NCBI RefSeq assembly: GCF_025526975.1
Contig: NW_026515696.1
Location: forward strand, 186,001-250,000
Source: Fimicolochytrium jonesii
Lineage: Eukaryota
Length of the DNA: 64,000 bases
Direction of reading: 5' to 3'
Position numbers and translations under genes: made by a program. Position 1 is the first letter of the stretch. Each line of letters opens with the position of its first letter. Shown piece after piece: positions 1 through 64,000 of the stretch. The notes beneath the pieces were generated by a model, which was not told the origin of the DNA, searched no databases, and was given only the letters and a program-made list of their open reading frames with translations.

Positions 1-259
1 ATTGTTGGAGGTATCATCCTCCCGAGTCCCGGGTTAGGGTTTCCCATAGTTTATTTCCTCACGTGACTTCCCTCCCGTTTACGCCACACTTCCACATATG
101 GGACTTCACCCTTTTCTTACTTCGCGGACCTCGCATCCTCCTTTCCTCATACAAGACAACACTGTATAACTTCATACAATACAGGACGTCGTCTCCCCTA
201 CATAGGGTTCTGCTCTTAGTCTGCATTCCTTTGCCAGCTACTGCAAACTTAAATCTTGC

Positions 260-3200
260 TCAGGGTCGTAAGACGCAAGCGTAGGAGCTGTAATAATAGC
301 TTCCTTCAGTAGCTCTGTCAATGGGTACGCGATGTATGCATAAAGATCGATGGATTAACTCAGGTAATTTGTCAACCCTAAGAAAGATTGGACCTCTTTC
401 TGTTTGGTAGGACATGCAAAGTTTTGCACGGCATCCAATTTGAGGGTGCAATGGGCTCGTATCCTCTCCCAGGATATGGCCGCAGAATTCAAACTCTCTT
501 TGCATCCAATTGCACTTGGACGGCTTGACATAGAGTTTGTGCTCGGCAAGAACAGCCAAAACGCTGTCCACATGAGCGATATGTTGCTTGGCCGTTTCCG
601 AGAAGATTAAGATATGACATACGCATCATACATCTTGCCCAATATCTTATTGGTTAACCGTTGGAACATTCCTCGCGCATTCGTCAATCCAAATGGCAGA
701 AACAAGTACTTGAAATGACCAAACAGCATCCGAAACGCTGTTTTGTCTCTATCAGCTTTGCGAACCAAGAAGCAGTGATACGCATCTTTGATGTCCAGCA
801 AAGACTTGAACTTCTTTCCACGTACCCGATCCCGCATCTCTTAACAGTGTGTGATCCTTTATTGTTGCTTTGTTCAGCCCACGATAGTCGATGCACTTAC
901 GGAGACTGCCATCCTTTTTCTTAGCAAATAACACTGCGGCGCCCCACAGGCTCTGCGGGTGCTGAATACAACCGCACTGAGCATGAGGGGAACCTTCTTA
1001 TGAAGCTCTTTGAGTTCTGCTTTGCTCATATGCCGTAAAGGGTTAAGGACAGGATTCGTACCAGGCTCCAGCTCGATAAGGAAGTTATCCTCCCATCTAT
1101 TGGGTGGCAACTCTGCGTGCTCGACAAACAAACTATCCATGTACTTCTCTAACATTGGATATGGAAGATGATCCGATGCCATGCCCAAATCAACCTTCTG
1201 TCCTGTAACTTCGCTCATTTGAACCTCTGGCTCTGGTTTGGCACAATCGTGCTCATCTGCAGAGACATGAGTTGGTGACGTATTCACTGCAGCTTCTATG
1301 TCCATAGCATACGCTATGGAACACCTCCCATACACCGTGTTTTGAGATAAGCAAGTGAACTTATAAGTCACAACTCCTTCACTCCAGTCTTCTTGTTCAG
1401 GCATTGTGGCGTTGGAATGTTTAGGCTTCTTTCTGATGCCAGAGGACCGCAGATCAGCTGCATTACAGGACGATTCCGATTCCTACTTTCTGGTGACCGT
1501 CTGGGAACCAGGGTGTGTCCAAGTTCATCTGCGTGGAAGCGTAGAACGGGAATCTCATCCTCTATGTGCTCGAAACGAACATCGTCAAGTATAGAGATCC
1601 CTGGTAATACGAGGAGCAACCACAAATGGAAGGTTCTCTTGTGAATAGTGTTGTTGGTCACCCCATAACTGAAGATTGCCAGAAAATAGCTCGTTGGCAT
1701 TGAAAGTATGACTGTGGTCACCCCAGGCATCATCAATGGGCATTTCAGGGTTGTAGGTTTGAAAACCATGTTTCGATACCCATCCCTGACTTACCATAAG
1801 TGTTGTGCATCCTGTATTGATCAGACTGTGACAAAACTTGCCATTCAACTTGCCATGAACCACCAAAGCACAACAACGGTTGCAGTGCTTCAGGCCTCCG
1901 AAAAATGGTTTCAGTCTCATCTGGACCGCACAGAAGCGCCCCTGCACCAGACGTATTGGTCCAATCAACAAGTATACCATCAGCGGACTCACAGCATATA
2001 GTCTCAAGTTCCTCTTCAATGAACACCATCGCACAATGAGACAAATAGACGGTGTCTTTACTAAACTTCTCTACTGAAAACCCTTTTGCTGACCAGCATT
2101 CCAATGCTGCTTATCCGTAGCCTCATCAGAGTTCTTATCCTTCTTCTTTTTAGGGGATTCTCGCGCACGATGACCCATCTCACCACAATCGAAACACTTC
2201 ATGTTCAAGAGGTCCGGGCGTGTGTAAGGTTTAGCAGCTTCTGCCTTCTTAGCTTTCGCCCTCTTCTTGCCCGCAGTACCCGCAGCAGAAGAGACATTAG
2301 CACGTTTAGATGCACTACTACCAGAAGCAACGGCTTTATTGTTTGCGTCGGTTCCCTTATTGGGCGAGACGACGTACAGCAAAGGAAGTAAGCGCACGAT
2401 CCATCAAACAAATTAACGGTTATGTGAGCATAGGGTGTTGCTCCCTGCAATCAACCATTGTATGCAACAACGACTGGGCGATCTCATAGCCGAGGGTATT
2501 GGTCTTATTGCGAGTAAGACAACAAAGAAACAGGTTATTCAAATCGTCAGGAGTGATAACCTCCAGGTTGCGCTGTGCCTTGACAACGATACGTTTGAAC
2601 TCCGTCACATATGAAGCCATCGATTTGATAGCCATTTCCAAATCCTCTTTCTGCATGTCAACCCTGGATGCGGTATCTAACCAGGTACGTGCGTCGCTTT
2701 CAAGCGAGCCAGATACCTTCTGCCTGTACTTGAAGTCATCAATTGGAAGATGAAAAGTAAACATGAAGTCCATATGCTTCTGCAAAAATGTGTCAAAAAC
2801 AGTGGCCTTGCACCTTTTGCCGTTGAACGGATGCTGCGAGATCCATGTACCATAGTGCCTACGATGCTCGATATAGAACAAATCCACAGATCCATCCGGC
2901 AGCACAACACGGCGCATTGCGGAGTCACGCTCCAACGTAGCTCGCAAACGATCCTGTCGAGCCTGATGTTCCTCGGCATGTTGATCACGAACTTCTGCTC
3001 GAGCAGCATTAATTCGGGCGTTGAACTCCTCGACGGAGATGGTCAACATAGCCATAGCGGGCGGGTAACCAGCAGGAGGTGGAGGAGGTCCACCCCCCTG
3101 GATACCCCCCATTGGAACAGGGCCCATCGTTCGAGGAGGAAGGCGAACTTCAACATGAGGTTCGTCCACTGAAGTTTCCGGCTCCTCAACAATCTCAGTA

Positions 3201-3268
3201 ATAACTCCTGTACCCCCAGGAGTAGTCTCCTCACTCCTGGTAACTGTACTACCCGTGGATGTACTCAT
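260..3268 (-). mobile_element. Degenerate Ty3/Gypsy LTR-retrotransposon internal region (gag, zinc knuckle, protease, RT), frameshifted and truncated
   Basis: Minus-strand fragments: gag-like 2420-3268, knuckle CFDCGEMGHRARES (2071-2397), protease-like VVHGKLNGKFCHSLINTGCT, and RT motifs [46 protein letters not shown] and KEVQSFLGLTNY, split over several frames. Confidence 0.9.
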
Positions 3269-3877
3269 GACGACCTTCTGGCAAGTGTAATCTCGTTTTC
3301 AGGTTGAATAACCTCAAACAACGATGAATAGGTCCAGAATGCGGACAGAAGTACTCCGTTGATGTTGTATAGCTCAGAACCTCGAGCGAATACACACAAA
3401 CAACCAGGTTCTTGAATCAGGTATATGCCGTATGCAATAACCAAAATTCGGGCATAGATTTTCCCTCTTTTTGAGCGAAAAATCCCCAAAATCCACCGTG
3501 TCCGATGTCGGCGGGTTTTGGCTATGTTGATCCTAGACAGGGTCTGAAGCTATCAGTTGAAAGAGGCCTTTGAGTGGATCAAGAAGAACCCTATCGGCTT
3601 AGCTCTGTCCCAAAACTGAAAGACTTTTTATATCCGCCCGTTTTCGCTTAAGTATCAAATTAACGACAAAGGCAATAACGGATAACTCGTTTTGCAGTGA
3701 TTCAAAAATCCCAGAACGTTCAGGTAAATTCAAGGTACTTCTCGGGGTCGGGAACAACCTTATCGGGGGTCGTTTCGGTCAAAACTGTGATAGTTTTGCT
3801 ATGCGGAGGTTATATTGGCGATGATTTAGCGCGTTTTTCGATATCTCCGTATCCGTAGGTCGAATCCTTTTGAAACT
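3261..3877. repeat. ~600-bp dispersed repeat, copy 1 (copy 2 at 8909-9486)
   Basis: Long shared blocks such as ttgaataacctcaaacaacg, gtccagaatgcggacagaagtactc, aaaaatccccaaaatccaccgtgtc and atccgcccgttttcgctta occur in both copies in the same orientation. Confidence 0.85.
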
Positions 3878-4853
3878 TTCATAAGTCTTCAAGCTCAGGA
3901 TACTCTACGACGTTTCCGAGTTTGAAGGGGATCGAATTGCTGGGGTAGATTTCCAATCCGTTAACGGGCTACTAGTAAACACGTGTTTATGTCGACTACG
4001 TGTCGACCGTCGAACGTATACTCTCAAGATATTGATATACCGAAAGAGTAAAGTATGGATGGCAAACTATGAGTTACGGACGTTTGTTTAACCATCCAGG
4101 TGCGAAAAGCGAGGTGGTTGTGACGTATCGGTCGTTCCACTAGGTAAATAACCTAGAGGTCGGCGCTTTTCGACTATAGCGCACTAGGGGCTTCAGGAGT
4201 TGCGGTGGACGTTGTCCTGGACGTCCTGAAGGCTATATGAATCGTCTAGAATGATTGTATCGACGTTCTGTGACGATTGCTACGTCCGCAATTTCGAGAT
4301 GCTGAAGTTGCCGACGTGTTTATCTACTAGGAATCTCGTTTTGCTCAAAACGAGTGGTGCTACCATGTGATGTGGACTACCTTCCACACGGGTTGTTTAA
4401 CCGATGTCCGTGTACAATAACTACTTTACTGTAAGGTATTGTAGATGGACTGGGTGTTCGTCGGCTCTGCTATGCGATATGTAGTAGAAGAACTACTTGT
4501 TGTGCACAGGAATGCGCGACGAGCACTGTTAAGGTACCCATGAGGTCGGAGTCCACTGGAGAACACTGTCTGGGACATGTCTCGCACACCTGGCGAGACA
4601 TGTCTCGCTGATGTGTCGTTCTCCAATAAGACCAGACACTCCACATTACAAGCCTCGCCGCCAGCGAGCATGCCACCCTCGATGACATCCTGGACGCAAT
4701 TGTCGCTTGGGACCCTACCAACCCCGTGACCTCACCCCCGCAACCACCTTGTCCTACGCTCCGAGCTAACGTCACGCCCTCAACGCGACAGCTCCTCAAG
4801 TACCAACATGTCGTCCCTCTCCCCGAGTCCGACGCCGACGAAGTACTCCGCAG

Positions 4854-6629
4854 ATGGTGGCTCGAAGTACGCACCCTCAGCTCAGAAGCTCGTCAGGAGG
4901 CGACCCAGACCACGACTCCAAAGGCAAAGCCAAGTCCACGGATTCCCTGTCCAAGGAATCCCAGTCCAAGGAATCCTCCTCCGAGGAATCCTCGTCCGAG
5001 AATTTGTCGTCAGAGCAAGGCCCATCATCCAGTGCAAACCCGTCCCGGACAACCACAAGATCAAGCCGCTTCCCAGGCGGCTTCCCAAGCACTCCACCAA
5101 GGCCACCTGGTCAGGATTCCCCCGCGGATTCTCCAGCGCAACCCCCGTCTACCCATCCATCCATCCATCCAGCTACTGCTGCTGTTGCCCCGGCGACCTC
5201 GCAAGGACAAGCCCGAGCGCAGACTCCCGACCAAGAACGGGAGCAAGAGGATACCTGGTTTACGCCGGTTGCTAGAAGGAATCCCGAAATGGCAGACGGA
5301 ACCCCCGCAGGAGTTCCCCGAGCCGCCTCCGCGGCCACGGTACTCGAAGCGGCGGCAGGAGGATTCGAGCGAGCCCACTGGAAGTTGAAGAATGACATCT
5401 CGGCGAGATTCAAAGGCAAGCCGGGCGAGGACGCATACGCATTCCTGGAAAGGCTGAGACAAGAAGCTCAAAGGGCTGTAGACTAAAAGTACTTTGAAAA
5501 CCTCGACGACATGGTGCCCATGTTCGGTCCCCTCTTCAAGGATGGAGCGAAGAAATGGTGGAGCAGTCTGTCGTCGACCAACATTCCATTTGAGCAATTC
5601 AAGGAACAATTCATGGCTCAATACGACGAGAAGATACCCCCTATCTACCGCTCGGCGAAAGTAGCCGGTATGAAGAAGCTCCAGAAGGAAACGTTGCGCA
5701 ACTTCGCTATTCGGATCAAGGAAGCCAAATCCCGTCTTGGCACCAACCTCCTAGACCTAGGCCAGCTCAAGTATGCCTTCTATCAAGGTCACAAGCCTCG
5801 TGAGCAAGACAAGGTTGAGGAAGTCAAGATCGGGGGCAAGGACCGGTACGACGGGGCGGTGACCTTGGACCAATTTGCCGAAGAAGCGTATCAACGAATT
5901 GACAAGAAACGGCTCCGAAGCCGGCGCCACGCCCGTAGCTCCTCCTCATCCTCCTCGGACTTGGAGTCAAGCTCTACTGGCTCCTCCTCTGCTTCTTCCT
6001 CGGAGGAAGAACGCGGCCATCGTTGCCGGACCAAGAAGAACAACAGGAGATTCCGGCCCCAGCAACAAGGATCTCTGTCGCCCATTTTGAAGACGGCCGT
6101 CCAAATTGCCCCGCCAAGTCCCATGCCTACCGCCAATATCGAGAAGCTAGCAAAACAGGCGGCGGAGAATGAGATAACCAAGTTCAAAGAGGAACTCCGC
6201 TTGACCGGTAGCCGACACAGACAAATGGGAAGGGCTGTACACCTGACGGAATTCGACGACGACCGGGATGATTACTCCGGTTACGAGGCGTCCATGATGG
6301 ACCTACGGCAAGGTCCATACCCCTGCCAGCCGTACCCGCGCAACGACTATGGCCAGCAGAGGCAGAACGACCTCAGTACGCAAGTACAGGAAGTCGTCAA
6401 GAAAGCGGTTGCCAAAATTGCCTCGCAAATGGCCAAGGTGCAGATTAACAGGGGCCAGTCCTCGGGAGGACCACCAAGGATCGGAGACAGAAAGTGTTAC
6501 GCCTGCGGAGGCGACCACTTCAAGGACGACGTGGACCGCGAGACGGGGAGACCAGTATGCCCCAAGAAGCAAAGCCCCGAGGCGGGAAATGCCAATGCTG
6601 AGAAGCGGCATTTTCCCCGCCAGGGCTAG
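4854..6629 (+). mobile_element. Retrotransposon gag ORF interrupted by one in-frame TAA (5484-5486), with a C-terminal zinc-knuckle-like motif
   Basis: ORFs 4854-5486 and 5511-6629 share a frame. They contain FKGKPGEDAYAFLE, FKDGAKKWWSSL..FEQFKEQFM..Q.ETLRNFAIRI (retrotransposon gag pattern) and CYACGGDH. Confidence 0.8.
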
Positions 6630-6649
6630 GAGCCGAGAGCCTCCTAGTC

Positions 6650-7576
6650 TTGGAACCAACGGCTCTTGAGCAGGAAGACCCTGGAGAATCGCTGCCTCAA
6701 GACCAGGATGAAAGCCTGACCTTTCCTGCTCGGTCACCATCAGAACCGAGAAGAGGCAGTGATTCCGACTCTGAAAGCGACTGGGGGACGCGCGGAGAAA
6801 TAACGACAGCTGACAAATTGTTACAACCCCGACACCTGTCCAAGTCGGGGGAAGAAAAATCCGACTCGGAGGACCCTGACAGAACACGCTACCCGTCTCC
6901 GCCACCCAAAAAGGAACTCTACTTGATCAACGTGGTTGACAAGAACGATTGGCAATTGCACCCGGACATCTTTCAGCAACTCGATGACGGACCCTGGGGA
7001 GGCCCCTACGGCCACACCGTGGACCTCTTTGCCACGAAGCAAAACCCCCAAGTTTCAAGGTACTGCTCGGTCGACCAGATGGACACCAATGCAATTGCCC
7101 ATGACGCCTTCAAAATTTGCTGGGACACTGAGAAGGGCTGGGCCAATCCCCCTTGGCTCGCCATTCAGCAAGTGCTTGACAAGGTCGTCACGAACGGAGC
7201 GACCATTACGCTAATTACCCCCGTGTGGCGAGAAGCTCCATGGTACCTTCAGCTCCTCACGCTCCTCATCGACTATCGGAAATTGCTGAACCACGAACGA
7301 GACCTCTTCGTCAAGGGCGGCTTCCATGAACAAGACGAATGTGTTTACGGGCTCCCGCCCTGGGAACACACCGCGGCATGGAGAATCTCCGGTGATTCTG
7401 CTGCCATTCACCACTTCCGAGACCGGTTGCGCCAAGCGTGGACCTTCAAGACCAGCCCTTGCCATGTCAAGCGCCTGCCATTCCAAGACTGTTATGCAGG
7501 GACTCTGTCCTTTCTACAGATTCCCTTCCGGACAATTCTCTCCATCCGTCGGCGCCCACCAGTGACGGCGGACTAA
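6650..7576 (+). CDS. Element-borne DNA N6-adenine methyltransferase-like (DIRS MT/Dam-like) domain, 3'-truncated
   Basis: DWQLHPDIFQQLD..WG..TVDLFATKQN....YCS......AHDAF...W....WANPPW..I.QVLDKV....A..TLITPVW....WY follows the MT-domain pattern of DIRS pol proteins. The NPPW catalytic motif is present. Confidence 0.8.
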   Translation: MEPTALEQEDPGESLPQDQDESLTFPARSPSEPRRGSDSDSESDWGTRGEITTADKLLQPRHLSKSGEEKSDSEDPDRTRYPSPPPKKELYLINVVDKNDWQLHPDIFQQLDDGPWGGPYGHTVDLFATKQNPQVSRYCSVDQMDTNAIAHDAFKICWDTEKGWANPPWLAIQQVLDKVVTNGATITLITPVWREAPWYLQLLTLLIDYRKLLNHERDLFVKGGFHEQDECVYGLPPWEHTAAWRISGDSAAIHHFRDRLRQAWTFKTSPCHVKRLPFQDCYAGTLSFLQIPFRTILSIRRRPPVTAD

Positions 7577-8253
7577 AAAGGGGATGAGGACGCCAAGGTG
7601 ATGGGAAAGAACTTTCGACAAAGAAAAAGCTTGCTGGCAAGTCCCTCTCATTTGGGCACCTCAGCTAGCTTAGACCAGGCTTCCCAAGCGGTCTGAGCTG
7701 TATGCACATGCATAAGCTGTGTGTCATTCAGACTGAGGCAGATGTATGCCAAAGGCCGTTTGTCCTTTCTTTCCACCAACTCCTCCTCCTCCCCTTCAGG
7801 CCCCTTTCCCTTCGATGTGCTTGCTGTAGCCAAATTTCCTACCTTCTCCCTCATCCCAAACTCCACTGCCAACCAAAGTCCCTTTGCCTTCAACATCATC
7901 ATCATCCTAAACTTCCATAGATGGTAGTTCTCCCTGTGAACTTATCCACCATAAGTTTCAAAGTCTCTGAGTCTCCAGCCATTGTGTGTGTGTGTGCGTG
8001 TTGGAGCCAGATTCATCTGTTTCAAGTGTGTGGACGCGTTTCTGATGATGTTGTATTGTTGGACGCATTTTGGGTGTCAAGTAGTGTGTATCTCATCGAG
8101 TTGAGCAGTTTGGCGCGTTTTTGGTCACAGAGTGGTGAATTCCAAAGGATATATCAAAGATAGGGCGTAATTAGCGATGGTACGAGGTTTTGGGCATCTT
8201 GAATAGGGTTGGCGAGGATGGTTTAGTGATGATAAAGCTCAGGGCTCATAACC
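7577..8253 (-). mobile_element. Ty1/Copia 5' leader and gag N-terminus fragment with primer-binding site
   Basis: Minus strand reads GGTTATGAGCCC (a Copia-type PBS, 8253-8242) next to an LTR end, then DKFTGENYHLWKFRMMMMLKAKGLW..AWEAWSKLAEV. Confidence 0.85.
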
Positions 8254-8862
8254 TGTTGAAACCTTAGCTGATACAAGTGTATCTGAGAGGTCACTAATAC
8301 AGATTCGCCAATGACTTAGAGATGTGGGCGCCCAACTGGCATTGTTGCGATGAAGAAGACCGTACTGTAGCTGGAGTATTTGATAGAAAGATGTGTATTG
8401 AAGAGGATAAAGTGAAGGGAGGGGATGGGCAGCATATCTGCCTTTTTTTATAGGATATTTGAGCTACTTTCCTGTGGATCTAGCTATGTGCTGGGGCATC
8501 CAAAACACCCTCTGATGCCGGCTCAAGTCGCCCAAGGCGTCTCTGAGTGCTGCAGTTAAGGTTGGTAAGGTTGGTAAGGTTTTGGCAAGTCTTTGTACCC
8601 CATGGCCTGCCTGCTGATGTCCCATGGGCATCTGCCAAGTCCACGGAGTCCGGGGCCTGCTACAAGCCCAATCTAGCTACGACAACTCAATCACAGCTCC
8701 ATACGGGTATACTGACCGCCATCAGCTCAAAGAACATCATGAAAGCGCAGTGCTGATGCCTGGATGCCTGGGAACTAGTCCAGACATCTTCAGAGCCTTC
8801 CAAGATGCGTCCTAAGTCTCGCAGAGCCTTCTAAGTGCCCCATCTTGATGCTATCTCAATAC
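8254..8862 (-). repeat. Copia LTR (~610 bp); a partial second copy lies at 9487-9882
   Basis: Bounded by the PBS on one side and a purine tract (gttgaggag, minus strand) on the other. Segment 8481-8860 is repeated at 9487-9880, directly after the RNase H ORF. Confidence 0.65.
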
Positions 8863-8908
8863 TCCTCAACAATTTCCATAATAACAGCCTCACTGCAGGT
8901 AGTTTCAC

Positions 8909-9486
8909 GTACTCATAACAACCTTCTGGCCAGCGTAATCGCATTTTCAGTTTGAATAACCTCAAACAACGACGAATACGTCCAGAATGCGGACAGAAGT
9001 ACTCTGTTGATGTTGTGTAGCTCAGGACGATGAGCAAATACACACAAACCACTAGGTGCCAAATCAGGTATATGCTGTATGCAATAACCAAAATTCGGCG
9101 GTAGATTTTCCCTCTTTTGAGTAAAAAATCCCCAAAATCCACCGTGTCTGATGTCAGCGGATTTTGGCTGCATTGATCCTATACATGATCTGAAGCTATT
9201 AGTTGAAAGAGACCTTTGAGAGGGTCAAGAAGAACCCTCATGGCTTAGCTCTGTCCCGAAACTGAGAGAGTTTTCCTATCCGCCCGTTTTCGCTTACGTA
9301 TCGAATTATCGACAAGATTCAAAAGTCCCAAAACGTTCAGCGTAATTGGAGGTAGCTCTTGCGATCGGGAAGAACCTCCTCGGGGGTTGTTTCGGTCAGA
9401 ACTGCGATAGTTTTGATATACAGATGTTATAGTGGCGACGATTTATGGCGTTTTCGATATTCCGTAGATCGAATTCCTTCGAAACT
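8909..9486. repeat. ~600-bp dispersed repeat, copy 2 (with small deletions)
   Basis: Homologous to 3261-3877; sits between the two Copia LTR copies. Confidence 0.85.
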
Positions 9487-10640
9487 AGCTATGTGCTGGG
9501 GCGTCCAAACCACCCTTTGAGACCTCCTCAAGACGCCCAAGGTGTCGCTGAGTGGCGCAGTTCAGGTTGGTAAGGCTGGGAAGGTTTTGTCAAGTCTGTT
9601 TACCCCATGGTTTGCCTGCTGATGTCCTGTGAGCCTCCGCCAAGTCCGCGGAGTGCCCAGAGAGCGTTCTAGACCATCAAAACCCCAATCTGGCTACTAC
9701 AACTTGGTCACAGGTCCATACGTCCACAACTGACCGCCATGAGCTCTAAGAACAACTTGAAAGCGCAGTTCTGATGCCAGGATGTCTGGTAAATGCTCCA
9801 GATATCTTCAGAGTCTCCCAAGACGCGTCGGAAGTCTTGCAGAGCCTTCCAGGTGCCCCATCTTGATGTTATCTCGATGCTGCATCTACTTGAAGGCTCT
9901 GCAGCCTCTAAGTGCATCGCAGCTCTCAGACGTGTGAAATCCGGCATGGGGAGGGGCTTGGTGAGCGCATCAGCTATCATCTCCTTTGTTGGGCAGTACT
10001 GGAGGGTAACTGTCTTGTGTGCGACTTGTTCACAAATGAAATGGTATCGGATGTCGATGTGCTTGGTTTGTGCATGGTGAACTGGGTTTGTGGCGAATGC
10101 CATAGCTCGTTGGTTGTCTTCCCAGATGACTGTGGGCCCTTGGGCGAGTCCTGTCTTGTCTTGGTGCGTGCTCAGTTCTCTGAGTAGAGATCTGAGCCAC
10201 ATGGCTTCTTTACAGGCGTCTGTGAGTGCCATGTATTCGCCTTCGGTGGAGGAGAGTGCTGTAGTGCGTTGTTTGCGTGATTTCCACCTTACTGGACCGC
10301 CAAAGGTGAAGAGGTATCCTGTGGTCGATCTTTGAGTGTCTGGGCAGCCTCCCCAGTCTGAGTCTGACCATCCCACGAGTTTGGGGGTTCCTTGGACGGC
10401 TCCCAGTCGAAGTTGGTAGTGTTGAGTCATCTTGAGATAGGCTAGAATGCGTTTGGCAGCTTTCCAGTGTCCTTTGCCGAATTTGCTAAGAACTGGCTTA
10501 CAGCTCCGACTGCTTGAGCTATGTCTGGTCTTGTCCCGACCATCGCGTAGATCAAACTGCCTACAATGGGTTGATAGGGCTTGTCCTGCATTTCTGCAGA
10601 TGTTCTATTCCCTTGAAGCTTGTCTAAGACCATAGAGAGT
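9487..10640 (-). mobile_element. Copia RT C-terminus and RNase H plus truncated 3' LTR
   Basis: PYQPIVGSLIYAMVGTRPDIAQAV; GWSDSDWGG..D.QRSTTGY..WKSRKQ.T.ALSSTEGEY; EDNQ; TKHIDIRYHF; MIADALTKPL. Confidence 0.95.
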
Positions 10641-10679
10641 CTTCCCAAGTTCAAGCACGAGATTCTCTTCTCCAAAATC

Positions 10680-12310
10680 ACCAGTTTCCGACCAAAAAAC
10701 GCGCCAAAGTGCTCAACTCGACAAGATACGCACTACTTGACACCCAAAACGCGTCCAACAATACAGCATCATCCAAAACGCGTCCACACACTTGAAACAG
10801 ATGAATCTGGCCCCAACACACGCACACACACAATGGCTGGAGACATGGTCGATAAGTTCACAGGGGAGAACTACCATCTATGAAAGTTTAGGATGATGAT
10901 GATGTTGAAGGCAAAGGGACTTTGGGTGGCAGTGCAAGCTGGGAAGAAGGAGAACGAAGGAGCTACGGCTAGAGCAAGCTCGTCGCAGGGAAAGGAAGCT
11001 GAAGGGGAGGAGGAGGAGTCGATGGAGAGGAAGTATGAGAGGGCTTTGGCATACATCTGCCTCAGTCTGAACGACACGCAGCTTATGCATGTGCATACAA
11101 CTCAGACGGCTTGGGAAGCCTGGTCTAAGCTAGCTGAGGTGCACGAATGAAAGGGGCTCGCCAGCAAGCTCTTCCTACGTCGAAAGTTCCTTACCATCAC
11201 TATGAACGAGTCTGACTCAATCACAAATCACATCAACAAAGTCAGACAGCTCGCACAACAGCCAGAGGCTATCGGCGCACCAGTACCCGAAGACGATATC
11301 ATGACGACCTTGATATACAGCTCACCAAACAGCTACGAACAAGTCCTCACGAGCCTCGAAAGCAGGCCGGACGACTTAGACATGGAGTTCTTGACGGCCA
11401 GACTTCTGAATGAAGAAGCTAGGCGCAAGGAGAACTCAAAACCAGTCAGATCGACTGGAAACGCCTTCGTTGGGGACGGGGGACACCAGCAGGAGGCTGG
11501 GGGTTCAGCCAGGTTTGCCAGGAAGAAGGGAAAGTGCCATCACTGTGGTATTGAAGGGCACTGGAAGAACGAGTGCAAGAAGCTCAAACAAGAGCGAGCT
11601 CAAGCCAACAATGCGAATCAAGCCGAACCATACCAGGCCAGCCAGGGAACCGGGTTCCTCTTCATGGCAGCTATGAAACGCACGGAAATCAGCCCAGAGT
11701 GCTGGATTATCGATTCAGGAGCCTCCTCACACATGACACACGTCAGGGAATGGCTCCAGGACTACAAGACGCTGGAAACTGAGATCCAGGTCCAGCTAGC
11801 TGATAACCGGTCAGTCCTAGCCATCGGAACACGCTCCATTTCGATTAGAACACAAGGGGGGCACCCTGGCACCCTTCGAAACGTCTGGCTTGTTCCCAAA
11901 CTGGAAAAGAACCTCATCTCAGTAGCCCAGCTGACTGAGAACGGAGCACAAGTCGAGTTTTCGAGTGCAGAGTGCACAGTCAAGACTAGAGATGGTGCTC
12001 TCGCCTTCAGAGCTCTCAAAGGGAGTGGTCCCTACACCATGAAGGCCCAAGCTATCCCTGAACATGCCTACTCAGCAGGAGGGCTTTGCAGCACTCCCTT
12101 TCATATCTGCCATCAGAGACTGGGTCATCTGAATGCCCAAGATGCTCAGAAGCTTCTCAATTGCTACCAACATGATATCAAAGTCACCGGACACCGTGAG
12201 GGTCATGTCTGCAAAGTCTGCACGCTCTCCAAGCAGTCCAGAGTCCCATTCCCGAAGAAACAAGCTACGCAAGCCACAGAAGTCCTGGCACTCGTCCACA
12301 CTGACCGCTG
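10680..12310 (+). mobile_element. Copia gag-pol 5' half (gag, CCHC knuckle, protease, integrase zinc finger), disrupted; inverted relative of 7577-8250
   Basis: MMMMLKAKGLWVAV, CHHCGIEGHWKNEC, WIIDSGASSHM, H.RLGH..CKVC and LALVHTD. Stops near 10881 and 11148. Homology ends at about 12310. Confidence 0.95.
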
Positions 12311-15300
12311 CGGCACCTCCTCAGCGCTCTATGACTTACACAGTCCCTTACAATTATCTGACACCGAAATGGAAGCCATACATACAACCCCTCCTCAAGT
12401 TCCTGCTCTTGTGGGAATTCCTCAAGAGAGTGAACCTCTGAGACCAGTTACTCCCGCAACGTCCACGTTGGCCACCAAAACACCATCCAAGGTCTTTGTA
12501 AACAGCACACTCAGCAAACTCGGTACCGACAATGGAGAACCCAACGTTGCCAATTTGGAGGCGCTTCTTGATCACATTGATGTGATTATGAAGTATCAGA
12601 TGATTACACCTTATGACAACCGCGTAGACTACTTTGTCAACGCACTCACTGGATCTGCTAACCAGTGGTGGAAATGCTTGAGTGAATTCGAACGCTCTTC
12701 CATTATCTCATGGCACAATATTCAAGACGCCTATGGACTGCCCGTTCAAACCGGACTCCGCTCCGCGATGCTCGCGCGCTTCATCCCCCGCACTCACTTG
12801 CTGCAAGTTCTTCATAGACAGCGTGCATTGAAGCCCAAGTCGATGAACCATCAAGGTTTAACCGAATACGTCGCACAGTTCAACCTTTTAGCTGGACAAC
12901 TCAACAATACATGCTCTGTGCCGATTTCCTTCAAGCTCTGCCTAAGAATCTTAGCACCTTGATCACTGCCCAGGAACACTACAACGATAATCTTTGTCTT
13001 TCTCAACCAGCTGCTATGTATAGCTGCCCAAATCAGTGAGAAAACACCAAATGCACCTCAGTCTGGCACATCTGCCGCCCACGCTACTTCTGCTCAACCG
13101 TATAAGGAGAAGAAAGATAAATCGAAGTCTGATGCCTCAAGGGGCTTTTCATCGACTCCCTCCACCTCATCTGGACCCACCAAGTTTTGCAAATTCGGGA
13201 CGCACAAGTCTGAGGATTGCTTCACCTACAAGCGTGTCAAGGAGGATATTGACAAGAAGAAGAACAAGAAGGAGGCATCCGCTGTCACTTCCATGGCCCA
13301 CGCCATGCAATTTCAAGCTTATGCAGCCACCCACAACCCCCGCCTCTTTAAGGCAAAGGTGGATTCAAGCTGTACGGATCATATGACCCCCTTAATTGAG
13401 GATCTGGATTCTACCTCTCTAGTAGACCACCACAGCCTTAGTGGATCCCGGACTCTACAACCCTTACTTCTCACAAGAAGGGCACCGTTCTCATCCAGCC
13501 CAAGTCCAACGGCAATGCGCTTGCTCTGGGCAACGTGTTTTGATTCCTGGTCTCACTCAGCTGCTCATATCAGTTTGTAAATGCACAGATAGCGGCATCC
13601 CCATCTCCTTTCACCCCACCGTCATTACGTTCAACACAGACACCAACTTATTTGTGACGCAACTTACTCACGATGGGACCACGCCAAGGCGACGCGTACT
13701 ATCGAGAGGGACAGGTTACTACATATGAGCCCAACGCCCATGCACTGATTGCTTCCATTACCCCCCAACTTCTACATGAACGCCTTGGACACCCAGGAAA
13801 CCAACCACATTATCCTGGCCATGTCTAACATAGTAGAGGATTGCCCTTCAGTGGGGCCTACGCCTGATTGAGGCGCACGCTGCTACACTTGCGCACTTGG
13901 CAAAGCTACCTGCCTTACCTTCCCTGAATCGACATCCCCGCCACACAAGCCCGGCGAGATGATCCACAGCATATTTACAAGGACGCTTTCAAATTCAGGG
14001 CATTGACGGACAGCGCTACAGTCTTGCGTTCCTCGATGATGGCTCCAAGTTCCCTATTTGATTCCAAGTTACCTATTTGATTCCGGAGAAAGAGCCATCC
14101 ACTATCAAAGAGAAGGTTATGCTCTTTCACAAGTGACATAGGAGGCAAATACACAGGCGAGCTTCCGTCATATTTACATGACAACAGGATCACTCATGAA
14201 TCTATCGTCACCTATTCTGCCGACAAAATGGAAAAGCTGAGCGCCTCAACCGGACGCTGCTGGACCATGTATGCGCTAACTTTGTGGATACGCATCTACC
14301 TCAAAAGCTCTGGCCGTCCATCCTGGAGGCTATTTCCTACCTACACAACCTCTACCTGCATTCACTGGATGCGCTACAGTCGCTTGTGCCTTAATGATGG
14401 CTCCAATTTTGCCCGTACCTACTGAATTACGGAGAATGAGTCATCCACTATCAAGGAGAAGGTTCTGCTCTTTCACAAGTGGCTCATAAATCAAACTGGC
14501 ACCTCCCTCGAGATCTTACAAACCGACAGAGGAGGCAAATACACAGGCAAGGTTCCGTCATATTTACATGACAGCGGGATCCCTCCCAAATCTATCGTCG
14601 CCTATTCTAGCCAACAAAATGCGAAAGCTGAGCGCCTCAACCGCACGCTGCTACACCGTGTACGTGCTGTGCTACCTTTGTGGATACACATCTACCTCAA
14701 AAGCTCTGGCCGTATATCCTAGAGGCTGTTTCCTACCTACAGGACCGCTACCCCCATTGAGGTGCATCACCGGATGCTAAATCGCGCTGCCTATACCTTA
14801 TTGGTCGCCACTCCAGCATCGCACATCCGCGCAAGCTCAGATGTCTCGTGTATACGTTTGTTCCACCCAAGTGCCCAGACAAGATGGCCAAACACTCTAC
14901 AAGGACATGTCTTGTCAGCTACACACACCAACAAGGAACCAAAGTTTACTACATATGGCATCCAGTATGCGATACCATTACAATCTCCCATGACGTTTGT
15001 TTCGATGAATCTACTGGCCTCCTTGAACATGTTCGTCAGGATCCCGCTCTTCTTGACATCCAAGAAGATGTTTCCCTTTTCCGCCCAGCCACATGAAACG
15101 CCCAAACAATTGAGCAATACTCATGCTCCTTCAATGCGTGTAGCGAGGACACCCCTACATCAGTCACTATGACCTGGCGCCAAGCGATGGCCTCCCCTCA
15201 CTCAGCCAACTTCAAACTTGTCTCATCAATAACAAAACTTGGGAACTAGTACCCCTGCCGCACGGTCAGCGTGTACTCGGTACTACTTGGGTACTTTGTC

Positions 15301-15937
15301 AAATCTTCAACCCCGATGGTCGTTTCAAGGTATTCAAGGGCCACGGCGTCGTTCAAGGTTTTTGCCAACAATACGGCATTGATTACACTGACACCAATGC
15401 ACCAACACTGCCCATGTCAGTACTACGCCTATTCCTTGCCATAGCCAGCTCTCTCAGTATCGATATTTATCAACTTGATGTCCCCAACACATTCTTTCAC
15501 AGCGACATTGACGGTTGTGTCTACGTCAAGCAATTTCAATGCCACAAAGATCTGCGCCACCCGCACCGCAACGGGGTATACCTTCTTGTCAAGGCTTTAT
15601 ACGGTTTGAAGCAGTCACCGCTTCTCTGGTACTGCACCCTTTGCGACACACTCAGGTCCCTCGGCTACCAAATGTTGGTTAACTGCCCCTGCATCTTCTA
15701 TCGCTTCGCAACAACCACGCGTACCCTGGACGCCATTCCAATTCTTTTGATGTATGTGGAAAACTTCATTGCCATGTGTCTGCCCCTTTACATTGATCAA
15801 GATAAAGCTGAACTTGGTTTTCACTTTAGCTGTATGAATCTAGGCTGCATTTAGAATTGCCTCGGTCTTGTATTCAATTACACGCTCTCGGCTTCGAGCA
15901 ATCACCTCAGCATCAGTCATGTTACCTATATTGACAG
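12311..15937 (+). mobile_element. Second, heavily decayed Copia-like element (gag, protease, integrase with internal tandem duplication, RT)
   Basis: VNALTGSANQWW (gag), KAKVDSSCTDHMTP (protease), HERLGHP and TISHDVCFDES (integrase), and YQLDVPNTFFHSD..LVKALYGLKQSPLLWY (RT). Segment ~14035-14345 is duplicated at ~14393-14740. Confidence 0.85.
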
Positions 15938-15938
15938 C

Positions 15939-16432
15939 CTACGTCGGGGTCTTTCTCTCTTTTCCTGTGGCGGTCTACGTAATTTTTCCTTTTTCCATTC
16001 GCATGTTTGGCGCTGATACAGTCTTATCGCTAATCTTTTCTCGGGGTTTTCTGCAATGTTCGGCGTATACGGCCACTGGAAATTGGTTTTCTTGTTTCGC
16101 AGGTGATTTCTTCAGCGTTTCGGGCGTCATGGGAGCTTCTGGTTGGTTGAGAGTCGGGTCGGGGTTGCTTTCATGTGTGAGATCCTCTCCTACGCCTACA
16201 TTTTTCGCATGTCAGTCGTATCCGAGGACAAAACGTCGTTGTGAAGCAAGGTTTCAGTCAAGGTAGTTGTATTTGGTAATCGTCGGAGTGTCGGGAACGC
16301 CCGTGTGTCGATTTATTGTCGGAAGTTTTGACGGTATTTTGACGTTGTCGTATAAAGGTGATTTCATTCGCTTGTTGAAGCTTCTAGGCATATAATCGGC
16401 GTCGAAATATTATCGATTTCATGCGCAGTTTG
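15939..16432. repeat. Left arm of a ~490-bp inverted-repeat pair (right arm 19144-19637)
   Basis: ctacgtcggggtcttt...ttatcgatttcatgcgc is the near-exact reverse complement of gcgcatgaaatcgataa...aaagaccccgacgtag. Confidence 0.9.
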
Positions 16433-16434
16433 AA

Positions 16435-17532
16435 GCGCACCACCACAACGTCAACACGACAAAGGTCGAACGTCAATCGCATACAAAATTGGCGACCTCA
16501 TCAATCTAAATCGGCAAGGGATCAACCTAGAAGTAGACGCTCGAAGAGGACTTCGATACTCAGCCACGTGCTTCGGACCATTCAAAATCATCGCACTGGG
16601 AGCACATCCTGATACCTACAAACTCGATTTATCACCATCGAAGATCGGCGGCATCTGGCCCATCTTTCACGTCGATATTTTAAGGCCACATCGCAAAGAG
16701 CAATATCCGCAAAGTGCAGTTCCACAACCTCCTCCACCAATCGAAGAACGCGGACAACCTGAATGGGTTGTAGAAGATATCATCGACGAGCGACGCGCCG
16801 TACAAAATCTTTTAGTCAAATGGCTCGGTTACCCTGACCCTACATGGCAACCCGAATCCGCACTTCGCTACATGCCTGGCTACAAACGACGGCGTAAAGC
16901 TCATCCACAATCTTTGTGGATCCGGAGACGAACAGCATAGAGCATCTCATATCACATCACATGCGCAACGCCGCAAGAACCGCTAACTACCAATCACACC
17001 GCTGACAATAGCGACGTAAACTACATTACATCACGCGCGGCGACGCAAGAGCCGACCTTACACAAACACACATATCACACGACGTCGGCTTAGGGACGCC
17101 TTTGCCTCAAACACACACATCCCACAGTGCGTCAACACTATAAAATGAACAAGTGCATCAACACCATAAAATGAACATGAGCTCTCCCTTTATTTACATA
17201 TCCCTTGTAGTTCACCTCTTATTTATTCGGCGCCCTCCTCAGGATCTGAGGGAGGTTCTGGAGATATCTCATATATTCACTTGTATTTCATATTACATCT
17301 CTTTACTTCTACTTGATCCGAGACCCAGGCTGGCCACCCGAGCTCTCGGTGACACATTACATCAGGCGCCAAGCCTCACTGAAGCCACGCAAGCCCCATT
17401 GACAACCCATATATAAAGCTGTCAGTCGAGCGGCCGCTGCAGAAAGCTTTTTACTTTTTTCTTCAATACAATACACTGCTCGCAGCCCTCTCAGAAGGGC
17501 CCAATATCGCCTACGTTTCCTCTGACGTTACA
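16435..17532 (+). mobile_element. Chromovirus (Ty3/Gypsy) integrase C-terminus with chromodomain, purine tract and 3' LTR (about 17259-17532)
   Basis: FGPFKII..PDTYKLDL..IWPIFHVDILRP (GPY/F motif), EWVVEDIIDER..LVKWLGYPDPTWQPESAL (chromodomain), then gagggagg and a TG...TTACA-bounded segment. Confidence 0.85.
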
Positions 17533-19143
17533 GTTTCTAACGGTTCTAGGACCCACTGCAATGCGTAAAGTGGGGTTAGGGTTAGGGTAGTATCCTAACC
17601 TGTGGTATTCATGCACTTCTGCACTTCCTTAATGCACATGGGCCACCCTTCCATTACGTTCAGGTTGACCGGGATCAATTAGCTAAACTAGGTGCGGGGA
17701 ATGCTGCGGAGATGGATGATCCGATGGACTTGGACTGAGGTTAACCAGGAGGGGATTCTTCCGAGGAGGGTTAGGGCGCATTTCATAGAGAGGAAAAGGC
17801 GTATCCCGTAGTTTTAACATCCCATACTTTATTAAACATCCTGTAGTTCAGCTGTACTGTAATGCTGTAATCCCAGTTCAGCAGTAATGTACGTATGTAC
17901 AGCACCACAACAAAAGGGTTACGGTTGTAGGGTTAGGGTTAGGTTTCCGCACGCGCGTTACATATCTAACAGTGGATTTACACCATTCTGGTGTACTGTG
18001 ATGCATTCAGAAAACACTGGCGCTTTGGCACAGTTAAATCTTGCTTTCCCTGCAGACGTGCAGGTAACTGGTTCAATTCACACTCCCAGACAGCTTCTTT
18101 GTTCAGATTATGACCCCTGTCGAGCTAGGCGCGGCGTGGTAACTACTGTCGCGCTTGGCGCTTCGTGGGTGTTAAATGAACAGCACAACTAAGTACCGCA
18201 ACAGAAAGCTACCTTAACCAATCCTCAAGGCCTTACCCGCTCTCAAACAGCTCGAGCCACAACCATTTTTGCTCTGCCTCACGCTCCATCTCGACGGGGC
18301 TCTGGGGAAACCAGCACAGCCCATGCAGGTCGACCTCCCGCATGCGGCGGTCGTGCTCAACATGGGCCGCAAGATCAGCGTATAGCAAACATGCCCAGAC
18401 CGCACAGCCCATGCCGGTCGGCCTCCCGCAAGCAGCGGTCGTGCTCAACATGGGCCGCAAGCCCAGGCGGTCAACACCCAGTGGAGACGCCCACAGCTGC
18501 ACAGCCGCCACTCCCCTCGTCAGCCCTGAGCATGCTCGGAGTGTGCTCTGTGTGAGTTGCCGGGCTTGAGCTGGAAGGAGGTGGGCGGTGGCCAGGGGGG
18601 TGAGGGGGCTGTCGTCCGCACCGAGCGCTTGACGTTTTGTGTGAGAGGAGGAGAGTGTGGTCTTGGAGATGCGGCGATCAGCAGCAGTGTGGACAAGCCA
18701 CCACTGCACCACGACTGTGCCTCACCGCTCTCAGCCTCAATACCACAGCACTAACGTGAGTTCTTTGACCTGCAACACCGGTCTCGGCTGACTTAAGGCA
18801 CAGCACAGCCATCATGTCATCACACCAGGCGCTTCAGGGGCACCTGTGGGGTGGCTTCTTTGCCGGAGTTACCACACCACGGCGGAAGAGGAGGAAGGTT
18901 GCTCCGGTTACCCCGCGGTTGCCCATACGTCTGCCAAACGCTGTGCAGCCAACCGCTGACACCATTGCAACCCCCGCAATTTAAGTTCCCACCTTCTGTC
19001 CATCGCCACTTGCCCGAAGCAATTGCAGACATGGTTAGCGAAAGTTCCGGCGATGAAGACGGGCGGCACCAGCAGCGAGGGCTTTCAGCCGTGGACAGGG
19101 ATCTGCAGCGCCCACTGAACCTCCCCGCGCTGTAGTATTGCGC

Positions 19144-19637
19144 TAAACGGCGCATGAAATCGATAACATTCCGATGCCGATTATACACCTAGAATCTTCG
19201 ACAAGCGAAAGAAATCACCTTTATACGACAACATCAAAATACCGTCAAAACTTTCGACAATAAATCGACACACTCGCGTTCCCGACATTCCGACGATTAC
19301 CAAATACAACTCCCTTTACCGAAACCTTGCTTCACAACGACGTTTTGTCCTCGGATACAACTGATATGCGAAACATGTAGGCATAGGAGAGGATCTCACA
19401 CATGAAAGCAACCCCGACCCGACTCTCAACCAACCAGAAGCTCCCATGACGCCCGAAACGCTGAAGAAATCACCTGCGAAACAAGAAAACCAATTTCCAG
19501 TGGCCGTATACGCCGAACGTTGCAGAAAACCCCGAGAAAAGATTAGCGATAAGACTGTATCAGCGCCAAAATTGCGAATGGAAAAAGGAAAAACTATGTA
19601 GACCGCCGCAGGAAAAGAGAAAAAGACCCCGACGTAG
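19144..19637. repeat. Right arm of the ~490-bp inverted-repeat pair
   Basis: Reverse complement of 15939-16432; lies immediately upstream of the Fanzor locus. Confidence 0.9.
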
Positions 19638-19979
19638 CTAAATCCTCTAGAGACGACTAGTAGAGAATTTGGACTTCCACAAAATCCCGTAGCCTAGAAA
19701 AATCCATATAAAAACCCAACTGTTTTGCCCAGACCTTTGTACAACACGCAGAACACAGATCCCGATCAACAACAGAGCTTTCTACTTCTCTACTCCCGAC
19801 GACTTCTTTCAGTTTCAGATAGACTTTCAAGGCGCGCTCATAGATCCGGAGAGCTTAGACAAGACGACCCCGACTGTCGCAACTTGTACTTTGCTGACGT
19901 CGCCGAGGACTTGGTAGTTCAGGAATCCCGTAAGAAGAGCTGAGAGTGAGATTGTATAACCCTGTTGTTTTGTTTTGTA

Positions 19980-22590
19980 GTCAACCCCGCAGATATTCCT
20001 GATTTCGTACCCGTACCCGTAATTCCCGACCCCATATTAGAAGAAGGACTCCTTTCAAAGCACCTGGATATTAAGGTTGCAAGACAACGCTCTCCCTTGA
20101 GATCTTTTCTTGTGCTATTGAGAGACTGGCAGCTTATTTTTCCCGAAACCTGACCGTAAACCCGTATTCAACAGACCCTCGCTTCTGCCGGCCACCACCA
20201 CAGCGCCCATCCCTTTCCGTTTTCCCAGCACACCGGGTGGATCCCTAGTGTATGAACCCCCGCCACCACCACCACCAATTCAACGACCCCGCCCACAGAC
20301 ACATGCCAGCACCAAGGTTTTGCTTCACCGAATCCATAATCAAAATCAAGTTCAAAGGGAGCGCCTGACAACATTCATCGGCAATGTTCACATCCTTGCG
20401 CGCCACACCACCTTCTTTCTCAAGTACTACCTTGGTGAGTCTTTGAGGTGCACTATATATTTCCCATCAAACATTGTCCTGACTGCTACGTCTGCTCACC
20501 GCAGCTGATCATCCTCTACACAATTTCCCGGACATTACCGACAAGCACATCAGTGTGATATTTGAGCTGCTAAACAATCCAGACTACAATGGCAATCCAG
20601 TCATTGCGCAAGAGTTGCGTCCACGGGTTCAAGACTACTGTGATGTTCACGGATTCGCCCCCATCCGCATGCAAAATTGCCAACAGACCGCAGCGTACAC
20701 AGCTACGAGCATATTCACAAACCTCAAAGTCAACGTACAAGAGCATTTCATGCAAATGTTTCTGCGCTACGTCAATGAAAGGCTTGGCTTGAAGCAAGTC
20801 GAACTGCATCTCCGGAGAGGGCAGCGGTGACACTATTATCAGCGTGTCCGCCAGGTTGCAAAGTATGCAACGTTTGAAGAGTTTCCAACCGAAGAGGAAT
20901 TTGCCCGCCTCACACGACTCGAGCGGACTGTCCTCAACAAGTTATGGGCTCTGTTTCCTCCCCAGGATGAACCGCTTGCATACAGCCTTGCAGTGGACGC
21001 AATGCCATATTTAGGTGAGTTAGTATATTTCCGCCCCCACCCCCACCCCCCGGCTTCCTCTTTTGTCTAATCATGGTCCGCACCTGCCTCATCACAGGTG
21101 CCTATTGTGAGCTCTCACGCCTCTATGAGCGCCGTGGAATGCGGCTGTTTTCGGCTATCCCGCTGCGCAAACCTTGAATCCAGTCATCTGTTCGGATGGA
21201 CACGCTGATCCTAGGCACTCATATCCTGGATTTCGGCCAACGTCGCATGGGGAAACTCACCAATGAATGCAAGCGGGAGCTGTGGGGGCAGTTTCTCAAT
21301 GTGAATGTCAGTTAAGTCTGGATGCTTTTGCGCTTATTTCAATCACCTCGCTGAATGACGGATTGCAGGACAAGGTCTTCAAGCATTGAAAGAAGCTTGG
21401 TCTCAAATTTGATGGGTCAATCAGCGCAAACGGGTCTTCCGTTACCATCCACTTCAAGAAGCCAGGGCTCAAGTATGGGCATCGGGCCTGCAAGCGCAGC
21501 AAGGCCAAAATGCGGGAAGAAGTCAAGCAGCTGTATTTTGAGCACCACATTGCCGAACTGAGGGAGGCTCCAAACATCGTCTGCATTGGTCCGGGCTAGC
21601 GTGACCTCTTGTTCTGTCGAGACATCAAGAAAGAGCGACCATTTTGATATCTTTTAGTGGATTACTACTTTTGACATTCCGTTGCAGCATCCTCACAATG
21701 CACCACCCCGTATCAGATACACATCCAATCAACGGGCGTTTGAGACAAAGTCTTGGTACTTTTGAGAAGACATGACAGAGCAAAAGATTAATGCCAGCAT
21801 CACTGAGATGGAATCCCATATCCCATTGCACAAGAGCATGAACATCGAGGCGTTCTCAGAGTTCATCGTGGATTACGAACATGCGGGTATGATGTTCTAC
21901 TTCAACTTTGATTTTCAACTTTGGTAAAACATGGGCTGACATCCATATCCCAGATCCCGCCCTGGATGAGTTTTACCAGGATGGGATTCATGTGGCTCGC
22001 AGATTTAAGGCGTTCTCACTGTGGCAAAAGTCTGAGAGCAAGCTCATCAAGAACATGCGACGCCTGTATGGAAAGCATTTTGCCGTCATCTTGGGTGATT
22101 GGAGCGATGCTGGAAAGACCATGCGCTTCCAGGAGTCATCAAAGACCAAAGGGTGAGTGACCATCATTGGTACTATGTATTATAATATGCTAACTCATCA
22201 TGGAAATCAGATTCCGCACACTCTTTGCAAGAAACAACATTCCGTGTTACTTGCTAGACGAGTATCGAACGTCCTCCGTGTGCCCAGACTGCCACGGCCG
22301 TGTCAAGAAAAACATCCGATGCCGGCTGTCATCTCAGCCGTGGCTTGGTGGGTTGAATGGGAAGAAAGGGAAGAATGGAATTTGTCCATGGATTGGTGGG
22401 TTGCCCCAACCCCGAATGTATCAACCAAGACTGGACGCCATTTGAGATTCCTGGAAGACAACCACTACGACTACGGATGAAAGTGCACAATTGGGACGTC
22501 CTAAGCACCAAGAATTTCCTCTCGATTGTGCGTTCGGTGGTGTTTGGCATTGATGGCCGCAGACCAGACGCATTCTCCCGTAACCGGTAG
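19980..22590 (+). pseudogene. Fanzor1 (TnpB-derived RNA-guided RuvC endonuclease) gene with about 6 introns, inactivated; 5' boundary approximate
   Basis: Spliced translation gives TNLKVNVQEHFMQMFLRY, FSAIPLR, FDGSISANGSSV, YTSNQRAFET, QKSESKLIKNMRRLYGKHFAVILGDWSDAGKTMRFQESSKTKG, LLDEYRTSSVCPDC, VHGLVGCPNPEC and NWDVLSTKNFL..RPDAFSR. These are collinear with SpuFz1 as I recall it. Several in-frame stops are present, and RuvC-I reads IGPG* rather than IDP. Confidence 0.92.
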
Positions 22591-23518
22591 TCTAGATTTC
22601 ACCCCATCCCATTTTCCGTGGTGGTTATCTGCCATCCACATCATTGTACCTCTGCCTGAGGCGTCGCCGATGATGGCAACTTGTAGGGAGTTAAGAGCAA
22701 AGATGAAGTGGAACGTGCCGCGTTGCCTGTACATGTAGGCGTTGCTGGGGCCTGAGCTAAGTGTCTAACTTACTTATCTATCCTGTTACTGTGGAAGAGC
22801 TGGGCGTGGGAATTCGGCAAGATTGGAGACGGAGGCAGCACGACCAGCACGAGGGGAAGCCACATTTGACAACCACTTTATACGGAGACAGGAAGCCACA
22901 AGCCTCAGAGCGTGCGTCTCCCGAAAGTCTCGAAGAGGCCAATCGGATACGCTTAATGAAGTTGCGAGGCACTCCCCGCTCCCACACGAACACTCTCGAC
23001 CGCGTAGTAGTACTTTCGTTGAACCTTGCGCTGTACAGTACTGTATGTATAGTGTACTGTATGTACGTCATTTCGTGAGGGTACGCTGGGGCCGTATTAT
23101 CTCAACTTTGTTGGGCTGAGTCCTGACTCCGTCGGAAAGTTGGGCAGAAATACTCCAATAAAAACGTGTGCACAGATATGTGAGCTCGGAGGAAGAGGAT
23201 GCCAGTGACTGGACAGCAGCGGAAAGGAGTGTGCCGACTTGCCCCGGAGGAACCCTCCTAGTCCATAGTTATTGCGGATGCCGCTCGTTCGTGCGCTCTC
23301 GGGCAGATGGTTCAGCTTTGAGTAAGGCACGCATTTTCTGCCAAGGGGAATGCTGAGAATATGTTTCCTCGTCTCAACGCAGATATGGTCAGGAATCAAG
23401 TGTGTTGCAAAACTCTATGATGTAATGTAATTACAGATGGTGCTTCAAGTCTGAATCAACAGAACGAGGGGGATATTGGGAGCAACACTATGCTACAAGG
23501 TCGCTAATATCAAGGAGT

Positions 23519-25759
23519 CTATCCACAGAAAACGGATTCACCACCGAACTCGTCCGAGGGGCAACCGACAGCGGTACCGTGTTCGTCAAACTTATACTTG
23601 GCAATCTTGATGGCGGCCAATGCGAGACCAGCCAGACCCTCTCCGGCAATCAAACCACTCGCCAGCGCAAAGCCCCAGACGTTCCACGACTCCGGGTTGC
23701 GGCGCTCCCACACCAAGAGGATCATGGACCCGATCAACATGGCGTTGGCGTACGACGTGTCTTGGACGACCCAGGCGACTCCGAGGGCGGACATGTTGGG
23801 GATGATCCAGGAGATCTTGGGAGGCAGGGTCTTGCGGGCGACGATAAGGGCAACAGTCAGGAGACCAAGGATGATTGCAGCGATTCCAGAGGAACCCGGG
23901 ATTCCAGCATCTGGACTTGTCAGAGCGGTGGTGGTCACGGCCCATGCGGTCGCAGACGCCAGGTCGAATTCGCACTCGACGTCCGCAAGAGCCTGGTTGA
24001 TGCATGGGTAAGCATCAACGTAGAAGATGTAGAGACCGACGGAGATGAACACAGCGAAGAAGGTTCCGATCGCCTGGGCGTAGAACTGGGTGCGGGGAGA
24101 GGCGCGGAGCAAGTGGCCGGTCTTGAGATCTCCGACCATGTCGGTGGCTTGGGAGGCGGAACCGGCAGCGATGGAACCGGCGACCAAGTTCTGCATCATA
24201 GCGTTGTTGAGAGCGGGCTGGACGGTCTTGCCTTGGGCGCGAGACATACCACCAAAAACGAACTGGGCGGTCTTGGCAATAGCTCCGACGGGGTTAATGT
24301 CGGTGGTTCCGGCGGCTTGGATACCGATGAAAGCAAAGATGAAACCGAGGATGATGGCCAGGATCGACTCGCCAACACCGACACCGAACATGGTGGAGCA
24401 TATGGTGATGGTCAAAATGGACGAAGCGACGATCCCGGAGGCCCACATCCACATGGGAACTTGTTCGTGGGCAGGGGCGGGGTCGACAATATCCTCTTCG
24501 GTTCCATCGCTCTTGACGAAGATACCCTTGACTCCGGCCCAGATCGATCGCCAGTTCCAGAAGAGCTCGGTGAAGGAAGCGGCAATCATGATCATAATAC
24601 CGGGCCAGAGCAGCCAGTAGCGCGCGGTGGGGGCGGTGAGGGTTTGGCCAGGCTTGGGCATACCGGTGAAAGAGGACGCCTTCACAACGCCTTTGGCGAC
24701 AAGGATGGGGCCAACGATGCCCCAAGCGGTAAGAGTTCCTATCCAGAAGGACACAGAGGCGTGCACACCGGACAACATGCCGGCGCCCAAGAAGGCGGGG
24801 GTCCACTCTGTAACAAGTCTCAGTATCAGCGACAGAAATGTGGGCGGGCATCGGGGCATCGACATTAACTTACCAATCCTCCAAGTCCACAAGTTCGCTG
24901 TGAAGCACGCCTCACATCCAGCCGTGGAGAACCAGTACATGACGTACCAGCTGTAGATTCCGGGCATCCAAGAACCGATGATCTTCCAGAGGAAAGCGCC
25001 ACCCATAGAGCCGAACATGATCAGGGCCTTCTTACGGCCGACGGCGGCACCGTGCACAGAGTGCAGGGATGCGATAGTGGCGGCGGAAGCGAACGGGGTG
25101 GGGAAGACGAGCTTCATCTTGAGGATGAAGTACTTGCGGAACGGGATGGCGAAGAACAGCCCGTAGTAGGCGGTGATGAAGGTGAGGGCGATGATTTTGC
25201 CAGCATCTTCACGAGGGCTGGCGCCGAGCAAATCCAACGCGTACATGGCAGGGAGCGCGGCGACGAACAAGGTGCTGAGACCTCCGGCGGCGGTGGCGGC
25301 GGTTTGCACTGTGCAGTTCTCTTTGATACCGAAGTAGCCACCGGTGATCGTGGTTATGATTTGGAGAATGAACCAACCACCAATAGCACCGAAGAGAGAG
25401 GCACCGAATGTGAAACCTGGAAGTGCAAAAAATGACCTTGTCAGTAAAATGGGAGTAACAACCCTTTCGACCCGTCGATTGAACGACTTACCGGTCTTCA
25501 AACCCAGGTAGATGTTGGAAGCAGCGACGATCGAGCCCAAAATCACACCGACGACGAGAGCGCGAACCGTCAAGGCATTGCCCTCTTCAGGGAGGCCTTC
25601 TGGCAGGTCGACGTGCGTGCCGTACTCGTGCTTCACAACCGGTTGGTGAATTTCTTCAAATTCCTTCTTCTCGGACTCGTAGACCGTGTCGACCGTAACG
25701 GGGTGCGGCTTCTCGTCAAGGTTCGACGCATAGTGCGTCGTTTCGGTGGGGGTTGCCAT
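23519..25759 (-). CDS. OPT/YSL-family oligopeptide transporter, two in-frame introns (25417-25491, 24808-24873)
   Basis: LTVRALVVG..SNIYLGLKTG, ENCTVQTAATA, LVFPT..A.A, DLKTGHLLRASPR.QF.AQ.IG and ASGLIAGEGL; many TM helices. Both introns have GTAAG donors and CAG acceptors. Confidence 0.95.
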   Translation of the reverse strand: MATPTETTHYASNLDEKPHPVTVDTVYESEKKEFEEIHQPVVKHEYGTHVDLPEGLPEEGNALTVRALVVGVILGSIVAASNIYLGLKTGKSFNRRVERVVTPILLTRSFFALPGFTFGASLFGAIGGWFILQIITTITGGYFGIKENCTVQTAATAAGGLSTLFVAALPAMYALDLLGASPREDAGKIIALTFITAYYGLFFAIPFRKYFILKMKLVFPTPFASAATIASLHSVHGAAVGRKKALIMFGSMGGAFLWKIIGSWMPGIYSWYVMYWFSTAGCEACFTANLWTWRIGKLMSMPRCPPTFLSLILRLVTEWTPAFLGAGMLSGVHASVSFWIGTLTAWGIVGPILVAKGVVKASSFTGMPKPGQTLTAPTARYWLLWPGIMIMIAASFTELFWNWRSIWAGVKGIFVKSDGTEEDIVDPAPAHEQVPMWMWASGIVASSILTITICSTMFGVGVGESILAIILGFIFAFIGIQAAGTTDINPVGAIAKTAQFVFGGMSRAQGKTVQPALNNAMMQNLVAGSIAAGSASQATDMVGDLKTGHLLRASPRTQFYAQAIGTFFAVFISVGLYIFYVDAYPCINQALADVECEFDLASATAWAVTTTALTSPDAGIPGSSGIAAIILGLLTVALIVARKTLPPKISWIIPNMSALGVAWVVQDTSYANAMLIGSMILLVWERRNPESWNVWGFALASGLIAGEGLAGLALAAIKIAKYKFDEHGTAVGCPSDEFGGESVFCG

Positions 25760-27946
25760 CGTGCGACTGGGGTTGCGAGGGGATCTTGCGTGAAGCTCAG
25801 ATGTCACAACAATCTGAAAGGGATCAGCGATACTAGGCGGCCAGCGCTCTAGAGCTAATCAGTGGATTCGAAAGAAGCGGATGCGGATTCAACGGGGCAG
25901 GGCAGCAGCAACACGGTGCCGGCCTTAAATATTCGGCATGCCAGCAACTTGTCCACCGGCGGGACTTGCATCCACGGCAGCCATCCGCTCGTGCATCACA
26001 GCGTAGCGCATGATCATCATCTCGGCAGAGCAGTGGGCGTCCTATTTGCGAGACCGCCAAATTTTTTTCCGGTTTTCTCTTGTGATTCGACTGATTTGAC
26101 AGAGCAGGACTATCTGGAGGCCCCGATATGAGTGTCGCCAACCGCTGCCCGTTTCCTGGCAACAATCACTCAACTCAGATTGCGCGAATGACCGACCAGA
26201 CGCGTGCGGGTATGACCCCCGCACAAGCAAATGGATTATGGATTTGTACCATCTGGATTCGGGAGAGCAACAACACTGTGAAATTTACTGTTGGGTGCCT
26301 TGGGACATGTTGGAGTCTTTAGATTGTCAGGAATAAGGTTTGTGGTGTACGAGGTGTATATAAGGATCCCGCCCGCAGCAACCGGAGATAGCTCTTACAA
26401 ATTTCGTCCGATCAGGCCCATCTATAAAGTTTGTGGTGTACGAAGTGGCCCCGGAGATGAAAATTTAAGCTTCGTCCGATCAGGCAGCGTGACTCCTTGA
26501 TCAAAACCGCGTCAAAAACTCTAATCATCTCTCAGTGTTTCACAGCCGCTGATTGGTCGCGCATGAGTCATCCTGACTCTGTGCCAGCCAACCACGAGCC
26601 GGCGGAAGGCCGTTCCGGCTCGTTCGAGACCTGAGCCAACCCCCATCCATGCGCTGTAATGTACTGTATCATGCGCTTGTCAGCAGGCGGACCAGAGCAA
26701 ATTGGCATCGTTTTGGCTACGTACCCGGTAGGAGCTCATCTTGTCACAGCCTGGAAAACGTTGAGTCTCCGCCGCCGCACTGAAGTGAGAAGTCTAGCAG
26801 CCTGACCTGGGGCTGTCGCCAGGCTGCCCTAAGGTTCGGCGGCCTTAAGGACGCGGGGACTCCCCCCTAGTCCCCCCGCCATGCTGCCGCATATCATCAT
26901 TTGTGGGAGATGCTGACCGGGGCCCGCGCTCTGCCACTTCATATGTACTATTTCCGCATTACGGATGGGCGACGTTGGGCTGTTGGTCAGGTTGTTCCAC
27001 CATCTTGCAGCGTTCGAAGCCACACATTCTCTGATGGAGTCCAATTTCCGTCCGCATCTTCCCGAGTCGCTGCCGGCTTTCCATGCGGGGAAGAAGTGCA
27101 AAACACATCTTTCTATCTGACATCTTCGTCCGTCATTTAATGGGATCCATGGATCCCAGATCTGAAATGAGCGGCGAAGATTCCCCAGGACGTCAACGCC
27201 CTGTGGCTGCCATTAGCAGGACTTCTGAGCAGCGGCAATGTGGCAAGTGCCACTCGGCGAACGTACTGTACAGTGGGCTGCCAGAAGAGCAGTTAACGCG
27301 CGGTGGTAGGAACGACCGCGAAGGCACTTGAGCGAGCGAGCGGTCTTCATACTGGCCGTCTTCGTTGAGCGGTAACGATATACCGGTGAAACAACTCTTC
27401 AATCTGGGAAATTACCTTTTCATGGTGTATTGTAGCACGCAGGCTCGCGCGATGATTTTCCGCATCCAGGGAAAATCAAGGAACCACCTCCGTCCCAACG
27501 GACACAACCTTGTTGGCACATACATATATTACCCCATCCTGTTCCTAGCTTTTCTGAGCGTACTCGGGTTGTAAAGCAGCTTTCCATGTGCTTTCCTTCG
27601 CATCCATGGAAAAGGTGAATATGATCAATTAAAAAGCGGAAGACATCTTCAGGTTACTGTCAAAATGAGTGTAACAACAACGGCGGCAGACGTACAATGC
27701 ACAGCGTGTTGATCACTCTCCCAACACTCACACCTCCCTTCCAGCTATACATCTATAAAAACGTTTATGCAATACGCTCCTTTCTATATACATTCATCAC
27801 CAGGGAGTACACCGGCAGGATACGCCCAGCGTACCCTAGTACGACGCCCTCTTGTCACATACGTCTAAACCAAACGCACAAAAGAGGGCGAGAAGTCATT
27901 CTGCGTCCTTCTGAGAAAAAATGTGAGCCCTGACGGCTCTTCGTCG

Positions 27947-29340
27947 TCAGGCGACATGGTGGGGATTTGACAAACTCAGAGAGTTACGCATGTTGTTGCG
28001 CCTGTGGTAAGTGGGTGATATCGGAATATGGGGATCGTGTTCTCGCACTGGTATCGCGGTTGCGTAAGGTTCTGCGTCCCGTGGGTCTGTAGTACTGGTC
28101 GTCGGTGGGGGTAGGTCAAAGTCCGGCGGTACGTCGTCTGGTATCGTTACCACATGTGCGGGTATTGAAACATCGATGGGGTTCTCGACATCAAGCCCCT
28201 CTCCTGCTCCGCCGCGGACAACATGCCCCGGTACACCCGTCGTCGTTCCATCATGTCCCGTCCCAGAATGTATCTCAGTATACTCCGGCGCCTCCGGAAG
28301 CTGATCCTCAGTCAACATATCCGGCGCATACTCCCCCTCTCCCCCGTCCTTGGCCGGCGGAACATACGGCGGCAGCGCGTCCTCCGCCAGCGGGCGCACC
28401 GAATTATAAGGCGCATCGACCGAGTAATCCGGCGGTGTCGTCAGCTCGATATCCCGAGACCCGACGCCCGCTGCTCTCCTCCCTTTCGGTGGTCGCCTGA
28501 AACATATGCACGACATGAACGCCGAGGCGATAAACACGCCTGCCACTACCATGCAGAGGATCAGCAGTTTTGTTGAGGTGGTGCCGCCGGGTTTTGGTGG
28601 GCATGGCGTGTAAGGTTCCATCTGGAAATTCGTGATCTCAACAGGCGCGGTCGACGGCGTGATGTTGAAGATCTCCAGGGCGTATACGTCGGGAGACTCG
28701 ATAAACGATTTGTGGAAATTCGGGGAATCGGACTGGAAGTTTTTGAAAGGTTCGACCTGGGTGCCGCCAAAGTCGCCAGTGACACTGTACTTGCGGGGAA
28801 CGGACAGTACTGTGTCGTTGAAATTGGCGCATGAGCCGGGATACGGGCTTAGGCGGAGCCGGACATTGAACGTGAGTGGCCAAGTGTTGAAGTGCAGGCT
28901 CGGACTGAATCGGTATAGACGGGGCGACCCGAGCGAGCAAGAGGAGAAATGTGAAGTCTAGGAACGAACCATTCATCGTCAGCTACCTCAGAGGAGAAAT
29001 AGGGTAGCTGGAACAGTATTTACCATATTGATTCCGATGACACTAGTGTTTGCCGGAAAGACGACCCCGCCTTGGCCTCCGAGGACCGGTGAAGGTGCCT
29101 GGTTCTCGTAGAACCACGACTTGGCTGTCGCCTGGTCTTGTAAGGGGATACCGACCGGGGCCGCTTCGCAGTCCATTTTGCGACGAAAGCTTGGAGGATA
29201 TGAGAGCGAATGGAACCCGGTGAACTACAGATTCTGGGGCGGGGTTGGGTAGCAGGTGAATTGCCGAGCTATGCGGCGACGGCGGCGGTACTTTAGATTG
29301 GGTCCATCTTCTTCAACTCTTCCTTCTCCGATCGAGTTGC
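27947..29340 (-). CDS. Single-pass membrane protein with cytoplasmic PPxY/LPxY motifs (paralog A); 5' end uncertain
   Basis: Frame is open from about 28958 to the stop at 27947. TM segment LLILCMVVAGVFIASAFMSCICF followed by RR, then PPDY, LPPY and APEY. An upstream exon lies around 29020-29340. Confidence 0.6.
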
Positions 29341-29850
29341 TTCGGGTATTCACAAGTTCACAACGCTTTCATATGTGCAATGCCAAGTTGCAATAAGTTG
29401 CAGTTGGAGCCCTCGCGGTGTTGGGCGCCGGGCGGCCGTCTGTGATCGCTTCAAACTTACAGGGCGTCCAATGCGCGCCGTATAAATTGCCACGGTGTTG
29501 TGCGGCGCGTGGTAACGCCGACTCTCCCAACCACTTTTCGATCGAACATTACACGATGGCGCTTCCATCCGAGTTCCCATATTACGGAGTGGAAGGATGG
29601 AGGGGATAGTGATATCTACAGTACATACATACAAATTGTTCAATGAAGGGTGAGGCGAAGCAAACTTCGCCGATAGTGAAGGGGAGTAACATACCGCCGA
29701 AACAGGTTTATACAAATGGGAGAAAGCAGCGTCATACGCCATCAAGTCGGAGAATGTAGGGGAAGATATTTCGCTCTGACTGCTATATACAGTTACACTT
29801 TCAGGTGAACTCGCAGGCATCTGTTGAGCCTGTTGCGAGTCCTGTGAGGG

Positions 29851-31019
29851 TCATGTGGCGCTCCTAGGCACGTTCGCTCCATGTTCACGGTCAACATGGG
29901 GCGAGACATCCGCATACCCGACGACATGTATCGTGTCATGCTCGAATGTACCGCCGTTGCCCGCACTTATCCTCGTCCCGTCCGGACTCTCCTCCCGCTC
30001 TTCAGCCGCCGTATACCCCTCCTGCTCCCAGAACTCCTTCGGGGGCGGCTCGTACGGCGGCAGCGGGTCGTGGGCCAGCACGCGTGCATCCAACGGCGCA
30101 TTGGTAGCATACCGGGGCGGCGGGCGCGGCCGCGTGGGGCCTAATTCGGCATCCTGCACGGTTTGAGCAATATGCAGCCTTGAATCCTTGTTGCGGCGGC
30201 AGCGCATTATGCAGTAACCGAAGCAGCCGATAATGGTCAGCGAGAAGCCGATTGTTAAAGCCAAATTGAGATTGCTCGGTCGCATGTCGGGACGGCCGCT
30301 GTTGTCGCTCGTGATCTCAGGCCCGGGGGGCTGGGGGCATGCCGTTGGGTCGAGTACCACGCCACCCATCGTTGCGTTGGTCGGTGAACTGAAGTTGAAC
30401 AGCTCGACGCCGTAGATGTCCCCGAAAGAGATCGGCTGGGCTAGCAATCCGATCCCACGAGGAGCTCGAAACTTGAGGGATAGGAGCGAGTACTTTTGAT
30501 CTTCCGGATATAGTTCGACACTTGACACGCTCTCGCTGTCGTGAGTGTCATTGTAGGTCCCACATTTAGAGGGCTCGTTGAACAGTTTCAACCGGACCAT
30601 GAAATTGATGTTGGGCTCGCTAAGCGCCATGCTGAAGCGCAGATTACCGTAAGAGCTTGCATCCCGGTTGCTCCCACAGGAGGCGGCGATACTGGTCTAT
30701 AAAATCAACATTCATGGCCCTCAGAAGGCTGCAGGTAGCTGAGAGGAAAATGACAACGATGTCTCACCAGATTGATTCCGATCACGCTTCCATTACCCGC
30801 CGCAAAAGAAACTTTATGGTCGTTCGCCGACGCATCGAATATCAACATAGTATTATTCGCAGCATAGTACGCCGCTCGAGCATCAGACGCGGACGTAAAC
30901 TCCGAGGGGGTTACGTCCCTCGGACAGGGGGCGGCGGCGAGCGCTCGTGCGGCACATATAAGCAGAACGGCGAGAACGGTACATTGAGCCGGCACCGTTC
31001 TGAGCCTGCTCGCTCGCAT
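29851..31019 (-). CDS. Signal-peptide single-pass membrane protein with PPxY/LPxY motifs (paralog B)
   Basis: N-terminal hydrophobic leader CTVLAVLLICAARALAA, a probable intron near 30650-30740, TM segment LALTIGFSLTIIGCFGYCIM-RCRR, then PPRYATNAP..LAHDPLPPYEPP, matching paralog A PPDYSVDAP..LAEDALPPYVPP. Confidence 0.65.
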
Positions 31020-31456
31020 GTTTCTGGGGGCGTTGCCGCGCTATAAGTACTTTGGATTTCGGCTGTGGATGTGTGGCGGAAGAAGGTGTGGCGGAAGAAG
31101 GCGTGACAAGAGGATGGGCAGCGGGCTGCGTCAAAATGGGAGTCGGACGGCCAGTGTCTGGTATTATATGGACCTGGCGATCAGCTGCGAGCTGGAAGCA
31201 ATGCCGTACGAGTGAACAGGAGTGGGTGCTAGCTACATGTGTATCGTCGCTGTCGATGGGGGTTGGAAGAATAGTTATGCGATGAATGACCCCCTCAGCC
31301 GCACACCTCACACCTCTCACACCGAGCTTGCATCGGAGGCGGCGGACGTGACACGAGCATGACTCAGCACTCCGATCGGGGCAATTCCCGCCATTCCCCC
31401 CCACTGCCCCAGGGCCCCCAACTACTGTACCATCGCTCGCACCGCCTGCACCGGCA

Positions 31457-32452
31457 ATGGCCGCGACTGCAATGGTGGAGTTCTCGACGTGGATCTTCAA
31501 TATCAGCACAAAGAAGCAGGACGGCCGGATTGCCCGGTGGATTAGGGATGGAACAGGGCAGCTCACGGAGGAATCAGTGGAGGAAATCAAGGTTTTGCGA
31601 CTCGATCAGGAGGTGGAAAAGACGGTTTTGCCTGGTGGAGACGGAGCCGAGACTGGTGGTGGCGACGTGGGTGGTACTCGGGCCATCTCCATTAATCAAG
31701 AACGAAAGTTAGGGCATCATCCGAAATCCGGCCCTTCAGAACCCGCCTTCAAGATTCCGCCCTTAGAACTACCGACTCCGATGGTGGCCCCGGTGTACCC
31801 TTTGAACCTCCCGTCGGAGAAGATGATCTTCTGGAACCTGGAGGATGCAAATGCCGACAAGCTCTACCTATTTGCCCACATGGCTTGGTGCGAGGAATGT
31901 GGTATCATGATCGGAAGCGGATGGAAGGGGAGTGCGAGGAAAGCGAAATGCGACCAGTGCAGGAAACGTGTAAGCCCAACCAAACTCGATAAGCACAAGC
32001 TCCTGGTCCATTGTCAAAATCTGCTCCAAAAGCGCATTTCCGGCAAGTTCGCAGACGCATTAAAAAAGCACGCCGGCTTGGTCAACGCGCACGTTGTCGA
32101 CTACGAGACCACCACATCGAAAGCGCGCGTGCTCTGCTTCTGCTTAGGCCGCTTCTCTGCTCTGGGTTGCCGGGGAAAGGGAGCCCACCACCACCGAGAT
32201 ACCTCGATGCGAGTGTTAGAGTTCCTACTCACAACAACACTCCCATCAACGCACTCCGTACTCGCCGCATTTCGCGACAAATGGGTAGCCCGCGCTGAAA
32301 TCTCCGCATGCGACTACCTCATCATGGGAGCCGGCACCCAGGTGGACCCTCTCGACCGGCCGTACGTATTGCAGAATGGTCGGCTGCGTTTTCAGGCCCC
32401 AGTCATCTTATCCGAGCCTCGTGGCCTAATGGGCAATGGCACGCGCGTATGA
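31457..32452 (+). CDS. Hypothetical 331-aa protein with a CxxC..CxxC putative zinc ribbon
   Basis: Long uninterrupted ORF with CEEC and CDQC. I do not recognise a family. Confidence 0.4.
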   Translation: MAATAMVEFSTWIFNISTKKQDGRIARWIRDGTGQLTEESVEEIKVLRLDQEVEKTVLPGGDGAETGGGDVGGTRAISINQERKLGHHPKSGPSEPAFKIPPLELPTPMVAPVYPLNLPSEKMIFWNLEDANADKLYLFAHMAWCEECGIMIGSGWKGSARKAKCDQCRKRVSPTKLDKHKLLVHCQNLLQKRISGKFADALKKHAGLVNAHVVDYETTTSKARVLCFCLGRFSALGCRGKGAHHHRDTSMRVLEFLLTTTLPSTHSVLAAFRDKWVARAEISACDYLIMGAGTQVDPLDRPYVLQNGRLRFQAPVILSEPRGLMGNGTRV

Positions 32453-33684
32453 ATGCATTTCTCGCATAGGATGTGAGGCTTGTCTCCCTTACATGCATGC
32501 ATGTAGGGGTCGTCTATGTCCCCGGCGACGTGCCCAAACACGCCTTCGGGCGCATCAAAGGGTAAGTACCGCGTGCGTTTGCCAACCGAGCCCCTCTCGA
32601 ATGTTCTGAAGAGCTTTATCATATATGCAAGGAGATCTGCGGCCGGCTGAAGGCGCAAGTGGGCGCGGGGAGGATCGAGTCGCGTGTGCCGCCAGTCAGG
32701 GAAAGCACGACGGGGTTGCGTGCGGGGCTGTACGGCTTGGAGATTGACGGTAAGTTTCCGACGCGTAGTATTTTATTCTCAGGCCGGCTGTGGAAACGTG
32801 CTGTACTGGTTTTAGCCCCAAAGCAGAGCAATGGCACTCGCTTATGTAGGAATTTCTAGCTTAGGATGTGAGGCTTCTCTCCCTTATATGCATGTATGTA
32901 GGCATTCATTATATACGTATCTCACATTGGTTAATGGCAACGTATGTAGGCATTTAATATATATGTATCTCACATTGGTTGATGGCAACGACGAGGAGGG
33001 TTGTGGCGACAGGGACGGGGTTGAATTATGGAGACGACGAGGAGGAGGCGGATGATAGGGAACCGGCTGTACAAAGAGGAAGATGGCGCAAAAACTTTCC
33101 AAGCGACTACGAAGCCCAACCCAGAGCACGACAAGATGAACGATCGCAAAAAAAAAATATGAGTGAATGGTTTCGCTCGCTATATGCTGAAGGTTGCGGA
33201 GAACGAAAAGAAGGAGAAGGAGAAGAAGAGGAGCAATCTCGACAGGCATCACGGATCACTTCCTGAAGACCAAGAAACGGACAGAGCGAAAGAGATAGGG
33301 GGGGATGTGCAATAGCATGTATAGCAGATATTGGAGTGCCCTCATACATTGAGACATTTATCGCCGGGCGGACCACTATCACTTTCGCCGTTGCAGATAT
33401 TAAGGTCCGGCAAAGTCAGCCGCCATTTGGGCCCTCTGAATGTCCCTTTCGTGCCTGACTCTACTGTAAACATCGCTCCCGAAGCACGGAAGATAAAGGC
33501 CCTCCGTTCCCTATTACCCAACGATGCATCCCAACGATGCGCATCCTTCCCAACGATGCATCCCAGCATTGCCACTGAGGTGCTTCGTCGGGTTGGGCTG
33601 CTTCTCGAATTCCGACGCTACAATGTCTTTCTCTGCGTACCTTGAACTTGGCGCCAAATGCAAAGTTGTTCGGAAGTTTATCCG

Positions 33685-33757
33685 AGCCTCGTGGCCTAAT
33701 GGTCAAGGCGTCTGTCTTCGGAACAGAAGATTGGAAGTTCGAATCTTCCCGGGGTCG
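33685..33757 (+). tRNA. tRNA-Arg (anticodon TCG)
   Basis: D arm GCCT-AATGGTCA-AGGC, anticodon arm TCTGT-CTTCGGA-ACAGA, T arm GGAAG-TTCGAAT-CTTCC, and a T-rich 3' trailer. The first acceptor-stem pair is imperfect (A:C). Confidence 0.9.
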
Positions 33758-35199
33758 CATCAGTTTATTTCTTTTCTTCCATTTTTGTCAGCACACTGCT
33801 GACTGTGATATATCAACCTGCAGCAGAGGCAACTTGTGAGTTCAAGTGGCTAGGGGTGTTCTGCCACGACCACGGTCTAAGGATGTATGTACGGTGGGAC
33901 ACATGAGGAAACGGCGTCTTGTCACCTTTTTTTTTTACGAACGAGCCTCATGGTCTTCATCCATCCACAGCGGCATTCCACGCGTACATCCCTCCCACAT
34001 TACATTGATATCCAGAAAACACCGAAACGGCACTCGGCCGAGTTTGCTTTCGAAAACCAAGGCTTATAGAACGTTTCATTTCATCAAAAAGAGGGATCCC
34101 ATCGGAGGCTTTACAACGGGGTGGGTATGTACACAAGGGGATCATATATCCGTTTACAGTGCTTTTGTTTTCGAAGGAATCTGTATGTATGTATGTATGT
34201 ATGTATGTACGGAGGAAGGTCCCACGGGCGTTAGGGATAGGCGCAGCACAGCACGTACGAGCGAGAGATTGGATGTCCCGACGCAGCATCAAGCCGGTCC
34301 TGGTGCGCCGCGGTTCGTCGCCGATACCGTGTCGAGGGAAGTGTTGCGGGGGGGTATCTGAACCATCGACCGAGCGGAGGTTTTTTTTTACAAATGAAGG
34401 AACCGCAACACCCGTCTCCTGACGCCCATCCGCGCGCGGTTCTTTGCATATCCGCCTGTTCGAACCGACGAAATGAGCACATCAGTGAGCGGATTCGACA
34501 GACGAACGACGGGCAGTAAACTGTACTGTACCAGGACTCCGCTTGAACGCCAACACGTTCTGGACTTTCCAGAGGATGCGTTGCAGGCCGTTGACTTTTG
34601 ATTCTGTTGTCATTTTTTCTTGGGGTGTATATTTGTTTGTTCCTTTGTTCCGTTTCTCTGACTTCCCCGTGAGAGGTTTGGGGCTCGGTGTGTGCTCTGT
34701 GGGTTGAGTTGAGGTTGAGTGTGTTTGCGTTTTGGGGTGTCCGTTCGGAGGTGGATGGAGGTTGGTAGGTTTTATACTTCGCTGAAAGGGAGCCGGCGAC
34801 AGCCAAGGAACGCAAGGAAGGAGGGCTCAGCCACATGGCTTGCGTCGCTTGCGTTGGTGGCGTGTGTCGTCATCGCTGCCAAACTCGAACATCCTTAAGA
34901 GTGACGCTGTCGAAACGCGTGACGTACGCGCTGTACGAAAGCGCTTTCCGAAGGTCAAAGTTCGAAGCGGCGCTCAAGGGACAGAAAATAAGGAAGCATT
35001 CTGGATGGAAAGCCCATGAAGAAAAAAAAACACGCCGTCAAACCAAAGAATGTAAAGAGCACGACGGAAAGCGGTAACGATCCAGTCTAGAAACATACAA
35101 AATGGAAACAGCGGGGCCAAATGGGATACACCAACTACAACAAGGACACTATGCTAACGAAACATTCCAACCCCGTCAACACAACCGCTCTCCTCTATC

Positions 35200-38100
35200 C
35201 TAAGCCCAGACCCCCTCCACACTCCCCAACCAAGGCCTCAACACCCTCATCCACCCATCCAACAACCACGGGATGGCGCGTGTCGCGACGGGGTCTTTCC
35301 AGACGGTCGTGCGTTTTCGTCCCTCTGCCCCGTGTTCCAACCCTTGGGGTGTGATTCCCATCGCTTGTTGTTGTGGTGGTGGTGATAAAGGACCGGAAGA
35401 TGGGGACTGGACATCCCAAAATAATCCGCGAATCTTTTCTTCGACACCCGCGACATCCGGGTCGGTATCATCCACACCGATCTGCGGGACAGGACCCGCA
35501 CCGATCACTTGGCTGGGTGTGATATCGACCTCGTTCGGTTTGGTCGGTTGGGGATCATCGGAAAGGGAGGTCTCGCTCCCGCCAAGGGACTCGAAACTCG
35601 CGATGCTGCGGACGCGTTTCGGGCCGTCGGTCGTACCTTCTCCAGGGATCTGCAACATCCCCGCCTGTCCCACCGGCTCCACCCGTCTCGGTTCGTCTCC
35701 TACTAAACCAGTGGGATCCACCCCCGCTTCAGTCCGCCACACATCCCGCACACCGAATGATGCCACCTCCTCCCCCTCATCCTCCTCCTCCTCCTCATCA
35801 TCATCATCGCCGAAAACATCCGCCAAAGCACTCTTATCGGTCTTTGTCGTCTTCGTCGTTGAGGAAACATCCCCACGGACCCGCTCACGAACCTTCCGCG
35901 ACCTCTTCTCCTCCCTCCGTCGTTTACGTTGCTTCAATTTCTCCAAATCCTCTTTTAGCGCTTTCATATCCACTTTCTCAGAGGAGGGAGTGGTGGAGGC
36001 TGAAGTGAAGATGTCGGCGAACTTCACAACCCCGCCAACCCGTCCCGTGAAAAACCCAGCAAGGACTTCGAACCAGTCGGAAAACGTCACGTCCCTTTTG
36101 GGTCCTTTGGTGCGCGGAGTCGCACTTTGTGACTTTGCAACGTCGATGGTAACAGGCGCCAGATGCATCCCCTGCGCGATATTCCGGACATGTGTGAACA
36201 GCCGGTGTTCGTGACGCGCGAGGAGGGTTTGGAGGGGGAGTGTTTGCGGGTGCGGTGCGTCGTTCGTGGTCGGACTTGAAGACCCTTCCTCCGTGGCCGA
36301 TGGTGGGGGAGGAGCCGTTGACGATGTGGGGGTGGAAAATACAGGTTGTGCCGGAGGAGCGGGTTGTTGTGACCGCATCTCATCCAACGTCAATATTAAG
36401 TCGTCTATGAACTTCGCTGCGTCTCGTACAATGCTCGCCGGGTCCGATGCCTTCATAAAAAGACGACGTCATCAGTCCACTTACCCCACACACACCCGCA
36501 CCCACCCAAAGGCCAAAAACCCACCTTGTAAACCCCACTCAGCGGCCCATACAGTATGTTTAGGACACAGCGCGCAAACTCCACCGTCGCTTCATCTGCT
36601 ACCACTGCTCGGAGCTGGTAGTATCGTCTCATGCTCCACAACAACTCCAACAGTTTTTCAACTGCTAGTCGGTGCGGGTGCGTCGGCGGGAGGGAGGCGT
36701 GGGGACCTAGGACTTGCGGTGTTTGGTCTTTGAAAATTATGTGATTTAGTGGAGGTGGGGGAATGGTGTATTGAGATGGGAAGGGGGGATGATACAAACC
36801 TTCGGAGTAACCACCCTGGGGAGCGTTATCGACGACATGCGTTCCCCGCGCGATGGTATCAGGGTCGAGGAATGATTTGACGTATGTGAGTTCCTTCTGA
36901 GCGATGGCCAGTTCGTCGTCTATGTTTGATATTATCACGCTGAGTCAAAAAACAACAGGAGTGCTCAAGTTAGATATCCGTGCAGCCCCTCCTAAGGAAG
37001 GAGAAGTAAAACCAACCTCTGAAGTATACACCACCCTCCGAACGGCCTCACCAGCACCACATTCCCGACGGCTTTGACAACAGCAACCGCATTCGTCCCC
37101 CTCAACACCGCCGCCCAACTCCTATACGGCGCGCCTTTATGAAAATGCCTCAGTCGTCTAAAATGCTCATCCGCGCGATCGTGCGCGACGAAGGTGCGGT
37201 AGATTGATGCCGAGGCGCAGAGTTTCCACCAGGTTATGGTGGTGCGGATGTGAGGGGGTAGGTCGGTTGTTTCTTGCGCTGTGGAGATTGTGGTGAGGAG
37301 GGTGGGGAGACCACGGGGGGCGAGGAGGAGGGTTTGGAGGTGGGAGAGGGCGGAGAGGATCTCGTTGGCACGTTGTTCTGTTTGGGTGTGGGTTGTGGGA
37401 GGGAGGGGGAGGGGGTCGGATTGGTTGAGGAAGTCACGGAGGATGGATGTGGGTACTTTTGCAGCCGCATTCAAGTATTCCGTGTATTTTTGTTTCAACT
37501 GGTCCCATGTTTCCGGGGTGACTCGTGAGTAAGGTGGGGTAGGAGGTGTGGGTAGGGCGGGTACCGAGATGTTGGGGCGACGGATGAGTTCCTTGTGGAG
37601 GTGTTTGAATGAGGCGTAGTCGCGGTGGGCGGTGCGGGTGCGGGTCTTGTTGAGGGTGGAGGTGAGGGTGAGGGTAAAGGATTCGGAGGTGCGGAAGAGG
37701 TGTTTTGTGGTTGTGGGGGTGAGGGTGGTGGCGTGGATGGACGTGAAGTGCGGGTCGCTTGCGGAGGGTTCTTGGGTGTCGGTTGTGAGAGACGTGCGGC
37801 TTTTGGTTTTGGGAGCTGAACCCTCTTCGACGGGAACGTCTAGCTTTTCGGCCTCCTCCACATCGGTCCTAACCGCTTTACCCAACATCGCCGCCAATGT
37901 ATCCAACAACGTATTCGCAATCATATCCCGTTTCGCCATATGCGCTTTTGTGCCGCCGGAGTCGACACGGGAAAGTATGATACCCAGGAATGTGCCAATC
38001 GTACGCCACGCGCCTTCAGCGCCGCCGTCTGCGGCTGCGAGAGGAGGGAATGTTAAGAGGAGGGTGCGGAAGAGCGGGGCGAGGAGGGGGAAGCGTGTGT

Positions 38101-38565
38101 CGGTGTCGGGGGAGTCGAGAAGGACGGCGATGGTGAGTGGGTCGGAGAGGATGTCGGAGATTTCGATGCGGAGGCGGCGGGCGAGGAGTTCCTTTTTGAG
38201 CACTAGGGAAGGGAGTAAGGGGGGTGCGTTAGACAAGTGCGTGTATGTGAAAAAGGGTATGGACGAGAAGGACAATTCGTTCTCTTCAACGGCTGGCGAA
38301 GACAATAAGTTGGTAGGAGGATCGGAAGCGTTCGTGCGACACTTCACAAACGCGAATCCCATCTTCCTGACGGCCACCAGCAACAGCGAACCTGGGCCTC
38401 AATCACTCATCTCCCCCGGCAGTCCCCTTCAATCCTAAACCGCCAAACCCCCTCGTTTTCTCCACAAACACACTCACAGTGAACTTCCTCGACAGACAAC
38501 GTTACTTCCGCGGCCTTCTCATTGAGGGCTTGCGGGGCGGCCACCGATGCGATGTGCGTTGACAT
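35200..38565 (-). CDS. PX-domain protein of the YPR097W/Lec1 type (PX-associated, PX, DUF3818), multi-exon
   Basis: EEVH.LKKELL N-terminus, PX-like HRDYASFKHLHKEL..P...P.LP, and DUF3818-like IYRTFVAHD.A.EHF..LR.FH...PY......LR..N........V.LVRPFGG..ILQR. Introns lie at about 38205-38477, 36940-37015 and 36455-36485. Confidence 0.8.
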
Positions 38566-39753
38566 GACTTTCGTGGGCGACGTCAGTGAGGCCTACGAGC
38601 GGAATCTTTTTCCGATTGGAGTTGTGAAAATTGAATACTGGCGGTAACTACTGGAATGGGTATATCTGTCGCAGCGTCGGTCCAATAGAGTATTGTACAG
38701 TATATGCGGTTGCTGCTGTGTTTACGCCGCGTGATGTTGCTGCTTGCCAAGTGGCGATGGTTCCGACTGTCTGGAAGGTTGCCTGGCAATGGGGAGAACA
38801 TTCCACAATCGAACTTCCAACTGAATATCGCAGCCATGATGTCACCCCCGGCTCAGTCATTGAATTATCATCCATCATCGGGGCTGTTGGAGATCACTCA
38901 GGTGACTTGAATATTCCAACACGCGCATCACGTAATCATCGGGCTCTCGCCTTTCTGACTGGCTCCCCGCGCAGCGATCCTGAAACAATTCAATTTTCAT
39001 CCCCCCCCGTCTTTCCCAACAAAGACGCCCCCCTTCCACCCTCCTGTATGTTCAAGTCGCACCAGCCGTCCCAGCTTGTATAGTCATGATTTTAGCTTTT
39101 CCGGGCACTCGCACAAGCCGGCAGTTCTCGCTCGTGCATTTGAAACGCAGGCAAATCACCCCCTGCAGGGAGGAGGACATTGGCGTGTTTCAGAGGGGGT
39201 GGGTGTCTATGACAGACAGGATGGGGGGGGGGGGGGGAATAACTGATTGGACGCACAAGCGCAGAGTGAAAAAGTCTGCAAGCGGTGCAAAAAGGCACAG
39301 CAAGCGAGCAACCAACCAGTTGAAACTCAGACGCCAGACGGGGGGGGAGGGGGGGTTTGGGATACCACCGCCAGTGTGAGACATAGTATAGTAGTAGTAG
39401 CAGTAGTAGGATAGTATCTCGCTCAGGCAAAAGAGCGAAAAGGCCGTAGTAATGGGAGGCAGCGTGGGAGAAACCTCCCTGGCTCAGCACCCGCCGGCCT
39501 CGTTCGGGAAGAGGTTTTGGCGTCCTCTCGCACCCCTCCCCTCCCCACCCGCAACTACTCTTGTCGCCGCCCGCACAGCACAGCACGCTGTCCCCGTCCA
39601 GCTGAGCTTCCCTTAGTTGACTCCCATTCGCATAAACTTCCCACTCTCACACCAACGACGACACTCGCCATAGTACGATCTATCTGAGTAGTGGTCCCAC
39701 GTCCGCATAGTCCAGTAGAAGGGCACGCACGGTCCAGCAAGCGTCCACCAACC

Positions 39754-41713
39754 ATGTCGTCCACCGCCGCCGCTACCGCCGCAAGTAGTGATACCCCTGC
39801 TGGTGCTGCTGCTACGGGATGCTTCCAGCTTACAGGGTCAACCGCTTGTCCGGATTTAAGTGGGATGTGTAAGTATGAGATACCGAGGTGGGATTGGTCG
39901 TGGGAAGACGGCGAGCGCGGGGGATCCAATGCGCTTGTGGATGCGCTTGCGAGGGGCGATTGTAGGGAGAGAAGCAAGGTCTAGGGGATGCCTGAGGGCT
40001 AACGCAGTGAAGTTGCGAGCGGAGGGTGTTTCGCGCAGGCGCACGAGACCTGGGAGCGCGCAGCGAACGGTCGTTTTCACTGTGGGAGTTGGGAGTTGGG
40101 AGGGTCGTGGGAAGGTGCTGTGTGTCGATTCAGGGGGCCTGGCAAAATGGACATCTGGACACCCATCGCTCAATGACTATCTCTTTCTCTTTACAGATGT
40201 CGCACCACTACGGAACGGGTTCAACGATGTGGCCACATTCGACAAGTACATCGTCAGCAATACGAAGCCCTCGCCGGACTACATCTCCACCTTCAGATCC
40301 GCATTCTCCTGCCCAGCGTTCGACGGTACGGGCCAACGCTACGCCACATCCGTGCAATGCTTCTTCTTTGTCGCCAAATCCGGATGCGCCGAGAACCCGA
40401 ACCCGCTCCCCGCCTCCGACACCCTCTGCCAAGCCCCATGCCAGCAGAACGTCGCGGCCAACCGAGCCATCCTCTCCAACACCACCCTCTGCACCTCCAA
40501 CCCCGCCGCCGCCGCCGGCACCAACCGGAAAGACCTCACGGCCATCGAATCCTTCTGCTCCACCCTCCCCACCACATCCAAATGCTCCAAAGGCCTCCGC
40601 GCCGAATTCGCTACCTGCGGATTCGCAACCCCGCTCGAAGCCCAACGCTACTGCTCCACCCAAACTGGGAAAGCCGACCCTTGCTGCATCATGGTCGCCT
40701 CCACCGCAGCCATGTCCGCCGGCGACCCGGGCTCTTTAGTCGACCCCATCAGCGCCACCCCTTACATCGCCTCAGGCCTCGCACTCGGCGGAATGCTCCT
40801 GGGAGCCACTCTCTTCTTCTTCTACGTCAAAGTCCGCCGCTGGAGAAGTGTCACAACCACCGCGATCCAACCAGGCGAGAACGAAATCAAGCCGGGCACG
40901 ACGCTCGGACGTACGGGTACGGTCGTCCGTGGCCGCATGGACGCCGAAGACGGCCCTTCCTCCTCCCGGGGAAGGTTCATGAACACTGTCCGGAAATCCT
41001 TCCTCGGGCCCGCCCGCTCGACTACAATCTCCCCCGCCGCACCCGGATCAGGACCAAAACAACAGTCACTGAACCGTCCACCGCTTCAGTCCCTGAACCG
41101 CCAACCGCCTATGTCCATGTACTCCGACTTCAACCCCTCCTCCTCCAACAACAATGGAACGTATCAACGCAATTCCCCCACACCCCCCATGCCAGCCATC
41201 CCACCCCGTGTACGTAACGCACCCCCGGAATTCTCGCTCCCGGTCCTCCCAACCCAACCGGCCATGATGGAAACCTTCGAGAACCGCGCACCCTCCATCC
41301 TGCCCCTCGCACAAACAATGACGGTAGTCCAGACTTACGAAGCACAAATGGGCGATGAACTAACGTTGAATATTGGGGATGTTGTTAGCGTGGATGAGGA
41401 GTTTGATGATGGTACGTCTTATATATCATATCCCCTTCCCCCTGTCTTGCCCCCCTCTAACACCTATCTATTTATATCATTAGGCTGGGCAGTCGGAACA
41501 AACCACACAACCTCCACCATCGGCGCATTCCCACTCTCCTGTCTCGAGCCGGCCTCCCCGCAGCCCTACCCGGGTGACAACAGCGATGAAATGGATCCGA
41601 GTGTGCGCGCATCGGAGTTCTTCTCGGCGTACGCGAGGCGAAGTATGCGGGATGGAAGTGGGGTTGTGAGGGAGCGCGGGGTTAGTTTGGTTGGGATGCC
41701 TAGGGGGAGGTAG
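39754..41713 (+). CDS. Cys-rich ectodomain, single TM, C-terminal SH3-domain membrane protein
   Basis: CFQLTGSTACP, a Cys-rich region, TM segment YIASGLALGGMLLGATLFFFYV, and SH3 VVQTYEAQMGDELTLNIGDVV.V.EEFDDGWA.G.N.....GAFPLSCL. Introns lie at about 39868-40197 and 41412-41483. Confidence 0.85.
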
Positions 41714-42422
41714 ATATCTTTGAGGACACGGCGTAATTGGGGACGTCGGCCCGTGACATTCCTATCATGAAGCAGACATATCCACCCACCGCATCATCAT
41801 ACATTTGTACATTCTTCTTCGACACCCCATGATCTGAACATCAACCACCATCTGTACATTTCTTCATCTGTCCCAACAAATCTTTCTGTAACCACTTGTA
41901 TATAGACAGAACAACATATAAACATGAACTTTTTTCAAGCTTTGTCGCGAATGTGTTTGAGGCTTTTTCGGGTGTGAGTTATCGGTTTGTGTTGTTGTTG
42001 TTGGAGGCGGTTACGAGAGAGAAGACAGGCAGCCACCCATGGGGGCACTTGGAAGTTTTCCGACAGCACCAAGGCTCGAAGCTGACCTCTCAGAAAGAAT
42101 CGGAAGGTGAGCTTGGATGTCCGAAAAACCGTGAGTTGTACACGGACCGGGGGGGGAGGGGGGGGGGGGGGGCGGGGCAAGACTGAGCGGAAGAGCAGGA
42201 GGGGAGGGTTCGATATGTCTCCTCGCAAATGAATGGAAACGATGGAAAGGAAGGAGCTGCGACAAGGTACAGTACACTGCGTATCCCGTCTACAGCCACA
42301 CACACCCATCCAAACACCATCTCTCCATGTCCAGAAGGCCATCGTCAGCAGGAAATGTCCGTGCGTGCCGCGTATTGGAGTTAACCAGGTTCAGTGGGAC
42401 GATCGTTTCGGACACTCATCAA

Positions 42423-42827
42423 TGTCCGAAAACGCGAACCTGACGCGTGAACAAAGACATGGGCCCTTTTCCCGTGTTTTTTTCTCATCTCCCTGTGCCA
42501 CGCACGCATTCACCAACCATGTCAGTTGTGTGTCCACGCTTTGTCAAGTGACCGGGCGTAATCTAGAACCTGATATATACCCAGCATTCGTCAAGCAGCA
42601 TTTCGGACGCTGGTCCAAACTGCGAAAGTTTCGGCTGCTGATTCACCGAATGGGGGAAGGGGTCCGATACACTCATAAACGCATTAAGAACAACCCCCTG
42701 CTCATCCGCCTTCACCCTGGGCGCGTATCGTTTGGTTACTTGTCCCAGCTATCTGTCCGAAAACGCGAAACTGACGCGTAAAGGACGGTGGGTGTGGGCA
42801 GATAGAAGAGGGCCCCCCTTCCCCCAC

Positions 42828-42858
<31 letters not shown>

Positions 42859-45800
42859 ACACGCACGGTATGTTCTTCACAGTGGTCTGGTGGACTCTGC
42901 CTGTGGTGCGCCCCGATCGCTTCGTAAAATCGATATTTCCGATCCGTAAAATAAATACCATCGGCCACTTCGGGAACTTTACCGCAGCGAACTTAGGGCA
43001 TGTGTTCCCACAAGCTTGTAGCCCCCGAACACGCGAAACTGACGCGTGATAGTCGGGCTGCCTCCTCCTTTCGCCCTTCCCTTCCCTCCTCATTTCCACA
43101 GGGTATTGTAATAACACACCGCCACGGAAATTCCACTCATCAACACCGATACTGCATCTGTAAGTCCGTCCAAAAAGCGTGAGTAAACCGCTCGTGATTA
43201 TCCCCGCTTTTGAAATAGTTCGTGACATTATTGACGCTGTTGAAGACCTAATGCAACCACGGTCTCAGACTAGTCTCGCTCTGATGCCTCAAATGTATAT
43301 GACAAACTGTGTGTGTGCGCCGCATATCGTAATTAGGGAAGGAGAACCTTGTCCGAAAACGCGAACCTGACGCGTAGATATTTGTTCGGACCACCCCCTC
43401 TCGCCTCCCCGCCTGTCCTTCTCCCCACCCCCTATCCTTCAAGTTGATGTAAGCAATCCGTTACGGGTATCTCATTCGTCATCACATCTGTACATGTAAC
43501 TCCATGGTGAAAGACCCCTTTGTCCGAAACGGAATGCGTACCACGGAGAATTCAACTCCGAGACGGCTCTTCCGGCAAGATAGGACTGGGTGCGTCCCGA
43601 CTCCGAGACCCCAACTCGCTGTAAAGAACAAGATGGTGCGAGTCCCCTGCAGCAGCAGTGCATGTCAGATGTACATCCCCCAAATCCAGTGAATGAGTCG
43701 GGTCGTGCGTTGGAAGATTTGTATGCGTTTAAAGAATGATTGCAGGAACAGAGTGCAGAAAAAATATGGTCTAACCCCTAAGGGTCGCCTCGAAACAGAA
43801 AGTTCACTTTTTTCCATCCGTTTTGCGGCCCCTGAAAAGAAGCAATAGCCGGCACACGTAAGATGCAATAGCCCGTCGCAGCCGGCAGTTTCTTTCGCCG
43901 TCCTTTCTTGTACCTCTCTCTCCCAAACCTGATATCAATGGAAGCCGCCGGAGGAGCCGAGGGTTGCAAAGACTTTTCACCGTTTGAAAAATGGGTGTGA
44001 CCGCCATACCTCCTGAGGTCTTTGAGGCAGGCAACCTGACAGGCAACCTGACAGGAGACGACAGGAGTGCAGTCGTCTTAGGCCATCTGAGGGACACCAC
44101 GTGACACGCACCTATTCCACCCCCATGTTTTGAGTAGTTTGGAGTGATCTCTCGACCTTTTTGGCGTACCTGATGTGGTCAACCGGCGCATCAGCTCTAG
44201 ACGGCGGCAAATAGTCATAGACATAGATAGCTCTGAGGTTGGAAGGCTCCCGTTCTTTTGGTCACAAGGATAGCTTATAGCGTCTATGAGCCATACAGAC
44301 ATCAGCAGAGCTTGGGAGTAGTTGCGGCTAAATTGGAATGAGCTCAACCTCCATCATTGTGCACCCCATGCATCCGTTTCTTCCGATAATGTGCCCAACA
44401 CAATTGGGAACTTTGTCCGAAAACGCGAAACTGACGCGTGGATGGGCTTAGTCAGCGCAGTACGTTTGCCGGACGACCATACGTCATGTTTTTCGCAGAA
44501 TGGGTCAAAGGTGGAGAGGGCACGGGCAGAAGATCTGGAAGGGGGGAGGGGGGCGGACAATCCGCACCAGCGGTACCGATGTCTCGACACTCCCCACTTT
44601 CACGTCCAAAGCTCGCGCTGTCGGGGGTAAAACAGGGAGTGCATAACCCTTAAGGGGGTGTTAGCACACAGATGATAAAAAACGATAACCCATCCGTCTG
44701 CGTTCCTGTACGAAATTTGGGAAGGCCCCACCGTACGGAACTTGAGTCGGGAACGCCTCTTCGAGCGTGTCGGAAGACGCCACAATCTGGGTTGGGTTGG
44801 TCAGTTCCGTCCTGCTTTCGCCTTCACTTTCCCTTCCTGCTGCCCGGCCCCTTTCTCTCACACCACCCTCTGATAAGTGCGCCACGGAGAACCTTCACTC
44901 TCACTACGAAAATCGTGTACCGCGCATATATCAAGCAAACCATGTAGTCCGAAACGCCGAAACAGACGCGTCCGTGTGCTGAACGGGTGTTTGTACAAGA
45001 GGCAGAGGGGAGGAAGCCCGGCTGTTCATTCACCTTGACGGTATCCGGGACAGTTAAGAATTATGCACTCATGCCACGACTACCCAGTCCCATAGGCCCT
45101 TCCACTTCTTGCTTTTCCCAAGAGGTTCGCCCAAAACGCAAAACTGACGAGTGAAAGGGGGCCTCCTTCACATTTTACCATCACCCCTTTCCCCTGTTCA
45201 CCCCTTGCACTATGCGCCACTATCCATACGGGAACTGGCAAATGCGGTGTGCATTTGAGGGAAAGCAGGAAATCCCCTTCCCCAAGACGTGAACCTGACA
45301 CGTACGTCAATGGGACTACTTTGGAGTCCGTGGGGTTTTCGAGACAGCCGCTCTCCGCCGAGTGTAAACCACCAAAGGTCGGCTGACAATATTTACAAAG
45401 CACGGGCACTGCCCGGGCCAGTCAGAAATGGGAGGATTCACTCATGAACGGCAATGTAACCTCGTTTTCCGGTGGGTGATCGAGGACCTGACCCCGTCTG
45501 GTTACTTCGAACTATTGTCCGAAAACGCGAAAGTGACGCGTCCAAGAGAATGGTTGGGAAAACACAAGAAGGTCGCTCCCTGCCGCTGTGTGCGAGAAGT
45601 TCGCTCGGGTCATTAACATCTTGGGCCCCACCCAGGCCCGTCACGATGTGGATGATCCACCTATGAGCAGACTGCGATTCCCACTGCTCCACCCCTTTTG
45701 CTTTCATCGGGGGCTGGGCATGTGTGTTGTCCGAAAATGCGAAACTGACTCGCTTTCTGAGCGCGAGCGGTATGGCGTATTCCGGATGGTGTGGGTATAT

Positions 45801-48322
45801 ATATATATATATAGATAGTTGCTAACTACGTACGCTACCCGTGTTTGCTATCCACGCTACCTTTAAGCACACATACTTTAATTGTTAAGTGGATGGAAAC
45901 TATAACTTGCAGCCCCAGTTAGGGTTAGGGTTAGGATTAGGGTTAGTAACACCCAGCCCTAACCGGCCGAAGGCCGCCCCAAGCGGAGCGTGTTGTTATG
46001 GTAGGTTAGTTACCCAAAAAGTCACCAAGTCTATGTCGCTTATTATAGTGTGAAGTGGAGGGTAGCGCGGTTAGCAAATTCCGTTAGCAACTCCCTATAT
46101 ATATGTACATATATATGTGTCTCACACATGTAAGGAGGACAGTGGGAACTATGCGGTAACGAAAGAAGTTGGTCGCTTGGGCAAGCGGATCCTCAGATCC
46201 GCGTAGAAAGGCCTGTGCGTCTCTCAACAGAAAGTGTCTATAACCATCCAAGATCGAAATCTAGGAGCCGACGCGTTCGTTCGCGGGCTTACATGGGCTT
46301 TTCGTACATTTGCCATCAAGCACCTCTCCCAACACGTCCCACACCACACACCGTGCGATCCACATAACCAGGTTGCGAAATCCCGGCGGATCAACTCATC
46401 TGAAAACGCGAAACTGACGCGTACATCCAACGGCCTGATTACACGTAGGCTGCTCTCTCTCCTGCTGCCAATCAAACAGTCCGCATTCTCGTATGAGCGA
46501 GTGAATATGTATGTGTCCCGTACGCCTCCATTGAGTCATGAGGAAATTTGCGACCGCCCGGTCGGCTGCCCCAACTGTCGTCCGAAAACGCGAAACTGAC
46601 GTGTAAATCGGTATGATCTTTCAGCCCTAGCCTGTCGGTTCACGGGCGGGTCACAATCGGCGTGTGTATATGTACATCTATATTCAAAAATAAAGTGCGA
46701 TAACGGCCGGGCAAGCCAGTTAGCACATCCCACCCGTGCAGATGTAGTCTATGCCTGAAAACGCGAAACTGACGCGTCAACAATACTGTGGTATTTGAAC
46801 CGCCCTGTGCAATATAGGAGTTGACTCGCCTATGCCCTGTGGGCCAGCCGTAAATACTCTTTCCACTCAAACCTTCCGCCTCCGGCCGCGCTTCCCCGCT
46901 CCCAGCAGGTCGACGAGATGTGTTTTCCCGAACTGTTGTCCGAAAACGCAAAACTGGCGCGTTCTGTACATGTACATTTCTGGCGTCTTTCGCACGGCGT
47001 AGGTGGTAATGTCTTGATTCCGCTGCTGGGCAGTGGGCAGATAACAAAACGCACAATGTACAGAGGCCCTCGTTGAGTTTGCACCCCGAGCACATTGTCA
47101 AAAAGTCTTACACACCTAAACAAAGGGCTTGCGGTCAGGGCATGGATCGGCCCCACTAACGTGTTTACGAGGGGTGGTATCACTCTGCCCCGGTGAGCTG
47201 CCAATTCACTGCGGCTTTTAGTTGGAGCAGTCCTCAATTTTGAATCTCCCTCTCCACATTTCAACTTCTGTCAGAAAACGCGAAACTGACGCGGTCAGCC
47301 TGTGTGCGTCTTTAGGCTGACTGGTCAGCCTTGTGTGCATCTTTAGGCTGACTGCGTCCGCCGGAGTTTGCATGCGTTGGCTGTAGGTCGGCCGGAGGAA
47401 AAGGAGCTTCACTGTCATCTGCCAGCAGAATGTCCGAACACAACATCTCCGCCTGTCCGAAAACGCGAAACCAACGCGTCGCCCGATGAAGCTGAGAAAC
47501 CCGCCAGAAAGAAAATTACCCGCCGGCCAAAGGAGAGACAACCGGGTGCCTTCCTTGCTCCTCTGCTGCCCTTCACGCCCTTTCCCAACGGAAGCGCAAG
47601 ACTGGATGCGTTCGTTGAGGCGTAAGTCTCGGCTCCAGATCAAACGCTTCTTGTCCGAACAACCCGACACTGGCGCTTGGTCTGCGGGCATTTTTCAACG
47701 CGCCTGTGAAGCGGGGTGAACCGTTCCACACCACTTCTCCAGTTGCTCAATCCGTATGAAGTCCGATTTACGGACTTACTCACTTGGCGTTGCATACAGT
47801 CTGTCCAGTTAAAGCGTCATCGAATATAACGGGAGTGCTCTGACGGTTGACGTTTTTGGTTCCCGCCTGTCCGAAACGGCAAAAACGCGAAACCGACGCG
47901 TCCTTGGAGAAACTCGGACATCGTTCATGCTTTCCGTCCGAAGGCACCGTAACGGAAAAAGACAGAGGAAGGGCCACGGAACTTGTTGTGGGCACATACG
48001 GGGTGGTTCTTGTCACAGAATGTGAGAAAGTTGCGCGATTCCCGCGCCCATAACTTTGGTCAGTCCATTCGATCCGCTGTCCAGAACCTCCAAGACGCGA
48101 AACTGACGAGTCGGATGGAACCCGCTCATGCGTTTCCAGCGAAGGATCGACAAGGACGATATGGCAAAGGGAAGGGCCGGTGTAGTGAGCGTGTCCAGGG
48201 TCAAGTGACGGGACAACCCACCGATCATCCTCCAACTCGAACGCGAGACTGACGCGTCTCTCCCAGCCTCGGTCCGCTATTGTGAATTTGTGAGAAGTCC
48301 AAAGAACGCGAATCGGACGCGC
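42423..48322 (+). repeat. Interspaced direct-repeat array: about 21 copies of TGTCCGAAAACGCGAAACTGACGCGT with unique spacers
   Basis: Copies start at about 42423, 42754, 43022, 43350, 44414, 44946, 45127, 45278, 45516, 45728, 46397, 46579, 46752, 46937, 47269, 47454, 47652, 47868, 48086, 48232 and 48296, all on the + strand. Weaker copies lie between them. Confidence 0.95.
45814..46095. mobile_element. MITE-like element in a (TA)n tract, with internal TTAGGG repeats
   Basis: Imperfect TIRs gatAGTTGCTAAC..tttgctatccacgctacc and ggtagcgcggttagcaaa..GTTAGCAACTccc, flanked by TA runs on both sides. gttagggttagggttaggattagggttag lies at 45918-45946. Confidence 0.7.
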
Positions 48323-49002
48323 TCGGAAGAGGGGATTCGTTTTGCGGTACGCAACAGACTGTGGGGAGGTGTCCAAAGCCAGGAATAAGAAAGCGAAGGG
48401 GCCAGCTTCTTGCCAGATTCTTGCCAGTCAGTGTATGTATGAGGAACGGGAGGCTTCGAACAGGGAATTCCTCAAAGGGATTGTAGTTGAGGGATGTGAT
48501 AATCACTGGTGCATCAAGCGTGAGTGGCAGATGCTCCTCGAAGAAGGTACAGATGATGTTCCCGCCCCAACTGTAGTTGTGCACCGTCGGGGCCGGCGAC
48601 GCCTGAGCACGCTGCCATGCCTGAAGTCCGAGGGACAACGCGATGAACGGGCCGCAGATGGACCTGTGGACCGACGAGGCCCGGAAATGCGAGCATCCAT
48701 CGTCGTCCATACATAATCCCGACCCACCGCCAACGCGTGGGGCGGGGTGCAACGGCCGACGAAGTAGCATCTGTTCCGTCGTCTCCGCATCTCCACTTCC
48801 AAAAGAACCATCCAAATCTCGCCAAAGTAAGTCATATATCAAAAAAAAAAGAAAAGTGGTATGTATATCACAAAAACCCCCAACTTGGTATAAATCAACC
48901 CAAAAAAAAAGAAGGGAATATCCAAAATCCGGCTTGCGCATCTGTTGCTAGTTTAATTGCCCACACTCCCCCCCCCCTCCCCCCCCCCCCCCCCGGTCCC
49001 TT

Positions 49003-52000
49003 TCAAGACTCCAAAACCGCCGATTTACTCGGACTCATCCCCCTCCCTCCCGCCCCCCCGGCCTCATCCCCCAACCCCTCGCGACTCCTCCCCTTCTCCT
49101 TCGAGACGTCTTCGCGGGATTTGATCTTTTTCTCTTCCGTGGCGCGCCGTTTGAGGCCGCTGAAGGCCGCGAGGAGGGATGAGGAGGCTGTGCGTGATTT
49201 TTTGCCTGGGACAAAGGGGTGTTAGGGATGTGTGTGAACGAGACACGGGTTATGGCGGGGGTTATGGCCATACCTCCTTCGTTATCCGCCAGACTTTCCG
49301 CGGAAGAATTAAGGGCCGTCGTTGAGCGTCTCGTCGCCACTGTGTGAAAAAAAAAGGGAAACAAGCCAATCAATCCCCACATTTTTTGAGTCAACCCCCC
49401 CCCCCCCCCCCCCCCCAAAAAAAAACATATACAAGCCACACATACCATCCAGACTCTCCCTCGTACTCTTACTCCGTCCCAACTTCTTCCCTTTCTTCTT
49501 CTTTGCGTCCTTCTCCTTCTCCTTCTCCATCTCCTCTCCCGGAGTCACATTACTCCCACCGCTCTTCCCCCTCCCGGTCTCCGCAGGGTCCGCCTCCGCC
49601 CGCTTGTGGGTACTCCCAGCGCCGTCGGTGGTATGATCCGGCACGCTCGCGCGTCTCGCCAGCACGCCTCCCAGGGACGTAAACACGCTCCCCCTGCGCG
49701 GCGGCGGTTGTTCCCCCGGCAGCTCCGCCGGGTTCTCGCCCGACGGCGTCGGCGGCTCGGACATCAAGCCCGTGGACGGACGATGCACGACGGGACTCGC
49801 CGCGGCGCTGCTCCGGTCGTCGTTCGCGTTCACGGTCCCGCGTTTGCTGGATTTGGACGCGGTGGCGCTGGACGAGGAGGCCGTGGCGTAGTCGCGCAGG
49901 ATCTCGTCCATCATCGCGTTGCGGGTGCGGTGGTGCGGTTTTTGGAATTTGGGCGCTTTGTACGAGGCGTTTTCGCCGTTTATCACTATCATTAACAAAA
50001 AAAGGCGCTGTTGAGTTACCCCCGCCCCCTTCACGGTCACCTGGCACCACTGTGACTACCCCGTTGAACTCACTCTTCCCCAACAGAAAATCCCTCATCT
50101 CCGCCTCATCCCAAAACACGGGCGGGGTGGGCAACGGCGGGCCGTAGGGCGGGACGTCGACGTTGGAGGCGAGCACGACGCGGTAGCCGATCTTGCCGGG
50201 GCGTGTGTGCCGGTCTTCCTGCACGGCGATGAAGATGTGCAGGAACTGCGATTTGATGGATTTGGGGTCGAAGGGCGTGTCGCCGTCTATGAATATGATT
50301 GCTACGATATCTGAAAAAAAAAAACGTCACGCGGATTAGTATATTTTACCATGTATGATTATAAGACAACATGATTTGATTCGTTTTCATTTTTGTTTTT
50401 TACCATTCCCAATATGCCTCTTCCGCTGAATCTGCTGGCGATCCTCCTTCTTATACGGCAGGAACGTCGACACGTGGTACATGACCTCAAAGTGTCTCCA
50501 TTTGGTGTACAGCGACCATTTGCCCGTCTGGCCGTGCTTGGTGTCCAGACCCGCGGAGTAGCCCGTCCATGTGGAGAGATCGATTTTGTCGCCGATGCGT
50601 GTGAGGAAGCGGTCGAAGGCGGGGGAGCCTGTTTCTGTGGGGGGGAGGGTTGAGGTGTTATATTGCGGGTGGGTGGGTGGCGATGGGGATGAATTCAGGG
50701 GGTGGAGGGATGTGATAGTAGGAAGCGAAAGGCCGGCGCTTACCATTCCCGAAAAACTCCTCCTCAGTCGTCTGTCCCGCCTTACAATACAGCACGCCAA
50801 ACTTATACCTCGTAACCGTCTCCAAAAAAAAAGGTCATCAATCCCCATCCTCCCCCGCCCTGTTCTCAAATCCCAAGACCTACCAACAACTCATCCAGCG
50901 CAACCAACCGCCTCTCAAACCCCTCGCCCGCAACCTTCCTCAACTTCCCCGGCTGTATATCCCTATGCAGCATCTGCAGCGCCGCCTTCACATCATGTTT
51001 CGGGTTCTGACGGAGCACGGAGGAGGCGGTTACCCGCGCGGCGTCGATGACTGCGCGGAGGGGTTGGGCCTACATCAAATGGATATCATTGTTCAGAGAG
51101 TCGGTAGACGGGGGGGAGGGGGAACTATGAGAACGTTACGTCTTTGGTCCGCATGATAGCCCAGAACTCTGCACCCTGGTCTTTCTCCCCGCCCTGGCCG
51201 CCACCCATGCTACCCCCGACGACGGCGGGCGGGCTCTGTGAATACGGCACGTCGGCTTTCTGAGACCCGGGCTTGTACATCAACGAAATGATGACGGGGC
51301 CGAGTTTGGGCATATCGCCTATGTAGTTTCGATGTTCTGTCCAAATCACAAACGAAACAATAGACTTGTCAATCAACAACCGACAGACAGAAAGATAATC
51401 GGGTTTGGTATGACGTACCATTCCCAAGAAAATGCCGCCGATAGTACCCTGCATCCTCATCCACATACTCCAATTTATAACTTCCGTACGAGGGGTCTCC
51501 CTCCGCCGTAGTCGTGTCGGCAATGGTTCCGGTGGTGCTCCGCAGCCCATTGTCGGGCCCGATGGCTTCGAGGCGGAAACCATCTGCCGTTTTTATTATC
51601 AGCTGAAGAAGAAAAAAAAAGCGAGAGGTCAATAAGTGTGGTGTGGTGCGAGGCGGGCGAAAGGGGGACACGCAGACATACCTTCCCCTGAGCCTCCACA
51701 TAACTACTAACAACCTTATCGGCCTCATGCACGGTCTGCAAGATCGCCTCCCTCAGCTCCCTCACCCCCTTCCACCCGCCCTCCTCAGCGCCCGCAATCT
51801 CGCGTTCCGCCTCGCGCTCCTTCGCAGTCAACTTGACAGCCGCGGCCCTCAGGCCACCCACAGGGACCAGACAATTCGCAATCTCCATCAGCTTCCGTAT
51901 CGACTCCATGATGCCTCTGAACACCGTCAACGCGATGTTGGTTTGGTTTTTCCGCGCGTTGAGGTCGGATGTGGACGCGGCGGTGGTGGGACGGCGGGCC

Positions 52001-54027
52001 CCCTGGGACGGCGGGGGAGGCAGACGGTTGAAGTTCTCGTAGATCTGGATAAGGTCGAACCCCTGTGTGGAGACGATGTTGGCGAGGTCGGAGAGGAGGG
52101 TGGTTGATTTCGTCGAGGAGACACGATGTACCGAGTCGGGGATTTCCGCGCTTCTCACACTCGCATGCTACCAAGAAAAAGGAAAGAAAAAAAAAACAGA
52201 AAGACCCCAGGTTTTTCAGTATATCATGCCGGGGGCGAAACAACGCCAGACAACCAAACACCGCAGTATGATGTTTTTCCCACCCACGTACCCGCTTCTT
52301 CTTGGGGCCCAGCGTATCCAAGCTCAACGACAAACTCCTCCCCTTCCCAATCCCGCCCTCCCCCGTCCCTTTACCGGCGTCCAAATCATCCAACGCAGAT
52401 ACATTCAACCTGATCAAGGACTGTATACTCGAGTCCGGGCTACTCGTTCTCCGAGCCGCCTGCGATGCAGCTACACCTGGGGCTGTGCGGCGGAGATTTT
52501 GCGTGGATCTTGTGGCGGGGTGGGGCGATGGGGTGTCGTCGGAGGATGAGTAGCCCACCGAGTGATTCGAGTGGGAGAAAGACGAGTCGGTGGAGAAACG
52601 GCGCGGGGAGGTTGGGGGGATGCGGTCCATGCTGATTGTGCGGGAGGAGTGCGGTTTGGAGGAGCCGCGTCTTTTGGAGCGGGGGTCGGTGGGTGATGGG
52701 CCTGATGACGAATTGGCGGCCTCATCTCGTGCTGCAAACGTCCGCGATTCTCAATAAAAGCGCCATTAAAGTCCCCGCGAGACAAAAAGTCCCCAAAAAG
52801 CCTACCTAAAAGCCCCTTACTCCCCCCCTCCCCGGTCTTGATCCCCCCCGCCCTCGGATACAACGGCGCCGACATCGGCGGCTTCCCTCCCTGCGCCGTA
52901 GTGGAATTCGAATTCAGCAACAATCGGCCCGGCGGCGGCGTCTTCCGTCCCGCTCCCGCGCCGCTATCCGCGTAGGCCCGCGATGATGGGGAGGCCAGGG
53001 TGCTACCTAGATTGTGTCAATTACACCAACTATATCTCATAAGTATGATACACAGCGCACTCACTTGAGGTTAACGGCGACGTATTCGGACTCGATTCGG
53101 AGAACACGTTTCGTAAATTGGGTCGGTGGGCGTACTCTGACGCACTGCGTTGGTGTGCATCGGAACCGGCGGTGGTGGTGGTGTAGGTTGAGGAGAAGCC
53201 GGAGAGGGAGCCGAAGGTTTTGTCGTCGGAGTTGCGGCGTCCGGTGGGGGTGGTGAGTTGCGGGGTTTTGGGGAGATGGGCGGTGCAGTAGACGGAGCCG
53301 TTGTGGGAGGCGTAGTTTGCTATCTGTTGAGGATTATTCATCGTCAGACATCAGCCATCCATCATCAACCGTCAACCACGATGTGCGTTGATGTTCCGAA
53401 GCCGTTCGCTCTGGGCCGGCCGGCCACATCGCTCGTGTGTTGCATTGGCTCCAGCCCCCGGGTCGCCCCCCTCTCGCCCCCGCTCGCCGCAGACAACCAC
53501 CATGGTTCGCTCCGCTCGCGGTCAACCTGTCCCACCCCCCGATGTCTGCCATCCCCACCTCTCAGCCAATCCAATTCCCCCACTCTCATCGTCCACCGCT
53601 CGATCCCCTTCCCAAACACGCAACATCCCAACATACCGACAGAGTCCGATTACACTGCGCACATTTCAAGCACTAAAAAACCGAGAAAAATGCGAACATC
53701 AAGTCAGTCGATCACCGGGGCCCCCCCTCATCGAAAACTTCCCATCCCCAAAACGGGAACGAGACATCCAAAACCCACCCCTTTATGGTAAAACTTGAAT
53801 TGCGCCACCACAGCCTCCATCGCATACCTAACGCCCCCCCAACATCAAACATGGCATAAGTAACCTCATACATCAAACAGAAGCCCAAGCAGAGAGAGGG
53901 AAATATGGGTCCTCGCTTCCATCCCCAATACATACACAGGCCTTAGACAAACACAACACGTCCCGTTGCGCTGGACCTGTAATGCCGGCACGGAGGTTGA
54001 TATGGGCGCGAGTGTATTGGACGCCAT
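49003..54027 (-). CDS. Rap GTPase-activating protein with an N-terminal LIM domain, multi-exon
   Basis: RapGAP motifs KFGVLYCKAGQTTEEEF, GLDTKHGQTG, EVMYHVSTFLPY...DRQQIQRKRHIGNDIV.IIF, KSQFLHIFI and INGENASYKAPKF. N-terminal exons give CCVC..FYHKG-CLKCAQCNRTLS-IANYASHNGSVYCTAH (LIM). The ends are inferred from splice sites. Confidence 0.88.
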
Positions 54028-55424
54028 GGCGGTGGGGGGGACTTTGCGGAAAGTGGTGTCGGGCTGGGTGGTGGGAGTGGGGAGAACGAGCCCCCCTGGC
54101 CGCTGAAGCGGGGGAGGTTGTTGCTCGTTTGGTGGGCTGGGAAGCGTTGGGAGTGTTCAACTTGGGGAAGGAATGGTGTTCCGTGGGGATGGCGGGTTGA
54201 GATGGGTGGATATAGACCAAGGGCGGGCTGGATAGAGGGTGGGTGGGGGCTGCAAGAGCAAGAGCGGGAAGGGGGCTCTTTGGTAGGGAGCGAGGTATAT
54301 ATATAGTAGAGAGTATTGCGAGCAAGCAGGTTGGTTTTCTCTAGTGGTAAAGTAAATAGGGGGGGGTTTGGGGGGGGGGGGGGGGGTTTCCACACTGCGA
54401 GAGAGAGAGGGAGTAGGGGCCATCACGTCAGCACCCACTGCGCCCTTTTTGGGACAGACATCCCACGCTCGCCCCTCCTACTCCCGCTCGCATCACTCGC
54501 AGGGTGGTCGAAACTGCTTGGAAAAGATCACGGGTGGATTGGCACGAATCATAACATCTCACGCCCCCGCCTACATACTGTAGGTTCCGGGGCCATTGAT
54601 GATGCATCTATCTTTTGACGCATTGGGATGCCCATGAATGAATGAGCGACAGACCACACGAGTCTTTAGGGGGCTTCAAGGGTGTCTGTATGATGCTGCT
54701 GCATGCTTGCGCGGCTTTTTTCCATGGGCAAACGCTTTCATACGATATTTATCATCATCCAGCATGCGCGCCTTGGGTTTTCACAGAGGTACTGTAAAAT
54801 GGCATCGGACTCGGACTTGTGCTCTTGCATTTTCCATGCAGCGAAGCGGCATTCTGCGGCTAGCTAAATCGATCGGGCAGTTGATGTGTTAAGCTGTGCA
54901 ATGGCCTCAAGACCTGCCATGGTGTTCTCGGCCGGAGTTTCTGGGTCTGGGTCGTTGGGGGGGGGGGGGGGGATCGACGGATCCGTTCGTGCACCACCCA
55001 GAGTTTGTCCTTGCATATCTACGTCGATCAACCCGTCGTCATCAGTCCGATAGGTGCAGGGGCCGTAGTACCGACGAGGATCGTGATAGTATTATTGTAT
55101 GGGCATTTTACAGTATGAAGGAGTATCCTCCTGTCGACGTCGAAGAGTCGAACGCAACTCGCCGGAATAACTTGTTGTGGGGGGTTGAGTTGGGGTTCTT
55201 ACCGCCGTGTCTTTTTAGTATTGCTACTCCTAGTTGACTACCAGTGACCGACTGCTTACCGCCATCCAAGGACTTATTAAAGGGTATTCCAAGGTGATCG
55301 ATCCCCCATCTTGCAAACTCATATTCTGTCCCATCGATGGAACATCTTCATATTCATATTACTAGTAAGTTACACGCACGACATGGGTGGTCCTGGGGGG
55401 CGAGTTCCATGGGAGTCATGAAGT

Positions 55425-55662
55425 AGTGGGAGTAGTAGTAGTAGTAGTAGGAGGGAGTCATCACCATCGATGGGGGGGCGCGTCTCTCTCTCTCTCTCTC
55501 TGTCTGTCTGTCTGTCTGTGTCGCTCGCGTCTCTTCTTTTGGGAGAGATGGATCTCTGATAGCGCTCTCTCTCTCTCTCTCTCTCTGAGAAACAGACACA
55601 GCGCCCACACATATCTGTGCTCTGACCCCCCCTCTCTCTCTCTCTCTCTCACTCTCACTCAC
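55425..55662. repeat. Microsatellite cluster (GTA)n, (CT)n, (CTGT)n upstream of pyruvate kinase
   Basis: Directly visible simple repeats. Confidence 0.9.
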
Positions 55663-55950
55663 TCGAAGAACCCCTATCTCCCATCTATCTCCCTCCCCCC
55701 CACCACGTTCCTCTCACTCGACAAACCGAAACCCCCCCACCGCACTTAAAAAAAGGTAAACAACAACCCCCCCCCCCCCCCCCAAATCTTACTTCCCACT
55801 CCGTGATCACACACCATAAAAAACTTATCGTTTTGGCACTCCCTGGTGGTGATCTTTCATATCATATACCTAACCACTCCGTCTCTCTTGTCAACTCCAT
55901 CTTCCCAACCCCCCATTTCGACTCGGCACACCCCAATGCTAGGCCAAACT

Positions 55951-58120
55951 ATGTCCGACTCGCAGTATATTGCTCAGGCTGGTGAGTTTGTATTCCGAGA
56001 CGGGGACCCGAGGGGATGGGGTTCCGACCGAGCCTTAGCAAGCGAAGCGAGCTACGCTCCGCCCACAACATCCTCGTCGCGAGCGGAGCGAGCAGGGTAA
56101 TGTTTGTTGATGCTTGATGGTTCGAAGGTTGACGGGTTGAAGGTCGATGCTTGATGGATGTTGATGTCGATGGTTAATGGGTTGATGGATGTTGACACCC
56201 TCTCGGCACACGCAGACCGCCATGTCCAAATCAAATCCAAGATCATCTGCACAATCGGCCCCAAAACTCAATCCGTCGAAATGCTCGGCAAACTCGTCGC
56301 CGCCGGCATGAACGTCATGCGCATGAACTTCTCACACGGAAGCCACGAGTACCACCAAAAAACCGTCGAAAACATCCGCACCTACCTCGCCAACGCCAAA
56401 TCCCCCAAATCAGTCGCCATCCTCCTCGACACAAAAGGGCCCGAAATCCGTACAGGAAAACTCGTCGGAGGAACCGACAAGAAACTCAAGGCCGGATCCA
56501 CATTCACCTTCCACAACGACGATTCGGTTTTGGGTGACGAAACCCAAGTCTCAACCTCCTACAAATCCCTCGCATCCTCCGTCCACCCGGGCGACCGCAT
56601 CCTCGTCGACGACGGCCTCATCGGCATGCTCGTCACCTCCATCAACCCCCAAACCAACACCGTAACATGCACGATCGAAAACGACGGCCTCCTCGGCGAA
56701 ACAAAGGGCGTCAACCTCCCCGGCATAGAAGTCGATCTCCCCGCCATCACCGAAAAAGACGCCTCCGATATCGCGTTTGGAGTCGCGCAGGGCGTGGATT
56801 TCATTGCCGCGAGTTTTATTCGCAAGGCGAGTGATGTGTTGGAGATTCGGAAGCTGATCGAGGGCACGGGCATCAAGATTATCAGCAAGATTGAGAACCA
56901 GGAGGGGTTGGAGAATTTCGACGAGATTTTGGCCGTTAGTGATGGGATCATGGTCGCGAGAGGGGATTTGGGGGTGGAGATTCCTGTGGAGCAGGGTAAG
57001 CATATGACTCCATCCTCTCTTTTTGCATCACCCCACCCTTCTTTTTTACCAACATCCTCCCTCTCGCTGGATTTTTTCCCTGTGATTTATTCCCTAGTCG
57101 CACGGTATCAAAAAATGATGATCCGCAAATGCAACGCGGCGGGCAAACACGTCGTTACGGCCACCCAGATGCTCGAGTCGATGATTGTCAACCCGCGGCC
57201 GACGAGGGCCGAGGCGACGGATGTGGCCAATGCGGTGCTGGATGGGAGTGATTGTGTCATGTTGAGTGGGGAGACTGCTAAGGGTAAGTGTTAGGGGGGT
57301 GAGCCGAGCGGGGCAAGCCTCGAGTGCGAGGGGCAGCCGAGCGGGAGCCAGCCCGAAAGCTCGCCATTCTCTCACACCTAAAATCGTGATGATGTGCAAT
57401 TATTGATCTTGTTTTTTTTTGTGATTGATTTTTAGGATCATTCCCGATCCTCGCCGTCGAAATGATGGCCAAGATCTGCCGCGAGGCCGAGATCGACATC
57501 AACTACACCGAGCTGTACCCGTCCATACGTCGCTCGATCCGCCTACCCATCTCTGTCTCGGAGACCATCGCTTCTTCTGCTGGTATGCTCACACATTCCG
57601 TCAGGAATTTCTTGCCCTTGCCTTTGCGAGAGATATATCTGACGCATTTATTTATTTTTCATAGTTAAGACCAGCTGGGATGTACATGCCGCTTTGATCA
57701 TCGTGCTTACGCAGACGGGAAACACGGCGATCGCGATCTCAAAGTACAGACCGATTGCGCCCGTGCTTGCCGTCACGTCGTCTCCACAGGCCGGTGAGTC
57801 TCATACCCCTTGTGTATCCCAGGGGAACACACGCCTCGGGTATCACACCCTTCCAAAAATCACCGAATAGAAAGCCAAAAAAACCTGACGATTTCTCCCC
57901 ATTAGCCCGGCAATGCCAAGTCCTCCGCGGGATCTACCCGATGCTGGTGGAAAACATGGAAGGCACGGAAAACATCATCCACCGCGCCATGCTGTGGGGC
58001 GTCAAGATGGGGATGGCGACCAGGGGAGACCCCGTCGTCGTCACCAGCGGCGTGCTGGAGTCGAGAAGTGGAAGCACGAATATCATGCGCGTGTTGAGGT
58101 GTGCGGGGTTTGAGGTTTAG
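55951..58120 (+). CDS. PYK1: Pyruvate kinase, multi-exon
   Basis: [103 protein letters not shown] and SGSTNIMRV. Five GT-AG introns. Confidence 0.98.
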
Positions 58121-58835
58121 ATGCGTGGGACGAATGATGGAGGATCCCACCCCCCCGATTACATGGCCACCATACGGCACACCACGCATACACCGCAACC
58201 ACCACCACCACCACCACCCCGGCTGTTTCTTGTTTCGTCGTACATTCCGTTTTGTGGGGGGGTTGGGGGGCGGATTTTTTCGCGAGTGCTCTCTCTTGTT
58301 CATAATGGTTGGAAAATGACTATACCTGTTGCACGCACACTCCTGTAGTTGGCAACCCCGGCGTCCTGGTCCCTGTTTCGAACCCCCCCTTTGCTGGTCG
58401 ACTGGCGTACGGGGCATTCCGGACCCGTATAGAGGAGATCGGGGAAGCGGGGACCGACCCACGGCCGTTCTGGCCAAGCTGGATTGATGACGAAAAGTTC
58501 GACTGTTCGCGCACAAGCAAAAGTCTGCCCCCCATCAAAAGACAATCACCAAAACCCCCTGTGATCCGCATCCGTCCGTATGTGTCCTGGCCGACAACGG
58601 TGGTGGTGTGGCTCCATCTAGCCATGCCCCGGGGAAACGCGTGCTCTCGTCACCAGGCGGTCCGAGGGGCCTGTGCGTCGACGTCGCAGCATGACCCACC
58701 GTCCGTTCATCCACCCGCTACGAACACGCTACAAGGGCGGGGGGTTCTTTGGGGGATCAGTACACCCCCCCCCCCCGCCACGTTCATCCGCACACCGGTA
58801 TCGGAAACATAGCGGGGTGTGTGTGGAGGACCGCT

Positions 58836-58866
<31 letters not shown>

Positions 58867-61047
58867 CGGTGTATCTTCCCGCGCTCGGCAGAGGAGTACA
58901 CGCCTCAGAGACCGTGTTCCAGTCCCACTCCCAGCTCCGCCACCATCATCGCTTGTGACTTTTATCGCTCACGCATCCACTGGACGTTCGCTGGACGTGA
59001 CAGAGATGGGGTACAAATACGGTACATCTGCGCTGAGATGTGGGGAGGCGCATCCATCCATCCATTCATTGATGGGTCCGTGGCTGAGGAACGCCAGGTC
59101 TGTCATATGTCATCCCACCCACATTCTCAGCCTAGTCAGACCACTTCGGATTTCCGTCGGGGGGCTGAGGAACAGACGACTCCGACAAACAGAAGCCGCG
59201 GAGGGTCGGAGAGCAAGGAGACACCCCGGGGCTGAGCATGGAGCTGGAAGCATCGACGCGTAAGACACCTGGGGGTTCGCTCGGTAACGTCTCCGCCCCT
59301 TGCTTCCGGGCTCCTAAGTTCACTCCTATGCGGAACTTGCAGTTTTGGAAGGGCGGGACTGGGAATTGACAGTGACAGGCTGTCAAAGGTGCGTGGTTAT
59401 GGAATGGACGTGGGGGCATAACATGTAGGTGAGGACAAATGGGCCGGCCGTGGGGGAAGGGAAGTGGTGTAGTTCGATGGATGGGGGTGCGCGGGAAATG
59501 AAAAGGGTAAGAGGAGCGGACGTGCGGGGAAACAGGATGTCTTTCGAGTATTCCCTCGCCAAAGGTGCCGCAACGCACGGCCCGGCCACCTTTGGAGGTC
59601 GAGGGGGGAAGGAGCGTCGGCAAGGGACAGACATTCCCATGACGGTGTGTTCGACCAAGGAGGAAACCGGCGAGCTGAGCACCTACGACGGTTTTTGGGT
59701 CCTATGCGCGGTTTTTTCAATGACACGTGGATCTATCATAGAAGGAGAGGAACGGGAGGGACTTTCTCAATCACGCTTGGATGGAGGTTTTGCAAAGCAC
59801 ACCTTCGTCGAATGGAGTGGGTCGCCATGATCTTGAGGGTAACTTACACAATGACATTGGACAAACAGACCGCTACTGGTGTTAACCAAAGATATCGTAG
59901 CTGGAAAAGGTCAGATTGGCACGAACACTCAGGAGGGATCGGGACTAGAGCAAAAGTTTGTACAGTACATGTAACGTACACCGCGCGGACTAAACCGGTC
60001 AGTGCGCTCTGATGAAGTCGCGAGGCCCGGCTTCGGTGGTCGGGAGAGCACCCACTTCGTCGATGCATGGAATGAGACGAGCAAGGAGAACAAAAGGGAG
60101 GAAAGAGGAGGAAGAAATGGATCAGTCATCTCGTAAAAGGTATCATGAACGGCCCGGCAGCAGCCAATCATCCAATATCCACAAGTGTGCCGAAAGCCTC
60201 TAAACGCTAACCCCGACGGTTGTTCACGGAAGGGGGCCGGGAGAAGAGACCACTCTTTTTCGCAGGCAAGAAAATTGGCCGCGTCGAACACCCCTGCAGT
60301 GCCCACCGTAGCACAGGTGTATGACACAAGGGTCACAGCACGCCAGATTCTAATCTGGTTCGTGGAGAAGAGTACCCAATGCAGCCGTTGACGACCGACA
60401 ACAGGAAAGGCGACTAGAACGCTGATCCCCAACGGTTGTTCACGGAAGGGGACCCGGGAGCAGTACAGTTTTTATCGCAGGCGGCCCAGAAAGGGGATGC
60501 CGTGCGCCTGATGACCGTGCGGGTCTCACAGAGACGAGGCCCGTGAGGATACGGCACGCCAGGAGTGAAACCAACCACGCCTGATCCCGGCAGGAAGCTG
60601 GAAAGTCTCTATGAGTCCGCTTTTTGCCTTTCAGACACTAATTTTTCTGATGACGGCTTTTGGGAATCTGTAGAGGTTCAGACGCGTGCAAACGTGCGCG
60701 AAGGAGAAGACGAGGTAGACGCCAAGCACGCCCCCTAAGACTCGACTGCTCCTGCCTACTGCCCTCGACCTACCACTAACTGCCCTGCGACAATGCCACC
60801 CACTGACAGTGACGGGAAGTCGCCAAATGATTGTGCTGGATCTGAATGCCGGAGCGACGCGTCAAATAAGTGGACGATTTTAATGTGGAGATTCAGGTTG
60901 CACGTGATCCCCAGCATTCTTAATGCAGATGAGATATCCCGACCTCACCCTCCGTTTCGCCGTCCCATGGCCTTCCACTCTCCATAGCTTCCCTATTTGT
61001 GTATCCCCGAGAACATCAGGAGCGACTCATATCGCTCCAAGTTCAAC

Positions 61048-63180
61048 GATGACACCACCACACGACACCACAGCAAGAAAGCTCAATTATGTCCATACTC
61101 GCCTCGTAGGAGGGGGACATATCAATCCACTGTGCTATGCGAAACACTTTAAGTCGGATCTGGGGGAGACCGCGATGAAAGCCGATTTCGCCGAGATAGT
61201 GCGTGAATACATCGACGACCGCCTGCCGCTCCTTCGCGGCAAGACATACACGAAGAGTCGCGAAAAACTGGAGGCGGCGCGCAATTACGCCGTAAGTGCA
61301 GGGTCGGGACATCGAAGATGGTAGCTCAGTATATGGACGCAGTGCAGCATGAGCGCAACAGTGCAGCAAACGGCTTAACGCGTGGGGCGGGTTTGGGGGC
61401 GTCCCATTGCTGACGAGAACTCTCATTTCTTTCGTCGTAGTATGCGAGCGATGGGGCGTGGAAGGCATGGTGGGTCAAAAGAACCTCGAGATTACAACTC
61501 GAAGAACAAGCCGGCCGACGCCACGTTGCGATGGGCGAGCTGACGACGCAAAGGGAAGAAGAAGAGGCTGGTCTTCGCAAACGTAAGCGCGGGGAGTCGC
61601 CCGAGCCTGACCAACTCTCATGCGACGACGACGATGTCGACGAATGCACCGAAGATTCCGCAACAGTTTCCGAGGAGGCTACCGAAACCCCAGCGCTGAA
61701 CTTTCCCAGCGTCCTGGGAACAGAAAAGTTGGTGCAGCGCATCAAAGAGCTTCATCAAGCGAACGTGTCGCTGGTGGCGGGCGGCACTTTGATCTGGTGT
61801 GTTCTGGTGTGCGTTAGATTCTGCTGACAAGAAAAGCTATACCCTCTTGAGCAAGATCGTCAGGGATAAGGCAAAGCGCCTGACAGAAGACGCGCTCGGC
61901 GATGAAATGGCGGGCGCCGCGCTCGACGAGCGGAAATCTCCCCTTTTGCGTACACAAGTTATGGTCGCAGCTATTTCGATTTGCTGGAGGGGCCATACTT
62001 CAACGTTTTCTCGGAGCCATACGATGCGACATTTCCGACCTTCTGTACCCTCCAGTGGTTGCACGGCAACCGCATCCACCGGTTGGAATCGCCCTGGTAA
62101 TGACCGAGATCGAATCCATGAGCACTTCAGTGATGTTGTGGTGGGAATGCCTCGACATCATCCGACACTTGGCGCGCGGAATTCCAGTGTAAATCATTAT
62201 CCACCGTGACGGAAGCCCGCTCTGCTTGACGCTTCCCAAAGCAATGTGACTTCTGGGAAGACTGCTCGACCATCGACAAGGCGAGCTTCACCCGCTGGAC
62301 GCCGATGGGCAGACATTTGCTCGGCAACTGCGCGACATCCAACAGGTTCGAATCAAGAATTAGGAGAGGGGCATACGGGGCATTCGTATGGCGGGCTAAA
62401 GTCGTTCTGGGAGAGAATGGATGGGGACGCGGCAGAAACGAAGGAGGCGAGCCGCGACGCCGACGTCCGGTACATCATGAAGTGTCTGCGTGCCATGGCA
62501 ACGCACACCAGCACGTATGCATGCCATACAGAACGTGCATTCGACGCACATGCAGTGCTTCCTTTGGCCGAGGTGCCTCTTGAGCCCAAACTGCACTATG
62601 GCGATTCGATGCCAGTTTCGGGCCAAGAAGAGAAAACGCCGCGGCGGGGGAAGGACGTTGAGTACAATCTGTCACCATATGTCTGCGACCACCTGTGACT
62701 TCCAGGCCGGCCCCCTGCGACAATGGCAGCCGTCGCGATGGACACTGACTTAATCCCGTGAGGTCGCAGACATATGGTCACAGACTGTACCTATACAAGA
62801 TATCCGGACACGAGCACGGGTGCGCAGAGAACTCCGGGCCGCTGATCAAGGCACACGAGCTCCATGCGGCAGAGAACCTCGTCAGCTTGGCCAAGACATG
62901 CAAATCTCAGGCAAGGGCGCTTGCCAGGCTCAACCCAGCTCAGAAGGAGAAGATCGTCGTGCCCTCGTTCCAGGTCCATTTCCTTTTCCGCGGAATGATA
63001 ACGACACTTAAAGCGTCATGGACATGTGCGAATTCTTCTTTATATACTCTGTACGAGCAATGCAGACAGTCCCGCATAGGCGAAACATCCGACGGTACTC
63101 AGAGACACCCCAGAAGAATGCAATGGCAGGCATCATGACCCCGATGAAAAAGGGGGATGTCAATCAAGCAAACTCCAACC
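61048..63180 (+). other. Fragmented or spliced hypothetical protein locus, possibly with a PD-(D/E)XK-like C-terminal domain
   Basis: A chain of same-strand ORFs (60923-61324, 61531-61827, 62246-62698, 62758-63138) with HTERAFDAHAVLPL..LHYGDS..EEK..RGKDVEY and L.SLAKTCK.Q..VPSFQVH. The resemblance to expanded nuclease-fold families of early-diverging fungi is only impressionistic. Confidence 0.35.
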
Positions 63181-63567
63181 CGCAGGCGAGAGGAGAAACT
63201 GCAAAGGAGTCCGGAAGCGGGCACCGTCCGGCTGGGCAGCGTTGAAAAGGATGACGAAGAGGTCGTAGGGAAGAGCGGAGGGCGTGTTCTGGGTCGGTTC
63301 AAAGGGGAGATGGGGATAGGATGGAGTGGCTTCGGCTTTATTGGCGTATGGGGGTGGAATAGGGTGGACTTCGCCTGAAAAGAGCCATGTGGGCTGGGAT
63401 GTGGTGGGCTACGATCAATGCTCGTCGCCGTGATGCAGAATTGCACGCCTTCATGATCGCGAATGACTGCTCGCAGCCGGCCCCCTTTTCAATACAAGTT
63501 TGCAGGAACTGCGTGGGCATTGCTGTAGCCCGTCCCGCTGTACACTGCACCTCGCCCCTGTGGCACC

Positions 63568-64000
63568 TCACCGGTCACATGAGTTCATCCTTCCCATCCT
63601 CGCCATTGTCCTGTATATCGCTCCTCCGCCACAGATTGTCACAGAGATTGGCTGCGATGTTAATGAGCTTCTTGGCTGTCGCCATTCGATCCTGATCAGC
63701 TCTCTGGCTTTCGTGGTGCAGGCTTCGGAGCGCTTACCCCAGCGGGTGGTGATGGAGCAACGCGCTGTCAAATTGTTACTGCGCCGACCCAAAGTCCCCG
63801 TATTTCGACAGAGTGCGTCAATGCCATGTGTAGCTGTTCTAAACCGTGGCAGCAGTCCACATACACTGTTCTAACTCCCACGTTCCCTCCAGCGATGGCT
63901 TAAGTTCTTTCAAAGCCCAAAATCTGGCTCTCGCATTGGCAAACTGCAACAAGAGGTCTGCTTGATCAAAGATGCCAGATATCTCTTCGTTGATCGTCAC
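63568..64000 (-). CDS. Possible 3' end of a gene running off the window edge
   Basis: Open frame from the edge (VTINEEISGIFDQADLLLQFANARARFWALKEL..), a GTATGT donor-like site, and a downstream frame ending ..KDELM*. Confidence 0.25.

Follow-up and report, generated by a model that had tools for sequence, protein, structure and literature searches.

A one-strand array of 26-nt boxes with a period of about 177 bp, between two gene 3' ends of Fimicolochytrium jonesii, as a candidate structural chromosome locus

The CENP-B box is an oriented, protein-binding element of the ~170-bp alpha-satellite unit, often present in every second unit, and CENP-B boxes in alpha satellite seed kinetochore chromatin. 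Conserved elements of other centromeres are described in the portions of the reports cited here. In Meloidogyne, a 19-bp box with a GC-rich dyad lies in diverged centromeric monomers (PMC8097292). The small regional centromeres of Malassezia are 3-5 kb in size with cores of 13-18% G+C (PMC7025860), and they and those of Candida tropicalis contain clustered 12-bp motifs (PMC7025860, PMC7292649). The centromere cores of Mucor average 71% AT (10.1101/706580). No mapped chytrid centromere was found in a literature search. The array of 26-nt boxes described here spans ~6 kb of the + strand (42423..48322) and has 21 strong copies; all the evidence comes from this one locus in one window, the whole analysed stretch of 64,000 nt. 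In size and gene-free position the array fits small regional centromeres, and the Meloidogyne box provides a precedent for a box conserved amid diverged monomers.

Position of the array and its neighbours

The array lies between two gene 3' ends, as the initial annotation had placed it. The stop of a gene encoding an SH3 domain (+, 41713) forms the left border of the intergenic stretch, the open last frame of a RapGAP gene (-) ends at 49003, and the distance from stop to stop is 7.3 kb. Pfam gave no match at the cut-off for 64 of the 111 array ORFs of at least 45 aa (five of the longest were scanned separately and the remaining short ones left out), and the array has no coding signal, a crude coding model giving -24 to -51 per 300 bp. 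Hence, its description as gene-free over a few kilobases stands, except for a frameshifted gene fragment 90 bp to the right of the last box. This fragment does not continue into the array and is probably a transposon relic. The organism is a chytrid, with a pyruvate kinase nearest to Spizellomycetales and Rhizophlyctis proteins (80-82%). The features are as follows, with the detecting searches in brackets.

39860..41713, +, left flanking gene, C-terminal SH3 domain; open frame takes in intron sequence
42118..42145, +, weak box-like site to the left, outside the array; score 7.7, by itself not significant
42423..48322, +, whole array; 21 strong boxes and decayed boxes, lattice of ~177 bp
42423..42448, +, box 1, strong (consensus search, weight matrix, gapped profile)
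42611..42636, +, weak box on lattice; score 8.7, neighbours 188 and 143 bp away
42754..42779, +, box 2, strong, identical to consensus (consensus search, weight matrix, gapped profile)
43022..43047, +, box 3, strong core, 5' end diverged (weight matrix, gapped profile)
43166..43191, +, weak box on lattice; score 5.8, neighbours 144 and 184 bp away
43350..43375, +, box 4, strong (consensus search, weight matrix, gapped profile)
43521..43546, +, weak box on lattice; score 6.7, 171 bp after box 4
44414..44439, +, box 5, strong, identical to consensus (consensus search, weight matrix, gapped profile)
44580..44605, +, weak box on lattice; score 5.6, 166 bp after box 5
44770..44795, +, weak box on lattice; score 6.5, 176 bp ahead of box 6
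44946..44971, +, box 6, displaced by a small indel (weight matrix, gapped profile)
45127..45152, +, box 7 (weight matrix, gapped profile)
45278..45303, +, box 8, sole compensatory stem change (weight matrix)
45516..45541, +, box 9 (consensus search, weight matrix)
45728..45753, +, box 10 (consensus search, weight matrix)
45796..46113, no strand, inverted-repeat element in a TA run; 46-nt arms, 76% complementary
46251..46276, +, weak box on lattice; score 10.6, 146 bp before box 11
46397..46422, +, box 11 (consensus search, weight matrix)
46579..46604, +, box 12 (consensus search, weight matrix)
46752..46777, +, box 13 (consensus search, weight matrix)
46937..46962, +, box 14 (consensus search, weight matrix)
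47269..47294, +, box 15 (consensus search, weight matrix)
47454..47479, +, box 16 (consensus search, weight matrix)
47652..47678, +, box 17 (gapped profile only, score 23.8)
47868..47901, +, box 18, short insertion between 5' part and core (gapped profile)
48086..48111, +, box 19 (weight matrix, gapped profile)
48232..48257, +, box 20, 5' end decayed (weight matrix, gapped profile)
48297..48322, +, box 21, 65 bp after box 20 (weight matrix, gapped profile)
48414..48699, -, frameshifted internal gene fragment, Spizellomycetales gene family
49003..50890, -, right flanking RapGAP gene, 3' part; Pfam matches on upstream exons

Conservation of the box

A search with the 26-nt consensus (at most 3 mismatches) returned 12 matches, all on the + strand, and none in 100 shuffles. 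An ungapped weight matrix gave scores of 18.5-43.4 for the same 20 copies on which it was trained, 18.0 as the maximum in 30 shuffles, and 9.2 for the highest-scoring site in the rest of the window. A gapped profile added the 21st copy at 47652-47678; over 41720-49000 and at scores of at least 12, it found 21 sites on the + strand and none on the - strand, with 0.3 expected per strand. Both the count of about 21 same-strand copies and the confinement of the motif to this part of the window, as initially annotated, are thus confirmed. Among 19 gap-free copies, pairwise identity is 86% over the last 20 nt of the box and 24-25%, the chance level, in the flanks; the 3' edge of the box is sharp and the 5' edge ragged. 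The unit, earlier put at 26-32 bp, holds at 26 nt with a 20-nt core inside and not at 32, and the AACTnn earlier placed before it is weak, as the 6 nt 5' of the box are at chance identity (19 copies). The core was not found printed in any publication in a literature search.

The difference between core and flanks supports selection on the motif, as had been proposed, and neutral decay is rejected because of it. It bears directly on the idea that the array is a relic without function, that is, a decayed satellite or piled-up mobile-element ends, for instance 5'-truncated relics of telomere-targeting retrotransposons, whose boxes are kept alike by gene conversion. The edges of the box would suit such ends, the period is typical of satellite monomers, a few spacer pairs are faintly related (best z=5.9), and transposon relics lie within and beside the array. 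We nevertheless regard this explanation as quite unlikely, since gene conversion between 26-bp islands amid unrelated DNA is improbable and neutral decay does not yield such an island. Besides, the 21 boxes include no long copy, and there is no support for target-site duplications (on average 3.9 nt matched, versus 4.0 in the null). None of them has a telomere repeat (a 5-nt word) within 14 bp, whereas MoTeR relics are described, in the portion of the report cited, as ending in telomere tracts on the 3' side (PMC8381367).

The box contains the words CGCGAA (SBF) and ACGCGT (MBF), in line with the SBF/MBF sites noted in the initial annotation. The array might accordingly be a group of binding sites for SBF/MBF (KilA-N family) that works as a sink for cell-cycle transcription factors or as a control region at a distance, with one helical turn separating the two CGCG cores of each box. 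Boxes hold 11 of the 15 CGCGAAA words of the window, 13 of the 21 copies have both cores intact, regular spacing would also suit factors binding between nucleosomes, and Spizellomyces is described in part of the cited report as having both SBF and E2F (PMC4862756). The same source has the wing of PCG2 reading the CGCG core (PMC4862756), but conservation equal to that of the cores extends to the A run before them and to the 7 nt that separate them, which exceeds the needs of a pair of CGCG readers. Both flanking genes turn their 3' ends to the locus, which is not in a G1/S gene promoter, the spacers have no excess of further SBF/MBF words (0-2 seen, 0.4-3.6 expected), and the strict E2F word occurs in none of the boxes. 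We thus take this role to be unlikely.

RNA sponges kept whole have a precedent in NORAD, and a comparable long non-coding RNA with ~21 protein- or RNA-binding words, or one cut at hairpins into CRISPR-like pieces, has to be considered. All copies are on one strand, and the inverted pair (5 bp, 7-nt loop) ends exactly where conservation ends. One compensatory pair occurs in box 8, and the weak site at 42118 has an intact inverted pair of other sequence with the same 7-nt gap. The stem, however, gives no support for a conserved hairpin: of 95 stem pairs, 11 are changed, with eight broken, two G-U, and one compensatory. Folding of five boxes (38 nt each) gave z values from -0.4 to -1.4, and for the 120 nt that follow 20 of the boxes the folds did not surpass those of shuffles (mean z +0.27 and +0.20). 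The five weak Rfam matches are all far below the gathering score, and an RNA does not in itself need a 177-bp period. No tRNA was found in the array. An RNA role is accordingly improbable in our estimation, and its CRISPR-like form, suggested earlier, is not upheld, as most stem changes disrupt the pairing, the ORFs scanned include no cas-like gene, and the decay gradient is lost when weak copies are counted. Conservation is the same in the loop (11 of 133 positions changed) and in the stem (12 of 190), as is expected if the sequence rather than its shape is read. The boxes are likely successive binding sites of a putative DNA-binding protein.

Spacing, spacers and an inserted element

The boxes are not spaced at random, standing at ~177 bp or multiples thereof, about one nucleosome or one satellite monomer. 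This spacing is a new result, absent from the initial annotation. Compared with 20,000 random placements, only one of the 20 gaps is shorter than 140 bp (p=0.0008) and 12 fall inside one 100-bp window (p=0.0009), the cut-offs of 140 and 140-210 having been chosen after the gaps were seen. The best period is 176-177 bp (p=0.0034, with the null maximised over the same periods), and it stays at 174-178 with any single gap left out. The short gaps spread over 146-238 bp; three gaps measure 328-332 bp, which suggests a box in every second unit, as with CENP-B. Several longer gaps hold decayed boxes. Taken by themselves, the long gaps agree with multiples of 177 (p=0.013) and not with those of 183.5, the median short gap (p=0.21), or of 190, the mean (p=0.72). 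Eight weak sites lie between boxes 1 and 21, and six of them are on the lattice, which takes in 11.9% of positions and 1-2 of seven minus-strand control sites; alone, each weak site is at chance level (at score 6, ~6 per strand are expected). Where gaps measure 143-151 bp, the DNA between two boxes is 117-125 bp long and thus short of the 147-bp nucleosome core; together with one 65-bp gap, this counts against a bound site per nucleosome. There is no 10-bp dinucleotide period or composition profile around the boxes, and the portions of the literature examined gave no chytrid nucleosome repeat length.

The spacers, 39-1038 bp long, have no significant overall homology and no second common motif, and Tandem Repeats Finder detected no ~177-bp array. 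Three reciprocal spacer pairs, of which two are pairs of neighbours, are in register (6 of 130 top matches, 0.9 expected), a hint of old tandem duplication, although reversed-sequence controls also reach such scores (up to 11 versus 10). The best pair was not equalled in 1000 shuffles, having been picked as the best of 171. The spacers are unrelated on average, as first described, with a few pairs that look faintly related. The decayed tandem repeat that the initial annotation had set against its own reading is half borne out: a tandem origin is likely, and it leaves unexplained why the box alone survived. The DNA downstream of the weak box at 44770..44795 is faintly like that after box 3. The element at 45796..46113, likely a miniature inverted-repeat transposon, contains telomere-type repeats (tandem repeat at 45918-45946) and lengthens one gap.

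Tyrosine-recombinase crossover sites have an inverted pair around an asymmetric core, which the box resembles with its 7-bp core. A site-specific recombinase or integrase could then have inserted nucleosome-sized DNA and duplicated the site each time, as in an integron or CRISPR array. The sharp 3' edge, the unique spacers of narrow size range, the DIRS-type elements of the genome, and the rightward fall in score of the 21 strong copies (rho -0.56, p=0.009) agree with this. The gradient, however, is gone once weak sites are counted (rho -0.03, p=0.88), and Pfam found no recombinase or cas family among 50 long window ORFs, a scan that may miss intron-split genes. Neither the window nor phages or plasmids gave a source for the spacers, whose lack of coding signal argues against random capture, since a gene-rich genome should often yield coding pieces. 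We judge such insertion very unlikely.

Candidate role and comparison with known systems

The reading we prefer, though at not quite an even bet, is that the locus descends from an old tandem repeat, that selection has maintained nothing of it but a protein-binding box, and that it forms a structural chromosome locus, most likely a centromere. Head-to-tail amplification of a ~150-210 bp monomer would have fixed orientation and period. Homogenisation would then have ended, and the spacers would have drifted and acquired microsatellites and the small transposon, while a protein or complex reading ~20 bp would have retained the box and its spacing and unneeded boxes decayed in place. With about one bound site per nucleosome, the protein is predicted to phase nucleosomes over ~6 kb (~31 units) and to seed kinetochore chromatin in the manner of a CENP-B box. 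For the centromere itself, the leading candidate role, we see a possible but doubtful case; another structural role, such as a boundary, condensin/cohesin loading, a pairing site, or a polar fork barrier, would be a distinctly weaker candidate. The 177-bp spacing favours the centromere proposed earlier, or another protein-bound structural site. Against a centromere, the array lacks an AT-rich core such as known small fungal centromeres have (Mucor or Malassezia type), having 52.8% G+C with its lowest 200-bp window (42.5%) inside the inserted element, and it is flanked directly by genes. A transposon cluster at 1-23 kb of the window, 19 kb from the array, was counted in favour of the structural reading.

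Tentatively, the array may represent a sequence-defined chytrid centromere, a G+C-neutral 6-kb lattice with a 26-bp box per nucleosome and free spacers; such a lattice might, just as tentatively, be a form between the point centromere and the satellite centromere. If so, the box would mark every centromere of the genome, its reader might be a co-opted KilA-N/APSES-type protein, and a single motif scan would locate all centromeres in the lineage. In that case, plasmid stability could also be tested with a defined sequence in a transformable relative, and the known centromere types would be joined by one that has a box per nucleosome and lacks an AT-rich core. If the boxes are another protein-bound site, the locus is an unusually clean case of selection on a 20-bp word and a 177-bp spacing with the rest erased.

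The array shares with the CENP-B box and alpha satellite an oriented box and a ~170-bp unit, but alpha-satellite monomers are still alignable and their arrays are megabases long. With a CRISPR array it shares 26-nt direct repeats, a short inverted pair, and unique spacers; it differs in its spacers, which are not of constant short length, in that no cas family was seen among the ORFs scanned, in the lack of hairpin covariation, and in having no polarity once weak copies are included.

The remaining comparisons follow the portions of the reports cited. SCB/MCB promoter elements share the CGCGAA and ACGCGT words, yet their clusters are a few promoter sites (PMC4862756), whereas the array has 21 composite 26-nt sites over 6 kb between gene ends. 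The mosaic centromere of Mucor circinelloides, also an early-diverging fungus, has a locus-specific 41-bp motif in a gene-free region, but with one motif per ~941-bp, 71% AT core in 15-75 kb of gene-free, retroelement-bearing pericentromeric DNA (10.1101/706580); the array has at least 21 copies over 6 kb, 53% G+C, and genes directly on both sides. Like the array, the centromeres of Malassezia (PMC7025860) and the IR-motif of C. tropicalis (PMC7292649) are intergenic, a few kilobases in size, with a clustered and oriented motif. The Malassezia cores, however, are the G+C minimum of the chromosome (PMC7025860), and the C. tropicalis motif is in inverted arms, pointing away from the central core (PMC7292649); the array runs in one direction only, with a longer box and a fixed period. 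The centromeric repeats of Meloidogyne resemble it in having short arrays with a short GC-rich inverted-pair box conserved among diverged units (PMC8097292). Their monomers are 45-83 bp long and 56-73% alike, and they bind CenH3 on holocentric chromosomes (PMC8097292), whereas the array, known here from its sequence, has units of ~177 bp with spacers at chance identity.

The box and its copies

The array is a real and unusual feature, more sharply defined here than in the initial annotation. Its repeat is a 26-nt box. Twelve plus-strand sites lie within three mismatches of the box consensus, and 100 shuffles gave none. A weight matrix recovered 20 copies with scores of 18.5-43.4 (best score elsewhere in the 64 kb, 9.2), and a gapped profile added one, which brings the strong boxes to 21, all of them plus-strand and lying within 42423-48322. 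Consensus search, weight matrix and gapped profile thus place the motif where the initial annotation had located it. Compared pairwise, the 19 copies without gaps are identical at 86% over the last 20 nt, 50% over the first 6 nt, and 24-25% in either flank. Hence the box unit combines a core of 20 nt, which ends sharply on its 3' side, with a less strictly conserved head of 6 nt. Eight bp ahead of box 1, the initial 9 nt of the unit recur in inverted form (42406-42431), the sole head-to-head case seen.

The inverted pair within the box could form a 5-bp stem, which is weak (z of -0.4 to -1.4). Loop and stem positions are equally conserved, and the 11 changed stem pairs comprise eight broken, two G-U, and one compensatory. 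The box is therefore most likely recognised as double-stranded sequence. Spacers, the DNA between boxes, fold no better than shuffles. The words of the KilA-N/APSES factors SBF and MBF (CGCGAA and ACGCGT), which had been read in the box earlier, are indeed present. The bases between its two CGCG cores are conserved as well, so that more is needed than two SBF/MBF sites.

Other collections were also inspected for the core. No locus was found in viral contigs with a 19-nt query or in prokaryote genomes with a 21-nt query, while 18 loci were found in viral contigs with a 16-nt query and eight in metagenomes. Each of these 26 loci has a single copy, most fall within long ORFs, and not one could be aligned to the window; they were therefore treated as chance. 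No second array was found in the viral, metagenome, and prokaryote collections; as these contain few chytrid contigs, the core scans are no measure of conservation.

Genomic setting

Pyruvate kinase from the window shares 80-82% identity with its counterparts in Geranomyces, Spizellomyces, and Rhizophlyctis, which places the host among chytrids, in or near Spizellomycetales. The stops of the SH3 gene (plus strand) and the RapGAP gene (minus strand) are 7.3 kb apart, and the array takes up most of this interval. Within the array, none of the scanned ORFs (64 of 111, plus five longer ones) reached the Pfam cut-off, and a crude model, for which five genes of the window served as training set, gave no coding signal; neither an Rfam family nor a tRNA was found. 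The features at issue are as follows.

48414-48699, minus strand: gene relic, a frameshifted 95-codon piece at the right edge of the array
About 45796-46113: likely miniature inverted-repeat transposon inside the array, with telomere-type hexamer repeats within it
1-23 kb (nested part 1-19640): nested transposon cluster
20300-22590, plus strand: Fanzor1-like gene, decayed, with several stops and what look like introns

The relic, a putative transposase fragment judging from its motifs, has kin only among hypothetical proteins from two genera, Fimicolochytrium and Thoreauomyces, the longest having 863 aa. No continuation of the relic was seen in the array, and neither Pfam nor ESM Atlas assigns it a family. 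The cluster at 1-19640 contains DIRS-type gag and adenine methylase pieces, a Copia element, a chromodomain Gypsy piece, and both long direct and long inverted repeats; this cluster may be pericentromeric in its own right. At 17570-17943 it also has short stretches of the telomere-type hexamer that occurs in the array's inverted-repeat element. Two pieces of the Fanzor1-like gene match the Spizellomyces punctatus Fanzor structure 8gkh (E of 2e-16 and 1e-9), and its ends bear no resemblance to the box. Elsewhere in the window, a 29-bp copy of the 5' end of a tRNA-Arg(TCG) gene (33685-33758) lies 1.3 kb upstream of it at 32408-32436, and two 65-bp copies, 80% alike and 215 bp apart, occupy non-coding DNA at 60203-60267 and 60418-60482.

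A CRISPR array, MoTeR relics, transposon piles, and known RNA families were each considered, and the array fails the tests for each. Neither target-site duplications at the boxes nor telomere remnants adjoining them were found. In BLASTN searches of phages and plasmids, the region gave nothing beyond short, weak matches, mostly to the telomere-type repeat. A branch point or cassette exon was rejected because the box carries a CTGAC word but no steady 3' splice site follows downstream, as judged by eye; a C/D snoRNA cluster is without Rfam support.

Spacing and spacers

The gaps between successive strong boxes are 331, 268, 328, 1064, 532, 181, 151, 238, 212, 669, 182, 173, 185, 332, 185, 199, 223, 210, 146, and 65 bp. 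Compared with 20,000 random placements, they are regular: only one of 20 is shorter than 140 bp (p=0.0008), a single 100-bp window takes in 12 of them (p=0.0009), and the best period is 176 bp (p=0.0034), staying at 174-178 upon omission of any single gap. This regularity of about 177 bp is absent from the initial account. The long gaps of 1064 and 532 bp are 6.0 and 3.0 times 177, and that of 669 bp minus the inserted element is about twofold; these multiples are fragile, in that 177 fits (p=0.013) while 183.5 (p=0.21) and 190 (p=0.72) do not. The region also holds 11 weak plus-strand matches, eight of them between the first and last strong boxes. Six of these eight take lattice positions (a strong box 140-210 bp away and neither neighbour closer than 140 bp), compared with 11.9% of positions and one or two of seven minus-strand controls, under limits set after the gaps had been seen and with any single weak site at chance level. 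Neither helical phasing of the gaps nor a nucleosome-positioning dinucleotide period was found. Strong copies decay toward the right end (rho -0.56), and this gradient is lost once weak sites are included (rho -0.03), leaving no clear growing end. A stretch of 867 bp (43547-44413) lacks any box, weak ones included, and shows neither terminal repeats nor a second copy within the window; it marks the loss of five units or else an insertion that escaped recognition.

The spacers are mutually unrelated on average. In 342 local alignments, same-strand and opposite-strand means are equal (z of 0.35 vs. 0.30), anchored global alignments have mean z of 0.06 and -0.01, and in-register k-mer sharing gives p of 0.05-0.27. 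Two short words from k-mer counts were rejected as a second spacer motif, a Gibbs search staying at null level for widths of 10, 14, and 20. The earlier claim of unrelated spacers thus holds on average, but a few pairs look related. The DNA after box 3 and that after box 4 align with z=5.9 (0 of 1000 shuffles); this pair was the top one among 171 and contains many pyrimidine tracts. When spacers were slid along the window, six of 130 top matches fell in register with a box (0.9 expected), all belonging to three reciprocal spacer pairs, two of them neighbours. As reversed queries equal these in-register scores, the pairs are a hint of old tandem duplication, not proof. The surplus of spacer matches within the array (43 of 130) was set aside as masking and composition, reversed queries giving 36 of 90.

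The observed/expected CpG ratio is 1.01 in the array, 0.88 in the spacers, and 0.82 in the transposon cluster, a small contrast that does not bear out CpG decay as in the cluster. Given that 5mC is limited to transposons in Spizellomyces (PMC12695648), the array is unlike long-methylated DNA.

Origin, role, and known systems

A tandem unit with a protein-held box is the simplest account of three facts together: the boxes share an orientation, they follow a single period, and nothing but the box is conserved. A unit of about 177 bp would have been amplified in tandem, the spacers would then have drifted to chance identity, and a protein reading about 20 bp may have held the box and roughly its spacing. 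The period is near that of a nucleosome (core of 147 bp, PMC8015243) plus linker, which suggests that each nucleosome has one bound site. Where gaps measure only 143-151 bp, however, a box in every linker would have little room, and the period may just as well go back to the size of the founding monomer.

A centromere ranks first among the roles for the array, and we regard a sequence-defined chytrid centromere as a tentative, rather doubtful candidate. The array fails one of two testable centromere features. A transcription-factor sink is a rival role; a reader from the KilA-N family is plausible whether the role is structural or that of a sink. Searches of the full-text literature, covering few subscription papers, turned up neither a chytrid centromere that has been mapped nor a fungal locus laid out in this way, and the core of the box was not found in print; the available part of a Batrachochytrium assembly paper (PMC11797018) contains nothing on centromeres. 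The array agrees with small regional centromeres in size and gene-free position, whereas Mucor and Malassezia centromeres have an AT-rich core that the array lacks. Meloidogyne centromeric repeats carry a conserved dyad box among diverged monomers. The array resembles a satellite in which a protein-binding box is conserved, at the limit where only box and period are left.

Follow-up and report, generated by a model that had tools for sequence, protein, structure and literature searches.

Results

A same-strand array of a 26-bp box lies between two convergent genes

We analyzed a 64-kb stretch of Fimicolochytrium jonesii DNA (here called the window). In it, an SH3-domain gene and a Rap-GAP gene converge on a 7.6-kb non-coding gap, and an array of a 26-bp box fills 42.1 to 48.3 kb of this gap, 0.4 to 1 kb from the flanking genes (Table 1). 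The last exon of the Rap-GAP gene was inferred from its open frame and codon score. We found no hidden gene in the gap: none of 95 frames had a Pfam match above the cut-off, transposases included, and the codon score was non-coding. Non-coding stretches of 3 to 6 kb are common in the window, and the gap is not exceptional. The GC content of the array is 0.53, and it ranges from 0.47 to 0.58 in 400-bp bins across the gap. Several genes separate the array from an LTR-rich block at ~5 to 17 kb. No retrotransposons flank the array, and no terminal inverted repeats were found around it except poly-G/poly-C runs. The MITE-like insertion within the array contains telomere-type hexamers. A PX gene frame used as a homologue query gave no match.

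Table 1. Positions of the genes, boxes, and other features at the array locus (numbered from the first letter of the window)
Feature	Position	Strand	Remark
SH3-domain gene, likely membrane span	39860..41713	+	3' end towards array; SH3_9 E 4e-4, below cut-off
26-bp box array, ~22 copies	42118..48323	+	Matrix and profile scans
Degenerate first box	42118..42143	+	Left half intact
Left group	42423..43375	+	Strong boxes 42423, 42754, 43022, 43350; weak sites 42612, 43167
Box identical to majority sequence	42754..42779	+	
Left half-copy	43521..43530	+	171 bp past box 43350
Box-free stretch	43547..44413	none	893-bp gap
Short 12-bp tandem repeat	44028-44055		Inside box-free stretch
Middle group	44414..45753	+	Strong boxes 44414, 44946, 45127, 45278, 45516, 45728
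Weak left half of box	44768	+	Middle group
MITE-like insertion, 282 bp	45814-46095	none	Imperfect terminal inverted repeats; TA runs both sides
Right group	46397..48323	+	Strong boxes 46397, 46579, 46752, 46937, 47269, 47454, 47876, 48086
Degenerate copies	47431, 47652, 48232, 48297	+	Right group
Left halves of boxes	47868, 48078	+	For 47876 and 48086, right group
Rap-GAP gene, 3' part	49309..50890	-	3' end towards array

The window holds 18 strong copies of the box and about 22 in total, without exception on the + strand. When all 64 kb were scanned with the box matrix, 20 of 20 matches were on the same strand and inside 42423-48297. No matrix match fell outside the array in the 64 kb, and the best outside profile match had an E value of 0.056. 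The finding of an earlier sequence-only reading spanned 44414 to 48111; the array starts ~2.3 kb further left. The same reading listed six weak half-copies at expected mid positions. Four of them (42612, 43167, 43521, and 44768) were above background (0.06 to 0.23 per kb), whereas 44603 and 47096 were at background level (9.8 and 3.3 per kb). Stricter scoring picked two of the six (43521 and 42611).

Searches for related arrays found none within their scope. The exact box 25-mer had 0 matches in metagenome contigs. A 17-mer of the box occurred at at least 120 loci (flanks examined for 80), and in viral contigs an 18-mer occurred at 3; there was no array among the 123 matches listed. A loose two-dyad pattern matched at least 120 loci in viral contigs; among the 243 loci listed, none had two matrix matches above 15 bits.

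The box is sharply bounded and very probably under selection

The box begins with a left element containing CCGAAA and continues with an ACGCG-7 nt-CGCGT inverted repeat; its two CGCG cores are 11 bp apart. Across 19 copies, boxes were 86% identical to the majority sequence. Conservation dropped to background immediately beyond the 26 positions, and the flanks were near random up to the box edge. Such sharp edges fit selection better than conversion, and we consider it very probable that the box is under selection. The loop of the inverted repeat is conserved equally to its arms. Outside the boxes, the left hexamer occurs more often than expected on either strand (9 and 6 versus 1.4 and 1.6). 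TGTACA is also enriched (11 versus 1.9), and CSL words showed no evident excess (5 in the array versus 16 outside). We rejected a branch-point reading of the box, for which a pyrimidine tract and AG lie downstream in some units only.

Neighboring boxes tend to lie 140 to 240 bp apart

The sequence-only reading proposed that boxes recur at roughly nucleosome-repeat length. On recount, its gaps of 181, 151, 238, and 212 bp, of 182, 173, and 185 bp, of 332 and 185 bp, and of 331 and 328 bp were exact. Its gaps of 198 and 216 bp hold if two incomplete sites are counted, 47652 (a degenerate copy) and 47868 (a left half), and its list omitted the ill-fitting gaps of 268, 305, 893, 23, and 68 bp. The gaps between strong boxes of the left group are 331, 268, and 328 bp. 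The size of the MITE-like insertion was confirmed, so subtracting it does turn the 669-bp gap into 387 bp.

Among the 18 strong copies, the smallest gap is 151 bp (p 3e-4 versus uniform placement). In bands selected after the gaps had been seen, 9 of the 17 gaps between strong copies fell at 150 to 240 bp (p 6e-4), as did 13 of 23 at 140 to 240 bp with a fixed score threshold (null 4.9, p 1.5e-4); two looser score thresholds placed 13/25 and 16/31 gaps at 140 to 240 bp. Spacing like random placement had been named as evidence against the proposal, and we found that the spacing is non-random. With a 140-bp hard core, tests for a ~180-bp period were borderline (p 0.03 to 0.6), and band tests gave p 0.015 to 0.08. 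In-phase and anti-phase pairs at one to four units numbered 14/3, 9/5, 6/9, and 4/5. The spacing is a preference between neighbors and not a lasting ~180-bp phase, which is gone by the third unit; we rejected a long-range 180-bp lattice. Helical phasing of the gaps was not found (best period 10.04, p 0.69).

A probable origin from tandem units that have decayed

The spacers are nearly unrelated, with a mean similarity close to that of the control; identity over aligned columns is uninformative for them, since random pairs score equally high. In an all-against-all comparison, the three most similar of 231 spacer pairs were all neighbors, and the overall neighbor excess had a p value of 0.055. 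The pairs 43022/43350 and 45278/45516 (p 0.0003 to 0.003 each) and 47876/48086 (p 0.005 to 0.018) stood out singly, with no single pair significant after correction for 231 tests. Of 300 upstream pairs, 2 were above all 1500 null pairs, one of these sharing a box variant. Tandem Repeats Finder reported no ~185-bp period at the array, where neighboring spacers are weakly similar. The earlier suggestion of an ancient ~180-bp tandem unit in which the box survived thus gains modest support from the sharp box edges and the similar neighboring spacers. Judging from the sequence, tandem units of ~185 bp have likely decayed here while selection retained the box, and an origin by local duplication is quite probable.

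Indel drift of 6 to 12 indels per spacer would spread the unit by 18 to 25 bp, and the observed SD is 24 bp. Drift alone matches the gap spread, so nucleosomes are not needed to explain the spacing. A tandem-repeat origin is compatible with one site per nucleosome. Eight of the 18 single-unit spacers are 145 to 159 bp long, which leaves room for one nucleosome core with the box as linker; four of the 18 are 117 to 125 bp, below a full nucleosome core. We found no 10- to 11-bp WW/SS dinucleotide periodicity above shuffles in a low-power test, and our literature search found no paper on the chytrid nucleosome repeat length.

A proposed DNA docking array and candidate regional centromere

We tentatively propose, as the most probable role but at less than an even chance, that the array is a DNA docking array and a candidate regional centromere. 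A ~185-bp tandem repeat would have decayed while selection preserved the 26-bp box alone. The box is a predicted double-stranded DNA docking site for a sequence-specific, probably dimeric protein, and the boxes together would be the platform of a regional centromere. One protein is predicted per nucleosome-sized unit, recruiting or positioning centromeric chromatin. The box repeats in CenH3 chromatin of Meloidogyne (PMC8097292) and the motif-defined Mucoromycota centromeres are precedents for this reading. We lean slightly towards the box being bound as DNA rather than as RNA: its inverted repeat lacks covariation beyond shuffles, its loop is conserved like the arms, and outside the boxes its left hexamer is in excess on each strand. 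Against this, a weak folding excess on the + strand points towards RNA. Against a centromere, no observation links the locus to kinetochores, the array is not AT-rich, and retrotransposon flanks are absent; the LTR-rich block could itself be the centromere. The 117- to 125-bp spacers and the gaps of 23 and 68 bp speak against one box per nucleosome.

Only slightly less probable, and likewise below an even chance, is a + strand transcript made up of repeated modules, either a non-coding RNA or a long 3' continuation of the SH3 gene. Each box would then form a short hairpin (5 bp, A-rich loop of 7 nt) on a variable outer stem, bound by an RNA-binding protein. The product would be a multivalent decoy or scaffold, and the spacing would be an old module length. 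NORAD-type decoy RNAs have repeated same-strand modules; the array resembles them in having such modules in non-coding DNA and differs in that no covarying structure is shown here. Every copy is oriented like the upstream SH3 gene, and we counted the TGTACA enrichment for RNA. Pairing of the 3' flank with the 5' part on the + strand exceeds background (p 0.002 to 0.016) and shuffled flanks (p ~0.01), compared with p 0.3 to 0.5 on the - strand. Folding against shuffled flanks gave z scores of -0.58 and -0.65 on the + strand (p 0.02 and 0.04) and was not significant on the - strand. However, the copies share ancestry, which inflates these p values. A compensatory change occurs in the copy at 45278, but it consists of two CpG transitions. 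Covariation did not exceed shuffles, 127 and 102 of 500 of which reached the observed values (22 paralogous copies, low power), and RNAalifold gave no consensus structure. Inner-stem probability was ~0.5, not above shuffled flanks on the + strand. Flank-swap tests were mostly null: in a first set one of six gave p 0.028, and a second set gave p 0.43 to 0.69. No Rfam family matched the array at gathering score (best E 0.45), and we attributed a snoRNA-like match at E 3.7 to chance. The hairpin is strong by eye and is not supported by consensus fold, covariation, or swap tests; we retained the RNA as a rival.

We consider it quite unlikely that a known class of factor binds the boxes as DNA in a non-centromeric role. 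The boxes could be double SBF/MBF (KilA-N) or E2F sites that act as an enhancer or as a sink titrating the factor. They could also serve the space between the convergent genes as a polar terminator, a fork barrier, a boundary, or an origin. The majority box includes SCB-like CGCGAAA and MCB ACGCGT, the consensus words of SBF and MBF according to part of PMC4862756. CGCGAAA occurs 11 times in the array and once outside on that strand, and ACGCGT occurs 14 times in the array. According to the same paper, Spizellomyces has SBF as well as E2F, and the chytrid SBF/E2F motifs are stated to be unknown. For fission yeast, two MBF sites in tandem have been described, spaced more closely than here (PMC1157095). 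However, the array is enclosed by two 3' ends and is not at a promoter or the start of a coding gene, its ~20 copies are spread over 6 kb, and the conserved left element and loop fall outside the consensus words. Unlike the MCB/SCB sites in these two partial sources (PMC4862756, PMC1157095), both words are embedded here in a longer fixed 26-bp word with many spaced copies.

A functionless relic is unlikely and the least probable of the four readings. It would descend from an old satellite or from the end repeats of transposons, and its box would owe its uniformity to short conversion events or to recent copying. The duplication traces, the decayed copies, and the tolerated MITE and 893-bp box-free gap speak for it. 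Against it are boxes 86% identical to the majority beside near-random flanks, 95 frames free of transposase or other Pfam matches above cut-off, and no bracketing terminal inverted repeats besides poly-G/poly-C.

Comparison with known systems

Should the array prove to be a centromere, scanning with the box matrix would locate every centromere in these fungi and thereby reveal their chromosome number, and the array would represent a third motif-defined fungal type next to those of budding yeasts and Mucoromycota. As an RNA or an SBF/E2F site cluster, it would remain a selected element not described before. By title and abstract opening, we found no paper in the mostly open-access literature that describes a chytrid centromere or the 26-bp box.

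In alpha satellite with its CENP-B box, one co-oriented protein box occurs per nucleosome-sized unit. Its monomers are homologous over their full length and extend for megabases with a different box sequence, unlike the chytrid array. A short box conserved among divergent units, as in the Meloidogyne and CENP-B type, was found here. In Meloidogyne, a holocentric animal, CenH3-bound centromeric tandem repeats have divergent monomers with a conserved 19-bp box; the monomers are 45 to 83 bp, 56 to 73% alike, and still tandem (PMC8097292, partial text). The array shares with these repeats divergent units that have one short GC-rich dyad-symmetric box in common (PMC8097292, same part). It differs in its 145- to 240-bp units, its barely alignable spacers, and its single locus.

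In the mosaic centromere of Mucoromycota, a single 41-bp motif adjoins an AT-rich core (~1 kb, ~70% AT) within 15 to 75 kb of gene-free, LINE-rich DNA, and the motif occurs at centromeres alone, one per chromosome (10.1101/706580 and PMC12925627, both in part). The chytrid box is absent from the rest of the window. Compared by these partial descriptions, both cases involve an early-diverging fungus and a motif in a gene-free region; the chytrid array has ~20 boxes, genes 0.4 to 1 kb away, and neither an AT-rich core nor retroelement flanks. Centromere cores of Mucor and budding yeast are AT-rich, and the array is not. The box includes CCGAA, a 5-mer that may occur by chance and that is named for CDEIII of the Saccharomycetaceae point centromere in part of PMC12925627. 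That centromere is a single unit of CDEI, AT-rich CDEII, and CDEIII, in contrast to ~20 copies without an AT-rich element. It is doubtful, yet conceivable, that the locus represents an undescribed design of sequence-defined chytrid centromere, in which ~20 co-oriented boxes, one per nucleosome, would lie in 6 kb of otherwise unique non-AT-rich DNA and have a dimeric reader, perhaps a protein of the SBF/KilA-N or E2F type co-opted for this role. Such a design would be intermediate between satellite and point centromeres.

Box sequence and conservation

The box is a 26-bp motif, and its roughly 22 copies all lie on the + strand. With up to three mismatches, its 22-mer occurred 15 times, compared with 0 in 100 shuffles. 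A matrix built from 17 copies gave 20 hits above 6 bits, 20 of 20 on the + strand and all inside 42423-48297. A profile from 22 copies recovered those 22, as it must by construction; its best match outside the array (E = 0.056) is probably due to chance.

Across the 18 strong copies, conservation spanned 26 positions and dropped to background immediately at either side. A left element with CCGAAA is followed by the inverted repeat ACGCG-7 nt-CGCGT, which places two CGCG cores with one helical turn between them. We found 11 exact dyads inside the array and 0 outside. Over 15 copies, the two arms had substitution rates of 0.05 and 0.08 and the loop one of 0.07; the rate for the first six positions was 0.18. 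An 8-bp spacer separating the left from the right half is common to the copies at 47868 and 48078. Together with the first strong box, an inverted left element at 42405 makes up a perfect inverted repeat. Between 41750 and 49300, TGTACA occurred 11 times versus 1.9 expected, at no fixed distance to the box.

Box spacing

A sequence-only reading had proposed that boxes recur about every 180 bp. Its start-to-start gaps were correct on recount, as was its length for an inserted MITE-like element. We found that the spacing is distinguishable from random placement. Among the strong copies, no gap was below 151 bp (P = 3e-4 versus uniform placement) and 9 of 17 fell at 150 to 240 bp (P = 6e-4), a band that, like the 140- to 240-bp band, was set after the data were seen. 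With a fixed background rate as the criterion for sites, 13 of 23 gaps measured 140 to 240 bp (null, 4.9; P = 1.5e-4) and 2 were below 140 bp (null, 8.4); looser thresholds placed 13/25 and 16/31 gaps in the same band.

Regularity held for neighbors and then faded. Pair distances peaked at 150 to 240 bp and again at 330 to 360 bp, and phase was lost thereafter (in-phase/anti-phase pairs at one to four units: 14/3, 9/5, 6/9, and 4/5). The best periods, 175 to 192 bp, had P values of 0.0004 to 0.17 versus uniform placement and 0.04 to 0.6 with a 140-bp minimum built in. Gaps of 268, 305, 893, 23, and 68 bp, left out of the earlier reading, fit poorly, and the gaps showed no helical phasing (P = 0.69). 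Four of the six weak half-copies that it placed at expected mid positions exceeded background and two did not; picking by fixed background rate retained two of the six.

Origin of the spacing

Most of the spacers bear no relation to one another. Mean local scores equaled those of reversed or complemented controls downstream of the box and were slightly above them upstream, and self-search of the masked region found no spacer repeats. Among 231 pairs from 22 units, whose boundaries took in the half-copies, three scored above every reversed control; each of these was a pair of neighbors. With boxes excluded and local shuffles, pairs 43022/43350 and 45278/45516 gave P values of 0.0003 to 0.003 and pair 47876/48086 gave 0.005 to 0.018, none of which survives correction for 231 tests alone. 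Neighbors compared with non-neighbors gave a P value of 0.055, and an orientation-flip test gave 0.043. Upstream, 2 of 300 pairs exceeded all 1500 null pairs, and the upstream pair 45127/46937 also has a box variant in common. The similar neighbor spacers, the upstream pairs, the common box variant, and the common 8-bp spacer together provide modest evidence from sequence that the array arose by local duplication. The proposal of an ancient ~180-bp tandem unit of which only the box survives gains modest support from neighbor likeness and from the sharp edges of the box.

The 15 single-unit gaps averaged 187 bp (SD, 24), and a simple simulation with 6 to 12 indels per spacer gave SDs of 18 to 25. 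The observed SD lies within this range, and therefore inherited unit length accounts for the spacing without nucleosomes. The nucleosome idea, which would be compatible with an inherited unit length, has a sole point in its favor: in a list that includes weak sites chosen by us, 8/18 single-unit spacers measured 145 to 159 bp. Against it, 4/18 measured 117 to 125 bp and no 10- to 11-bp periodic signal was seen, at low power.

DNA site or RNA hairpin

We lean toward the box acting as a DNA site. That its dyad is instead an RNA hairpin is a less likely alternative: on the + strand only, the 3' flank pairs better with the 5' part, and folds there are slightly more stable than flank shuffles, but copies have no consensus fold, covariation is not above shuffles, flank-swap tests were mostly null, and related copies are not independent in such tests. 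The left hexamer is enriched on both strands outside boxes, as an orientation-free DNA site would show. It is improbable that the array is a relic.

As a DNA site, each box is predicted to bind a dimeric protein, so that the array would be a docking array of nucleosome-sized units, and its 6 kb would serve as a regional centromere. We infer duplication of units and selection on the box. The box contains SBF and MBF consensus words (compared with those in sections of PMC4862756 and PMC1157095). SBF and E2F are both present in Spizellomyces, with motifs there unknown, according to the same sections of PMC4862756. Because of these words and this joint presence, SBF and E2F would be the first candidate binders.

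Genomic setting

The 7.6-kb gap holding the array is non-coding by codon model; none of its 95 frames of at least 50 codons had a Pfam match above cutoff, and Rfam and ARAGORN scans of it found nothing. Further non-coding stretches of 3 to 6 kb each occur elsewhere in the window. LTR retrotransposon remnants lie at about 5 to 17 kb, and the retrotransposon block is a rival centromere or heterochromatin candidate. The MITE-like element has no second copy within the window, and two short palindromes resemble transposon footprints or collapsed transposon ends. The top named matches of the pyruvate kinase exon (Geranomyces, 82%; Rhizophlyctis, 82%; Spizellomyces, 80%; Gaertneriomyces, 79%; Thoreauomyces, 78%) point to a source in Spizellomycetales or close kin.

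Features of the window and their positions
Feature	Position	Strand	Remarks
Retrotransposon block	3200-17000		Decayed copia- and gypsy-type pieces; repeats 83-88% identical; one piece with SH3 and weak chromodomain matches
tRNA-Arg(TCG)	33685-33758		Single gene
Weak box-like site	34913-34950		Behind PX-domain gene
SH3-domain gene	stop at 41713	+	3' end borders gap
Inverted left-element copies	42040-42610		Cluster at left edge of array
Palindrome	43770-43792		Short
Palindrome	44637-44668		Short
MITE-like element	45814-46095		282 bp; TA runs at both sides; internal telomere-type hexamers
Rap-GAP gene	frame ending at 49309	-	3' end borders gap
Pyruvate kinase exon	56155-57291
Stretch without Pfam match or coding signal	58200-64000		About 5.8 kb

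Comparison with known systems

Nine phage contigs (L124, L130, L133, L135, L149, L158, L167, L171, and L192) carry two ACGCGT repeat blocks at about 3000-3250, with an 11-bp period and about 140 to 185 bp between blocks; many more occur among at least 120 loci (L124-L243) matched by a loose two-dyad pattern. In 9 of 9 scanned, the blocks sit within a gene matching PHROG 16167 replication initiation protein, which adjoins DnaB helicase in two cases. Judged by sequence, they are likely origin iterons inside the initiator gene. They have the word in common with the chytrid box and no homology beyond it.

The consulted text of a fungal genome architecture review lists no chytrid centromere (PMC7385547). 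Mucoromycota and budding-yeast centromeres, as described in parts of 10.1101/706580 and PMC12925627, need an AT-rich core, and the chytrid array fails their defining features. Its architecture resembles that of the Meloidogyne CenH3-bound repeats, which carry a conserved dyad box according to sections of PMC8097292.
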